Positions 1 through 64,000 of a DNA stretch of 64,000 nucleotides are shown one piece after another. A program made the position numbers and the translations under genes. The first letter of the stretch is position 1. Each line of letters starts with the position of its first letter. The stretch is from the NCBI GenBank assembly GCA_054600435.1, contig BAAIJX010000018.1:310001-374000 (forward strand). Reading direction: 5' to 3'. The notes below the pieces were generated by a model. That model had not been told where the DNA came from. It did not search any database and saw only the letters and a list, made by a program, of their open reading frames with translations. Source of the stretch: Neophaeotheca triangularis. Its lineage: Eukaryota.

Positions 1-1601
1 GTTAATAACATCCTACGAGACCTGCTTAACATTACTGTTATTACCTATATTGACGACATATTAGTCTTTACGAAAAGATTATGAGAATAGTATACTAAGG
101 ACATATATACTATATTCGAATGACTCAATAAGGTAGACTTTAGGATAGTACTAGAGAAGTACGAGTTCTATAAAAAGGAAGTCGACTTTCTAGGCTTTAT
201 GATTAGCACTACTAGGATCTAAATAGATCTAAAGAAAACTTAATCGATCGAGGAATAGCTAACACCTAAGTTAGTTAAGGACATCTAAGCGTTCCTCGGA
301 CTAGCTAACTATAATCAGAAATTCGTGTAAGACTATTTAAGGCTCGCTATACCTCTAACTAATCTTATAAAGAAAGATATACTATTCATATAGGGAAAGA
401 TTTAACAACAATCCTTCGATAAGCTTAAGGAGTTATATATGACTACCTCTATACTTAGGATGTTCGACCCTAAGAGACCTATCTAAATCGAAACCGATAC
501 CTCTAATAGAGTAATAGGAGCTTGCCTTATATAGGAGGTTAAAAGCAAACGATACCCTATTGCCTACTTCTTAAGGAAGATGTTACTAGTAGAATAGAAT
601 TACGAGATCTATAATAAAGAACTACTCGTAATTATTATAATATTATGATACTAGAGAATATACTATAAAGGAGTAACTAGACTAACTATTTACTTAGATC
701 ATAAGAACCTATAATACTTCATAACTACTAAGGAACTATTACGCTAAAAATATAGATAGTTAGAGCTACTTAGACAATATAAGTTTAACATAGTCTACAC
801 TCCCGGAAAAGATAATAGGCATGTAGATATGCTAAGTAGAAGAAGCGACTATATAGAAGGGTACCTTCTATAGTAATACTATATACTAAAGGTTAATAAG
901 GATAGAAGCCTAAGCGCTAACCCTTAGGAATTTAACTTAGTATTATAAGTACTATAGGATGATACTGAAGAATTCCCTATCGAACATAGGAAGTTTAGGG
1001 TTCTAAATAAAAAGGAACGCTAGTGTATCTAGGACTACTATAATAGACCTACTAACGGACATCTAGGAATCGCTAGAGTAGTAGAACATATTAGACATAA
1101 CTTCATATTCCCTAGAATAAGACAGAAGGTCTTAGAGTACATTAAGAAATATATGAGCTACTAATAAAATAAAGCTTTGAGACATGCTAAATATAGAAAC
1201 CTATAATTCTAGGAGCTACTAGATCTACTATAGAATAAGGTTATAATGGATTTTATCATTAAGTTACTAAGATCTAAGGACCTGTTAACAAGTAAGGACT
1301 ATGATTTAATTCTAGTTATAGTCGATAGACTTACGAAGTATTCACATTTCGTTCCCTATAACGAGATAATTACTATAGAGGAACTCGGATACCTTATTCT
1401 CGACAGATTAGTATAATACTATAGCATTCCTACAGTTCTAATTATAGATAGAGATAAGCTCTTTACATCTAACTACTAGAAAACCTTGATTTTAGTAATT
1501 AGAGTGAAACATGAACTATCGACAGCATTTTACCTAGAAACTAATAGATAGATAGAATGCTTAAACTAATCCCTCGAAACATACTTAAGACATTATGTTA
1601 A

Positions 1602-2044
1602 TGTTACGGGATTTCCCGAACACAGGATTTCATTAGTTAGTATAGAAGGATTAAGAGCTAAGGAACGTAGCGTCTCGACAAAACGCGGTCGAGCTGCATC
1701 CTAACCACACTTCGGCCGAAGACTTATGCTATGTCTCGCTTAGCTCGCGTCGAGACAGTCGACCTTGCTCGACTACTCGACGGGCGAGATGGCGAGCAGA
1801 AATCGACTATCTCGAGAACGAGACAGTCGAGACACACGAATCTCCTTTGTATTTAGGTAGCGACATTTCCTAGATAGAGATTTATGTTCAACTTATGTTA
1901 CAATCTTACTAAAAGGTCTATAGCGACACTTCACGTATCTTTGAAATCCTTACGACAAAGGAAACACCCTTGCTAGCCTTCTTCGATATCTCTCCTCTTC
2001 CGCTACGAGCTCTACCCGTGAGACTACCTTGTAGGATCGCAACA
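1602..2044 (+). repeat. 5' LTR of copy B
   Basis: TGTTACGGG...GGATCGCAACA. Differs from the 3' LTR at about nine positions, all RIP-type transitions. Confidence 0.97.
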
Positions 2045-2084
2045 CTTTGAACACCCTCTAGGAAAGAGAGATTAATAGGCAAGT

Positions 2085-4304
2085 ATGTCCCTATCCGATA
2101 ACCGAGACGTAAGCGTCGCTAGCACTTAACGAGGAGTATCGACTATGACGACTAATAAGGTTGCCAAACCGGACTACTTCTATAGCAAACGTAACAAGCT
2201 AGACGACTAGGTCAACTAGATGATGATGTTCTTTCTCATAGAAAGCATTAGTGAGTAGAAGCAACCTCTTACTACTACTTCTTTCCTTCGAGGAGAAGCT
2301 TAACACTAGATCCGCCCTAAGCTTACAGATTTCCTTATGGAATGAATCGACCCTAAAGGACTATTCTCGAACTAGAAGTCTTTTGTTAAGGTCATCCGCA
2401 ACGTCTATAGATTAAGCAACGATCGACAAGTTGCTATCTGAATGATTTAGCACCTCACGTAGAAAACGTCTACCTCTTAGTATACTGCCAAGTTTTAGGA
2501 GCACTTAGCTAAGACTGACTAGGACGACAACGCTCTTATGACTATGTACTATCGAGGACTTAAGGACAACGTGAAGGACGAACTTATACGCCACGGAGGC
2601 GATTAGTCAACTCTCCCCGGAATGATCAGATCGGCGATCGAAGTTAATGACGCGCTCTACGAACGGTTTATGGAAAAACGCCACACTAGACAATTTCGCG
2701 GACGAACTGGCTATGCTACCGGTAGCCGGCCTGTCGGTTAGCAACGTCGCGATCCTAATGCGATAGAACTCGACTCCACGTAACAGCGTCCTAAGAAGGG
2801 TAGGGATAGAGGACGGGGCAAACAGAACGCCCTAGGCAAGAAACGGAACGGACCGGAATGCTACAACTGCCACAAGATAGGGCACTATGCACGAGACTAC
2901 TATGGGAAATAGATGTACCCACGATAGGAGGTTAATGCGATTTTGACCCGATAGGATAACGACTCTCCTACTGATAAGAGCTGCGGAGCTTACGACATTA
3001 CCGGAACCTACGAAGAACCGGAGCATAACGAACTTCACTAGAGGTTTTGTAAGAGGGATTACTGTTTAGTGCACAAAAGTCAGGGACTAGTGACTAACGG
3101 AATACCTATTAGACCTCGGAAGGAAGTGAACGTCATCGAACGAGTTACCCTAAAGTCCGGAACGGACGCGCTAATCGAGCAATACTAGAAGCTTAGGGAG
3201 TTTCATGATAACTTAGTTAGTTATAAGGAGTAGACTGAAGAACACTTTAACCTTATAATCTAAGTAGCTAATCAAATAGCAGATCTCGACGACAGGATTA
3301 AGGCTACAGTAGACGAAGAATCTAAGCAACTATGTAAGCCTTAGAAGGAACTCAACATGATGTCAAGACGCTAACCACTACAGTAGTTAAGGGACGATAG
3401 TAATGTAGCCCGAGGAAGGTCCCTACCTCTATTTGCATAGGAGGACGACAAACTGCAAGAAAACCAAGCACCATCACCGATGATGGTACTACTAACACCC
3501 GACTTAGATAACGAAGAAATATCTTAGACACCGGAACTCACTACGATCATACTAACACTGGAGATTAGCCCCTTAAGACTATCGATGCCTCTAGAAATTC
3601 TAGAGTCTTAAGAAGACACGATAGTAATGGATTCCGAAGACGACTCCGAATACGAATATACCGACGACGAAGAACCCGATGATAACGATACCTTAGAGTT
3701 CATTGTGGAAGGACCCGCACCAATTAAGAAAATGGTTACCTACATCGCACGATCGTATAAAGAAGTGTTCCCAAGGATCCAAGGCAAACGACGCTTCGAA
3801 CCTAATCAATTCGAAGCCATGCTTATGCGACTACGAGCAATGTTCTAGGACTACCGAAAGGTCGCTGTCGAGTATGACGCCGCCACCTTTATCTAAGATA
3901 GGCTACTAATGGGAAGCACTTTCTACGGAGAAAACGGCTACATTATGCTAGATAGGATACGGATCCTATACACGATAAGATAACGAGTTAAGACAGTCAA
4001 GAATCGTTATAGAGAATTCTAGCTCATCTAGGAGCAGTAGAGAGAGGAAGAAATCATGCTTCAAGAAATGAAGAAACAAGCATAGGATTCCTTGGACCAA
4101 TAGACAATAGTACCACGCGAGAAGTTTCTACTACTAGTCGACCGAAAGATGATTCTCGGACATATTAGAGCGACTACACGAGGACCTATCACCGCATACG
4201 CAATCTAAGGAAAAGTCACGATTAGACCTTAGGACGGACCCCTTTACTAGGAAGTCTCTCTCGAGACAGCGGATTCATCTACCTACTTCTCAAAAAACGA
4301 ATAG
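2085..4304 (+). pseudogene. gag: gag of copy B (RIP-disrupted, ~739 codons)
   Basis: ATG at 2085. Zinc knuckle CYNCHKxGHYARD(C) at ~2860. ORF-track fragment 3627-3848 is in the same frame. Ends A AAA AAC GAA TAG (slippery heptamer 4292-4298). Confidence 0.85.
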
Positions 4305-7300
4305 GACCTATCGCTAAGAGCGAGCGTTAGGAACTAAACAACACAAATACTTAACACGAAATAGCATTAGGAACGGTCTTCCGAACAACATGTACTGTCG
4401 ATGGATATGAAACCTTTGCTATAATAGATTCCGGAGCTAGCGGAAACTTTATCTCGGAAACGTTCGTACATCAGTATGGGCTAGCTACCCAGAAGAAAAC
4501 AGATGGCGGGTACGAACTGATGGCCGTGGACGGCTTATCACTACCCGACGTAGATAGCGAAACAGTACCGCTACTACTTGTCTTCTAAGAGCATCATGAG
4601 CGAATTGTCCTAGATGTTATGCCTATAGCTAGACATGACATCGTTCTAGGCACTCCTTGGTTAGAACGACACAATCCTATAGTGGATTAGAGAAAACGAG
4701 TACTCACATTCGATAGGTGTAGTTGCGTCACTATAACCTACCCTGCGCGCCGGCAGCGATCGACGGCAGATGAGAGAAGGCAGATTAATGAAACGTATCG
4801 CCAATCGACTACGATACTAATACGAATTAGATCGAACTCTATAGGTACCGAACTAGCCTAAACGGACTAGTAGGTAAGAGTTGAGGAAGGAAGTCACGTA
4901 CCTTTAGATATCCCTAGAGAATTTAGGAAATAGAAGCGCCTTTTCTAGGAAGAGGAAGGAGTAGCCGCTCTACCTAGACATTAACTATAGGACTACCGAA
5001 TCGACATTCAGCCCGGTACGAAAATACCATAGGGGCCACTTTATGCGCTATCCGAAAAAGAGCTCGAAGAGTAACAATAATGGCTAGATAAAAAAATGAA
5101 GAAAGGATGGATTCGACCCTCCACTTCATTAGCCGCTTTACCACCGTTTTTCGTTCCGAAGAAAGGAGGAAAACTACGAATAGTTATCGATTTCAGACGA
5201 CTCAATGCGATCACCACTAAAAACCGTTATCCACTGCCTAACATCGACGAGATGAGAGATCGACTTACCGGTTCACACTGGTTCACTAAAATCGATCTCC
5301 GAGATGCATTCTATTTAGTTAGAATAGTAAGGGGGGAAGAGTGGAAAACAGCTTTTTGAACGCGCTACAGACTTTACGAATTCTAGGTTATGCCTATAGG
5401 ACTTACAAATGCCCTAGTAACCTGTTAGCAACTCGTTAACGACATCCTACGAGACCTACTCGATATTACTGTTATCGCCTACATCGACGACATACTGGTC
5501 TTCACGAAAGGATCACAAGAACAGCATACTAAGGACGTACACGCGGTATTCGGACGACTCGATAAAGTAGACTTTAGAACAGTACTAGAGAAATGCGAGT
5601 TCTACAAGAAGGAAGTCGACTTTCTAGGTTTTATGATTAGCACTACCGGGATCCGAATAGACCCGAAGAAAACTTAATCGATCGAGGAATGGCTAACACC
5701 TAAGTTAGTTAAGGACATCTAAGCATTCCTCGGATTAGCTAACTATAATCGGAAATTCGTGCAGGATTATTTAAGGCTTACTACGCCTCTAACTAACCTC
5801 ACGAAGAAGGACATACTATTCGTATAGGGAAAGATTTAACAACAATCCTTCGACAAGCTTAAGGAGTTATGCATGACTGCCCCTACGCTTAGGATGTTTA
5901 ACCCTAAGAGACCTATCTAAATCGAAACCGATGTATCCGATAGAGCAATAGGAGCTTGCCTTACGTAGGAGGTTGAAAGCAAACGACACCCTATCGCTTA
6001 CTTTTCAAGAAAGATGTCACTAGCGGAACAGAACTACGAGATCTACGACAAAGAACTGCTCGTAATCGTTGTAGCATTGCGATACTAGAGAGTATACTGT
6101 GAAGGAGTAACCGGACTGACTATTTACTCGGATTATAAGAACCTATAATACTTCACAACTACTAAGGAACTGTTACGCCGACAATGTAGATAGTTAGAGC
6201 TACTTAGACAATATAAGTTCGACATAATCTACACTCCTGGGAAAGACAATGGGCGCGCCGACGCGCTAAGTAGAAGAGGCGACTACATAGAAGGACACCT
6301 TCTATAGTAATACCGCATACTGAAGGTTAATAAGGACGGAAGCCTAAGTGCTAACCCTCGGGAATTTAACTTAGTACTGCGAGTACTACGGGATGATACC
6401 GAGGAATTCCCTGTCGAACATAGGAAGTTTAGGGTTCTAAACGAAAAGGAACGCCAGTACATCTAGGACCACTACGATAGACCTACTAACGGACATCTAG
6501 GAATCGCTAGAATAGTAGAACACATTAGACGCAACTTCGTGTTCCCTAGAATGAGACAGAAGGTCTTAGAGTACATCAAGAAATGTACGAGCTGCTAACA
6601 AAACAAAGCTTCGAGACACGCTAAATATGGAAACCTATAATTCTAGGAGCCACCGGATCTACCATGGAACGAGGTCACGATAGATTTCATCATTAAGCTA
6701 CCGAGATCTAGAGACCTATTAACAGACAAGGACTACGATTCGATCTTAGTCATAGTCGACAGACTTACGAAGTATTCACATTTCGTTCCCTATAATAAGA
6801 TAATTACTGTAGAAGAGCTCGGGTACCTTGTTCTCGACAGATTAGTACGATACCACGGCATTCTAACGGTTCTGATCACGGATAGAGACAAGCTCTTCAC
6901 ATCTAACTACTAGAAGACCTTGATTTCAGCAATCGGAGTGAAACACAAGCTATTAACAGCATTTCACCCGGAAACTGACAGACAGATAGAACGCTTAAAC
7001 TAATCCCTCGAAACGTACTTACGACATTATGTCAATTACGCTCAGGATAATTGGGTTGTACTCTTACCTATAGTACAGCTCGCACTTAACAACAATGCCT
7101 TAGAAACGACAGGCATAACTCCGTTCTACGCGAACTTCGGAAAAGATCTAAACACCTTTATGGAGCTAAAGCTAGGACTACTCGCGGAAAGAGCCCTATA
7201 AACATCTTCGCAGCTATAGGAAGCACACAAACAAGCGAAAGACAAGATCACGCAGTCGTAGCGGCGACTCGAATCGCAAAGACATAAAGACTCTAAAACG

Positions 7301-7726
7301 GCACCTTAGCTTAAGAAGGGGGATAAGGTGTACTTACTTACGAAAAACCTGAAGACAAGGAGACAAACACGAAAACTGGACCATGTCAAGGTCGGACCGT
7401 TTCTAGTTAAAGAACAAAGGGGAAAAGTCAACTACCTCCTCTAACTCCCGAGAGACGCTAGAGTCTATCTAGTATTCCATATATCCTTGCTCGAACCAGT
7501 AGACGCCGAAACACCTATCTAGGACACCTTCTACCACGATCTACTAGAGGAAGAAGCCGAATACGAGGTCGAAAAGATTCTAGATAAAGACGGTTAGAAC
7601 TACCTCGTAAAGTGGAAAGGGTATCCTACAAGCGAAAACACTTGGGAACCTAAGGACAACTTACTTAACTACTAGAAGCTGTTACGACAGTATCGCTAGG
7701 CAGGAAAGGGTCGGTCGCGTTGTTGA
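4292..7726 (+). pseudogene. pol: pol of copy B (protease, RT, RNase H, integrase, chromodomain), -1 frame relative to gag
   Basis: IDSGASGNF protease (~4425). RT fragment KKGWIRPS...FTKIDLRDAF (5096-5359) and YIDDIL (~5480). RNase H IETDxSD. Integrase. Chromodomain YEVEKILD...YLVKWKGYP.SENTWEP (~7562-7650). Internal stops are RIP-type. Confidence 0.93.
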
Positions 7727-8162
7727 TGAAGTCTAGCGATGACTAGACAGTAGGAGAAAGACCTACGGTCGCATCCGTAGCAGGACAATCCTCCGACTCT
7801 AGCTCTCCTAATACGTCTATCTCTAACATAAGACACTTAGCCTTACGGCGAGCACGCGCCTTAGCCTAACGAAGAATCGCTTTATTATGCATCAACCGAG
7901 CCATGATGCGAGCCAACTCCTCCTTATCCTTATCAACCTTTTTCTAGTATTCCTCCCGAGTACGATCTAGGGAAGCCTACGACAGATTGACGCACGCCTT
8001 GCCCTGACGAACGCACTCTAAACATTTCAGTCTAGAAGAACTCTCTATGGCGATGCAGTCGTGGCTAGAAGAAAAACAGCGATCATAAGGGAATAGAACT
8101 GGGTAACCGTTACGTTGAATCTCTTGAGTAAGACGAAGGCGGTTTTGTTTCGAGCGGGACAT
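7665..8162 (-). pseudogene. Antisense accessory ORF of copy B: Zn(II)2Cys6-like cluster plus coiled coil (~165 aa after RIP reversion)
   Basis: ORF track gives MSRSKQNRLRL...P[Y>C]DRC-x6-C-x10-CLEC-x6-C. The frame continues through TAG codons (revertible to TGG/CAG) to a stop at 7665 that overlaps the end of pol. Confidence 0.8.
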
Positions 8163-8252
8163 CGTAAGATGACGAGAGAAGAGAGAAGTGGGGAAAGGAG
8201 CTATTTACTAAGTTACGGACCGCTTAGGATAAGCGCCCTAGGAGAGGGATAG

Positions 8253-8695
8253 TGTTACGGGATTTCCCGAACACAGGATTTTATTAGTTAGTATAGAAGG
8301 ATCAAGAGCTAAGGAACGTAGCGTCTCGACAAAACGCGGTCGAGCTGCATCCTGACCACACTTCGGCCGAAGACTCATGCCATGTCTCGCTTAGCTCGCG
8401 TCGAGACAGTCGACCTTGCTCGACTACTCGACGGGCGAGATGGCGAGCAGAAATCGACTATCTCGAGAACGAGACAGTCGAGACACACGAATCTCCTTTG
8501 TATTTAGGTAGCGACATTTCCTAGATAGAGATTTGTGTTTAACTTATGTTACAATCTTACTGAAAGGTCTATAGCGACACTTCACGTATCTTTGAAATCC
8601 TTACGACAAAGGAAACACCCTTGCTAGCCTTCTTCGATATCTCTCCTCTTCCGCTACGAGCTCTACCCGTAAGACTACCTTGTAGGATCGCAACA
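8253..8695 (+). repeat. 3' LTR of copy B
   Basis: Direct repeat of 1602-2044, preceded by the PPT and followed by TSD GTTAA. Confidence 0.97.
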
Positions 8696-9329
8696 GTTAA
8701 CTATACTTAGGATAATTAGGTAGCGCTCTTACCTATAGTATAGCTCGTACTTAATAACAATATCTTAGAAACGATAGGCATAACTCTATTCTATATAAAC
8801 TTTAGAAAAGATCTAAATATCTTTATAGAACTAAAGTTAGGACTACTTATAGAAAGAGCCCTATAAATATCTTTATAGCTATAGGAAGTACATAAATAGG
8901 TAAAAGACAAAATCATATAGTTATAGTAGCGACTTAAGTAATAAAGATATAAGGACTCTAAAACAGTATCTTAGCTTAAGAAGGGGGATAAGGTATACCT
9001 ACTCATGAAAAACCTAAAGATAAGGAGATAAACATGAAAACTAGACTATGTTAAAGTCGGACTATTTCTAGTTGAAGAATAAAGAGGAAAAGTTAACTAC
9101 CTCCTCTAACTCCTAAAAGACGCTAGAATCTACCTAGTCTTCTATATATCCTTACTCGAACTAGTAGACCCTAAAACACTAATCTAAGACATCTTTTACT
9201 ATAATCTACTAGAGGAAGAAGCTAAGTATAAGGTCGAAAAGATTCTAGATAAGGATGGTTAGAACTACCTCATAAAATAGAAAGGTTACTATATAAGCGA
9301 AAACACTTAGGAACCTAAGGACAACTTAC

Positions 9330-9929
9330 TTAACTACTAGAAGGCCCTATAACAATATCATTAGGACCGAAATCCTAAAGCTCGGAAGGAAGATCTAAGC
9401 TGTTAATAGTACTCTAGTCCTATATCGACATCTCTAGAATACTAATAAAGCCTAGACGCTACATAACCTTAACCCTAGTATTAACTAGACCTAAGAGATC
9501 TTCCTCTAACTAATCTACTTACTCTAAATCCTCTAACTCTCTAGACACTATAGTTTCCATATAACCCTTAGTATAATGAAGCTGTTTCTATAACCGCAAC
9601 TTTTTCGAATAATACTTATGTAGTTTTTGTAAAAGCTCGAGCTCCTCCTCCTTACACTCCTCTAACTACTATTATAGTTTGTTATGTAAATCTCTCCATT
9701 TTTCCTACTTAGGATAACTAAGCTTTATGTTATACTTAGTATACCCTTTATATATACATTCTGAACACTAACTAGATCGAGTACTAATCACATATCATAC
9801 TAGTTCAGCTAAAGGCGATTTCCTTATAGATCGGTAGGCTAAATAGGGTACTATATTAGTTATTCTAGACTTCTCGATTTTAGCTAAAAGATTAAGACGT
9901 TATTATTTATAGGATAGGGTAGAAGACAT
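9330..9929 (-). pseudogene. Antisense accessory ORF of copy A: divergent Cys6 cluster plus coiled coil (~199 codons)
   Basis: Manual translation from ATG 9929 stays in one frame to the same TCT AGT AGT TAA end seen in B and C. RIP-reverted pattern C-x2-C-x13-C-x8-CSEC-x7-C, followed by an E/K/L-rich helical region. Confidence 0.7.
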
Positions 9930-10015
9930 CGTGAAACTTAATAACAAAAAACGATATAAGGAATAACGGAACTTTATTAGGCTTCGAGGACAAAGCTAGG
10001 CTAAAAGGGGGATAG

Positions 10016-10434
10016 TGTTATAGCTAAGCTAAGTAGAGCTAGAATCCCTAGTCTAAGCTAGGGTCTAACCCTAAAGCTTACTAGACACATGATCTTAGAA
10101 CTAGCTAAGACATTCGCTTAGACTTTAACTAAGTATGCTTGCTTAGACTTAGACTAAGTCTAAGCTAGGACACTTAGGATTAGTCTAATCCTAAGCACGA
10201 TAGATTAGTTAAGGACTAATCTAACATGAATCTCCTATATATATAGCTAGCGATATTTCCTAGGTAGAGATTTATGTTTAACTTATGTTATAATCTTACT
10301 AAAAGGTCTATAGCGATACTTTACATATCTTTAAAATCCTTATGATAAAGGAAACACCCTTACTAGCCTTCTTCGATATCTCTCCTCTTCTACTATAAGC
10401 TCTACCTATAAGACTACCTTATAGGATCGTAATA
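10016..10434 (+). repeat. 3' LTR of copy A (419 bp): R-U5 matches copy B, U3 unrelated
   Basis: Starts TGTTA after the PPT. ~10224-10434 aligns with 1835-2044. Ends GGATCGTAATA (RIP form of GGATCGCAACA). Confidence 0.9.
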
Positions 10435-10722
10435 TAGAGGTTATTCTATACCTATTAGGTAGTTTTAGAAATATTAAAGGGGTAGGTAGGTAATGTCTAT
10501 ATTATTATTAGATTAATGTTAGGAGGGTAGTGTTATTATTAGATTAATGTTAGGAGAGTAGACGAGATTCATGAACGTGGTTAGGAGTGCTAAGACGCGC
10601 TTAGAGGATTCTATGATGTCTAGAGAAGGTCGGATATTAGGTTACATAGTAGTAGTATTTCTCTAAGGCGCGAGGTGATTACTATTAGGCAATATTAGAA
10701 AGACGATGTAACAATTGCTTAT

Positions 10723-10915
10723 AGTTATATTTCTGTTAGGTATATAGCACATTATTTGCTATTAGATTTCTATTAGATACGAGGGAAAAGAGTGCGGCCT
10801 CGGGCACGTGACCTATAGTTCCTATTAGATTTCTATTAGCTATACGGTACATTGTTTACTATTAGATTTCTGTTAGCTATACAGTACATTGTTTACTATT
10901 AGATTTCTGTTAGAT
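10723..10915. repeat. RIP-affected ~37-bp tandem repeat (CTATTAGATTTCTRTTAGCTATACRGTACATTGTTTA) in a relic of unidentified repeat DNA
   Basis: Copies at 10822-10858 and 10859-10895, a partial copy at 10896-10913, and a degenerate copy at ~10723-10777. A separate ~24-bp duplication lies at ~10500-10557. Confidence 0.75.
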
Positions 10916-11293
10916 ACGACGAAGAAAGGTAGACGGCCTAAAGCCTAGGTAATATGACCTCGAGGTCATGTTATAATGAGTTTTCAACTTGGAATGAGAG
11001 CTAATCATTTGAAAAACTTGGCCAAAGCGTCTTGTAAGAATGCCAGTATTAAAGCCCGAGGCAAGCTCGGGCAATTAGATCTCCATAGAGTATTTGACGG
11101 ATGGAGCAATACATTAGAAGTGTCGTCCGAATAAGCTCATCCTCCCTTGCCCAAAACAGCGGAGGAGTAACAATTCACAGTGGAGGATCCACTTGCCTTT
11201 CTAAGACGGCTCCCTTCCTTGCAGGTCCACGTTTTCGATGCCTATCCATTTGTTAGAATACCTACAACATCACTGATGGTCGAGCAATAAAAC

Positions 11294-12584
11294 ATGGACA
11301 TCCATCAAGGCGAAGCAAACACACCACAATTTCCTCGTCCCGAGATAACGTCGCACGATAAAGGACATGATAGGCAAATCGCGAACCACGACGAAGGCCC
11401 AGTACTTCCGCAGTTGGGGGACTCCTTCGTCAACTTTGACATTCTTCGAAACGTCGTCTACGACATAGCTGCCCGTAATGGCTGGACGCCGAGAGTGGCG
11501 AAACGCGATCGAAGGCAATTACGCATGCAATGCCGGCTCAATCAAAACCTGCCCATTCTTCATCAATGCCTTTGCTGGTGGACCAACAGACTACCCACGA
11601 GCGAGGTGGCCTTCTTAAGCCGGCAATTGCCAAAGTTTGATGAACATCACGAAAGAAATGGGTACACATGCCATTGTGGCTGCTGTACAGGAGCATTTCA
11701 AGACACCGATAAGTCTCGATAGGGCTAGCAAGGTCAAGCGCGAGATACGCACTGATCAATCAAATGGCGAGGCCCTACTGGCTCAACCAGCGCAACCAAA
11801 GCGCAAAACGGGAAGTTGGGCCCAGGGCTGTCAGCGGTGTGGTGAGCTTGGCCACAACAAGCGGACATGTTTTGAATCGCCGACTCCGAGAGAGCTTCGC
11901 GACGCCTCGCGAGATGGCGAAGCAAGGTCGCGACCGCAAGGCTGCAGTCGCTGTAGTGAAATTGGGCACAATGTGCGCAGCTGCCCTATACCGGCGTTGC
12001 CGGCGGACGACGGAAGCGATGGGTGCTCGTCTGATGCGTACGATTTGGGCTCGATAGAACCTTCTTTCACCCCTGGCTTCAACTTGATGGGTCCTATGCA
12101 ACCCCAGCGAGAGCTTGGAGAACTCTGTGTGATGAATGATACCGACTCCAATGATCTCGAAGGCAGCGTTCACTGCCGCCGCCAAACAGCGAATGCCACA
12201 CGGGCAGCGGTGCAAAATCGACGTTTGGAAGAAAGCAGGCGTAGCACAATGCAGCAGCCCCAGGGCTCTTCTAATCAAGTAGCCGGCACGACCCAGTCGA
12301 CACAGATACCCGCCAATTTCCAACTCCAGCGCGCTCCACCAGATACTATCCAACAAGAGAGACCGGCACATCCGCAACACTCAACGCCCGTCAAAGCCGC
12401 CACACACCAAACACCCAACTTCAATGCCGACGAGGAGACAACTGAAGACGAGACCCGACTCCAAGCCATGCTAGAGCGAGAATCCAAACGAGCTCCAGTC
12501 GCTGAGATGAGATTGGAAATCGCTCGCTTGAAAGCCAGGACCGCGAAGTCGGAAGCCGAAGCGGCGGGTATTATGCAGGAATGA
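11294..12584 (+). pseudogene. MULE/MuDR-derived protein with two CCHC zinc knuckles; frame-disrupted or spliced
   Basis: N-terminal ORF 11294 resembles a MuDR N-terminal domain (F..LR..VY...GW.PRVAKRD...MQC), with CPFFI.A continuing in a shifted frame. ORF 11637-12584 has CQRCGELGHNKRTC and CSRCSEIGHNVRSC. No DDE core seen; no RIP signature. Confidence 0.55.
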
Positions 12585-12834
12585 GTGAGGCTTGAACGCT
12601 CGTCAGGCAAGCGCGAAAAGGCCCTAGCTGCATTCGGCTTTCTGGTCAGTTGTGACAGCATGGTGGATACATCGATTGAACAAACAAGGACTTTCTGAAC
12701 GGCAGATCAGCACCTCAGCTTGAGAGCACAACGCTACCGCTACAGGTGCGACGCAAGCCACGTGCTTTCCAGACTCGCATGGATGCGGCCTCTTTCTTGC
12801 ACGAGTGGCCGCCGAGAAGGATTCACAAGCCTCA

Positions 12835-13116
12835 TTAGTGTCGTGGCAGACTTACCCACACGGCCTTCGCTGAGTCTGAGGCATCTCTCCTGGCGATCTT
12901 ATCTTCTTTCTCGCGCTGGTATCGACGTCCGTCAGCGGCGCCGGCTTGGAAAGATACGTCGAGGACTGCGAGCACTTGCTCATGGGTCAGTTGCGCCGTA
13001 CGCGCACGAATAGCCTTGGGGTATTTCTTTTCGTGGTGCGTCATTCGCTTAGCGGCATTCAGCGAACTTGCAATATCAATCAGCGCGTTTGCGATTATTA
13101 CGCGCGGTAGCGTCAT
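12835..13116 (-). CDS. Hypothetical small protein (93 aa)
   Basis: ATG-started ORF with plausible helical composition; no recognisable motif. Confidence 0.25.
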   Translation of the reverse strand: MTLPRVIIANALIDIASSLNAAKRMTHHEKKYPKAIRARTAQLTHEQVLAVLDVSFQAGAADGRRYQREKEDKIARRDASDSAKAVWVSLPRH

Positions 13117-13825
13117 TCAGTACTTTTGCTCGAACTGATTAACGATAATCTCAGCCTTGGCCGGCGGCGCGACGCCAGTGGCGGTGGGAGGGTTGAACAT
13201 AACGATGTCGGTGTGTAGGAACGGAAGTGATCGCGAAAGGCAGGTGTCGGGTTATAAGCTACGATGAGGCAGTCACAAGTGCAATCTGTCGATGCGCGAG
13301 TGAGGAGTTGCTCCTGGCGCTTCTGGTTAGACTGGTTAGAAAGGGGCAGCCGCTGCTGAAGCACTGTCACGAGTGCAAATTTCCTACAATGGGTGAGGTT
13401 CTCTGGCGCATCTTGGTGAGAGGGCGTAGCCGCTACCCGATAATGGAGCGAGTGGCGAATGCAGAGCCGTTTCCCTCCTGTAAGGCCATGTAATGAGAGT
13501 CTTAAGTCACCCAGTTGCATCGCTAGTGGCCAAGAATCCTGGAGCGGTTGGTAGTCCAGTTTCTGTCGTTTGCAATCCGCTTGCTCCCCGACAATCTGGC
13601 TCGCCAAACGATGCGGTTTTCGACCCTCCTCGCCATTGCACAGGGGCCTCCCAGGATTCCAGAAAGTCACGTCACACTGGAACCACGAAATCCTCAAAAA
13701 TTTCAGAGAAAGAGAGTCATCTCGCATTCAAGCACGCTGTAGACGTAGTCTCCCCTCTAAAAAAGAACAGAGAAGGGCTCTCCACCCACTCTCCTCACAA
13801 CCTCAAATCCATCCCATTTCATCCT

Positions 13826-14502
13826 CTACGAGCTCTCCTCAGCCTGCGCGGCCTTCCTGGCCTTGGCGCCCCTGGGCTTGGTGGGCTTCCTGTCCTTCTT
13901 GTTGCGCTGGGTCTGCTTGACGGTGGAAGCGCGAGCGACGGCCTCCTTGCGAAGGTCGGCCCTGTAGCCCTTGGCGGCGGTGCTGTTGACGACGCTCTTG
14001 GAGATTTTGCGCGACGGGGTCGAGGCGGAGAAGGAAGAGTTTTGGTACCTGCATTTCCCACCAGTGTCAGCTTCGTCTGCTCTTGTGTGCGACCTCTCCC
14101 ATTCTCATATCTTCCCAGCTCTTGCTTTGGTCGGTTGTAGGGGTGTTTGGGTTCACGCACATCTTGGCGGGCCTGTTCTTCTGCTTGGGGAGCTTGGTGG
14201 TCATGGAGACGGTGTTGCCGTCGGCGTTGATGCCAATGGCTTGGTCGTTGCAGTAGCCCTCGTACTTGCGGCTGTGCTTGTTGACAAGGTTCATAGGGTC
14301 GCGGGAGAACTGGACGCCACCGGACTGCTTGCGCTTGCAGAGGAAGGCATTCTGCTTGCCTGTATATCAAATAACGGGGTGTTGGTCAGTTTTCTCGTCC
14401 TCAATGGTAGGCGTGCTGTATTTTCGCGCGGGATTTGTTGGACGCACGGGTAACCTCGTAGATGAGGTCCGGGGAGATGTTCTCGTAGGAGGTGGTGGAC
14501 AT
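13826..14502 (-). CDS. rpl28: 60S ribosomal protein eL28 (3 exons: 14502-14448, 14359-14161, 14048-13826)
   Basis: Spliced product MSTTSYENISPDLIYEVTR-KQNAFLCKRKQSGGVQFSRDPMNLVNKHSRKY...KGYRADLRKEAVARAS. GT-AG introns. Confidence 0.93.
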
Positions 14503-14898
14503 TTTGGCGGTGTGGTGTTCGGGGGTTGGTGTCGTTGGCTTCGAGGGGCACTGTTTCTGGCGCACGGCGTAACCTGCAATGTTGTCGTCGCTGCACACTC
14601 GCTTGCTGTGGGCGAACTCTCGCTTATTCTCTTGGCACTTGTTATCGGCGCGTCGGCGTTATCAGGGCTGGTCGGCAGAGCTCCGACGACCAGCTCCGCC
14701 AGGCTTGGTGCTTGTGTGACTTAATAAAGGTCGATGCCTCTGCTCCAGGGACTGGCACTCCTAACCACCGCGAGACCACATGTTCTGACAGAGCGACAGG
14801 GCACACTTGCCCGCAGCTATCCAACTCGCCTCCTACAGCTTCCAACGTGTAATACTGTTAATTAACCGCAATCCACTCTCTCCAACTACGCCGCAGCC

Positions 14899-15400
14899 AT
14901 GGCTTACCTCTTCTACACCATTGTCTTCGTTCTCCTCATCTTCGCTTCTGGTACGAAGAAAGCCCCTTGAACTAAGCCTCCGCCCACCACTAAAATCCCT
15001 CCTAGTTCTCTACTTCACCCGGGAAACCTGGCGCCCCCTCGCCCCACCAATCCCTTACCTCACCGCGCCAGGAACGATCCCCGCCCCCCTCTACGATCTC
15101 TCCCAACGCCTCTCAAACTTCACAGACTCCTTCCGCTACTCCCGTTTACCCACGACCTTTGCCGGCGATGCAGAATCTGGGCTCCAGAGCAGCAATTTCA
15201 ACCTCTCCGAGAACATCGAAGCGGGCGATTCAAGGGGTGGGCTCGACGAGGCCGGGAAGCGCGAGGTGCTGAGTATTATGCGTAGAAGGGGTTGTACGTT
15301 TGATGAGGCAAGGAGGGAGTTTGTGGAGGAGAGGTTTGGGAGGGAGGGGATCGGAAGGGATGGTAGGCCGTTGGATCGGAAGGCTGTTATGTTCTCTTGA
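14899..15400 (+). CDS. DUF2015 / UPF0357 (YCL012C-like) small membrane protein (exons 14899-14950, 15006-15400)
   Basis: N-terminal TM helix MAYLFYTIVFVLLIFASVLYFTR. Conserved F..D.E.GL.SSNF.L..NI..GDSR.GLD...FDEAR...GIG.DGRP.D.K.V.FS C-terminus. Confidence 0.85.
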
Positions 15401-17126
15401 TGGCTGGGAGTATGAGAACGGGTTGCTCTTTCTCTTGTCTGGGTTTCATTTCGAGAGCAAGGAGTTTGGTATCGGTTAATACTCCACGATGGCGGGTTCT
15501 TATGCTCCTTTCCAACATACATAAGACCCCGATCTCAAAAGAGTGACGCCATAGAACCCTTCGAGGTCTTGCGCGAAGCCACAAACTACCTTGACGTTGT
15601 GCTCGCAAGCCTTCCAGTTTCTGCCATATTCCAGCCAACGCAGCAAACAAGCTCAACACCAACCGCCCCTACGAAGCCGGCATCGCGACATACCGGCCAT
15701 TTTCTATCATCCGCCCCCAGAAATGCTTGCAATACTGGCTTTATTTATGCTTCCAATCCAATTGCAAGTTCCACGTGCCAACACGCCCTTCACCATTCAC
15801 TACTATGAAGCTTGCTCCACAAATCTGCGCATAATCTACACCTCTCACATCGCCCCAGGCGTCGACCACGGCGCGGAAAACTACCACGGATTTTTCGCAA
15901 TAAAATTTCCGCGTCCTTGAAATCAATCAGTACTTAAAACAGCTGTACGAACGATCAGTTGCTTAGAAGGACAAATTAGGTATGTTAATTACGGTAGCTA
16001 CGTGCATATATTTCGCGGGTCTTGGAGGGTATAAAGCTGGCTTTTCTTTCGTTTAGTTACATTCTCTGTAAGGATAAAAGTCGAAGGCATGAAGTGGGAA
16101 CGGAGGAAGGGGGGAAAGTGACGAGAGCGAGTTTCGGATATAGCGCACTATTTTAATAACAGCAAAGTTCTATTCTTTTCGACGATCAGTTACTTCGAGA
16201 ACACAAAGATAGATTTGGGATCCTACTCCTTAGACTCTCATTTAGGGTAGATATGGAGGACATAGTGCTATGAGCAGACTCGGGGGAGGAGAAGAAAGCA
16301 ACGAGAGCCGGTTACACATTAAGATCGCTGTAGTGTGATAACAATCACGTTTGCTTAGAGTTGTTCAATGATCTTTTAAGACAGAGGTGTGTTTGTCGCC
16401 TAAAAGATCTGCTGATACTAGCTTTCTTCGCTAACGGCCCATTCTTCTTCCCTACTACGAGAAGGTTTTTGGTGCAATTCACCCATCGAGCAAGCTCTTT
16501 GCTGTCGAACATGTCAGGCAGAAGTGCTGCAAGGGTCTAGGGCTTGCTGAGTCGGTGGCTATGATCAGTGTGTGTATGTGGAAGAAAGCGTCGCGTCTCG
16601 AAGGCCTCCACTTGGCCTGAGAAGGTTTCGCAGACTCGCTCTGGGCATGGTGCGGCTCGCACTTAGAAGCCCTGATACGGGAGGATTACATCTTCGCCAT
16701 ACCGTCTGTCTCCGCGATGATTTCTCGGTCTCACCTGACGAGAGTATAAAGGGGCGTGTCTCAATGTCGATCTGCCCAGGCTCCCAACTTCAGCTTCGCT
16801 CTGTCAAAGATGCAGCTTTAACTCTCTTCAAGGCTCGTGATAGCCCATGACGAAGAGCCTCAGTATATTGGAAAAATGTGTGAGGCAGAACGTTGTCTCA
16901 GAGCCTTCTGACTCGTATAGGTTGGAGTATAGTACATTGGTACAAACGGCCTGCGCCCTCATCGCACCTGGCAGTGCAGGCCTTCCGTGGCCTATCTTCA
17001 CACCCTGGCGCCACTCTGCGCGCGTCAGGCGCCGCAGTGTCTTTTGCCGCCTTCGTATCCTACACATGTCCACCGGGTGTGCTGTACAGCTCTTACATCC
17101 TTATCCTCCACCTACTCGGGATCCGC

Positions 17127-17488
17127 TTACGTGGCGAGGGGAGAGAACAGCCTGTCAAGTTGTCAGTTTCCCGTATCATTTATCCTGCTGCGTCTCTTCT
17201 CTTCCTCGTAGATGGGATGACTGACCGGACGAGCGAGGGTCTCGGGTTGCTGCGGGAGTAGCCAAGGTAAAGGATCAGGGGGAGGTATCCGCTGCGACAT
17301 AGTTAGATCGGGACCGCGGGGGAGCAGTAGGCGTGGTATTCAAGGCATACTAGTGAACTGCGACGCGGGAGAAGTCGAGGATGCGGGAGATTCTCTCCTG
17401 GTTTTGATGTCAGTGGGAGGCGCTGGGTTCGTAGGAACCGTGTGTGGCGTACCTTGGTCTCCTCGGAGAACTGCAACATGCCGGCCAT
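17127..17488 (-). CDS. tom7: Mitochondrial import receptor subunit Tom7 (4 exons: 17488-17453, 17397-17351, 17291-17226, 17151-17127)
   Basis: Spliced product [57 protein letters not shown]. All introns GT-AG. Confidence 0.92.
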
Positions 17489-17761
17489 TTTGGGGAAGAA
17501 GTTGTTTGTGGTGGTAGAGGTAACTCGCAGTGCTGTTTGTCTGATAGAGGTGTGGTAGGTTTCGATCCGTGAGGCTTGAACATTCATCTCAGAAGCCTTG
17601 GCCTTCGCATCTGCAGCGGCCGGGGCTACTTCGGCAAAGTTTTGATAGAAGCTATGACCACATAAGATTTCACGATAACCTCGACTCAAGGTACCGCGAC
17701 CTCACTCCTCACTCGACCGACGTTCATACCAAAACACACCAAACCAGCAACGAAGCGCACA

Positions 17762-18960
17762 ATGTCGTCGACCAAACACTGGTGAGTATCAAGAACATGT
17801 CTGACTCCGAAGACTCCCAAATTGACCTTCCGTCTGCGCCTGACAGGGAGCAGGACAAGGACGCCACGCTTTACGTTGGCAACCTCGACGAGCGCGTGAC
17901 AGATGGACTAGTCTACGAACTCATGACCCAGGCTGCCGTTGTTCGCAACGTTCACTTGCCCAAGGACCGCGTGACCCAGAACCACCAAGGCTACGGATTC
18001 GTGGAGTTCGCTGACGAGGAAAACGCCGACTATGCCGCCAAGCTCATGAACGGCATTCGCCTCAATGGCAAGCCGATTCGCGTCAACAAGGCTTCTGCAG
18101 ACCGCAGAGCCGGACCGGGAGGTCAGGATCCGCTTGTTGGTGTTGGTGCCGAGCTCTTCGTTGGTAACCTAGATGCCACCGTCGACGAAAAGACGCTCTA
18201 CGAAACCTTCTCCCGCTTCGGTCCTCTCGTTGCCGCCCCCAAGGTTGCCAAGGACCAGGAGACCAACCTCAGCAAAGGCTACGGCTTCATCTCATACGCG
18301 TCGTTCGAGGCCAGTGACGACGCTATCAACACTATGCACGGCAAGCTCTTCAGCAACAAGGAGATCGTTGTTCAATATGCCTACAAGAAAGACGGCCACG
18401 GTGAGCGTCACGGTGACGAGGCTGAGCGTGCTCTTGCCGCTGCTGCTGCTCAGAACGGCGTCAAGTTCGAGATTCCAGCCCTTCCTGCTTCTCTCGTCCT
18501 ACCAAACTCGACCCCTACCGCTCCTCAAGGCATGCAGAACGGTTTCGGTGGTCCCCCTCAACGTCCGATGGGTGGCCCACCCGCCGGTCCCCCAGGCTAC
18601 GGCGGCTACGGCGGTGGCTACAACCCTTCCCCAGGCCCCTACGGCATGCCCAACGGAGCCCCACCAACCGGTCCAAGTGGCGGTATGCCCCCACCAAGCC
18701 GCAACTACGCCCAGTCGCCTCTCCAAGCCCCTTCCCCATCCCACAACCTACCACCCCGTCCTCCACCATCCTCAGGCGGCTACGGAGGCCCACAATCCGC
18801 TCCAGGCATGGCCCCACCCCAAGGAATGCCTCCAGGCGGTATGCCCCCGGGCTTCAGCGGCATGCCACCAGGCGCTCCCGGCATGGGTCCGCCAGGCATG
18901 CAAGGTCCCCCTGGCTACGGCCGAGGTGCACCCAACGGCTACTCTCCCCAGCAGCGCTAG
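17762..18960 (+). CDS. hsh49: Splicing factor 3B subunit 4 (SF3B4/SAP49/Hsh49); exons 17762-17781, 17847-18960
   Basis: MSSTKHWEQDKDATLYVGNLDER. Two RRMs (HQGYGFVEF, SKGYGFISY) and a Pro/Gly-rich tail. Confidence 0.93.
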
Positions 18961-19797
18961 TCGCGCCGCTAAAGACGAGGTTCCCACGACGAGCCTCCTC
19001 TTGCACAAGTCACGAACTATAACAACAGAGGCGTTCATGGTCAAAGGCGTATGCGTGTACACTACGGGAGCGAGCGAAAAGCCGGGTTAGCATAGCATCA
19101 AGGCGTTAAGCATAGGGCGCCAGGGCTGGGCGGGTTGCTTGCTTGCTTGCAAAACGACGATACCCATACCGCGGAAGCGGTGGCGATGCATGTGCACACA
19201 CGGTACAGTTCTTAGGGTTGAGAAGCGAATCGCGGTAGGTGATGCTTTCACTTAGGGAAGCTGCACATACTACGGAATCAACCATGTTTCAAAAGCCTTT
19301 GGTGTCTTGTTCCTTTCAACCTTGCGCAACTCAGGTGTCTTCGCGTGTCCCTGTCCGACGGACTGCCGTACATAAGTAGACTGCAGATTTGTAAATCAGC
19401 AGTGCGTATGACAATCTCTTGGAGCGGACTACCGCTCCTGCAATTCCCGTCTACTTCATTTCTAGCTGTGTAGTCTTGCTCGTGCGGTACCAACTTGCAA
19501 AGATTATCAGATTCGTCCCATGCCTCGAGGCGCCGACTTACACAGTAAGGTATCGCACATCTCGGCAATCGACCTCTTCGCGACGAAGCGCCTTTCGTGT
19601 CTTCCCTTTCATACAACGAGCTGCTGGAATGTAGGCAAGGGTGCAAAGCGACACGGTTCATCATTTGTTCTTTCGATTAAGCTATATAACTTCCCATAGC
19701 CACCGCGTGTCCTCGTGCTACGTAACATCAACTTCCTGCAAACCTCGACGACCAGCTCTTGACAAAGCCACAGCATCGCCTCTGACTCAACGTTCGT

Positions 19798-22700
19798 TCA
19801 ACGCCAAAAGTGCCACACGCCGCGACTTTTGCTCTTGCCAGCAATACTGCTTTGCCTCACCGAGCTGCTCATCCTCCCAGCGCTCGGACTTTCGGGCTCT
19901 GGACGCCTGGCGGGAATGGAATCCTCCCCATCGCTCTCATCCTCCTCGATCTCTATTGGCGTCTTGATGGCTCCCGTGCCCGTGTTCTTTCCACCCTCAT
20001 CCGCGTCAACCTCGTCAGCCCCACCGCGGTTCGTGGCAACGTGGCTGCTGTACCGGTCTTGGTCTGCATCCTCGCCCCGGATGTTGGAAACTCCGTTGAC
20101 GGGGCTTGAGTTGGTAGTGCCGGCGACCTGAGGCCCTCGGCCCGTTTCCTGCTCGCCGTCGACGTCCGTGGCACCTTCTGGAGGATGCACATCGTCTTCA
20201 GGGAACGAAGGGGATGTGGGTTTGGAAGCAACACGGGGAGTGCTGGCCAAGGCGTGCAGTAGGCCTTTGACGCCAGTTGCTGGCATCGTGGAAGCCGGTG
20301 GGGCTTGGAAGTGGCGAGAAACGTCTGGTAGACCGTTGACAGACGTTGAGCCTGCAGGTATTGCAGTCGACGGCAAACGAGCTGCTGCCGCTGAGAGGAG
20401 GTTCGGCATGCCCGCCGGGTTGGCTGCGAAGGCAGTTTGGGCAAGGTTGGTCGGCAAAGTCGAAGGCGCGGCGCCACCTTCTAGGTTCGGACGCTTGATC
20501 TTCCGCATTTCGTTGAGCGCAATCTCCTGGTCGACCTCGTATTTTTCCTCTGGGGTAAGATCGGGTGTGTGCTCTTCTCCCCGGAGAAGAGTCTCGAACG
20601 TCGTCAGCGCTCGGATCTGACAATCAGGGTTCCGGATAAGCTTGTCCATGACCTGCTCATCAAGCCCAAGATGGACATCAACGTCTTGTTGTGGTACATC
20701 CTTGGGCTCGAAAAGCCACTCGGCGCCAGCAGATTTCATTGTGTGGCGCTCAGAATTCTTCTTGTCCACGACCTTCTTCGACAGCGAGGTCTTGTAGATT
20801 TGTTGATCGTACAGCTTCTTCTCAAAGGTGCCTCCGGCAACGAAACGGTAGACGAAGACTGCCTTTTGCTGACCCATGCGGTACGCCCTCCCGATAGCCT
20901 GCTCTTCCCACGCAGGATTGAAGCCGGAGTCCATGATGATGACTCTGTTCGCAGTTTGCATGTTGAATCCTACACCGCCGGCGCGAGTGGAGATCAGGAT
21001 GACATCGTGCTGTTTGTGCTTGAATTCCTCCAAGATTCTGAACCGGTCCGACATGGTGACACTGCCATCGATATAAGCGTAGTTGGTATTGTTAGTCGAC
21101 AAGAGCTGCTTCAGATATCGAAGAGTCGGAAGAGATTGCGAGAAGATCAGCACTTTGTCTTTGACGGCCTCAGAGTGCTGGAGAATTTGCGTAAGGATGG
21201 CGGTTTTGGCCGAGAGAGACTGGTCAAGACTGCTAGTCAAGTCCTCAAGAAGGCCAACAACCGTGTCTTCCTTGAAGCCCAAAGTGTACATGTCGACGTC
21301 GAAGATCTGCTCGGCTTCGTGCTCGGCTTCAGGGTTGTCAGCCCCTTCTTGTGCACCATCCACCGCGATCTCAGTTGTGTCGTCCGTGACTTTCTCTTGC
21401 CGAGTTTTCCCCTTCTTGGCTTTCGACGCAACATATTTTGGAGTCTTCAGCTTCTCACGGTAGGCGAATGGATGATTGGTCAGTAAGGCGAGTGTTGCCA
21501 ACCAGGAGAACAATGTCGTCTGGCCAACTTGTTCATCCGCGTTACGGCCGGTGAGTAAGACTTGAACGAATTTCCGATATGCTGCATCTTGCACTTCTGT
21601 AAGCGGCACAGTGACCAGGAACTCTACTTTTGGCGGCAAAGCGCCCTTCATGACAGTAATGTCCGCGCGGTTCACTTTCGGGGCAATCTGATGCCACAGA
21701 ATGTGCAGTCTTTTGTTGCCTTTGCGAACTTCTCCGTAGGTGGCATCAGCAAAGCCAGCCGCCTCGATCGGCCCCTGGTAGCGATCGCGAAAGTCGGCCT
21801 CGTCCCCCAGATATCCGGGTGCAACCCAATTGACCAAAGCAAATGCCTCGCCTAGGTTGTTGCTCATCGGTGTGCCTGTCAATGCTACGCGGCTAGGAGT
21901 TTCAAGGCGGTGAGCCAATTGTGTGAGACTAGAATTCTTGTTTTTGATAGCCTGGGCTTCATCCATGATAACGATGTCAGGACCCTCAAGCAACATCTTG
22001 TAGATGCGAGCGATGGTATCCTTATCGTATCTAGAAGGTTTTGCCTTCTTGTCGGAGTTTTGGGAGAGCAAGCTTCGAAAGAGACTGTGCCCGATCACGA
22101 GAAGACCGCCGAGTTTGTACCAGTACTCTAACGATTCGGTGGGCTCCGGTTGGCCTAGGCCTGCTTCAATCGAAATGACTGGGTCTAGGTTCTTGCAACT
22201 CCATGTTTCAATCTCACGTAACCAGTTTGTGATGATGTTTGGAGGGCAAAGTACCATCATTCTCGGCGGTCTTTTCTTATGCCACCGGAGGTGCGGAGGG
22301 AGTTGCGCGACAATGTCCTTGTTCTTCGAACGGGCGGCTTCCGTCAGGGCAACAAGCAGGGCAACAGCTTGCATCGTCTTGCCTAGACCCATGGTGTGAG
22401 CTAGGACGCAACCTTGGCTCTCGGATTCAGAAGCGTCGGCCGTGATCTCTCGCCACATAGACCGCACACCGTCAACCTGATGCGGCTTCAGCTTCTTGGC
22501 GAGTAGTGGGTGGATTACATGCTGCGTTTCAACAGGCTCCATGGGGTTGATGGCAATGCTGAATTCCTCGTCAATCTCGCTCGCTAAGACCCCTCGCGCG
22601 GTTTGCGAGTCCTCTTGTGACTCTTTCGCAGCTTGGAAGCGTTTTTGACGGGCTAGGGCGTTGGCAACCTTCTTCTTGGCGTTCTGTTTGACCTGCTTTC

Positions 22701-25632
22701 TCAGTTGCTTCGCTGGTGTCATCTTTCGGGGTGCGCCCGGTCCATCTGAACCCGTGTCGCTTTCGTCGGAGACACCGATGGGGTTTTGAGCGTCACCGTT
22801 CGGAGAAGTTGCCTGTACCGACGCCTCGCTATCCTCATTATCGCTAAGGATGTTGATAGGGGTTGACGGTTGGGCAGATTTGATGCGGTTGGCGAAGAGC
22901 TTTCTCTCTTTGCTAGAAAGGAAAAGTCCGGTATCCTTCCGCGAAAGCAACACGTGAAGCAGTTTGTGAAAGCTGTAGAAATTGCCAGCATCGAGTAGAG
23001 GTTTTTTGGCGTACCGGGTGTTCTCGCGCTTTCCCCATTTCTTCGCTGCTGCAGAAGAGGGATCTGAAGGTAGAGGCAATTCATCCGTGAACAGCCCGTC
23101 CAATCGTGGGCTCCTATGGGCCCACCAGGCTTCGTACAGCCTTGCGCAAGTCATCATTGTGTCTTCGGTAGAAGCATCTAGCGACTCGGGATGGGGATCA
23201 TTCTCCACATAAGCATCTAGAGCACAACTGAGTTGAGCTTCGAAAGCGGAGTCATCTTGGATGCACTCATAAAGCTCGTCGCGATACTCCGGCCCTAAGT
23301 CAGCAAGCGCCTTCCACAAGACACGGTCCCACTGGCGAGCGCCGATGAGCATGTCATAAGTCCATTGACCGAGGAGCTCCACGGGAGCATCTTGGATTGT
23401 TCGACATTGCACAAGTTGTGCTTTGAATGGCATGGCTAGAAGCGTCGCCAGAGAACCCTGGTCGTTAGAGCCCTGGTCGTTCGAGCCCTCTGCTGGCGTC
23501 GACGGTCGCGAGGAGGTGAGATCCACAAAGTTTCTGCTTGACTCAGGCTGCTTCTCCCTCTTGAACCGCTTTTGAACGAACTGGCTCGGGCTGGGCAACT
23601 CATTAGGCGAAAAACTGGCGCTCAACTTCTTCGGAGTGACCATGGTGGCTGCTTTGACCGGTGTGATCAGATCAATCTCCTCTCGCTGCGAGCTGCGCGG
23701 CAGGCTTGGTCTGCCTTTTATGCTAGTAACAGGTTCATCGGGGCCCAGGTGGACGTGACGCGGCTCATTTCCATCGTCATCATCGGCTGCCGGTGCTACG
23801 CTGCGCATATCCTCAGAATCATCCACCACGAAACCATCCTCATGGTCGGACTCATGGCCTGCTTCGTCGTTGCGTTCGATGGATGTCACGTCGTTGTCAA
23901 GCTCCATACGGTCGTGATCCTCTGCGCCTTCGTTTTCCAAAGCCGGCGGCATGGGCGCAGTGTTCACACGTGCAGAGCCCCGTTCAGCAAACAGGCCATT
24001 CTCGGCGAAGGAGCTCGCTGGCGTCTTCAATGATCGTCGATTTGTGCGTGGTGCACGTGGCACTGCGATGGCGTGCTCTGGCTCCTGATCTCTCTTCCAG
24101 ACTGATATGTTCCAACGCATCTGCTCACGGTCTTCCAGCGTGGCCTCTGCGATCTCACAGATCGCCTGGACCTGGCTGTCCTTCGTGTACTCGTTGCGCA
24201 GTATATCAGCTTTGTAGCTAGTCAGACGATCCTCAAGCCCCACGATCTTCCTTTCTGAATCCTCAATCAGCTTCTCCCGGGCCCCAGCGCCGCCGCCCTG
24301 AATTTTCCAGACCGCCCATGCCTTCTTCTCTTCAAGCCGTGCCACATGCTGTTTCTTCCATGCATCAATGAAGGTCTCAACATAGCCTTCAAAGAGCTCG
24401 GAGATGCGGTCGCGAGAAAGCTTTGAGTTCTGCCGTCGAAGGTTATCCGCTTGCTCTTTCTCGATCTCCTCTGCAAGAGATGACCCGATGGACGCAGAAT
24501 CGCCCAGCACAGAGACGATCTCATCATCGTCCTTGTACTTGTCCCGCAAGAAGTCCCACTCTTCAGCCGAGGGTCCTGGCTGCGTGGTGTCGGTCGAGAT
24601 GGCAAGCCCACTCTGTACAAAGGCTGCATTTTCGCGGATGGCGCTGACTTCATTGTCGTTGCCTTTGAACTGGAAGACAGTGGCTGGAGGGTATTGATTT
24701 GTGGGAACCAGGCGATCTGGGTAGGGCTGAATTGCGATGGCAGTGCGGCCTCGCTCCCTAACCTCGAACTCCCTCGCCTTGGACCAGAAGTGCCGTAGAC
24801 GAGAGTAGACGTAGTGGCGGTCGCCGTCGCGTATAGGTTGCTGCGCAAATTGAAAGTGGTCTTCTTCTCCTTCGACACTGATGCCTTTGTGGTTCGGGAA
24901 GTCCTGGATTTCGGCACCAAGACGTGTCGAGCCGTAAAATATCTCCTCTGCTAGGAAAGCCTTATCGCGCATATACCGCATTGGGCCATCCTCGATTTCC
25001 TCCGAATATGCTGCGGGAGGTGTGGGGCTGGGGGTTTGCTGGATAGGTGAGCCCAAGGTGAGTTTCCTACGCTTTTTGCCTCCTTCGTCGACTATCTGCT
25101 CTTCAGTGCGGGCGTGTTTGCGGGCGGAATTGGTTGGTGGAATTTCAGACTCCGACTGCGCGTGGACAGAAGGCCTTGGAGACTCTGTAACCGTCTTTTG
25201 AAGCGTGTCCTTGCTCGCAGGCTGACCATTTGGTTCGCTGATTGTGGCTACTTCGTGGCGGGGCGCATGCTCTCCGACTCGAATATTCGTATCGTTTGGC
25301 GCGACGAGTCTAGCCAGAGCTTCGCAAGCTTCCGGTGACGGGGTATCCTTCTTGTAGACAGCGCAGTACCTAGGCGAGCTGTCTCGAAGCTTACGCAGGC
25401 AGAATTTGACAGCGTGGCGTGCTCCCAGCTTGCGCAAGCCGCATTCGTCCTTTAGGAAGGTGTCGTCTATCTCATCCAAGAGCACACTGCCTCTGATATC
25501 GTTTTCCTTCAAGACTTGTGCGAAAGCTTCAGGGTCGGGTAGTTTGCCATCGTTAGCGAGGAAGGCTTGGGCCTTGCTGCGCCAGAAGAGCGAGACGTCG
25601 TCTTCCGACCAGTACCACGGATCCTTGTCCAT
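19798..25632 (-). CDS. SNF2-family helicase/ATPase, ATRX/Rad54-like, with an N-terminal SAM-like segment (1944 aa)
   Basis: Motifs GCVLAHTMGLGKT, MDEAQ, ALTGTPMSNNL, ISTRAGGVGFN, FNPAWEEQAIGRAYRMGQ. Confidence 0.92.
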   Translation of the reverse strand: MDKDPWYWSEDDVSLFWRSKAQAFLANDGKLPDPEAFAQVLKENDIRGSVLLDEIDDTFLKDECGLRKLGARHAVKFCLRKLRDSSPRYCAVYKKDTPSPEACEALARLVAPNDTNIRVGEHAPRHEVATISEPNGQPASKDTLQKTVTESPRPSVHAQSESEIPPTNSARKHARTEEQIVDEGGKKRRKLTLGSPIQQTPSPTPPAAYSEEIEDGPMRYMRDKAFLAEEIFYGSTRLGAEIQDFPNHKGISVEGEEDHFQFAQQPIRDGDRHYVYSRLRHFWSKAREFEVRERGRTAIAIQPYPDRLVPTNQYPPATVFQFKGNDNEVSAIRENAAFVQSGLAISTDTTQPGPSAEEWDFLRDKYKDDDEIVSVLGDSASIGSSLAEEIEKEQADNLRRQNSKLSRDRISELFEGYVETFIDAWKKQHVARLEEKKAWAVWKIQGGGAGAREKLIEDSERKIVGLEDRLTSYKADILRNEYTKDSQVQAICEIAEATLEDREQMRWNISVWKRDQEPEHAIAVPRAPRTNRRSLKTPASSFAENGLFAERGSARVNTAPMPPALENEGAEDHDRMELDNDVTSIERNDEAGHESDHEDGFVVDDSEDMRSVAPAADDDDGNEPRHVHLGPDEPVTSIKGRPSLPRSSQREEIDLITPVKAATMVTPKKLSASFSPNELPSPSQFVQKRFKREKQPESSRNFVDLTSSRPSTPAEGSNDQGSNDQGSLATLLAMPFKAQLVQCRTIQDAPVELLGQWTYDMLIGARQWDRVLWKALADLGPEYRDELYECIQDDSAFEAQLSCALDAYVENDPHPESLDASTEDTMMTCARLYEAWWAHRSPRLDGLFTDELPLPSDPSSAAAKKWGKRENTRYAKKPLLDAGNFYSFHKLLHVLLSRKDTGLFLSSKERKLFANRIKSAQPSTPINILSDNEDSEASVQATSPNGDAQNPIGVSDESDTGSDGPGAPRKMTPAKQLRKQVKQNAKKKVANALARQKRFQAAKESQEDSQTARGVLASEIDEEFSIAINPMEPVETQHVIHPLLAKKLKPHQVDGVRSMWREITADASESESQGCVLAHTMGLGKTMQAVALLVALTEAARSKNKDIVAQLPPHLRWHKKRPPRMMVLCPPNIITNWLREIETWSCKNLDPVISIEAGLGQPEPTESLEYWYKLGGLLVIGHSLFRSLLSQNSDKKAKPSRYDKDTIARIYKMLLEGPDIVIMDEAQAIKNKNSSLTQLAHRLETPSRVALTGTPMSNNLGEAFALVNWVAPGYLGDEADFRDRYQGPIEAAGFADATYGEVRKGNKRLHILWHQIAPKVNRADITVMKGALPPKVEFLVTVPLTEVQDAAYRKFVQVLLTGRNADEQVGQTTLFSWLATLALLTNHPFAYREKLKTPKYVASKAKKGKTRQEKVTDDTTEIAVDGAQEGADNPEAEHEAEQIFDVDMYTLGFKEDTVVGLLEDLTSSLDQSLSAKTAILTQILQHSEAVKDKVLIFSQSLPTLRYLKQLLSTNNTNYAYIDGSVTMSDRFRILEEFKHKQHDVILISTRAGGVGFNMQTANRVIIMDSGFNPAWEEQAIGRAYRMGQQKAVFVYRFVAGGTFEKKLYDQQIYKTSLSKKVVDKKNSERHTMKSAGAEWLFEPKDVPQQDVDVHLGLDEQVMDKLIRNPDCQIRALTTFETLLRGEEHTPDLTPEEKYEVDQEIALNEMRKIKRPNLEGGAAPSTLPTNLAQTAFAANPAGMPNLLSAAAARLPSTAIPAGSTSVNGLPDVSRHFQAPPASTMPATGVKGLLHALASTPRVASKPTSPSFPEDDVHPPEGATDVDGEQETGRGPQVAGTTNSSPVNGVSNIRGEDADQDRYSSHVATNRGGADEVDADEGGKNTGTGAIKTPIEIEEDESDGEDSIPARRPEPESPSAGRMSSSVRQSSIAGKSKSRGVWHFWR

Positions 25633-26019
25633 AGCGCGTGGACAATGTGCGTGGTTTCGTTGCTTGTCGGTGGTTTGTGTTCAGAGAGGTCAGAAAGGTG
25701 CGAGGTCGAGTTGAAGGCAGACGCGGCAGAAACACGCTAGCGCAGTCCCACGTGACCAAACCGTCTACGCCTCTGAATTGTTAGAGTAAAGACTTGGGCT
25801 GTACAAGATTTCAGGCGTCGTTTGTGTTACAACTTTGGTGTTGTCGTCGGTGATGATGGAAGACACTGCGCTGGCTGGCTTGTTAGCAGATTTCGAAGAG
25901 TGGTGAACCGAAGTCGTACAGGGCATGGAAGTCCGAGATGGCGGGAATGAAGTGAGACCGGACTGCGACAACTTGAACCCACCGGCCAAGTGAATGCTGG
26001 AGCTACCTTAGCTAGGTGG

Positions 26020-26064
26020 CCTGCCCTGCCCTGCCCTGCCCTGCCCTGCCCTGCCCTGCCCTGC
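26020..26064. repeat. (CCTGC)9 microsatellite
   Basis: Perfect pentamer run in the divergent intergenic region. Confidence 0.95.
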
Positions 26065-26165
26065 ACATGATGTATACCTTAAGCGGTAAGGGCGTGAGCG
26101 GCCTCTACCTAGGTAGCCACCTGCATTCTTTCAGCCTGCAGATACATTTTCGAGCAACACACCCG

Positions 26166-26192
26166 ACACACACACACACACACACACACACA
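26166..26192. repeat. (AC)13 microsatellite
   Basis: Perfect dinucleotide run. Confidence 0.95.
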
Positions 26193-26968
26193 GAGAAGGA
26201 AGGAAAGTTGAGGGCAACACTCACCTACCTGAAGTTGAGCGGAAGTTTCTTGGGCGGTTCACGTCAATGAATCGGATCCCTCTCCCAGCAATGCAATATG
26301 AGGAATTAATATGGCAAATCCACGATGCGCAGAGATTGTAAAGGTCTCCTGGCAAATAATTCTTCTCTACTAGAGCCGGCCTTGCTACCCAGTCAAGGTA
26401 CGTACTGTGTAGAGGTCCTGCTGCTGTGCCGCCCTTGTCTCGCGCACCGCCGGGGACGCGCTGTAGGCTGCCTGTATCCAACCCAGCTTTGCATGACTTC
26501 TTCACATAAGGTACCTATGGCTTCTTGCTTTCGTTATCGTCTTCACTAATGTGGCCGCACCAGGCTCCTTTCATTCGAGGCGGGGACGAGGTAAGTGGAT
26601 TGTCTGGACTCCGGTCGCTTTGGTCCGATTACGGGTGCAGCGGTCGATTCCGAATTCTTGAGTACTGTTCAAAGCACAACAGACAGTGGACATGTATCCA
26701 TCAGGAGGTATTGCGTGGAAACATGCTGCGAGGCATTGCGACGGCAAGAGATATCCCCATATCATATCAACGCTGTAATTGCTTGAAGTCGCGTTCAGGT
26801 TCGCGCCGCGATAAGAAAGTGATTTGTCATCTCTAAAGGGGCCCACTTTTATTCTCGAGACTACCTAGGTACTAGTAAGGTTCGGCGAAGACACCCAGAT
26901 ATCGACGACCATTGAGCACTCACTCCTTCAATTTCACAGACGATCAATACATTGACGCCGTTGACAAC

Positions 26969-28709
26969 ATGGCGGCTCAGCTCTATCCGGAATACCCATC
27001 AAAACTTGACCGCGATCAGGAATCCTACCTTCTGGACAATGTCAAGGACTGGTCGATAGCTCATGGACTAGCAGTCAGGCCAGCACCCTCCTATATCCCG
27101 GACGAGAGCAATCCATCTGGCGCACTTGCAACGTCAGCACCGGTCACGCTATTCCCCAGCTTGTTTCCGAGGGTATGCTACGAGCAGGCTTTGTCCGTGG
27201 CAAAAGCCTACAACGATCTTTACTCGGCAATCGCCAGCGATGAGGCGTGGCTCAAGGATATAGTTGAGGAGTAGGTTCATCTTGCACGCCTTTGCTTCTT
27301 TGCTCCCATTGTCACTCGTGTCTGTATCGACTTCACTGGTCTCTCGAAACGAAGCCCTCTGGGACACGCCCTCGTCTTGTCAATCAAGCACTGACGTGCT
27401 TTTGTCAGGCTTCTCGACATTGATGAGTTCATTGCTGGGCTATGGAAGGTACATCTCGCTGTGAAGCAGGAAGGCTATGTACAGGTATGTAGTTGATTGT
27501 CGTTTTACATTCAGCTTACCACCGCTAACACTAGTGATCTTATAGCCTCTTTCTCTCGGCCTTTTTCGCTCCGATTATATGGTCCATGTCGATGCTTCAG
27601 GGCCGTCCAGCAAACCCTCAGTCAAGCAAGTTGAATTCAACACCATCGCTTCCTCGTTTGGCGGGCTCTCTAGCAAGGTTTCTGCGCTACACAAACACCT
27701 GTCCTCTATTGATGCGTATCCTGAGAGCTTGTCTTCCATCATCAGCCAGGACACTGTACCAGAGAGCCAATCAGTACCAGGCCTTGCACTCGGTCTAGCT
27801 AAGGGTCACCAAGCTTATGGCGAGTCTCGAGATGGACGTCAAACATGCGTGGTATTTCTCGTGCAAGACACCGAGCGCAACGTCTTTGATCAAAGACATC
27901 TCGAGTACGAACTCAACAGCGCACACGGAATCAAGACGTTCAGACTCCCGTTCAGCAGAGTCACCACAGACACCAAAGTAGACTCAGAGCGCAAGCTCGT
28001 TTACTACCCACCCCAAACTCCGCACCGCGCGTATGAAGTGACACTCGTCTACTTGCGCGCAGGCTACGCTCCGACAGAATACGCAAGCCAAGCAGACTGG
28101 GACGCAAGGTTGCACATTGAGCGGAGCGCAGCCATCAAGTGCCCGAGCATCCTCACTCACCTCGCTGGATCGAAGAAAGTTCAGCAGGTTCTGGCTACAC
28201 CCCATTCGCCCCACCTCGCTCGGTTCATGCAGAACGAATCGGATGCTGCCGAGGTGAGAAAGACATTTGCTCCCATCTACCCACTCGACGAAAGCGAAGC
28301 TGGGTTGGAAGCACGCAAACTCGCTACCAACCCGGAGACGGCTGTGAATTATGTCCTCAAGCCTCAGCGAGAAGGTGGTGGCAACAACGTCTACCGCAAA
28401 GCAATTCCAGGCTTCCTCAAAGACCTTCCAGAGTCACACTGGCCGGCGTACATCTTGATGGAGATGATTGAGCCGCCTGCGCAAAGTAACGTCATCTTCC
28501 GCAATGGCCAGCTCATGGAAGGAGGTGTGATCTGCGAGCTTGGCGCTTATGGCACTTGTCTTTGGAGGCAAGGAGAGAATGGTCGGAGAGAAGTGCTCGA
28601 GAACGACGGCGCTGGATACCTTCTGCGGACCAAGGGTGACTCGAGCGAGGAAGGTGGTGTTGCTGCAGGTTTTGGATGTGTTGACAGTTGCTGCTTGATC
28701 GACGTGTAG
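26969..28709 (+). CDS. gsh2: Glutathione synthetase (exons 26969-27270, 27409-27484, 27546-28709)
   Basis: Motifs APVTLFPS.FP, LGLFRSDYM, KQVEFNTIASSF, LAGSKKVQQ, VLKPQREGGGNN, EGGVAAGFG..DS. Confidence 0.95.
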
Positions 28710-29807
28710 TTAAGAAAGTCCTCGGAGTACGTAAGGTAGTTCGCGAGATTCTCGTGTCGCCGCGCCGTGACGGCAACCATCATTCCGAAAGGGACACAGA
28801 CTCCGCTTTAAGTTGCCTTGATGTTACAGGCAGGACATTTACTCGTCCTTAATCAGCACTCGCCTCGTGCCCCTGTAATCTCAGTAATAGTATTCTTCGG
28901 GTTGATGCACGGGCCATGTGAGAGATTTGCCCGAACGTTTTCTTTCCATTTTGGACAACCTCATCTCGCTTCATGATCTGCTCAGACCAAGCTGTCCTTC
29001 TTTTTCGTCCGATTAAAGAAGCGACGTGGGACTTCATGATCGCACTCGGACACTAGGAGACCTTGTTCGCCGAAAAGAGGCCCGCCCGGCAACATGTCAG
29101 AACAACGCACCGCGCACCAGCGACGGACGAGTAGCGACTTGCTCGCGGTAAAGACGTATCCAAAATGCTGCAAGATCACAAACTCGGCATCTAGGTACAA
29201 TGCGCCTACCTATAGCTTTTGATAAGAGCATTCGTCCGCCTATCGCTTCCGTAATGGCACAGCCTAGCTAAACTATAGCCAGCCAAGCACGGCAACTCCT
29301 CAAGCCTCATCCGAGCACATCACCCTATTCCTCAAAGGCACGGTTCACTCAAATGCGCGCTCTGACCTCCTTTCCTGTCTCGTGGCTAAAACACGCCCCG
29401 GCAGTGGTATCCCCAGACGCCACCGCGCCACGGGCATTACAATCTGGTTAGATCCTGGATCACCACCGAGGAATAGAGGTAAGCACTGGCCGCAAGATCG
29501 TCCAACATCCCTGGGCTACCTCAATACCGTGCTTGCGGTGTTGAAGAGGTTTGCTGGTGCTATGACCTGTACTCGCAGCTTCTTGCCGCTGCTGGCATTA
29601 CGGTGACCGTTGAGGGGGAGTTTCCTTTACTATCCTCGTTGCTGACCGTCTCGCTTTTTGTCACTTTTTGCTGTTCCTGTTACGCTCTTGTTGGTGAACA
29701 GTTTTTAACTCCTGTAATTTGTCTGGAGAAGCGCGCGGCTGTAAGAAAGTAACAACTGAGCTCCCAGCTGGCGGCGACAGCGCTCTGGTGTTGTTCAAAC
29801 GGCCGCA

Positions 29808-32800
29808 ATGAGGCTCTTGAAAGCCGTGGTGGCTTTGAGCTGCGCTCTGTCCTGCGTACGGGCCGGCACTATCAGACAGACTCTTCATAAAAGACAGACC
29901 AACGAGGTTGTACCCTCCGCAACGGTGTCCGAGATCGACTCGATGCCCACTGCGTCTGTGTCGCAGAGGCCAGAGGATGAATCTACACAATCTGCGGAAG
30001 AAGCGCGTACTATCTCTTCAGGGAGTAGCACACACTCGACCGGACGCGCTGCTGCCACCGACTCAGAGCTTGCAAATCCAACCATGGCCTCACAAACGGC
30101 GGTCCCTCTAACCATCTCAGCTTCAAGGACGTCCAGTGCATCCGCGAGTGCTTCAGCGACACACGACCCTGACGCGCTTCCGCTCAAACCGAAGATTACT
30201 CCGGGCATGGGAGTCGCGGGAGCCTTCTTGATGATCGCTGGAGCGACACTTACCTTGATCGGCATCAAGAATCAGTCCTTTCATATCTTCCTTTCCTGCG
30301 CGCTTCTCGCAAGTTTGTCGGTAACGGTGCTCATCATCTACATTATGAACCCACCTGTGCCCGATGCAATCCAGGGCGCCTACATGGTTGCAGCGGTCCT
30401 GACTGGTGCCGTCTTCGGAGCGGTGTCTCTGATCTTCAAGGAGATTACCGAGGGTCTGGTTTGCTTACTTGGAGGCTTCTGCCTCGCAATGTGGTTTCTG
30501 GTCCTCTCACCAGGCGGCCTTGTGCACTCGACTAGTGGTATCGCGACCATGATAGGAGTCTTCTCCGCCGTGGCATTGTCGCTGTCGTTCAGTCATTACA
30601 CGAGAACCTATGGGCTGATTGCTTGTACCGCGTTTTCCGGCAGCACTGCCACGGTTATGGGCATCGACTGCTTCTCCCGCGTCGGATTGAAGGAGTTTTG
30701 GCTTTACATCTGGAAGCTGAATGATGACACATTCCCTATCGATACTGATACGTATCCGATGACGAGGGGCATTAAAGTCGAAATTGCTGCCATGATCATC
30801 ATATTCGTCTTCGGGGTTCTATCTCAGCTGAAAATTTGGAAGATTGTCAAGGACAGGCGCGAGAAGAGGGAGCAAGAACGTATCCGTCAGGATGAGGCAA
30901 AGGACGAGGAGGATACGGCCGCCGGGAAGCAAGCATTGGAGAATGATGATGGCGAGCGTGCTGAATGGGAAGCCGAGTACGGTGATCGCAAAGAGGCTTC
31001 GTACGAGCAGGTTGGTTCGGGAATGGGTTCTTCTGTCCAGGAAAGCGAGCGCAAAGGATCCGTACACGTCAGAGAACGCGAAGTCCATGCTATCGAAATG
31101 GCCGGTGTTCCTGCGGGCGGAGCGAAGTCCCCAAAAAAGCACGCAAAGAAACCAAGCGTCACGGAGCGCATGGTATCTCAAGATAGCGTTCAACGGGTGC
31201 AGGAAGAGTCTCAGCGAGATTCAAACGAGCGCGAGGACTTATCGAGAAGATCTGGATCGGTATATTCTAGGCAGGAGGAAAGTGTGCGTGATCCGTTCAC
31301 CAACAGTGGACAGGCCTCCTTGCGCACCAGACCTTCAAAGGAGTCATTCCACGGCGCACCACCAGTTATGCCTCTGCCTTTCAACCTGCCACAAGAATAT
31401 GGCAATCCAGAAGATAAATCGCAAAGGCAGAGCCCACATAATTCCGACGACGCAGTGTATCATCAGACGGGCGCTGCCCCTTTGGTATTCGACTTCCTTG
31501 GAAAGGGTACCTCGTTTGACGCACCTCGAGCTGAGAGCAGAGCTTCGTCTGTCGCTGCTACCGCAGCGGATGAACCTGACTTCGCAGACACGAATAGCCG
31601 TAGGGTTTCGCGTGTGCCCACACCTTACGACGCAATCGCCGACCGTAGCAGGCTCAGTCTAGTCGTTCCTGGGTCTAATCCCATTTCACGAGCTCCGAGC
31701 CAAAGGAATTCAATGGTTGAGACCCCTTTTGAAGAGAATGATGAAGAAGCACTTGAGCGGGAGACCCAAGAGAAGGCACCGTTTGCTACCCCGGCGCAGG
31801 GCAAGAAGCAGCAGACTACTGACGATCTACCCGACGAATCGGTTGATTCACGATCGCCACAGATCAGCGATCCCAGTGGCGGGGATGATACAGCTTCCGT
31901 TGCCGGCAGTCTACGCCATCAACTGCCCGAAAAGCTCTCGAAGGTTGCAATGACTTACCGCACCAATGAATGGGCCAAACACATCGCCGACGCCGAACAG
32001 CCTGACTCCGAAGAAGACAGAGTCTCGACCTCTCCCGGAATCCAGGTCGACCGTGCGTTCGCGGAAGAAGCTGCGAAGCCCGTGAGACCTGTCGAGGAAG
32101 AAACTATCCGGGTCCGACAACCGCGAAACTTGCTTTCGCGCAATTCCTCGTACGCCCCTAGCAAGACGCGCTTCCGAAGCAGCAAAGACCGGCCCCACAT
32201 GTCGCGGCAGTCATCGAGCGCTACGATGATGCCCATTCATTCGTTCCAGAGTGGCGAGCCTACTGCACTTCCTCCAGCCGCTCGTCCCTCATCCGCAGTC
32301 CATAAAAGTTCAACAAAGCGCATCCTGTCGGCGCCTCTTCTGACCCAACCGCTCAAAGAATCGCCCGTAGAAGAGCAAAGCGCAGCCGAAGCAACTCGAA
32401 ACTTCTCCGCACCTCTTAACACGTTGGGCACAAACAACCTCTTGGATCAGCGCAACCAGATGCTAAACAGTAGGACCACGAGCACTTCGTTCAACACGCT
32501 GGATGGTTCCACACCCAATCTCAACCTGGCCACGCCATCCGACACAGCATCATGCCGTAACCGGCCTTTTGATGCCCGGGAAGCCAGCGAGCCATCCCGG
32601 TCACAGACACCCGAAGGCGACAACCTCACCCTAGCGCAACGCAAAGGCCTAATGCGACAAGAACAGCTTCCCCAACGCCAATCAACGCTTGCCCCACCCA
32701 TATCACGCAGAACATCCGGCACCGGCTCAACAGCAAACCTCATCTATGACTCCCACCAGCCCAAACGCAACAACACCGTCGACACGGCCAAACAAGGCCG

Positions 32801-33056
32801 CATCTACAACCAATGGCGGCAGTCTTTACAAGCCGAAGCGGCGGCCAGACAGCCTCAATGGAATGAAGACAGCGCTAGGCAGTCGATGCTGAATGAGCGG
32901 CGGCAGATCGAGGCTGCGCAGCAGAGGGAGACGGCAAGGAAGGTTAAAAGGCAAAGTACGAGGGATAGTCTTCTGAGGACCGGTGCGCTGAACGATGTGC
33001 ATCGTCAAGCTATGCGGAAGATGCAGGCGAAGGCTAATGGCAAGTATTTGGGGTAA
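29808..33056 (+). CDS. DUF4203 (TM7S3/TMEM198-like) multipass membrane protein with a long disordered C-terminus
   Basis: Signal peptide, S/T-rich stalk, about 8 hydrophobic helices, motifs GIDCFSR.GLKEFWLYIW and MTYRTNEWAKH. Confidence 0.8.
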   Translation: MRLLKAVVALSCALSCVRAGTIRQTLHKRQTNEVVPSATVSEIDSMPTASVSQRPEDESTQSAEEARTISSGSSTHSTGRAAATDSELANPTMASQTAVPLTISASRTSSASASASATHDPDALPLKPKITPGMGVAGAFLMIAGATLTLIGIKNQSFHIFLSCALLASLSVTVLIIYIMNPPVPDAIQGAYMVAAVLTGAVFGAVSLIFKEITEGLVCLLGGFCLAMWFLVLSPGGLVHSTSGIATMIGVFSAVALSLSFSHYTRTYGLIACTAFSGSTATVMGIDCFSRVGLKEFWLYIWKLNDDTFPIDTDTYPMTRGIKVEIAAMIIIFVFGVLSQLKIWKIVKDRREKREQERIRQDEAKDEEDTAAGKQALENDDGERAEWEAEYGDRKEASYEQVGSGMGSSVQESERKGSVHVREREVHAIEMAGVPAGGAKSPKKHAKKPSVTERMVSQDSVQRVQEESQRDSNEREDLSRRSGSVYSRQEESVRDPFTNSGQASLRTRPSKESFHGAPPVMPLPFNLPQEYGNPEDKSQRQSPHNSDDAVYHQTGAAPLVFDFLGKGTSFDAPRAESRASSVAATAADEPDFADTNSRRVSRVPTPYDAIADRSRLSLVVPGSNPISRAPSQRNSMVETPFEENDEEALERETQEKAPFATPAQGKKQQTTDDLPDESVDSRSPQISDPSGGDDTASVAGSLRHQLPEKLSKVAMTYRTNEWAKHIADAEQPDSEEDRVSTSPGIQVDRAFAEEAAKPVRPVEEETIRVRQPRNLLSRNSSYAPSKTRFRSSKDRPHMSRQSSSATMMPIHSFQSGEPTALPPAARPSSAVHKSSTKRILSAPLLTQPLKESPVEEQSAAEATRNFSAPLNTLGTNNLLDQRNQMLNSRTTSTSFNTLDGSTPNLNLATPSDTASCRNRPFDAREASEPSRSQTPEGDNLTLAQRKGLMRQEQLPQRQSTLAPPISRRTSGTGSTANLIYDSHQPKRNNTVDTAKQGRIYNQWRQSLQAEAAARQPQWNEDSARQSMLNERRQIEAAQQRETARKVKRQSTRDSLLRTGALNDVHRQAMRKMQAKANGKYLG

Positions 33057-33712
33057 TGGAGGACGGAGAAAGAAGAGCAGCCTTGGTTTCCTATGTCGCG
33101 ATACCCGGTTATTGTTGGAGACGTCGGTTGGGTTGCCTTCAGGGGACCAATACCGATATGATACCCGTGAGATGGTTGGTTTGGTAACTTGTAGTCGTAA
33201 ACTTGGAGAAGCGCAAAGCAACGTTACTTCTGCGTCGTTGTAACACTATATTTTATCCGTCCGATCTCAAAAACATTGAGCTGGACGTGGTTCTGTTTTC
33301 TGCCACAAGCCGAATATTTGCATGATGGCTCTGTATATACCTAGGTAATCGGAAACGTGGTAGGAAACGCAATCGAACCGTAAAATGCCATTGCAGAGGC
33401 ACCGTGCATCATAGACAGATATGCCTGCATAGCGTTCGAGCATGAAAGATCAGCCAGACGGTCTTTTCGAGTCAGATCGCGTTCTCAAACTCTGACCCTG
33501 TCCATGTGTGGTATAGCCCCACTTCTCGCGCTAATGCCGGCTTCCATGGCAGGACCCGCGCGTATACAGCTGTCTCCGCGATATAGGTACCTCGTAACTC
33601 TACTACATCCACTTTACTTTTGTGTCTAAACAACACGTACGCTCGCATTCACCGAGGATGCTATCGGGCGACATATAATAATCTCAATCGTCGTGGGCGC
33701 ACCTCACCAACA

Positions 33713-36700
33713 ATGTCTTATATGCGGGCACAACCCAATGGCAGCTACCGCAACGGTAATGGCCCCAGCGATCAATTCCGGAGATTTGACTTTGGTGGAG
33801 ACAGTAGCCGAGACGTCAGCGACAATGAAAGATCGCAATCGCGTGGCGCGGGAAGAAACGGAGGCTATGGCGAGCAGACGGAGGAGCGCAGGGTGAGAGG
33901 CCCAACTCGGCTTGACAGAGGGCATGCGCAACGACGGAGCAGGGACGAGACATGGAGCGCGAGCAGGAGTCGTAGCAGACCGGCCGCAAGCGGGAACGGA
34001 GGCGCCAGCAGCCAAGTTGAAGGTCAGTACATGTACGTACCGCCTGCTCAGGCCGACGTCTCTGGCGGCGCAGAGGGACTGACCACGACGATCTGCAGAG
34101 ATTCTGCGCTACATAGAGCAGCAATGGTCGTTCATGGCTTCCGACTCGTGCATACCTATCAAGGTAGCTCTGCAGCTCATGGACGAATCTTCCCTTGGGC
34201 TGGCAGACCAGTATGACCAGTTCCAGGAGGTGCATCAGCAGCTCCAGAATGCTCTCAAGGTGATTGTCAATGAGCACCACCAAGGCTTCAACAGTAGCAT
34301 CGGTACTTTCCACAAGATCCAGGCGGCTATACACTCGAGCCAACAGCGCGTAAGAACATTGAGGGCAGGGTTGGTGCAAGCAAAGGGCAATTTGGCGACC
34401 ACGAAACCCGAACTTCAGGCACTGGCGCAGGATAGTCAGGGGCACGATCAAATGTTGCAGGTGCTTGGAAGTATCGAGGAACTACAACTTGTGCCCGAGA
34501 GGTTAGAAGCGCAGATTTCAGAGAAGCGTTTCCTTGGGGCGGTGGATACTTTGCTGGAAGCGTTGAAGCTTATCCGGAAGCCCGACATGGAAGAGATAGG
34601 AGCTTTGTCTGAGTTGAGAGTATACTTGAGTAACCAGGAGATATCGCTCACCGATATTCTGGTGGAAGAGCTGCACAGCCACCTGTACCTGCGCAGTCCA
34701 TACTGCGAGGAGCGCTGGAGATCGCACACCAGGCGAGACGCTACGATTACCAATCTCGACTCGGACGAGCGTGCGATGTTCCATTTCCTGCAGAGCTACG
34801 ATGGCTCGGCTCCGATGCAAGAGGATACTGCTCGCAATCCGGAAGCCGACACGTTCTACTACATCCAGCTGCTAGTCGAAAGCTTGAATCGCTTGATGAA
34901 GCTGGATGTTGCCGTGGACCAGATCGAACATAGGATGCCGGTCGAGCTTTTCAGGGTGGTGGAGCGATCGCATACAGAAGTCGAACAGCGTCACCCGGCC
35001 ATGATGCGGTCAGCGGCACGTAACAAGGCAGACAAGCAAGCAGCGAAGGAGGGCATTGGTGGGGAGAGCAGGGCTACATTGGACGACCTTCTCACAACAC
35101 TATACGCAAAATTCGAGGCCATAGCCGAAGGCCACCGCGTGCTGCACGACGTTACTGGCGCTATATTGAAACGAGAAGCTCAAGCGGATGCAGCAACTCT
35201 GAATCGTAGCTTCAGAGAGCTATGGAAGCTGCTGCAGAGTGAGATAAGGTCTCTACTGCACGACCACTTGGCCACGAATGGACAGATGGGCCAAGGTGCA
35301 AGACAGGAGAACAACCCCACCGCAAACATATTTAAGCCGCATGTCAGGGACCGGAAGCAACGGCTGTTCAAGATGAACGACACAGACAGCAAGTCGGTTG
35401 AGCTTGCGACGGAAAGAGAAGACCTGGAATTCATTCTCAAGTCCTCGGTGCCAGGTCTAGTGTCCTCGAACACGCAGAGCACGAAGAAGAATCGCGAGAC
35501 GAATGATTTGCCGGACCGCTCGGCGACTGGCCACAAGCTTCTCGTGGAACCAAGCGTGTTCAACATGGGAATCTTGCTGCCCCCGTCTCTCGAGTTCCTT
35601 CACAAACTACGCGAGGTTGTTCCAACAAGCTCTGGCGTTGTGCCCTCCACTTTGACTTCATTCCTCGACGACTTTTTAATCAACGTCTTCTACCCACAGC
35701 TGGAAGAGACGCTGATTGACCTTTGCTCGCGTATTATGAACGAAGTGGACAGTTTTCAACCCGATCCTGCATGGCAACAACGCGCCAAAAGACCCATCTT
35801 CAAGGGCACTGCTCGCTTCTACGACCTTATGGAAACTTTCTGCAAGATGTTGGACAGCCTGCCACACGACCAGAGCTTCAGCTCCTTGCTCATTGCGCAG
35901 ATGCGCACGGTATACGACCGATGCTACAACTGGTCGAAAGCGCTACTTTCTCGCGCTCAGATGGCGGAAGAAAATCAGCAAGGCATGCGGCTGGCTGCCA
36001 ACCTTGCCACCAACGGTCAGGTTAACGACACAGTAATTGAGCTGCTCAAGGATGGAGAGAAGGATGCCGCGCCGTTGGCAGAGAAAGAGAGCGTCCTTCT
36101 CCTCGGTCTGACGAAGAACCATCCCCTCACGGAAGCGGATCTCATTACCGACCGAAAGAGCCTGGCCGCCCTCTGCACCCTGCACAGCAGCATGAAATGG
36201 CTTGCCAGCCGCTGCCAACAACTCCGCTACATCAGCCCACGCGCCGTCGACACCTCCAACATGCAACCCCAAGACTCCCGCCGATGGACCATGAACACAG
36301 CCAACGACCCCTCAGCCCCATCCAATCCCTTCATTCCCCTCGACGAAGAACACGCGGCCCGCTTCGACGCCGTCATCATGTCCTTCACCGAGCTCTCGAC
36401 ACTGATCCTGCGCACGCTCCACATCGACCTGCGCCTGCAGCTCATCCACGGCATCCACGGCGCCATGTCCTCGAGCTACAATCTCGGGCAACCCTATGAC
36501 GATCCCGACCCCGCCATCCTCACACTCTCTTCCTCCTTGTCTACCTATTGCACAGCCCTAACCACAAACTTCCTCGCTAAACAACAACACTTCATCTCCC
36601 TCAATCTCCACGTCCTCGCAAACGCCGCGCTCACTTCTCTCACCCCTCTTATCGCGGGCATGGACTACCATGGCAACAACCGCATGCAGCTCAACCTCCT

Positions 36701-36923
36701 GGTCTTGCAGCAATGCGTCAAGCAATTCGAGCCTGCGGCGGATCTAGGGCGGGCGGCGAGGTTTTACGAGCTGGGGCAGCAGGGGCCCGAGGCGGTCGTG
36801 AAGGCGAACAATGGATCGGAGTTTGGCAGGGAGGAGTTGAGAGGTTTGATCAGGTTGTGCTGGGATGCTGAGAGGGATGGGAGTGCTGGGGGGTTGGATG
36901 ATTGGTTGGATAGGTTGGAGTAG
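33713..36923 (+). CDS. sec8: Exocyst complex component Sec8 (exons 33713-34022, 34099-36923)
   Basis: IVNEHHQGFNSSIGTFHKIQ, VPERLEAQISEKRFLGAV, LVEELHSHLYL, DRSATGHKLLVEPSVFN. Confidence 0.93.
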
Positions 36924-37685
36924 AGTTGTTGCTGTGGCGGAGATGATGGTCGAGGATGCATACGTGTGTTGCGGGTGTTACTGGGTATCTGAGCCTTGAG
37001 TAGATAGGTGGAGCTAGTTGTCCACAGCGAGATTGGAGATGGTGAATATTCGCGCGCTCCACTTGTATCCACGCCCGAGAATGCGAGTAAACACATCCAG
37101 GGGAGTTGCTCCGCACCGTCCGAAGGTCGTCTTGCGATTGATTGATACCTGTGTACCTATGAGATTTGACTCGATACAACTCAACAAGCCGAGAAAGTGA
37201 TACCAGCCTCTCAAGATTGCCGATGTTGCCAAGACTGTTTTTTCTAGAGGGGAGACCCCCTCTGCCCTCTCTTCCCAACTTGATAAGGCGTTGTTTCATA
37301 TTTGACTTACGAGGCTTCGCCTGGTCACCTGGTGGAGCGAGAGGAGTGAGGTGGTGTGCCTGCTACCCGGAGCAGCAATCATGCCAGACCATGTCCTCGA
37401 CCTGGAGTAATTCGTTCAGAAGGGCCAGAGCGGTTACATTCAGCTCATTCATCACACACTGCACAACACCAGTTCCAACGGATCTTCTGAAGTGAAGTAC
37501 TAGTATTCCTACTAGTTTTCACCACGACAAGCCTTCTCAACACCGATTCCTCACCACGTCGCTTCCTCCTGTTGTTCCAAGTAAGACACAAGGCCAGCCC
37601 GACTCGCAACATCTCACGACAACCCAAAGAAAAGCATCTCGACCTACCACGACCACGTGGCCATCAGTCACTCGAAACCCACACC

Positions 37686-38214
37686 ATGCCTCCAAAAGGC
37701 CAGGGCATACTGACCGACGCTGACCACCTCATCTTCCTACTCACTTGCGTCCGTAACGCCGAAATCAGCAAGGCGCGTAAGCCCACCAAATCTCTCGCAT
37801 CTTCGTCTACTGACATAACCCGACAGCCAGACTTCCAGAAAGTCGCAGATGAGCTCGGCATCACGTCAGCGGCTGCGGCGTAAGTACTCTTTCTTTCACC
37901 TATCGCGTCTCGACTCGACAAAGCTGACCTTCTCTCATAGCCACAAGCGCTACTACCGTCTCCTGAAGAACACACAGGCTGGCAAAAAGGGCGCTGCTGT
38001 GCTCCCCGCCACTCCGAGCAGGGCCGACCTAGACAGCGACAACTACTCTCAGCCCACTCCTATCGAGAAGCGCAAGACGTCCGTCAAACCTGCTTCGAAT
38101 CTTCTCCGCAAGCGTAAGACCGATAGGGACAGCGAGGCTGGAGCTGCGGACGATTTAACGGGCGAGAACGAGGATATGGATGAAGGCGAGGCTGGTGGTG
38201 AGCAGGACGATTGA
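37686..38214 (+). CDS. Small fungal Myb/SANT-like protein M1 (3 exons; first intron probably GC-AG 37773-37826, second 37880-37940)
   Basis: MPPK...DHLIFLLTCVRNAEISKPDFQKVADELGITSAAAAHKRYYRLLK, followed by a basic/acidic tail. Confidence 0.8.
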
Positions 38215-39247
38215 TTGCGCTTGGTGATTGACCCACTCATCTCTTGTCACGCCCGAGCGATCTTTGACTCAGCCTGCGAATGCTCTGCACGGCGTGAGCT
38301 TCCACAACCGCCAGTGATGAGTACGATGGAATTGAAGAAGGACTGATGTTGATTGCGGTGGTTAGTCGCACAACATCTTCGATATACCTCCTAGACCCGA
38401 AAAGGAAATGCCGATGGTAGAGTGGATATCCGGCTCGGTATATGTTGAAACCTTGTTCCGACCTCATCTCATCCCATCACCACCTCACAACCCTCATCTT
38501 TCATCATCGTTGACCCGCTCTCAGAAAGTTATCCACAACATGCTGCCAAATTCGCCTGCAAGCCGTAGACGCTCGCAGTGATCAGCTTGAATTCAATGTC
38601 GTCACTCTATCACCCTCTGCGTCCGAAGCTTGGCCCTGTAGGACAGCATGCTCAACACCGGCAGAGGGGGAGCATTATTACCGCCAGAACAATGCATCTC
38701 TACCTAGAGAAGCTTCGAATTAGTCGCTTCAAATACCTACACTGTATGCGATCTCTGCCTCAAGATTGCCATGCACGCTCGAACGCGGGAGCTCCGAATG
38801 TCCAAGCCCGCCGCCAGTGCTGCTTGCGCTGCATACAGTACCTTTCGTAGACTCGATTTTGACCAGGCAATCTCACAGGCCCCCGACGCTCGAATAAATG
38901 CGTCTAGGGGACTGAAAATACATAGCAAGGCTGATGTACTGCATTATCTATGTTCTCTTCCACAGCCCCACTCCGATAGTCACGGCGAGCGACATGCGGA
39001 AAACGTGACAACGCAAGGAGAGTGGGTGTTGTCGGAGGACTTGCCTCCGTATGCTGCTAGGCTACGACGCTGGAGAGCCTGGCTTGGCGTGCTATTGTTT
39101 CGCTCAAGTATCTCCATACCACGCTCGCTAACTTCCTACCCACCATAGATTCAACCACTCCCTGAACATTGAAGCATCCGCGGATCCCTCACATTCCGCC
39201 CGAAGCACACCAGTACCACCTAAAAACCAAGAACTCAACACTACATC

Positions 39248-39781
39248 ATGCCGCCTAAAGTGATGACCTGGGATGGTAGGTAGCTACACCAATCTGCTGC
39301 CTGGTTGAACCGGCGATACTAACATATTCCAGCTGCTGCTGACAGGAAGTTCTTCCTGCTCATCATCAAGACTAACAATGTGACCCTCGACTACGACTCT
39401 TTGGCCCGTCAGATGAGCACTGCCGATATGACGGTCACCACGAGCGCTCTCAAGAGCCGCTTCAAAAAGCTCAAGAAGATGGCGAAGGAGGGCAGCAGGT
39501 CAGTCCCTCCGACACTCGATTCGTTCTACTAACCAATCGCTAATCTGCTGTTTTGTAGCGAGGATGGTGACGACAAGGCCACCCCGACTACCACTCCCTC
39601 CAAGCGCAAGAAGGGCGATGGTGACGAAGCCACGCCATCGAAGAAACTCAAGTCTGCCGCGAAAGCGAAGTCTAAGGCTAAAGCCCAAGAGATGGAGGGT
39701 GGCGACGACGACGAGGAGGACGATACGGTTGGTCGATTTGCGGAAGGTCAGGTCTACGTCAAGGAAGAATCTCCCTTTTGA
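39248..39781 (+). CDS. Small fungal Myb/SANT-like protein M2 (exons 39248-39275, 39333-39498, 39559-39781)
   Basis: MPPKVMTWDAAADRKFFLLII...LDYDSLARQM...TTSALKSRFKKLK. TPSKRK/TPSKK tail ending VKEESPF. Missed by the ORF track because of introns. Confidence 0.85.
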
Positions 39782-40171
39782 TTCGGCACATCAACGACAG
39801 CGAAAACGCGGATGACGATGCTGCCTCGAGCATGGGGAATTATCTCAAGATCGCTCTACGGTAGTATCCTAGCGAGGTAGGCTTGCGTGCTGTGCAAATC
39901 TTCACGTACAGTTAAAACCCTTCCCGCCTTATTAAATGGCCGTGCACTGAGCGTTGTATCCAGGTGACATTTGCGCGATCGTGGCGCAGCGAAGGTGTCG
40001 CTAAGTGAGCTTCTTGGCAGCATTCGTGCGACTTAAGTAAGTGCTGCATCCCTCCACTCACTGCCTAAACTTCTTGCACACCCGGCACTGCACGACCAAC
40101 AAACTGCTATACGAACACCATCCGACTGTCACCTGGCAAAGCACACAAGCCTTTCAGTGCATCCTCATAAC

Positions 40172-40746
40172 ATGCCTCCTAAAGGCCCCTCCATGACTTG
40201 GGATGGTAAGTTAACCTATTCACTCATCGCGAGGAGTACCGCTAACCCAGCACAGCGGCTGCAGACCGCAAGATGTTTTTGCGCATCTTGAAGCAGAAGG
40301 ACATCAGCATCGACTACGACGACTTGGCCGCTTACATGAGCACCGACACTATCACCGTCACGAAGAACGCCATCACCAAGCGTTTCGGCAAGCTCAGGGA
40401 ACTGGCTGCGGAGGAGGATGCCGCGTAAGTAAAAACACCGTTCGCTACTGAAGCTTCTTGGGGCTGACAGCCCACCAGTGCCGGCGATGGTGAGAACACC
40501 GCCACAACCCCCAAGTCCAAGGCTTCTCCGACCAAAAAGCGCAAGAATGGGGATGCTGCCGACACCCCGTCTAAGAAGGCCAAAGCCACGCCAAAGCCGA
40601 AGAAGCCGAAGGCCAAGGTCAACGATGCCGAAGTTGAGTCTGAGGTTCAGGAGGTAAATGGTGAGGGAAGCGGAGAGAAGGAGGATGAGGAAGACATCTT
40701 CGGGTGGGGAAGCATGGAGGTCAAGAATGAGCCTCAGTACGACTAA
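40172..40746 (+). CDS. Small fungal Myb/SANT-like protein M3, paralog of M2 (exons 40172-40205, 40256-40424, 40479-40746)
   Basis: MPPKGPSMTWDAAADRKMFLRIL...IDYDDLAAYM...TKNAITKRFGKLR. Same intron positions and phases as M2. Confidence 0.85.
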
Positions 40747-42717
40747 TCTCGTCACCCACCATGCGAGCCGACATTGCCGTCCAGGCATTGAGAATCTACC
40801 CGAGTCTTTGAATCTCTTCACTTAGCAATCCCCAGGCGACGCTCCATAGTATACTGGCAATATGAAAGCATGCGGGTCCATGCCCATCCAAGAACGCTGT
40901 GTATCTGCGGTTTCCTCACCTGCTCGATTGCGGCCTGGTTTTCGTTGTTGCCTCTGACTTGCGCCGCCATCCAGCCTTCACTCCCTAACTGTGCCTGAGG
41001 CCCATGAGCTCCGGGAGTTGCCGTTTGCCGCGTGACCTCGTCATCGTTGCCTAATTGGGAAGGCAAGCTCCATCTTGGCGCAGGCCTGCGTGGAACAATC
41101 TCCTGGGCAACTGGACGCTTGGACTTTCGCACTTACACGACCCTCTTGCAATACCGAATTTCTACTCATCCTGCTTGTTTAAGAACAACGACGATTGAAT
41201 TGGCTCAGCGAAGAGTGTACGGTAAACCCAGCATATCTGCAGAACTTCAGCCCCAACTAACTCCCATTCCAGTTGACCTCGAGACACTTCAGGAGAGGTT
41301 GGCTCCATACCTTTCGATTCTGCCAAACTTCTTCCACCGAACATACCACTTAAAGTGCGCACTATACCACAGGTCGTGCACCTTCATTGTAGAGGCTGCT
41401 ATTAACACCCTAACAGCCAGAGCCCGCCAGCGCCAGGATACCAGTACTTCCTTCACTGCCGTCACCTTTACTTCCATTGCTGGTGTCGCCAGCGCTACGA
41501 TTCCTGTTTCCACTTCACTCTGCCCCAAGCCATCCTCGAAAACGAAAACTTCCACCCGCTGGTAAGCATCGATACTCTACACTAGACTAATCCCAAACTA
41601 ATTGATTGACCCTGCAGCGTCGGACTCTTCATTGGCGCTCTTTCGGCGCGTAGGCAGTTGACCGCCAGAGTACGCTTCAACGCAAAAGGTGAGTTTCGTT
41701 TTTCATTATCGCCCTCGTGGTCTTGCATTGTGACATCCGGAGCTGGAAAAAGGAGGAGGATACACAGCTTGACAGGCGTCTACCTGGATTTATCAACTAT
41801 TGGAGCCTGGAGACTGGACAACGGACCTCATAATTGACTGGCCCCATGCGCGCGCCGATCCTGCCATCCCTGCGTTGCTTCCCTTCCTGCCTACGAGAAC
41901 ACTTGCCCTGAAACACAGCAACACTCCACTGCCCCGGTGATCTATCTCTCTCACTCGCCAGCTTGAGCATGCGACCTGCCCGATTCCACCTCGCTCAGCG
42001 TCCGAGACATCGAGCAGAAATCCTCTTTTTTCTTTTACCTTTTCACACTCCAGCCCTCTGCCCTTCCCAGGTACCGACCATACAGATCTCCGCATGCGAC
42101 TGCTGCGTCGAGACACTCTTCACTTCCCATTCTTCAGGCGCCGTACAAGACCATGGAGTCTGTACGAGGACAGATGCCTCAGAGAGCCTCAAAGCTCGTT
42201 GAGCTCCGCTTCCCATGGCGAGTTCCACCTTGCCGCCCTACAGGCGATGGTCAATCAGCAGTCTCCTTGCATAAGCCTAAACGTTTAGATTTCCTTCTGA
42301 TGGTCCTAGGCTTCCTTGTGCTACTAGGCCTTCTCTCTGCTTACCGAACATTCAGTAGCGTCCTCTCTACTAACTTGTACCTGATGGTTCTCGTCCTTGT
42401 TCTCTTCTTTGTTATACTTACCTGATGGATGCTCCGTTACTCCGCCTCTAACACGAGGTGGATTATGGATACTGTCAGCAGTGTTTAACTTGTACAGCCA
42501 CGTGCTTCGACTTCGACTATTTCAGCGCCTCGCTCTTTGGCTTGTTCTTACGACCTTACTCTACACTCCAACCTTGGCTTCCCCTTTTTGGAAGCCTCCA
42601 CCCGACACCATCCTGGCCTATCTTTCTTTCTACCTGACCTGATTTCTATCTGCCTTCCTGCCTTCACTTCTAGCTTGCACTAGTAACTTCCAACATCGGC
42701 ACTGGAAGTCACTCCAG

Positions 42718-44953
42718 ATGCAAGACCACGAGGGAGAGTCGGATCTCTTGAAGTGGCTTGATTCATTGACACCACCACCCCAGGTCGATATCGTCTCGAA
42801 CATGGCGCCCATGCAGTCCACGTCAGGACCCGATGAGCCATTCACTCCGTCTGCCAACACGAACGACACGCCCGAAGAGGTGACTCCATCCACGTCCAAC
42901 AAGAAGAAACGCAAGTCCGCTGCGGGCCGCAAGCTTATGCGTTGGGACCGTAAGTAGCATTTTAATACCACGGTATACTAGCCTTACGACTGACAAAGCA
43001 ATAGCATCCGTGGACCAGCATGTTCTTCTCGTCATCGACTACGTCTGCGCTCGCGAGGGTGTTGCTGTGCCCTGGGACCTAATCGCCGCGGAGATTCAGC
43101 CCTGGATGACCGGAGAGGCCATCAAGCAACACCTCGTCAAGCTTCGTAGTGCTCGTGAACATGCGAAACTCGCTGTGCCTCCCAAGATCGAGCGCTCCGT
43201 TCGCCGCAAGGCCGCCTTGAAGGGCTCTGCCGTGAGCACTCCCACTCGTGGCGATGGTGACGACGACGACGACGACGACCAATCTGGACGCTCGTTGCTC
43301 TTCGTTCCCTCTTCCAAGAAAAAGACCAGAACCAAGACCCCAAAGACTGGAGGCAGTACGAAAACTCCCAAGACTCCCAAGAGCAACCAGAAGGTCCAGG
43401 ACAATGAGGACGACGAAGAGGTGGTGACCCCGTCCAAGTCGAAGAAGTCCGCCAGCAAGTCCAACAACGTCAACGACGATGACTATGAGACTCCCAGCAA
43501 GAAGGTCAAGACCAACTCGCTGCGTGCCCGTGCCATTGTCAACTACAAAGAGCAGCTTGAGGACGAGGACGGAGATGATGATGAGGACACGGAGGACAAT
43601 TTGCTCGCGAAGCCTGAGCCTTTTGACGATGACGACGTCTTCGAACCCGATTTCGATGAGGACGAGGGCGAGGTTTCGCAGCCCACTCAGGCGTTCAGGA
43701 AGCCTACTGTGCCCGAGGCTGAGACTTCTGGCGCTGTCAAGCAGGAGCAAAGTAAGCTGGCTCTGCGACCAACGAGTGATCACATCATGCTAACTCTCAA
43801 TCGAGCCTCTTCGTCCACTATTCAGGGAATGAACACTGCTGCGTCTTCTCCATTCCAGACCAGAATGAGTGGTGAAACCGCCATGCCATCTCAGAAGAAC
43901 TTCTCCCGTCCATTCTCGGGCACCGGAGACAGTCACTACAACACTACGTCGTCTAGCTCGGCCACCAACAACGGTGCCGTCCCGGCTTTCACTGCGGGAG
44001 GTCATAACACCTCTGGCAATGCCTTCCGGGTTCCTCCCGCCAACTACATTGGCAGCACTGCCGGCAGCCAGGAGCCACCTTTCTTCGGCAACACGGACAG
44101 CGCGACTACGGGCAACTACACCTTCAGCGACGTCGATTCCCTGCGCCGCTTCAACCAGCAGAGGGAGTATGAGGATAGGATGCGTGCGATGCACCAGTCG
44201 AACGCCCGTCGTAACCCTCACGGCGACGGAAACGACTCGTCCTCCATCCCGCCATCTTCTTACTCGACGAACAACAACGGCCTTTACGGTTACGGTATGG
44301 CCAACAACATGGGCAACAGCGCCGGCAACAACGCGGGCAACAACACGGGCAACAGCATCATGGGCAATGGCGTTGGCAGGAACATGATCAGTGGTACGGG
44401 TAGTGGTACAAACAGCCGCGCGTCCGCCGGTATGGGCAACGGGTTGTCAATGAGCGTGGGCACGAGCTACGACAATAGCTACGGCAACGGCTATATCAAC
44501 AACTACGGCAGCGGTTATGACAGCGGCTTTGGCAATGGCTACGGCGACACCTACGGCGGCATGAGCGATGGCTTGGGCTACGGCAACGACATGGGCATGC
44601 ACCTGGGCAGCGAATTTGACAACCTCTTCGCAGCCGACACCTCGGGCATGAACATGGGCTTCGTCACTGACCAAAGCGCCCCACGTCATGTCACGGCCGC
44701 GCCCGGGGGCATGGGCAACTTGCAGAACTCGATTCCCTACGAGTCTCTCGCTGCTGGTACCTACACCACGATGCAGCCCCAGAACGGTCTCCACGACGAC
44801 GACGACATCTTCAGCACTTCTCAGGGACGTCAGAGCTTTAGCAGCGGCAACGATGAGTCCCAGGACCAGTCGCTCTCCAGCCAGGCCGACACTCAGCCCA
44901 AGGACGAGTTCCCTTCCCTGGACGACTTCATCGACTATGACGCTGCCCAGTAG
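42718..44953 (+). CDS. Myb/SANT-like protein M4 with TP-K-rich, acidic and G/N/Y/S low-complexity regions (start 42718 or 42802; intron 42950-43004; possible in-frame intron from ~43752)
   Basis: GRKLMRWDP|SVDQHVLLVIDY...VPWDLIAAEIQPWMTGEAIKQHLVKLR. The 647-aa ORF 43010-44953 is the main exon. Confidence 0.8.
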
Positions 44954-45355
44954 ACGCCCAGTCCCGGCACCGAACCCACCTCGTTGACGTCTGCCCATCA
45001 ATGGCGACAGATGAACGACTCCTGCATCTTTGCATTCCCCCCACCCCCCTGGCGTAACTCAGAAACTTGTTTCATCATTTGGACGTGTCATTAGAAACCA
45101 GCAAATGCATCCATTCGTGGAAAGGAATTGCTGGTTCTGCGACAAAGACGACTTACACGACCACGAAGAGCAACGAGGAGACGAGATTGGCACATCATAA
45201 ACACCGGCAGGAGAGGGAGGAGGTTGCATACACACACCAGCACAGACTGCTTTTCCTTGGGAGCGTGATTCTTTTGATCAAAATCGGCTTTGAGATACCC
45301 ATGAGGCGTGCTTTAGGTAGCGGCGTAGCATAGTGCATCATCAAGCCTTTAACCC

Positions 45356-45511
45356 AGGAAGAGCCGGTGGTACCGGAACGGCTATTTCGGCTTTGTCTGC
45401 GTTTGTTGACAGAAAAGGGGGGAATGGCAGCTTTTATTACCTTTGTAGAGACTATGACAGTAGACTAGCTTTTCGGAGATACAACCCCATATGCAGAATC
45501 TAGCTCTTCCT
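45356..45511 (+). repeat. 5' LTR of element D (156 bp, AGGAAGAGC...GCTCTTCCT)
   Basis: Matches 61132-61287 except for three RIP-type transitions. 9-bp perfect terminal inverted repeat. Confidence 0.9.
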
Positions 45512-46269
45512 AGTGACCACGCCAGGGGTGTGAACTTCTCGGAGTCCCGTCTCTAAGATGGAATGAAAATACTGTTATCAGACATCCCCGTAGCAAATAA
45601 GCACGAGAAGCGACCATAGACGTATGTAGAGAACAAAACGGAAACAGTAGCACGAGCAATAGAGATAATAGTAATATAAGAGAGACTAAGCCATTAACAA
45701 GAGAACGTAGAAGGACAAGGGACGAAGTATCTACTAGTAAGAATCTATAGAGTACTAAACGTGTAGTAAAGGAAGTTTCATGACAGAAGCTAGCAATTCG
45801 TAGTACTAAAGAATGACCCCATAAGAAGAGAATCACAGACAAGCTACACGGATAACGATAGGAAGACGTGGACTACCTATAAGAGATAGCGGCAACGCAA
45901 TTGAGCGGTAAGCGCCTTTTAATAGTAGAAGTAGCCTTTCATTTTTAGGGGGTAAGAATTAGAATTAAAGAATCTGGAAGAATGAGTAACTGATCACTAT
46001 TAGAAGCCTTAGACACTATACTAATACTAAACTCACTATCGACCACGGAACGCACCCTAAGTAAAGACCGTTATTAACAAGGAGTTAGTCTACTATCATT
46101 AAGTAGCCTACCTACCTTCGAGAACTAAAGCTACTGTTATAAGCCTATGCCGTTCCTACTACCTATCGACAAAACGATCTAGTAAAGTCAACCTACTATT
46201 AGTTTCAAGTCCCCCGACAGATCAAAACCGATACTAAGATTAAAAGGATTCGCTAACCTAAAATCAACT

Positions 46270-48830
46270 ATGTCTAACGACTAACAAATTATGGCTATTC
46301 TAACGACTACCCTATATAACCTACCCGAAGTTTTTAGTAGTATGCTGGAACAGGATACGAGGCGCTAGATCATCCGCCTATTTATCTACTTCTGATGTGC
46401 CGGAATCGAAGATCCTCGCTAATAAGTCGAAGAAATCGATTCTCTCCTTACTAGGGACCTAGTAAAGTGGGCGGAGAAAGACTACTACATGAAGGACATC
46501 TTTGCTAAAGGATATACGACTACCGAGAACGATGTGTTGACTATAAAGTAGGCTTTCCTAGACTAGTAGAACTAAGTCGTCGAAGACACTACTAGTATAG
46601 TCCCTGAAATTATAGCCCTTAAGTAGGGAAAGGACGAGATGTTAAGGTAGTACTATAACTGCATAATGTAGCTCCTTAATAAAGCTAGAGTTAAGGACAC
46701 TACTAAACAGTAAAGCTAAGCCGAGTCCTCCCTCCTCTCATTAACCACTAATTCGTTCAAAAAAGGAATCGCCTACTACTAGCTTAAGGTTAGGAGGATA
46801 TACATGTCGGATTCCGAGATAGGTAGACATATACGTACCCTTCAAAACATCTATGAAAGAGCCGAGGTAGGTATAAGGGCTATTCGAGCTAAATAAGAGA
46901 TAGAGGAGTAAGAGACGAAGTTAAATGAACTTAAGGCTCTAAAGGAGTACGTCCGAATGAACGCACTACTAGAGAGGGTCCCCTAGTACCTTAAAGCTAT
47001 CCTCGGGCTAATACTATTTAGGACTAGCTAGTAATAGTAACCGAGTTACTAGCTAGCTTCATATAGCTAGGCCGTCTAAGGACTATAGACTTAGAGGTTA
47101 GGATATGGCAACATAACTTCTAGGTAAGGTTAGCAATATACTGATTAGAGAGCGACACATATTAATCCTAGTAGCGACGTTATGGCTATAGATCTACATC
47201 GCGAGGCCATAAATGCGACCTAATAGAGATACCCGACCTTCGACCCTACTTACTCTCCTAATGAATATGTTAGTAGAGTTAGCGAGTATTATTACTACCT
47301 AGATAGGTAGCTCTATGTGAAGTGTAGCTATATCGGGCACATCTCTAAAACCTACTAAGAGGGCCCTTTGTCTCCCTAAGAGTAGAGCTTCCTTTAGAAC
47401 CTTATGAACTTTTAAAGGTAAAAGGGTCTAGCGATTAGGGAGACTAGGTTAGCGAACTAACTAGAGGTTAGGGCGACTACTAACATGATCAGTATCCGGG
47501 TAGTAGCTATAAAAGATTTGAATAAGGGAGATCAAGGCGAGTTCTAGTAGAGGGCTATACCGCTAATATAAGACATAGGCATAGGGGTTTTCGATATAAC
47601 CGCTATAGAGGACGAGAGACGTAAGAGAGCTAGGCCTACTAAAGAGGAGGATAGGGAAGATGTTAGGGAGGATAGCTAGACATAGTGTGAGTACTAGGCA
47701 TTAGGTAACACAGACTACCTCGCTAGTAAGTACAATTACTACTATTATGTAGCCCCTACCTAGAGACGTAAGAAGGCGTTAAAGAAAAAGACTACTAGTA
47801 TAAGAGAGAAGAAGCTACTTAAGTCAATCGTCGCTATATAAGGAGAAGCTCTAGTTAATGTCCGGGAGCTACTTAAATCTGCTACGATAATCCTCCTACT
47901 ACTATATTTAGTCTAGCTTTCGCTATACTTCCGGGATGAAGCAAAGCGCCTATTAGCCATACTACGAGTAAGGAGAATAAAGAAGCCTGTATAAACTCTA
48001 GCTAGCCAATTTAGCTTCGGCAATTCCTAATAGCAAGTCTCGAGTGCGATAATGAAGCTAGGACAAATTAACGTTAACTAGATAGCCTTAAACATACTCT
48101 ATAAAGTTCAAAAATGGAGTAGTTAGGATAGGACTAAGAGAGCATTTAGCATGCCTATGACTATCTAGAAACTAGGGAACCACTACTCGATCTCTATCCC
48201 CTATAACTAGGTCATCGCGGACTAAGGATTAGACATCAACCTTATTTACCCTAAGTTACGAGAGATACTTAGGCTCCGTCTCTAACCTATAAAGCAACTC
48301 AACCTCTTACTAGTAACTATAACAGTAGCTAATAGTAGCTAATACAAGCTTAACTACTAAGTCTATGTTAATATGTAAGTAGAGGGGATCCGCTAGGAGG
48401 TATAGGCCTTTATATGTCCTACTTGAAGCGAAAGGGTATCGCTACTCCTCGGGGTCCTATACCTCGATAGTGTAGACGCACAAATCGACGTAAGGGCGAA
48501 CATGATCTATATAAGGGATGAGGAAGCTAGAGAAAAGACAGTTATAGTGAAAGCCCCTAACGTCATCGTAATTACCCCGAGGATTTTAACGAAGTAACCT
48601 ATATAGAAGCTAGAGGAGGAATTAGAAGAAGATTCGGAGAGAAGCTTAGAGGAGGAATTAGAGGAAGACTTAGAGTAGGATTCGGAGAAAGGTTCGTAGG
48701 AGGGGGATAAGACGGAAGGTAAGGAGTTAGGGGAGTTAACCGAAGCGGAGGAGTTAGAGGACGAGGATATAGAAGCGGTTTTTCATAAGATCCTAGACAA
48801 GATAGGAAAAGGTTTAAAGGGTAGAGATTA
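46270..48830 (+). pseudogene. gag-protease region of element D (RIP-disrupted)
   Basis: ATG 46270, zinc knuckle L(C)VKC(G)(H)IGHISKT(C), the protease motif and an acidic E/D/S tract all lie in one frame. End coordinate approximate. Confidence 0.7.
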
Positions 48831-49199
48831 GCTAGCTCAGTAGACGCTATTCACACTAATCGAGTACTGTAGATAGTAGTATAGTGCATAAAATACGAAG
48901 TCCGGATTCGTAGTAAGTAGTGTCTTCAATACGACAATGTCCTAGGTATAAAGCAATTAAGCGAAGCAATAAGTGAAACGACCGTAGACGATATACCACT
49001 ACTACTATATAGATACGAGACCTCCTATAACTACCTATACTACTAATAGTCACTCGAACTCGAAGTCAACTAGACTACTATGATAACCGAGTCTAGAAAG
49101 TAAGGGATAGCTATCCTAAGACTAGTCGTCCACTAAGACATTATGTATACATAGTCGCTCTATAAACTACGACAATAGGTAGACGAAAAGGGCATTAAG

Positions 49200-49634
49200 T
49201 GTTATGAACATAACACATGTGACGGAAACACTAACAAACGATTAGCATACTACAGTATAGGCTAGTAGGAGCGCCTAGGAACTGAGTAAGTAGCTTAGCG
49301 TAGAACTAAGCGAGCTGCTTAGTACTACTTAAACTGCTAAGGACTACTGAGCATAACTGAGTAGAACTGCTTAGTAGTGATTAGGGTGATTAGTACTACT
49401 AAGTAAGACTGATTAGGACTAATCACATGAATCTCCTATATATATATTATAACCGAGTTTCTTAGATAGGTGTTCGTGTTTAACTCATGTTATAATCTTA
49501 CTAAAAGGTCTACTACTACTATTCACGTATCTTTAATCCTTACAATAAAGGAAACACCCTTACTAGCCTTCTTCGATATCTCTCCTCTTCTACTACGAGC
49601 TCTATCTATAAGACTACTTTATAGGATCGTAACA
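49200..49634 (+). repeat. 5' LTR of copy C
   Basis: TGTTATGAAC...GGATCGTAACA; direct repeat of 55948-56382. Confidence 0.95.
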
Positions 49635-49674
49635 CTTTGAACACCCTCTAGGAAAGAGAGATTAATAGGTAAGT

Positions 49675-51897
49675 ATGTCCCTATCTAATAACCAAGACGT
49701 AAGCGTCACTAGTACCTAATGAGGAGTATTAACTATAGCTACTAATAAGGTTACCAAACTAGATTACTTCTATAGCGAACGCAACAAGTTAGATAACTAG
49801 GTCAACTAGATGATAATGTTCTTTCTTATAGAGAGCGTTAGTAAGTAGAAGCAACCTCTTACTACTACTTCTTTCCTTCGAGGAGAAGCCTAATACTAGA
49901 TCTACCTAAAGCTTATAGATTTCCTTATAGAACGAATCGACCCTAAAGGACTATTCTCGAACTAGAAGTCTTTTGTCAAGGTTATCCGTAACGTCTACAG
50001 ATTGAGTAACGATCGACAAGTTGCTATCTAAATGATTTAACACCTTATGTAGAAAACGTCTACCTCTTAGTATACTACTAAGTTTTAGGAGCACTTAGCT
50101 AAGACTAACTAGGATGACAATACTCTTATAACTATATATTATCGAGGACTTAAGGACAACGTGAAGGATGAACTTATACATCATAGAAGCGATCAGTCAA
50201 CTCTCGCCAGTATAATTAAGGCGGCGATCGAGGTTAATGATACGCTCTACGAATAGTTTATAGAAAAACGCTATACTAGACAATTTCGCGGATAAACTAG
50301 CTATACTACTAGCAGCCGGCCTGTCAGTTAGCAACATCGCGACCCTAATACGATAGAACTCGACTCTACATAACAACATCCTAGGAAAGGTAAGGATAGA
50401 GGATAGGGCAAACAGAATACCCTAGGCAAGAAACGGAACGGACCGGAATACTATAACTACTACAAAATAGGGCACTATACACGAGACTACTATAGGAAAC
50501 AGATATGTCTATGATAGGAGGTCAATACGATTTTGACCTAATAGGATAACGACTCTCCTATCGATAAGAGCTACGGAGCTTATAACATCACTAGATCAAA
50601 GAACGACCTAGATAAACACGACGAACTTCACTAGAGGTTTTGCGAAAGGGATTACTACTTGATGTATAAGAGTTAAGGACTAATCACTAACGGTTTATCT
50701 ACTAAACCTTAGAAGGAAGTAAACATCATTAAATGAGTTACCTTAATGTCCGAAACGGACGCACTAATTGAGTAATTCTAGAAGCTTAAAGAGTTTCATG
50801 ACGACTTAGTTAGTTATAAGGAGTAGATAGAAGAACACTACAACCTTATAGTCTAAGTAGCTAATTAGATAGTAAACCTAAATTATAGGATTAAGGCTAA
50901 AGTAGAGGAGGAACTTAAGCAACTACATAAACCTTAGAAGGAACTCAACATAATGTCAAGACACTAACTACTATAGTAGTTAAGGGATAACGGTAATGTA
51001 GCCCGAGGAAGGTCCCTACCTCTATTTGTATAGGAGGACGACAAACTACAAGAAAACTAAGCACTATTAAGAATGACGGCACTACCGACACCTAACTCAG
51101 AAAATGAAAACATATCTTAGACACCGGAACTCACTACGATCGTACTAATACCGGAGATTAGCCCTTTAAGACTATCTATGCCTCTAGAGATCCTAGGATT
51201 ATAAGAAGATACGATAGTAACGGATTCCGAAGATGACTCCGAAAACGACTATACTAACGATAACGAACCAGATAACAACAATATAGTAGAGTTTATTGTA
51301 CATAGACCAAACCCAATCAAGAAAATGGTCATTCACATCGTATAGTCATATAAAGAAGTGTTCCCAATAATCTAAGGCAAACGATGCCTAGAACCTAACT
51401 AATTTGAAGCTATACTCATATAATTATGAGTAATATTCTAGGACTACCACAAGGTTAATGTCGAGTACGATGCTACCACTTTTATCTAGGACAGGCTACT
51501 AATAGGAAGCACATTCTATAGAGAGAACGGTTACATCACGCCAGATAGGATATGCATCCTACACACGATAAGATAACGAGTTAAGATAGTCAAGGATCGC
51601 TATAGAGAATTCCAACTCATCTAAGAGCGATAGAGAGAAGAGGAAATCACGCTATAAGAAATGAAGAAATAAGTATAGAATTCCTTGGATTAATAGATAA
51701 TAGTACTACGTAACAAGTTCCTACTACTAGTCGACCGAAAGATTATTCTTAGACACATTAAAGTAACTACATGAGGACTAATTACTATACACATAATCTA
51801 AGGAAAAGTTATGATTAAACCTCGGGACGGACCCCTTTATTAGGAAGTCTCTCTCGAGATAGCGGATTTATCTACCTACTTCTTAAAAAACGAATAG
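49675..51897 (+). pseudogene. gag: gag of copy C
   Basis: Colinear with 2085-4304. Ends with AAAAAAC (51885-51891) GAA TAG. Confidence 0.85.
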
Positions 51898-54800
51898 GAC
51901 CTATCGCTAAGAGCGAGCGTTAGGAACTAAACAACACAAATACTTAACACTAATAAGCATTAGGAACGGTCTTCCGAATAATATATACTGTCGACGGATA
52001 CGAAACCTTTACTATAATAGACTCCGGAGCCAGTAGAAACTTTATCTCGGAAACGTTCGTGCATTAGTATAGGCTAGCTACCTAGAAGAAAACAGATAGT
52101 AGGTACGAATTAATAGCTGTAGACGGCTCATCACTACCTAACGTAGATAGCGAAACAGTACTACTACTACTTATCTTCTAGAAGTACTATAAGCGTATTA
52201 TCTTAGATGTCGTGCCTATAGCTAGACATGACATCGTTCTAGGTACACCTTAGCTAGAATAACACAATCCTATAGTGGATTAGAGAAAACAAGTACTCAC
52301 ATTCGATAGGTATAGTTATATCACTACAACCTACCCTACGCGCTAGTAGCGATCGACAGTAGATAAGAGAAGGTAGATCAACGAAACGTATCGCCAATTA
52401 ACCATGATACTAATACGAATTGGATCAGACTCTATAGGTACCGAACTAGCCTAAACGGACTAATAAGTAAGAGTTAAAGGAAGAAGTCATATACCTTTAG
52501 ATATCCCTAGAGAATTCAGAAAATAGAAGTACCTTTTCTAGGAAGAGGAAGGAGTAGCCGCTCTACCTAGACATTAACTATAGGACCACTAAATCGACAT
52601 TTAGCCTAGTACGAAAATACTATAGGGGCCACTTTACGCGCTATCCGAAAAAGAGCTCGAAGAGTAATGATAATAGCTAGATAAGAAAATGAAGAAAGGA
52701 TAGATTCGACCCTCTACTTCATTAGCTACTTCACTACCGTTTTTCGTTCTAAAGAAAGGAGGAAAATTACGAATAGTTATCGATTTCAGATGACTTAATA
52801 CGATCACTACTAAAAACCGTTATCTACTACCTAACATCGACGAGATAAGAGATCGACTCACTAGTTCACACTAGTTTACTAAAATCGATCTCCGAGATAC
52901 ATTCTATTTAGTTAGAATAGTAAGGGGGGAAGAGTAGAAAACAGCTTTTCGAACGCGCTATGGACTTTACGAATTCTAGGTTATGCCTATAGGACTCACG
53001 AACGCCCTAGTAACCTGTTAACAACTCGTTAACGACATCCTACGAGACCTACTCGACATTACTGTTATCGCTTACATTAACGACATATTAGTCTTTATGA
53101 AGGGATCACGAGAACAGTATACTAAGGACATATATACTATGTTCGAATGACTTAATAAGGTAGACTTCAGGATAGTACTAGAGAAATGCGAGTTCTATAA
53201 AAAGGAAGTCGACTTCCTAGGCTTTATGATTAGCACTACTAGAATCCGAATAGACCTAAAGAAAACTCAATCGATTAAGGAATAGCTAATACCTAAGTTA
53301 GTTAAGGATATCTAGGCATTCCTCAGACTAGCTAACTACAATCGGAAATTCGTGAAGGATTATTCAAGGCTCGCTATGCCTCTAACTAATCTCACGAAAA
53401 AGGACACACTATTCGTATAGAGAAGGATTTAACAATAGTCCTTCGACAAACTTAAGGAGTCATATACAACTGCTCCTATACTAAGGATGTTTAACCCCAA
53501 GAAACCAATTCAGATCGAAACCGACGCCTCTAATAGAGCGATAAGGGCTTACCTCATATAGGAGGTTAAAAGCAAATAACACCCTATCGCTTACTTTTCA
53601 AGAAAGATGTCACTAGTAGAACAGAATTATGAGATCTACGATAAAGAACTACTCGTAATCGTTATAGCATTACGATACTAGAGAGTGTACTATGAAGGAG
53701 TAACTAGACTCACTATTTACTCAGATCATAAGAACCTACAATACTTCATAACAACCAAGGAATTGTCACACTAGTAATGTAGATAGTTAGAGCTACTTAG
53801 ACAATACAAGTTCGACATAGTCTACACTCCTAGAAAAGACAATAGGCGCGCTAACGCACTAAGTAGAAGAAGCGACTACATAGAAGGCTACCTTCTATAA
53901 CAACACTATATACTAAAGGTTAATAAGGACAGAAGCCTAAGCGCTAATCCTTAGGAGTTTAACTTAGTACTACGGGTACTATAGGATGACACTAAAGAAT
54001 TCCCTATCGAACACGGGAAGTTTAGGGTTCTAAACGAAAAGGAATGCTAGTATATCTAAGACCACTACGATAGACCTACTAACGGACATCTAGGAATCGC
54101 TAGAACAGTAGAACACATTAGGCGTAACTTTATGTTTCCCGGAATGAGATAGAAGGTCTTAGAGTACATCAAGAAGTATACAAGCTACTAACAAAATAAG
54201 GCTTCTAGACATACTAAATACGGAAATCTTCAATTCTAGGAGCTACCGGATCTACCATGGAATGAGGTCATAATGGATTTCATCGTCAAACTACTAAGGT
54301 CTTAGGACCCATCAACATATAAGGACTATAATTCAGTTCTAGTTATAGTTAACAGACTCACGAAGTATTCACATTTTGTTCCCTATAACGAGACAATTAC
54401 TATAGAAGAACTAGGATACCTTATCCTCGATAGATTAGTACGATACTACAGCATTCTAACAGTTCTAATTATGGATAGAGATAAGCTCTTCACATCTAAC
54501 TACTAGAAGACCTTAATATTAGTAATAGGAGTGAAACATAAGCTCTCGACAGCATTTCACCCTAAGACTAATAGACAAACAGAACGCTCAAACTAATCCC
54601 TCGAAACATACTTAAGACATTACGTTAACTATGCTTAGGACAATTAGGTAGCGCTCTTACCTATAGTACAGCTCGTACTTAATAACAATGCCTTAGAAAT
54701 AATAGGCATGACTCTATTCTATACAAATTTCGGAAAAGATCTAAACATGTTTATAGAACTAAAGCTAGGACTACTTATAGAGAAGGCCCTACAAATGTCT

Positions 54801-55350
54801 TCATAGCTATAGGAAGTACATAAATAGGTAAAAGACAAAATTACATAGTCATAATAGCGACTCGAGTTATAAAGACATAAAGACTCCAAAACGGCACCTT
54901 AGCTTAAGAAGGGGGATAAGGTATACCTACTTACGAAAAACCTGAAGATAAGGAGACGAACACGAAAACTAGACTATATCAAAGTCGGACCGTTTCTAGT
55001 TAAAGAATAAAGAGGAAAAGTTAATTACCTCCTCTAACTCCCTAAAGACGCTAGAGTCTACCTAGTCTTCTATATATCCTTACTCGAACTAGTAGACCCC
55101 GAAACACCAATCCAAGACACCTTTTACCACGATCTACTAGAGGAAGAAGCCGAGTACAAGGTCGAAAAGATTCTAGACAAGGACGGTTAGAACTACCTCG
55201 TAAAATGGAAAAGATACCCTATAAGCGAAAACACGTAGGAACCTAAGGATAACCTACTTAACTACTAGACGCTTCTACGACAGTACTACTAGTATCGAAA
55301 CCCTAGAACTTGGACGACAAGTCGAAACCACTATCTAAGGCGTTCTAGGT
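51885..55350 (+). pseudogene. pol: pol of copy C (PR-RT-RH-INT-chromodomain)
   Basis: Colinear with pol of copy B. Chromodomain at ~55155-55265. 3' end approximate. Confidence 0.9.
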
Positions 55351-55851
55351 AGAGGGCGATAAGTTTACGCCAAGATCTAATAAGGGCTTATCTAACGCAA
55401 CAACCTCTATAGCTTCTATACGCTCCTCTTCCTCTTACTACTCGATATTAGCCTCCTCTATAGTAATAGCCTCCGCTTCCTACCCTTCTAAAAGGTCGAG
55501 TTAATAGCGTAACCTTTACTCTCGAGTAAAGGTAGTGCTTAGAGCGTCCTAAGCGGCCTCTTTAGCCTTCCTTACAGCCTACTAAGCGTTAAATGCTTCT
55601 TGAATAGATACGTATAGTTTAGAACGCTCGCGTTTTAACCGCTCCTATTCTGACTACATTACCTAAAGATCACACCTCTAACCACGATACAAATAGTCGC
55701 TACACTTTCTAGACCGCACGTACACGCGACAAACACGCTTATACTTCACGTAAGTAGAACAAGCCTTAACCATAACTTCGCCGTTCGATTTGATGAAGTC
55801 CGCTAGTTAGCGACGTCAGATTATGCTTCGGCCGAGACGAGGATTAGGCAT
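55258..55851 (-). pseudogene. Antisense accessory ORF of copy C: Zn(II)2Cys6-like cluster plus coiled coil (~197 aa after RIP reversion)
   Basis: MPNPRLGRS...ACST(C)VK(H)KRVCRV(H)VRS(G)KCSD(C)LxRG(Q)RCD, i.e. C-x2-C-x6-C-x8-C-x2-C-x6-C. One frame to TCT AGT AGT TAA at 55258. Confidence 0.8.
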
Positions 55852-55947
55852 CGCGAAAGGAGAAGAGTTATGATAAGTAGAGATGTAGGAATACAACGAG
55901 ACCTATAACGTTAGCGTCGAGACGACGCTAGTATAGAAGGGGAGTAG

Positions 55948-56382
55948 TATTACGAACATAACATATATGACGGAAACACTAACAAACGATTAGCACACTA
56001 CAGTATAGGCTAGTAGGAGCGCCTAGGAACTAAGTAAGCGGCTTAGCGCGGAACTAAGCGAGCTACTTAGCACTACTTAAACTACTAAGGACTACTAAGC
56101 ATAACTGAGCAGAACTACTTAGTAGTGATTAGGGTAATCAGTACTACTAAGTAAGACTAATTAGGACTAATCACACGAATCTCCTATATATATATTATGA
56201 CCGAGTTTCTTAGATAGGTGTTTATGTTTAACTCATGTTATAATCTTACTAAAAGGTCTACTACTACTATTCATGTATCTTTAATCCTTATGATAAAGGA
56301 AACACCCTTACTAGCCTTCTTCGATATCTCTCCTCTTCCGCTACGAGCTCTATCCATAAGACTACCTTATAGGATTATAACA
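55948..56382 (+). repeat. 3' LTR of copy C
   Basis: Follows PPT AGAAGGGGAGTAG. Starts TATTAC (RIP form of TGTTAC), ends ATAACA. Confidence 0.95.
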
Positions 56383-56387
56383 TTAAG

Positions 56388-59300
56388 ATAGGGTCCTACG
56401 TTCTAGAGGACGACCTTCTCGATGTCTTGTAGACCCTCTAGATATACCGTGATCTCGAATCTATAGGAGTAGACACTCTCGGGCCGCTAACAGACCTAAT
56501 CTAATACCGAACTACAATTAAGGAGGGCATGCCAATTTATAAGGCGAAAGTAAAAGTCATAGCTAAGGACAAGGAGTAGTAGTATCGTAAGTTCGTACTA
56601 GACGGATTAGAGTCTAGACTTTTCGAGAGAATAGTCCGAGCTAATAGGAAGCTCTCGTAGTAGGGAGCCGACCTAGTACTAGTAAAAAAGGAGGGTAAGG
56701 AAGAGCCTCGACTCACTTTTAACTACTACTATATTTAGGAGGAGCTACTAGGGAACTAAATATAGCTATTAAGGGAAGCTCATAGATTTTTGTCCTTACT
56801 AACTCACTAATGCTTTTCTTTATTCGACTTGAAGAACGGGTACTAGGTAGTAGAGATTCACCCTAATAATAGACACCTCCTTACATTTAGCGTACCTAGG
56901 GTAGGATAGCTATAGCCGACGCGGATAGCATAAGGCGCTAGATCCTCCTCTTTCATATTTAATGAATTAGGGAACATTATACTTAGTGCCCTCGACGGCC
57001 TATATCCGGAGCTATCCCTCCTCTATTATAGAGATAGGCTAGGACTCCTACTACATATAACGTTCTATATAGACGACATGTTCGTAGCACACTCAAATTG
57101 GACTGATTACTAGAACTTTATAAAGTGCTACTTACTACCGCGCTTCCTCTAGGCTAGACTCTATCTCACCCTATTAAAGGTAAAGATTAGAGTCGACTAG
57201 ATCGTTACACTTAGGGAACTCTACATTACTAGAGGCAAATCATCCCCGAAACTACTTAGGGTATAGAAGTTACTCGACTAGCCCTAACTATAGAACTAGA
57301 CTAAAGTGAGATCATTCCTTAGTATAGCACTCACTATACGTTAGTACATTAAGAACTATGCCGAAATCGCCCGACCCCTTAATAGACTGACTAGAAGCAC
57401 CTTAGAGTAGTAGTGGTCGGATCTAGAGCAGATAGCGTTCATTATGCTCAAAAACCTTATAGCTTTAAAGGTTATACTATTTAGTTAGGATCCTATACTA
57501 CTAGTAGAGATGTATGTAGATGCTTCAAGCTTCGCTATAGGATGCTTTATTTAGTAACTCTAGAATGAGAAATGGGTACTAATACTATACGATTCATTCC
57601 TCTTCCTAACTACTAAGAGGAACTACGATACCTATAAGCGAGAGCTGAAAGCGATCGTCACCTTTACGACGAAGCATTCCTACATACTCTATTGCCTAAT
57701 CGAGTCTACTGTTTAGACGGACTATAAGCTACTCACTAAGTTTCTAATAAGTAGTATGCATGAGGACATCTTCTTCTAGTACCTAGAAAAACTCTACCTA
57801 CTAAACTTTCGTATCTAATATATCGAAGGCGAGCGTAATGTAGTAGTAGACGGCCTCTCCCGCACCATTTTTTCCCCTAATTGTAATCTAAGCGAAGAGA
57901 ATGAGGCATTACTTTAGGAGGTCTAGAGGCATAACCGCTAGCTAGAAAACGAGTAGTTCTAGAAGTCTAGTAAGGGAGGCTACTTAGAGTAGCTCAGGTC
58001 TAACTATAAGAAGCCTAAGGAAGAAAAGATCGACAGCTTTATAATAAAACGAAGTAGAGAGGACGACAATTATGCTGTCGAGCCCGATAACCCTACTAAA
58101 TAAACAGAACCGGACTAAGAGCTAATAGTTAAGCCTAAGTATAGGAACAAAAGAAGCTGTATAGTATAATTAGGACCCTATATAAACGAACTTTATAGTA
58201 CTCCTAAGAGCGAACTCTTTAAAAAGAACCTTTATCGGAAGTACTACGCATCCTATTATCACGAGAAAAACATGGCTATAAGTAAGCGAAGGGAAATAAA
58301 TAAGGCAAACTAGAAGAGCATCGCTAGCCGCTCCGGTAACCGAAGAATCCCTAAAGGGTCTACCTACGCTAATCCGCATTGTAGATAGTAGAAGAAGGGA
58401 GTGAACTACTTATAAGCTGACGATACGATCCTTTACCGCTTCTATTAGGAGAGGTAGTATAAAGAGCGTATTAAAGCGGAGAAAGCTAATAGGGAAATGA
58501 CCGATACTTAGTAGTAGGTAAGGTAATAGAAGCCTAGTATAAGACCGAGGAGGACAATAAAGGTAGAAGAACCTATATTCTAGGAGTACTAGAATGAACA
58601 TTACTAGGCTAAGGTAGTGTCGGTTACAATAGGTCCTAGAGGTATAGTACTCTACTAGAGTTACTACTACCGCTAGATAGGGGAGAAAGGGGATAAGCTA
58701 TCCGACGAATAGAAAATACTAGACCTAGAGTAAGGAGTTAGCACACTAAGCTAGGGATACTCTACCCCTATCATTACCTCGATAGCCCTATATAAGCGTT
58801 TACATAGAGCATGTAAGGATCTCATAAAATGCCCTTATCTTTACTATTAGGCGAAGATGATAAGCATCGACGACACTACTATAGAAAAGAAGAAATTCAA
58901 GAACCTTCCGAGCTCTATAGCGTATTACCTCTCGGACCGCCCCTATTACGACAAGGCTTATTAGAACTATAATAGGAGTCAATACATACATTAGTACTAT
59001 CGAGTAAAGCACTACTAATATCTAGAGAAACACGAGGGTTGTGATCGCCTAACATGTGAATATGACTACTATAAGATATAGGTTATATAGGTAGAAAAAC
59101 GCATCCTCGCTAAGGAAAATCTAGAAGAAGAGCTACTATTTCGTATAGCGGATCTTGATCGCCTATATGAAGAGGTAAAGAAGAAGGCCTTAGTACGCTG
59201 ACCCTAGACTAACTATAAGAATCATCACGAGCTCTAAGAGCTACTCTATAAGTAGAAGGACATATTGTAGAAGATAGCTAGCTTCAAAATCTTCCTCTAA

Positions 59301-61133
59301 AAGGATCGACTAGGAGCTTTAAAGGAGCTAGAGGTAGAGGGAGAGTAGGAGATGCCCAAACTCGGCGAACTAAGTGAAGAAGAGTCTAAAGTTAAGCGTG
59401 ATGTATAAGTAAGTCTAGAGATTAATGCTGACCCTAAATTGTAATAGGTTCTAAGGGTAGCGCGACCCGATAAGGAGCGCCTCCCTATCCTCTACTACCT
59501 AGGAGGAAGGGCTCCTACTAGCGAAGCTAGAGATAGTAGTATAGTCGATAATTTAAGGTCCTACTTTAGAGGAGTAGCCCTATCTAAGTTGACTATAACT
59601 ATAGCGAAGGCTATACTAGTATAGCTTGAAGTTAAAGTTAACCTAGTAGATATAAACATAGAGCCTAACTTTAATCGAATTTAGGACAATTAGTATAGAG
59701 ACCTAATAAGATACTTCTAAAAGAAGGGTATACCCTCGGATTAGACCGAGTCTTAGACATACTACTTCTATAGGTATATAAAGGAGTACTAGTACGACTA
59801 AGAAACGAGGAAGCTTAGCTGTTATTCTAATAGGTAGTAGCTCCTATACGTCGACTCTAAGGACGTAGGGAAGATCCTCTATTCAGCTTATAATCGTAAC
59901 AGCTACTTTAATTCGAAGATCGTCGCGAAGAAGCTAAGAGCACGCTTGTTCTAGCCTACTATAGTTAAGGATATTAAGGATTATACTAACTCCTACATGA
60001 AGTACACGATGTTTATCTAGCGAGTTAAGAGTGAGCCCATATAATCACTAGACGTACTCTACCCCTAGGAGCTTGTCTAGGTAGACCTCGTAGGCCCCTA
60101 GCTAGAGTTAAAGTATAGGAATGTATAACTACTAGTCGTAACTTGCTGCTTTTCTAGGTACACTATTACTCGAGCTCTCCTAGGAAAGTCAGGTTAGTAT
60201 ATAGTATAAGCGCTCGAGGAGATCTTTGACATGTTAGTAAATCTACTAGTGTTATATATAGATCTAGGGAAAGAGTTCATTATAGGAATAGTTGTCGAGA
60301 CTATAGAGTCGCGAGGGATACTACTCAAGTTTGCCCTACTAGTAGCTTACCGCCTAACTAGAGTAGTCGAGAACATTAATCGGATCCTCTAGCGAAGTAT
60401 AGAGAAGTCCATGCCGATTTATCGAGATAAAAGGGGTAACGCTATTAACTTAGTTTAGGAGTAGGACTGCATAGCTCAATATAGTACCTAAGTAGCGAAT
60501 TAACGCTTCGTCGCCTATTTAGGCTTCTCTCTATCTAAGGTACTACTAGGATACCTTCCGGATAATCTAAAGGATACCGAGAACATGTACCCTACTTAAC
60601 GCCGTAAGCAAGTCACTACATTAATAGATAGTATGAAGCTCGAAGACATTCCTAATAGGGACCTATTCCTTTCAAGTTTTAGCTTAGTAATAAAGCGGTA
60701 TAAAGATCGAGAGTTAGCTCGGATAAACAAGGAACGGGATTATAAGGTCCGAACGAAGGCCTTTAATCATGGCTTAAAAAGATCGAAGGTCAAGATTAGG
60801 GACTAGGTATTCTACTAGCTAACGATACCGCTATTAAGGAAGGGTATCGATCCGTTCTAGGAAGGCCCCTTTCGTGTCGTTAGGTACTCAGGCGAGAACA
60901 ACAAGTCTATAATCCTAGAAAGACTAAACGAGAAGGCTAAGCAACGCGACCTTTACTCGTATATATAGCTAAGGCATCTTAGTAGAATGCGGGTGTTCCT
61001 ACCGAGACCGAAGAGAATAAGACCTCCCCCTAGGGCCGATAAGATTATTAGAGAAGGCGGAGATGATAAGGAGGTAATGGAGGAAGCGATTGAAGAGTTA
61101 GTCGGGGTGACTAAGTTGGAAAACGGTAAGTAG
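56388..61133 (+). pseudogene. pol: pol (RT, RNase H, large insertion, integrase) of element D, resuming after copy C
   Basis: A single reading frame carries the RT, RNase H and integrase motifs. Stops checked were RIP-type TAG/TAA. Confidence 0.85.
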
Positions 61134-61287
61134 GAAGAGCCGGTGGTACCGGAACGGCTATTTCGGCTTTGTCTGCGTTTGTTGACAGAAAAGGGGGGAA
61201 TGGCAGCTTTTATTACCTTTATAGAGACTATAACAGTAGACTAGCTTTTCGGAGATACAACCCCATATGCAGAATCCAGCTCTTCCT
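61132..61287 (+). repeat. 3' LTR of element D
   Basis: Direct repeat of 45356-45511 followed by AACCC. Confidence 0.9.
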
Positions 61288-63078
61288 AACCCCAATGTCT
61301 TCACTCCTCCTCTGTGCTTGATCGAACTTGTCTCTGTGATGCTGCATTCTTGTCCCCCGGCTTCCTTGTGCACTCTCAACTTGCTGCCCATGGCAGTCGA
61401 TTTGGGCTTTTACGTGGTCTCCACATTTCGGTTTCGAGTATAGGCTGTAATATCTCTTCCCAAGTTCAGCCATTTCTTACCGCTCTCGGCACCTAGATGC
61501 ATTCCATCTGCACGGCAATGGCAGCGATGCCGGTGCCTGCAGGGCACCTGTATCATTAGACCTGGAGCGGTTGTCCTGGTATTCTGTGCCCGTTTTTGCC
61601 GAGAGGGACCCATACAAGTCGGTCGAGTGCTATGATTTTCTAGTTTGCGTCTCAATGTGGAGCATTTTCAGGCTACATCACCTAGCCACGCCTCATTCCC
61701 GAGATTTCGCAACTCAATGCACAATTTCCAAGGCTCTCGGCGCCCGAATCATCTTGATCTGGCTGGCCACGGTAATGGCCCTGCGTTTCTGCTACTTTGA
61801 GAACGGCCTCTTTGGTAGACAGCTTGCAGGTAACGTATGCTCATTGTCTCGCCGAGTAGACGCCCAACGACCGCTTTGAAACCCAAATGGCCTCATTTAC
61901 CTTCCAATGCATAGCATTCAAGACTTGCATTGCAATTTTGGTGAGCAACATCTGAAATTTTGCACACTTGATGCAGCGGTTCCCCTCCCGGCGCAGGAAC
62001 GCAGTATGATCAAGCTGGCCACGACAAAACCACTGGTGGCGAGCTGATCCTGTCCTTGGTAATCGAAAGTCTGGTTCAAGCCAATGCTTGCTTGTTTCCT
62101 GCCGACAGCGGTTCCTGTTGAACTCAAAACATCGCAAACCTTCTCGATGGTAGAGTTTCGGCACTTAGATGCGGTTTTTGAACCGCCAATGCTGCTGCTT
62201 TCGGCGCCTAATGCACGATAGAAAGCGTTCTCGGCATGAAAAATTGCCCTTTTCCTGGCCACGGAGGAGAGCCGGACGGTGTCTTGCTTGTGCTTCCATT
62301 GAGTGTAGTGACTGTGACATAGTGAAGTTTATTGCTCGTTGCCGCCGAGAAAGAGTGTCGGAAGCCATGCGAAAGGACTGTTTACCGGCGATTTCTTCCA
62401 GTGCATGCCCCTTGCAATTGATCTGCGGGAATTTTCCACTCGTATGCCCGTCAGCCGCCCGGTATAACCTGCTCCCGGCGCATGTCTTCTGCACTTTTGA
62501 AGCACCGTCGGTGGCGATACCGCTGCGATGCTGGAAATTGTCTCGGTTTGCGGCTCCCAGTCTCAAGCCATGCAGCGCCCACACTTGCACCAGGGACAAC
62601 TTGCATGGATATCTTTGGCGCCTAGTAAGGGGTATCCGCGGCCACCATTGTTTCAGACCACGTCGAACCACGGTACAGAAGCCACAAAGAAGTGCAGATG
62701 TCGGGATCGAACGGCTGTCATTTCCAGACTTCTGGCTTCTCTCGTCCATTCTCTAGCGCGCGACGGGATGCAGCCAATCATCCAAAGGCTCACGTCTCGA
62801 CCTCCACTTCACGTCATGGCACCGATCAGCATCTTCGGCATCCACAATGTCAAAGTATGGGTCGTGATAATTCTCCGGCGCGTATTCGTAGGTAAGGTAG
62901 TGGCAACTGAGCCAGGAGGCCGTCATCAACGTAACTCGCAAAGACCCGCCGCGGAACCACACACGAGAGTGATTCTTCTCGCCACCGGGATTCATCTGGT
63001 CAATCTTGGGAATCAAACCACAGCTCCATTATCCCTCCCAACCAGTACATTGGACACACTAGAAGCCCCAAAGCAACA

Positions 63079-64000
63079 ATGGCGACGACCCAAACCCAGG
63101 CTTACGTCGCCCGACCCGCAACGACCGGCACCACACTCGAAACCGTACACCTCGCAGCCCCGGGCCCACACGAACTCCTAGTAGACATTGCAGCCGCGAG
63201 TGTCTGCCACACGGACGTGCGCGCCGCTCAAGGGACCTTCCACCTCGGGGCACCTTTGATCCTCGGCCACGAGGGCGCCGGTATCGTGCGCTCGACGGGC
63301 AGCGCGGTCAGCTATGTCCAACCTGGCGATCGGGTAGTGTTATCGTATGCCAGCTGCGGCATGTGTAGACGCTGTGTCGGGGGCAAGAACGCTTATTGCG
63401 ATGAGCTGATGCCGGTTGGGTTTGGTGGGAGGCGGTATGCGGGGTTGGGGAGTGTGAAGGGGGAGGGAGAAGTTGTTGTCAGGGATGAGAAGGGTGAGTT
63501 GATTAATGGGCTGTTTTTTGGGCAGAGCAGCATGTCCCGTGTTGCGCTCGTACATGAGAGTGCATGTGTGAAAGTTGGAGCGGCGACTACGAAGGAGGAG
63601 TTGAAGTTGTTTGCAAGCTTGGGCTGTGGGATTCAGACTGGTGCTGGTGCCATTCTGAACATTGCTAAACCCGAGCCGGGGAGTGGTGTAGCGATTTTTG
63701 GTGCTGGCGCAGTGGGGTTATCAGCACTTCTCGCAGCGGCTCTGTTCTCGCCCGCCACGCTCGTGTTGATCGACAATTCTGCTGCTAAGTTGGCCATGAT
63801 ACCAAAAGAGATCCTCAGCAAAGCCACCCACGTAGTAAACCCCAACGATCTACCTACGGAGAATCCCAACGCCTTGGCTGAGCATTTGCAAGCTCTTTCC
63901 CCCGACGGCAAGGGTCTGGATGTCTGTTTAGACTGCGTAGGCCATGAGTCGATATTGGTGACCGGCCACGCCGCCCTTGCCAAGATGGGCACTCTCATCA
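63079..64000 (+). CDS. Zinc-dependent medium-chain alcohol dehydrogenase (aryl/benzyl-alcohol DH-like), 3' end outside the window
   Basis: Open frame from ATG 63079: VCHTD, LGHEGAG, CGMCRRC..G....C, LGCGIQTGAG, FGAGAVG. Confidence 0.9.
   Translation, partial: MATTQTQAYVARPATTGTTLETVHLAAPGPHELLVDIAAASVCHTDVRAAQGTFHLGAPLILGHEGAGIVRSTGSAVSYVQPGDRVVLSYASCGMCRRCVGGKNAYCDELMPVGFGGRRYAGLGSVKGEGEVVVRDEKGELINGLFFGQSSMSRVALVHESACVKVGAATTKEELKLFASLGCGIQTGAGAILNIAKPEPGSGVAIFGAGAVGLSALLAAALFSPATLVLIDNSAAKLAMIPKEILSKATHVVNPNDLPTENPNALAEHLQALSPDGKGLDVCLDCVGHESILVTGHAALAKMGTLI

Follow-up and report, generated by a model that had tools for sequence, protein, structure and literature searches.

The question raised by this locus is whether an antisense reading frame interrupted by numerous stop codons, located near the 3' end of a degraded LTR retrotransposon, is the relic of a genuine gene and, if so, what kind of protein such a gene would encode. 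The locus lies in a stretch of 64,000 nucleotides from Neophaeotheca triangularis, hereafter the window, in which three related elements (copies A, B, and C) are present. The reading frame, termed the antisense accessory ORF (aORF), represents an accessory gene of a fungal Ty3/gypsy chromovirus lineage. This gene is conserved, and purifying selection acts on it in the living elements of numerous ascomycetes, whereas copy C of the window holds merely a relic of this gene killed by RIP.

The antisense reading frame of copy C and its carrier elements

The aORF of copy C runs antisense to gag-pol and is located between the stop codon of pol and the 3' LTR. Its minus-strand translation is a single frame of 198 codons, with the terminal TAA counted, which is interrupted by 16 internal stops (11 TAG, 4 TAA, and 1 TGA). 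The initial annotation had described four intact Cys codons together with TAC and TAT codons in the spacing x2-x6-x8-x2-x6, and codon reading reproduced this description exactly, with TGT encoding C31, C41, C50, and C60, TAC encoding Y34, and TAT encoding Y53. When a profile of 133 intact homologs was aligned with the copy C reading by hhalign, a single frame was kept through 148 columns (probability 87.7%, E 3.4e-6), with C31, Y34, C41, C50, Y53, and C60 falling on the six conserved Cys columns. Because the alignment does not change frame over these 148 columns, the copy C aORF can be read without a frameshift, as had been claimed for all 198 codons, and Y34 and Y53 correspond to Cys in the intact relatives. 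The Trp that the initial annotation had guessed at a stop codon was likewise recovered, since the stop at residue 69 aligns with a conserved Trp of the family, and the acidic tail that it had pointed out is present both in copy C and in all 133 family members (median charge -9).

As a control for chance, a relaxed pattern of six [C/Y] positions, four or more of them Cys, was searched across the six frames of the window and occurred twice, in copies C and B, compared with a mean of 0.1 and a maximum of 1 in 50 block shuffles. In tblastn searches with eight intact homologs as queries (E ≤ 1e-3), copy B alone was matched, and neither copy C nor copy A; the homology of copy C therefore depends on the profile match, the position, and the motif. 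The last ~10 codons of the copy C aORF resemble copy B solely through their overlap with the conserved pol end. A Pfam scan of the aORF readings of copies A, B, and C returned nothing relevant and no Zn_clus match.

Copy B carries, on the plus strand and in this order, the Pfam domains PR, RT, RNase H, integrase, SH3, and chromodomain, and the PR-RT-RNase H-integrase-chromodomain order, the LTRs, and the 5-bp target duplication of a Ty3/gypsy chromovirus are all found. Its aORF retains five Cys, with Y26 (TAT) at Cys position 1, and shows 59-63% identity to intact homologs. The profile match of the copy A aORF is not significant by itself. An aORF is thus found at the equivalent site in all three copies of the window. 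RIP in copy C is real: TpA/ApT is 1.70 and (CpA+TpG)/(ApC+GpT) is 0.48, compared with 0.71 and 1.21, respectively, in the genic part of the window, and of the 864 substitutions that separate copies B and C, 773 are transitions. All three element copies in the window are dead, and therefore no expression is to be expected from them. The features are collected in Table 1.

Table 1. Coordinates of the aORF-bearing elements and their parts in the window.
Feature	Position	Strand	Basis or remark
Copy C, complete RIP-mutated Ty3/gypsy chromovirus	49200..56382	+	LTRs, target duplication; domain order taken from homologous copy B
Copy C 5-bp target duplication TTAAG	49195-49199 and 56383-56387		
Copy C 5' LTR	49200..49634	+	92% identical to 3' LTR
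Copy C 3' LTR	55948..56382	+	inner edge 96 nt from aORF start codon
Copy C polypurine run	55935-55944		
Copy C aORF, RIP-inactivated relic	55258..55851	-	codon reading and profile match, hhalign E 3.4e-6
Copy C six-Cys motif, C31-x2-Y34(TAC)-x6-C41-x8-C50-x2-Y53(TAT)-x6-C60	55672..55761	-	codon reading, profile alignment
Copy B, complete element inserted into copy A	1602..8695	+	LTRs 1602-2044 and 8253-8695 (98% identical); target duplication GTTAA
Copy B aORF	7665..8162	-	166 codons; just 4 internal stops, all TAG
Copy A aORF relic	9330..9929	-	200 codons, 15 internal stops; second CxxC the sole intact one
Divergent block: aORF, polypurine tract, and 5' half of U3	55285..56150 (approximate borders)	n/a	copy B vs copy C nucleotide identity profile

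Intact homologs, genomic context, and selection

Twelve close intact homologs were found, and a profile search yielded 438 clusters (50% identity) at E ≤ 1e-3 and 190 at E ≤ 1e-10, while a second homolog search gave 353 proteins at E ≤ 1e-5. The named family matches belong to Dothideomycetes and lichen fungi (Cercospora, Elsinoe, Periconia, Hortaea, Sporormia, Macroventuria, Xanthoria, and Variospora), and a third homolog search with seven distant members as queries reached Verruconis; neither Botrytis nor Sclerotinia is represented among the named matches of the homolog searches. All six Cys occur in the intact homologs, those at the columns matching Y34 and Y53 of copy C among them, so that Cys is present at both of the reverted positions on which the initial annotation had staked its reading. 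Among 80 representatives of at least 140 aa, the complete six-Cys pattern occurs in 53, or in 66 when Tyr is allowed, and C3 and C4 are separated by x10 in 23 and by x8 in 17 of them. In alignment A5, the six Cys are invariant by construction, because its members were chosen by that pattern. The homolog from Periconia bears the UniRef name of a Zn(2)-C6 fungal-type domain protein. At present, proteins of this family are called "hypothetical" or are attributed to the host under the label "Zn(2)-C6 domain", even though they are transposon genes, and they thereby inflate the counts of fungal transcription factors.

The genomic context was counted on 68 metagenome contig loci. At 65 of these, a pol match lies on the opposite strand, from -31 to +266 nt downstream of the ORF; it consists of integrase/chromodomain, or of RT only at one locus (L030), and two of the three loci lacking such a match have less than 15 nt of flank. 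The association of the homologs with LTR elements, the other point on which the initial annotation had made its proposal depend, was thus upheld at these loci. The arrangement known from plants as aORF-3R, that is, an antisense position between the stop codon of pol and the 3' LTR, is found in copies A, B, and C and at the 65 loci. The aORF start codon lies inside the LTR edge by 86-96 nt in the window copies and by 68-69 nt at the LTR-flanked loci L024 and L034. Of the 16 intact loci, 14 have a convergent overlap of 4-201 nt between the aORF and pol.

At 28 of the 68 loci, the ORF remains open over the matched stretch. The median dN/dS is 0.21 (88 of 136 pairs with finite dS) and 0.18 for the first 120 codons, which are free of the pol overlap (73 of 136 pairs), and stops number 0 in the aORF frame compared with 37-129 in the other five frames; these values support the selection on the ORF that had been inferred from copy C. 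Furthermore, the amino-acid identity of the aORF tracks that of the integrase-chromodomain region in 36 locus pairs. Presence in most copies and conservation like that of other element proteins, as described for aORF-3R genes, therefore apply here as well, given the occurrence in 3/3 window copies, the identity tracking, and the dN/dS values. The aORF is almost certainly a real, selected gene encoded by the element.

Predicted protein architecture and the probable zinc-cluster assignment

The protein is predicted to comprise approximately 160-180 residues in four parts, namely a basic N-terminal helix, the six-Cys module, a helix of ~55 residues, and an acidic tail. The module, C-x2-C-x6-C-x7-12-C-x2-C-x6-C, is modeled as a Gal4-like Zn2Cys6 binuclear cluster, and its assignment as a Zn2Cys6-like zinc cluster is likely. 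The Gal4-type spacing C-x2-C-x6-C-x5-12-C-x2-C-x6-8-C is found in the family, and in copy C with Y34 and Y53 read as former Cys. The motif had initially been annotated as having canonical Zn(II)2Cys6 spacing, which is correct. The sequence, however, is not canonical, since none of the 12 members scanned reached the gathering threshold of Pfam Zn_clus (PF00172, 21 bits). Zn_clus is nevertheless the Pfam family most often matched, with weak matches in 8 of the 12 members (best E 0.02); for example, member P0005 scored 11.5 bits over profile positions 20-32 only. A search of the family profile against PDB sequences gave no zinc-cluster protein at E ≤ 10, and the sole match in this search, a MAGUK protein (E 1.9), was rejected as chance.

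An AF2 model based on 133 sequences has a pLDDT of 84.7, with 92-96 in the N-terminal blocks, and places helices 28-33 and 49-54 directly after each CxxC. The best 20 Foldseek matches listed for this model are all Zn2Cys6 DNA-binding domains, including Pho7, Put3, Hap1, Gal4, Ppr1, Leu3, AlcR, and 1cld (named there only as "DNA-binding protein", which we take to be Lac9), and are individually insignificant (E ≥ 0.58); the Foldseek neighbors of the first structure model are likewise Zn2Cys6 domains. VIA-align superposed model residues 21-61 weakly on Zn2Cys6 domains, with those of Gal4, Ppr1, and Pho7 among the domains superposed (rmsd 1.5-2.1 Å, 33-37 residues, Z 2.1-3.0). These fold matches fall below significance because the domain is too small. 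As leads only, ESM Atlas feature matches gave ascomycete clusters at 0.79-0.92, and structure matches gave mainly Zn(2)-C6 clusters and one DUF3716 cluster (TM by query 0.71, 62 residues).

In Gal4 and Ppr1, basic residues between Cys2 and Cys3 contact the CGG half-site. The first sub-motif of the family has the consensus C-D-R-C-F-L-S-G-H-P-C, in which the C2-C3 stretch (F-L-S-G-H-P) contains any K or R in just 67 of 133 members, and the C5-C6 stretch (V-R-x-G-R/K-P) contains at least two basic residues in 124 of 133. Unlike in Gal4-type factors, the basic residues thus lie in the second sub-motif and not in the first.

The ~55-residue helix following the cluster is predicted to dimerize. Complex prediction gave the homodimer a score of 0.61, compared with 0.01 for the best control. 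In a benchmark, 21 of 30 proteins with homo-pair structures attained this mark, as did 0 of 23 with single-chain structures (17 of 29 and 0 of 30, respectively, for eukaryotes). At least 95% of the contacts agree between runs, with a partner pLDDT of at least 81. The prediction was run with zinc included and without the family alignment, and its score may derive from coiled coils that the method had memorized. The two chains are predicted to pair in antiparallel orientation (contacts 98-73, 77-94, and 84-87), and the two clusters would therefore be positioned at opposite ends, unlike those of Gal4-type parallel dimers. The cluster and the helix each carry a net charge of +3, and the tail contains a conserved DCPAA...SP..W motif.

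The predicted protein shares with Gal4-type factors the Cys spacing and, as modeled, a short helix at each CxxC, a putative dimerizing helix after the cluster, and a minimal layout of candidate DNA-binding module, dimer helix, and acidic tail, in what is a fungal family. On the other hand, it falls below the Pfam threshold, has a helix of ~55 residues whose predicted pairing is antiparallel rather than parallel, lacks the middle homology (Fungal_trans) region, and is encoded by a mobile element.

Proposed function, rival explanations, and known systems

The best overall explanation is a selected accessory gene for a zinc-bound, dimeric, sequence-specific regulator, which we favor with modest confidence; the DNA-binding role is about equally probable, somewhat better than even. 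The transcription factor, its activator role, and its transcription from the 3' LTR, all put forward in the initial annotation, are inferred. An antisense transcript starting from a promoter in or just inside the 3' LTR may be translated into the protein, which could enter the nucleus as a zinc-bound dimer and act there as a sequence-specific regulator. Its most likely target would be the element's own U3, where the acidic tail may stimulate transcription; activation of the element's own LTR is proposed only tentatively. A link to U3 is suggested by the divergent block between copies B and C, which takes in the aORF together with the 5' half of U3. A search of the 226-600 nt preceding 11 intact ORFs gave no recurrent spacing of CGG-Nx-CCG, CCG-Nx-CGG, or direct CGG repeats, and therefore no binding site is put forward. 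Regarding transcription, no sequencing run on record as RNA matched the probe locus L013 (the 17 matches are Logan contigs, with shares of 0.07-0.24), and no poly(A)/poly(T) ends occur on contigs shorter than 9 kb among the 68 loci.

The possibility that no element gene exists, the reading being either an ORF that arose by chance in AT-rich DNA mutated by RIP or all or part of a host transcription-factor gene in or beside the copies, could draw on the invisibility of copy C by itself to tblastn and Pfam and on the frequency of Tyr codons in RIP-mutated DNA. It is already largely refuted and very improbable, because the ORF recurs in three copies, the profile recognizes copy C, the relaxed pattern exceeds its frequency in shuffled sequence, pol adjoins convergently at 65 of 68 independent loci, and the ORF is under purifying selection. 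A more serious alternative, although an unlikely one, accepts the gene and the zinc module but assigns the latter no DNA binding; the protein might instead be an adaptor for protein or RNA, for example in nuclear import, integration-site tethering, or particle assembly. The non-canonical sequence below the Pfam threshold with its non-basic first sub-motif, the antiparallel arrangement of the predicted dimer, the lack of a CGG-type site upstream of the 11 intact ORFs, and the DUF3716 cluster beside Zn(2)-C6 clusters among the ESM Atlas structural neighbors are consistent with such an adaptor, whereas the best structural neighbors are consistently DNA-binding Zn2Cys6 domains and the N-terminal half of the protein is net basic.

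To a similarly low degree of probability, the antisense gene could be a negative regulator that controls the copy number of the element, either through the protein, which would bind DNA and repress the 5' LTR in the manner of HTLV-1 HBZ, or through a transcript that extends into the pol end, base-pairs with the genomic RNA, and thereby fuels RNA silencing. Owing to the convergent aORF-pol overlap in 14 of 16 intact loci, any antisense mRNA would be complementary to the genomic RNA, and a review on plant aORFs raises both a dsRNA possibility and a retroviral parallel (PMC7264820). A role of the RNA only, however, leaves the dN/dS of ~0.2, the conserved Cys, and the tail motifs unexplained, and an acidic tail in every family member is more typical of activators; a repressor protein would still be compatible with both counterpoints.

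HBZ of HTLV-1 is a bZIP protein. It resembles the aORF product as a regulatory-type protein encoded on the minus strand beside the 3' LTR of a reverse-transcribing element; the two are not homologous, no bZIP family occurs among the Pfam matches of 12 family members, and transcription driven by the LTR is only inferred for the aORF. An antisense promoter in the 3' LTR of HTLV is mentioned in the same review (PMC7264820).

An antisense gene at this position is already known, in plant elements for decades and in Boty of Botrytis since 2011. Boty, a chromovirus with the domains gag, ZnF_C2HC, RP, RT, IN, and CHROMO (PMC4227169), carries the antisense gene brtn between pol and the 3' LTR (Zhao et al. 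2011, Virology 417:248, as cited in PMC8365987, PMC7264820, and PMC4227169). The likeness of brtn to the aORF, both being extra antisense genes between pol and the 3' LTR of an ascomycete Ty3/gypsy chromovirus, is one of position and carrier. The plant aORF-3R genes include gene23 of maize Grande, which has its own upstream promoter and encodes a nuclear protein, and those of rice RIRE2, Silene Retand, and Phaseolus PvRetro13; according to the 2020 review, the plant aORF proteins resemble no known protein, and their function is undetermined (PMC7264820). They correspond to the fungal gene in position and orientation, in their presence in most copies, and in being conserved about as well as other element proteins. 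In contrast, the plant elements named in the review belong largely to non-chromovirus lineages, and the fungal protein differs in its recognizable Zn2Cys6-like module, coiled coil, and acidic tail, all of which are predicted.

A literature search returned no description of a Zn-cluster protein from a fungal LTR retrotransposon; most subscription journals were outside its coverage, so that one has possibly been published. The terms "antisense" and "zinc" do not occur in the text of a fungal LTR survey (PMC3248453). An antisense gene of this type is now available with a readable architecture (a predicted Zn2Cys6-like cluster, a predicted dimer helix, and an acidic tail), hundreds of intact relatives, and purifying selection, and this architecture makes the role of antisense genes open to direct experiment.

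Copies B and C are ~85% identical through gag-pol and only 36-38% identical within the divergent block. A speculative and rather doubtful interpretation is that a widespread lineage of chromoviruses in ascomycetes carries its own transcription factor and its target as one exchangeable cassette, composed of the antisense Zn-cluster gene and the adjacent U3, which is swapped by recombination. If so, each sub-lineage would possess an activator-promoter pair of its own, comparable in fungi to the trans-activators of retroviruses, and solo LTRs could provide a route for the element to rewire host genes. Among the metagenome loci, the pair L006 and L013 shows no sharp identity break, whereas the pair L006 and L012 shows a sharp one.

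Antisense frame of copy C and its carrier elements

The accessory ORF (aORF) of copy C contains 16 internal stops (11 TAG, 4 TAA, and 1 TGA), and its six ligand positions are encoded by C31 TGT, Y34 TAC, C41 TGT, C50 TGT, Y53 TAT, and C60 TGT; the four intact Cys codons and the TAC/TAT pair described in the initial annotation are thus literally there at the spacing noted. The region is RIP-mutated, with TpA/ApT of 1.70 and (CpA+TpG)/(ApC+GpT) of 0.48 in copy C, set against 0.71 and 1.21 in the genic part of the window (12000-44000). When two copies are compared, 773 of 864 differences are transitions, predominantly C-to-T at CpA and CpG, a class to which the change from TGC/TGT to TAC/TAT belongs. 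As a chance control, a loosened six-[C/Y] pattern requiring four or more Cys was sought in all six frames of the window and in 50 block shuffles; it matched twice in the window, in the copy C aORF and its counterpart in another copy, versus a shuffle mean of 0.1 (maximum 1). The window copy of the aORF is a dead relic.

Three copies (A, B, and C) of one LTR retrotransposon were delimited by self-comparison and reading of their ends. The carrier is a chromovirus of the Ty3/gypsy group: the Pfam order in copy B, translated with X at stops, is aspartyl protease, RVT_1, RNase H, integrase zinc domain, SH3_Tf2-1, and Chromo. The target duplication marks the insertion of copy C into an outer element, which carries RT_RNaseH at about 57.4-57.8 kb of the + strand and in which no six-Cys ORF was seen (45356-61288). 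All three copies possess an antisense frame between the pol end and the 3' LTR, whose start codon lies 96 (C), 90 (B), or 86 nt (A) inward of the LTR edge, just past the polypurine tract.

Features of the three copies, the outer element, and the predicted aORF protein
Feature	Position	Strand	Remarks
Copy A element	1-1601 plus 8696-10434	+	split by copy B (second nest, window 1-10434)
Copy A aORF	9330-9929	minus	15 stops
Copy B element	1602-8695	+	complete; LTRs 98% identical; duplication GTTAA; inserted into copy A
Copy B aORF	7665-8162	minus	only 4 TAG stops
Outer Ty3/gypsy element around copy C	45356-61288		heavily RIP-mutated
Outer terminal repeats	45356-45512 and 61132-61288		157 nt, 98% identical
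Copy C element	49200-56382	+	target duplication TTAAG
Copy C LTRs	49200-49634 and 55948-56382	+	92% identical
Copy C aORF	55258-55851	minus	one-frame translation, 198 codons including final TAA
Copy C six-[C/Y] motif	55672-55761	minus	C-x2-[Y]-x6-C-x8-C-x2-[Y]-x6-C
Essentially unalignable block (C; B; A)	55285-56150; 7700-8480; 9390-10200		gag-pol of the three copies about 85% identical
Model helix	residues 4-19		AlphaFold2, 133 sequences
Model short helices	residues 28-33 and 49-54		each begins directly after a CxxC
Model long helix	residues 63-119
Model short helix	residues 141-154		over conserved SP..W motif
Model tail			low confidence

Intact relatives, selection, and association with the element

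A search with the copy B reading retrieved 12 intact proteins, 105-255 aa in length; among those with a source name, a Cercospora kikuchii hypothetical protein matches best (59% identical). Every intact member of the alignment carries C-x2-C-x6-C-x10/11-C-x2-C-x6-C. Since Tyr occupies position 1 in copy B (Y26, TAT) and positions 2 and 5 in copy C, the copies complement each other; at the two positions reverted in the initial annotation, intact homologs have Cys at both, in the alignment and in the profile columns. With E-value cut-offs of 1e-3, 1e-10, and 1e-30, a profile search of 1.84 billion representatives yielded 438, 190, and 28 clusters, respectively, and the six-Cys pattern is complete in 57 of the 150 clusters listed. 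Among the 80 listed matches of at least 140 aa, 53 have the pattern (66 when Tyr is allowed), and C3 and C4 are separated by x10 in 23 and by x8 in 17, so that the spacings of copy B (x10) and copy C (x8) both occur naturally. A broader, word-indexed search retrieved 353 proteins at E ≤ 1e-5. The sources include Dothideomycetes (Cercospora, Elsinoe, Periconia, Sporormia, Hortaea, and Macroventuria) and lichen fungi (Xanthoria and Variospora), with distant members in Verruconis, and UniRef labels the Periconia homolog a Zn(2)-C6 fungal-type domain protein. Of two further family proteins, P0285 and P0291, one is assigned to a Thermoplasmatales archaeon MAG and the other is annotated as "ribosomal protein S27E"; both labels seem to reflect faulty binning or annotation of a fungal transposon gene.

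Intact homologs gave no tblastn match to copy C, which is too damaged. A 133-member profile nevertheless fitted it along 148 columns without a change of frame (E 3.4e-6, probability 87.7%), and its six motif positions fall on Cys columns. Copy A against the family profile alone was not significant (E 0.039).

Scanning metagenome contigs gave 68 aORF loci, of which 28 keep an open frame along the full match; the broken loci are mostly low-GC, RIP-like copies. Selection, as claimed at the outset, was borne out in 17 full-length ORFs (47-58% GC), from which L006 (protein identical to that of locus L005) and ten low-GC or partial ORFs had been left out. Among the 136 pairs, dS was finite in 88, and these gave Nei-Gojobori dN/dS values from 0.07 to 0.37 (median 0.21); the first 120 codons, which never overlap pol, gave 0.04-0.71 (median 0.18; 73 of 136 pairs). 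The same DNA has 0 stops in the aORF frame versus 37-129 in each of the other five, and aORF amino-acid identity tracks integrase-chromodomain identity over 36 locus pairs.

Association with LTR elements, which had been set as a refutation test, held when the 68 loci were probed by tblastn with copy B pol (X at stops). A pol match lies directly downstream of the aORF match on the opposite strand in 65 (-31 to +266 nt), the nearest match being integrase/chromodomain in 64 and RT in one (L030), and thus the gene travels with the element; the other three loci are L021, L054, and L016, with flanks of 14, 5, and 394 nt, respectively. Several locus contigs measure 6.1-6.8 kb, some with overlapping ends, as expected of an assembled repeat, and the aORF lies 68-69 nt inside the LTR in the loci with both LTRs (L024 and L034). 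Its 3' end overlaps the pol end by 4-201 nt in 14 of 16 intact loci. In the 255-aa predicted protein P0014, a C-terminal extension continues into the antisense of the chromodomain end, its residues being those beyond the stop in the window copies; this read-through is an independent sign that the P0014 gene also abuts pol.

Predicted structure and possible working of the aORF protein

The pLDDT of the AlphaFold2 model rose from 66 with 12 sequences to 84.7 with 133, reaching 92-96 in its N-terminal blocks and about 97 along its long helix. In Foldseek searches of the PDB, neither model had a match at E ≤ 1e-3, and the top of both lists consisted only of Zn2Cys6 DNA-binding domains: among the matches listed, 17 of 18 rows for the first model, and ranks 1-20 for the second (15 of 21 listed rows), led by Pho7 (E 0.58), with chain 1cld at TM 0.61 by target. 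By VIA-align, model residues 21-61 superpose on four zinc clusters, namely Ppr1 (1.5 Å over 34 residues, Z 2.1), Pho7 (1.9 Å over 36, Z 3.0), 1cld (2.0 Å over 33, Z 2.6), and Leu3 (2.1 Å over 37, Z 2.3); two rows with higher Z are long-helix matches. In sequence the link is weak: Zn_clus is the Pfam family matched by most members (8 of 12; best E 0.02) but never reaches its threshold, and a PDB sequence search found no zinc-cluster protein. Basic residues lie in the second sub-motif (V-R-x-G-R/K-P), not the first (F-L-S-G-H-P). The ESM Atlas neighbours, by predicted structure, of residues 1-65 of family protein P0005 include Zn(2)-C6 clusters and one cluster made up to 99% of Pfam DUF3716 (62 aligned residues at a TM by query of 0.71), and DUF3716 may be linked to the aORF family.

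The net charge is +3 in the cluster and +3 in the helix, and the acidic tail first noted in copy C recurs after residue 113 in all 133 members, with a median net charge of -9 across some 54 residues. Residues 20-122, modelled as two copies with four zinc ions and without the family alignment, gave a dimer score of 0.61 versus 0.01 for the best control; in calibration without ligand, 0.61 was reached by 21 of 30 proteins solved as same-chain pairs and 0 of 23 single chains, and, on eukaryotes, by 17 of 29 pairs and 0 of 30 single chains. The runs agree in at least 95% of contacts, with a partner pLDDT of at least 81, and contacts 98-73, 77-94, and 84-87 describe an antiparallel coiled coil. The prediction supports dimerisation, in an orientation that, if right, would differ from that of Gal4-type factors.

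The aORF is a conserved, selected element gene that lies antisense and abuts the 3' LTR, and a chance or host ORF is essentially excluded. Its protein is predicted to combine a Zn2Cys6-like cluster with a dimer helix and an acidic tail. The antisense mRNA would start in U3 or in the 70-100 nt spacer, and the protein could act in the nucleus as a dimer with bound zinc that recognises DNA; its most plausible target would be the element's own U3, where the acidic tail would activate transcription. Alternatively, the aORF may serve as a repressor or antisense-RNA brake, for which HBZ is a precedent and to which the convergent overlap with pol could contribute dsRNA, or the zinc module may bind protein or RNA rather than DNA. 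The core of the initial annotation, a selected, retrotransposon-encoded, Zn2Cys6-like protein, is supported; its part as a transcription factor and activator and its transcription from the 3' LTR are reasonable but putative.

Apparently exchangeable block and known antisense genes

Through gag-pol, 250-nt windows of copies B and C show 80-90% identity (median 0.85). In the block between about 55285 and about 56100, which covers the aORF, the polypurine tract, and the 5' half of U3, it drops to 0.36-0.38 before recovering in the remaining LTR; copy A differs from both in the same block. The living elements L006 and L012 are 93-98% identical across pol and 34-83% identical in the aORF region, with a sharp break at the pol end, which was looked for but not found between L006 and L013. 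Because identity drops in this way, the aORF, in the window together with U3, appears to behave as an exchangeable module, and this apparent exchange is the only, indirect, observation linking the aORF protein to U3. A survey of CGG repeats for a binding site brought out none, and no spacing recurs in 11 other elements. The LTRs of copy B start with TGTTA followed by a CGG-N6-CCG inverted repeat (8258-8269 and 1607-1618), the half-site arrangement of Ppr1; absent from copies A and C, it may be due to chance.

This kind of gene is already known. The direct precedent for the position is brtn, the antisense gene of Botrytis Boty elements (2011), as cited in PMC8365987, PMC7264820, and PMC4227169; the likeness to the aORF is one of gene position. 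PMC7264820 reviews antisense ORFs located between pol and the 3' LTR for the elements Grande, RIRE2, Retand, PvRetro13, and Boty, describes them as of unknown function and without similarity to known proteins, and states that gene23 of Grande is transcribed from its own promoter and that the HTLV 3' LTR contains an antisense promoter. The literature searched held no description of a fungal LTR retrotransposon that encodes a zinc-cluster protein; within it, three aspects appear to be new, namely that the zinc-cluster architecture can be recognised, that the family is so broad, and that exchange is cassette-like. A Monilinia transcript resembling Pol and BRTN is reported in PMC5987419.
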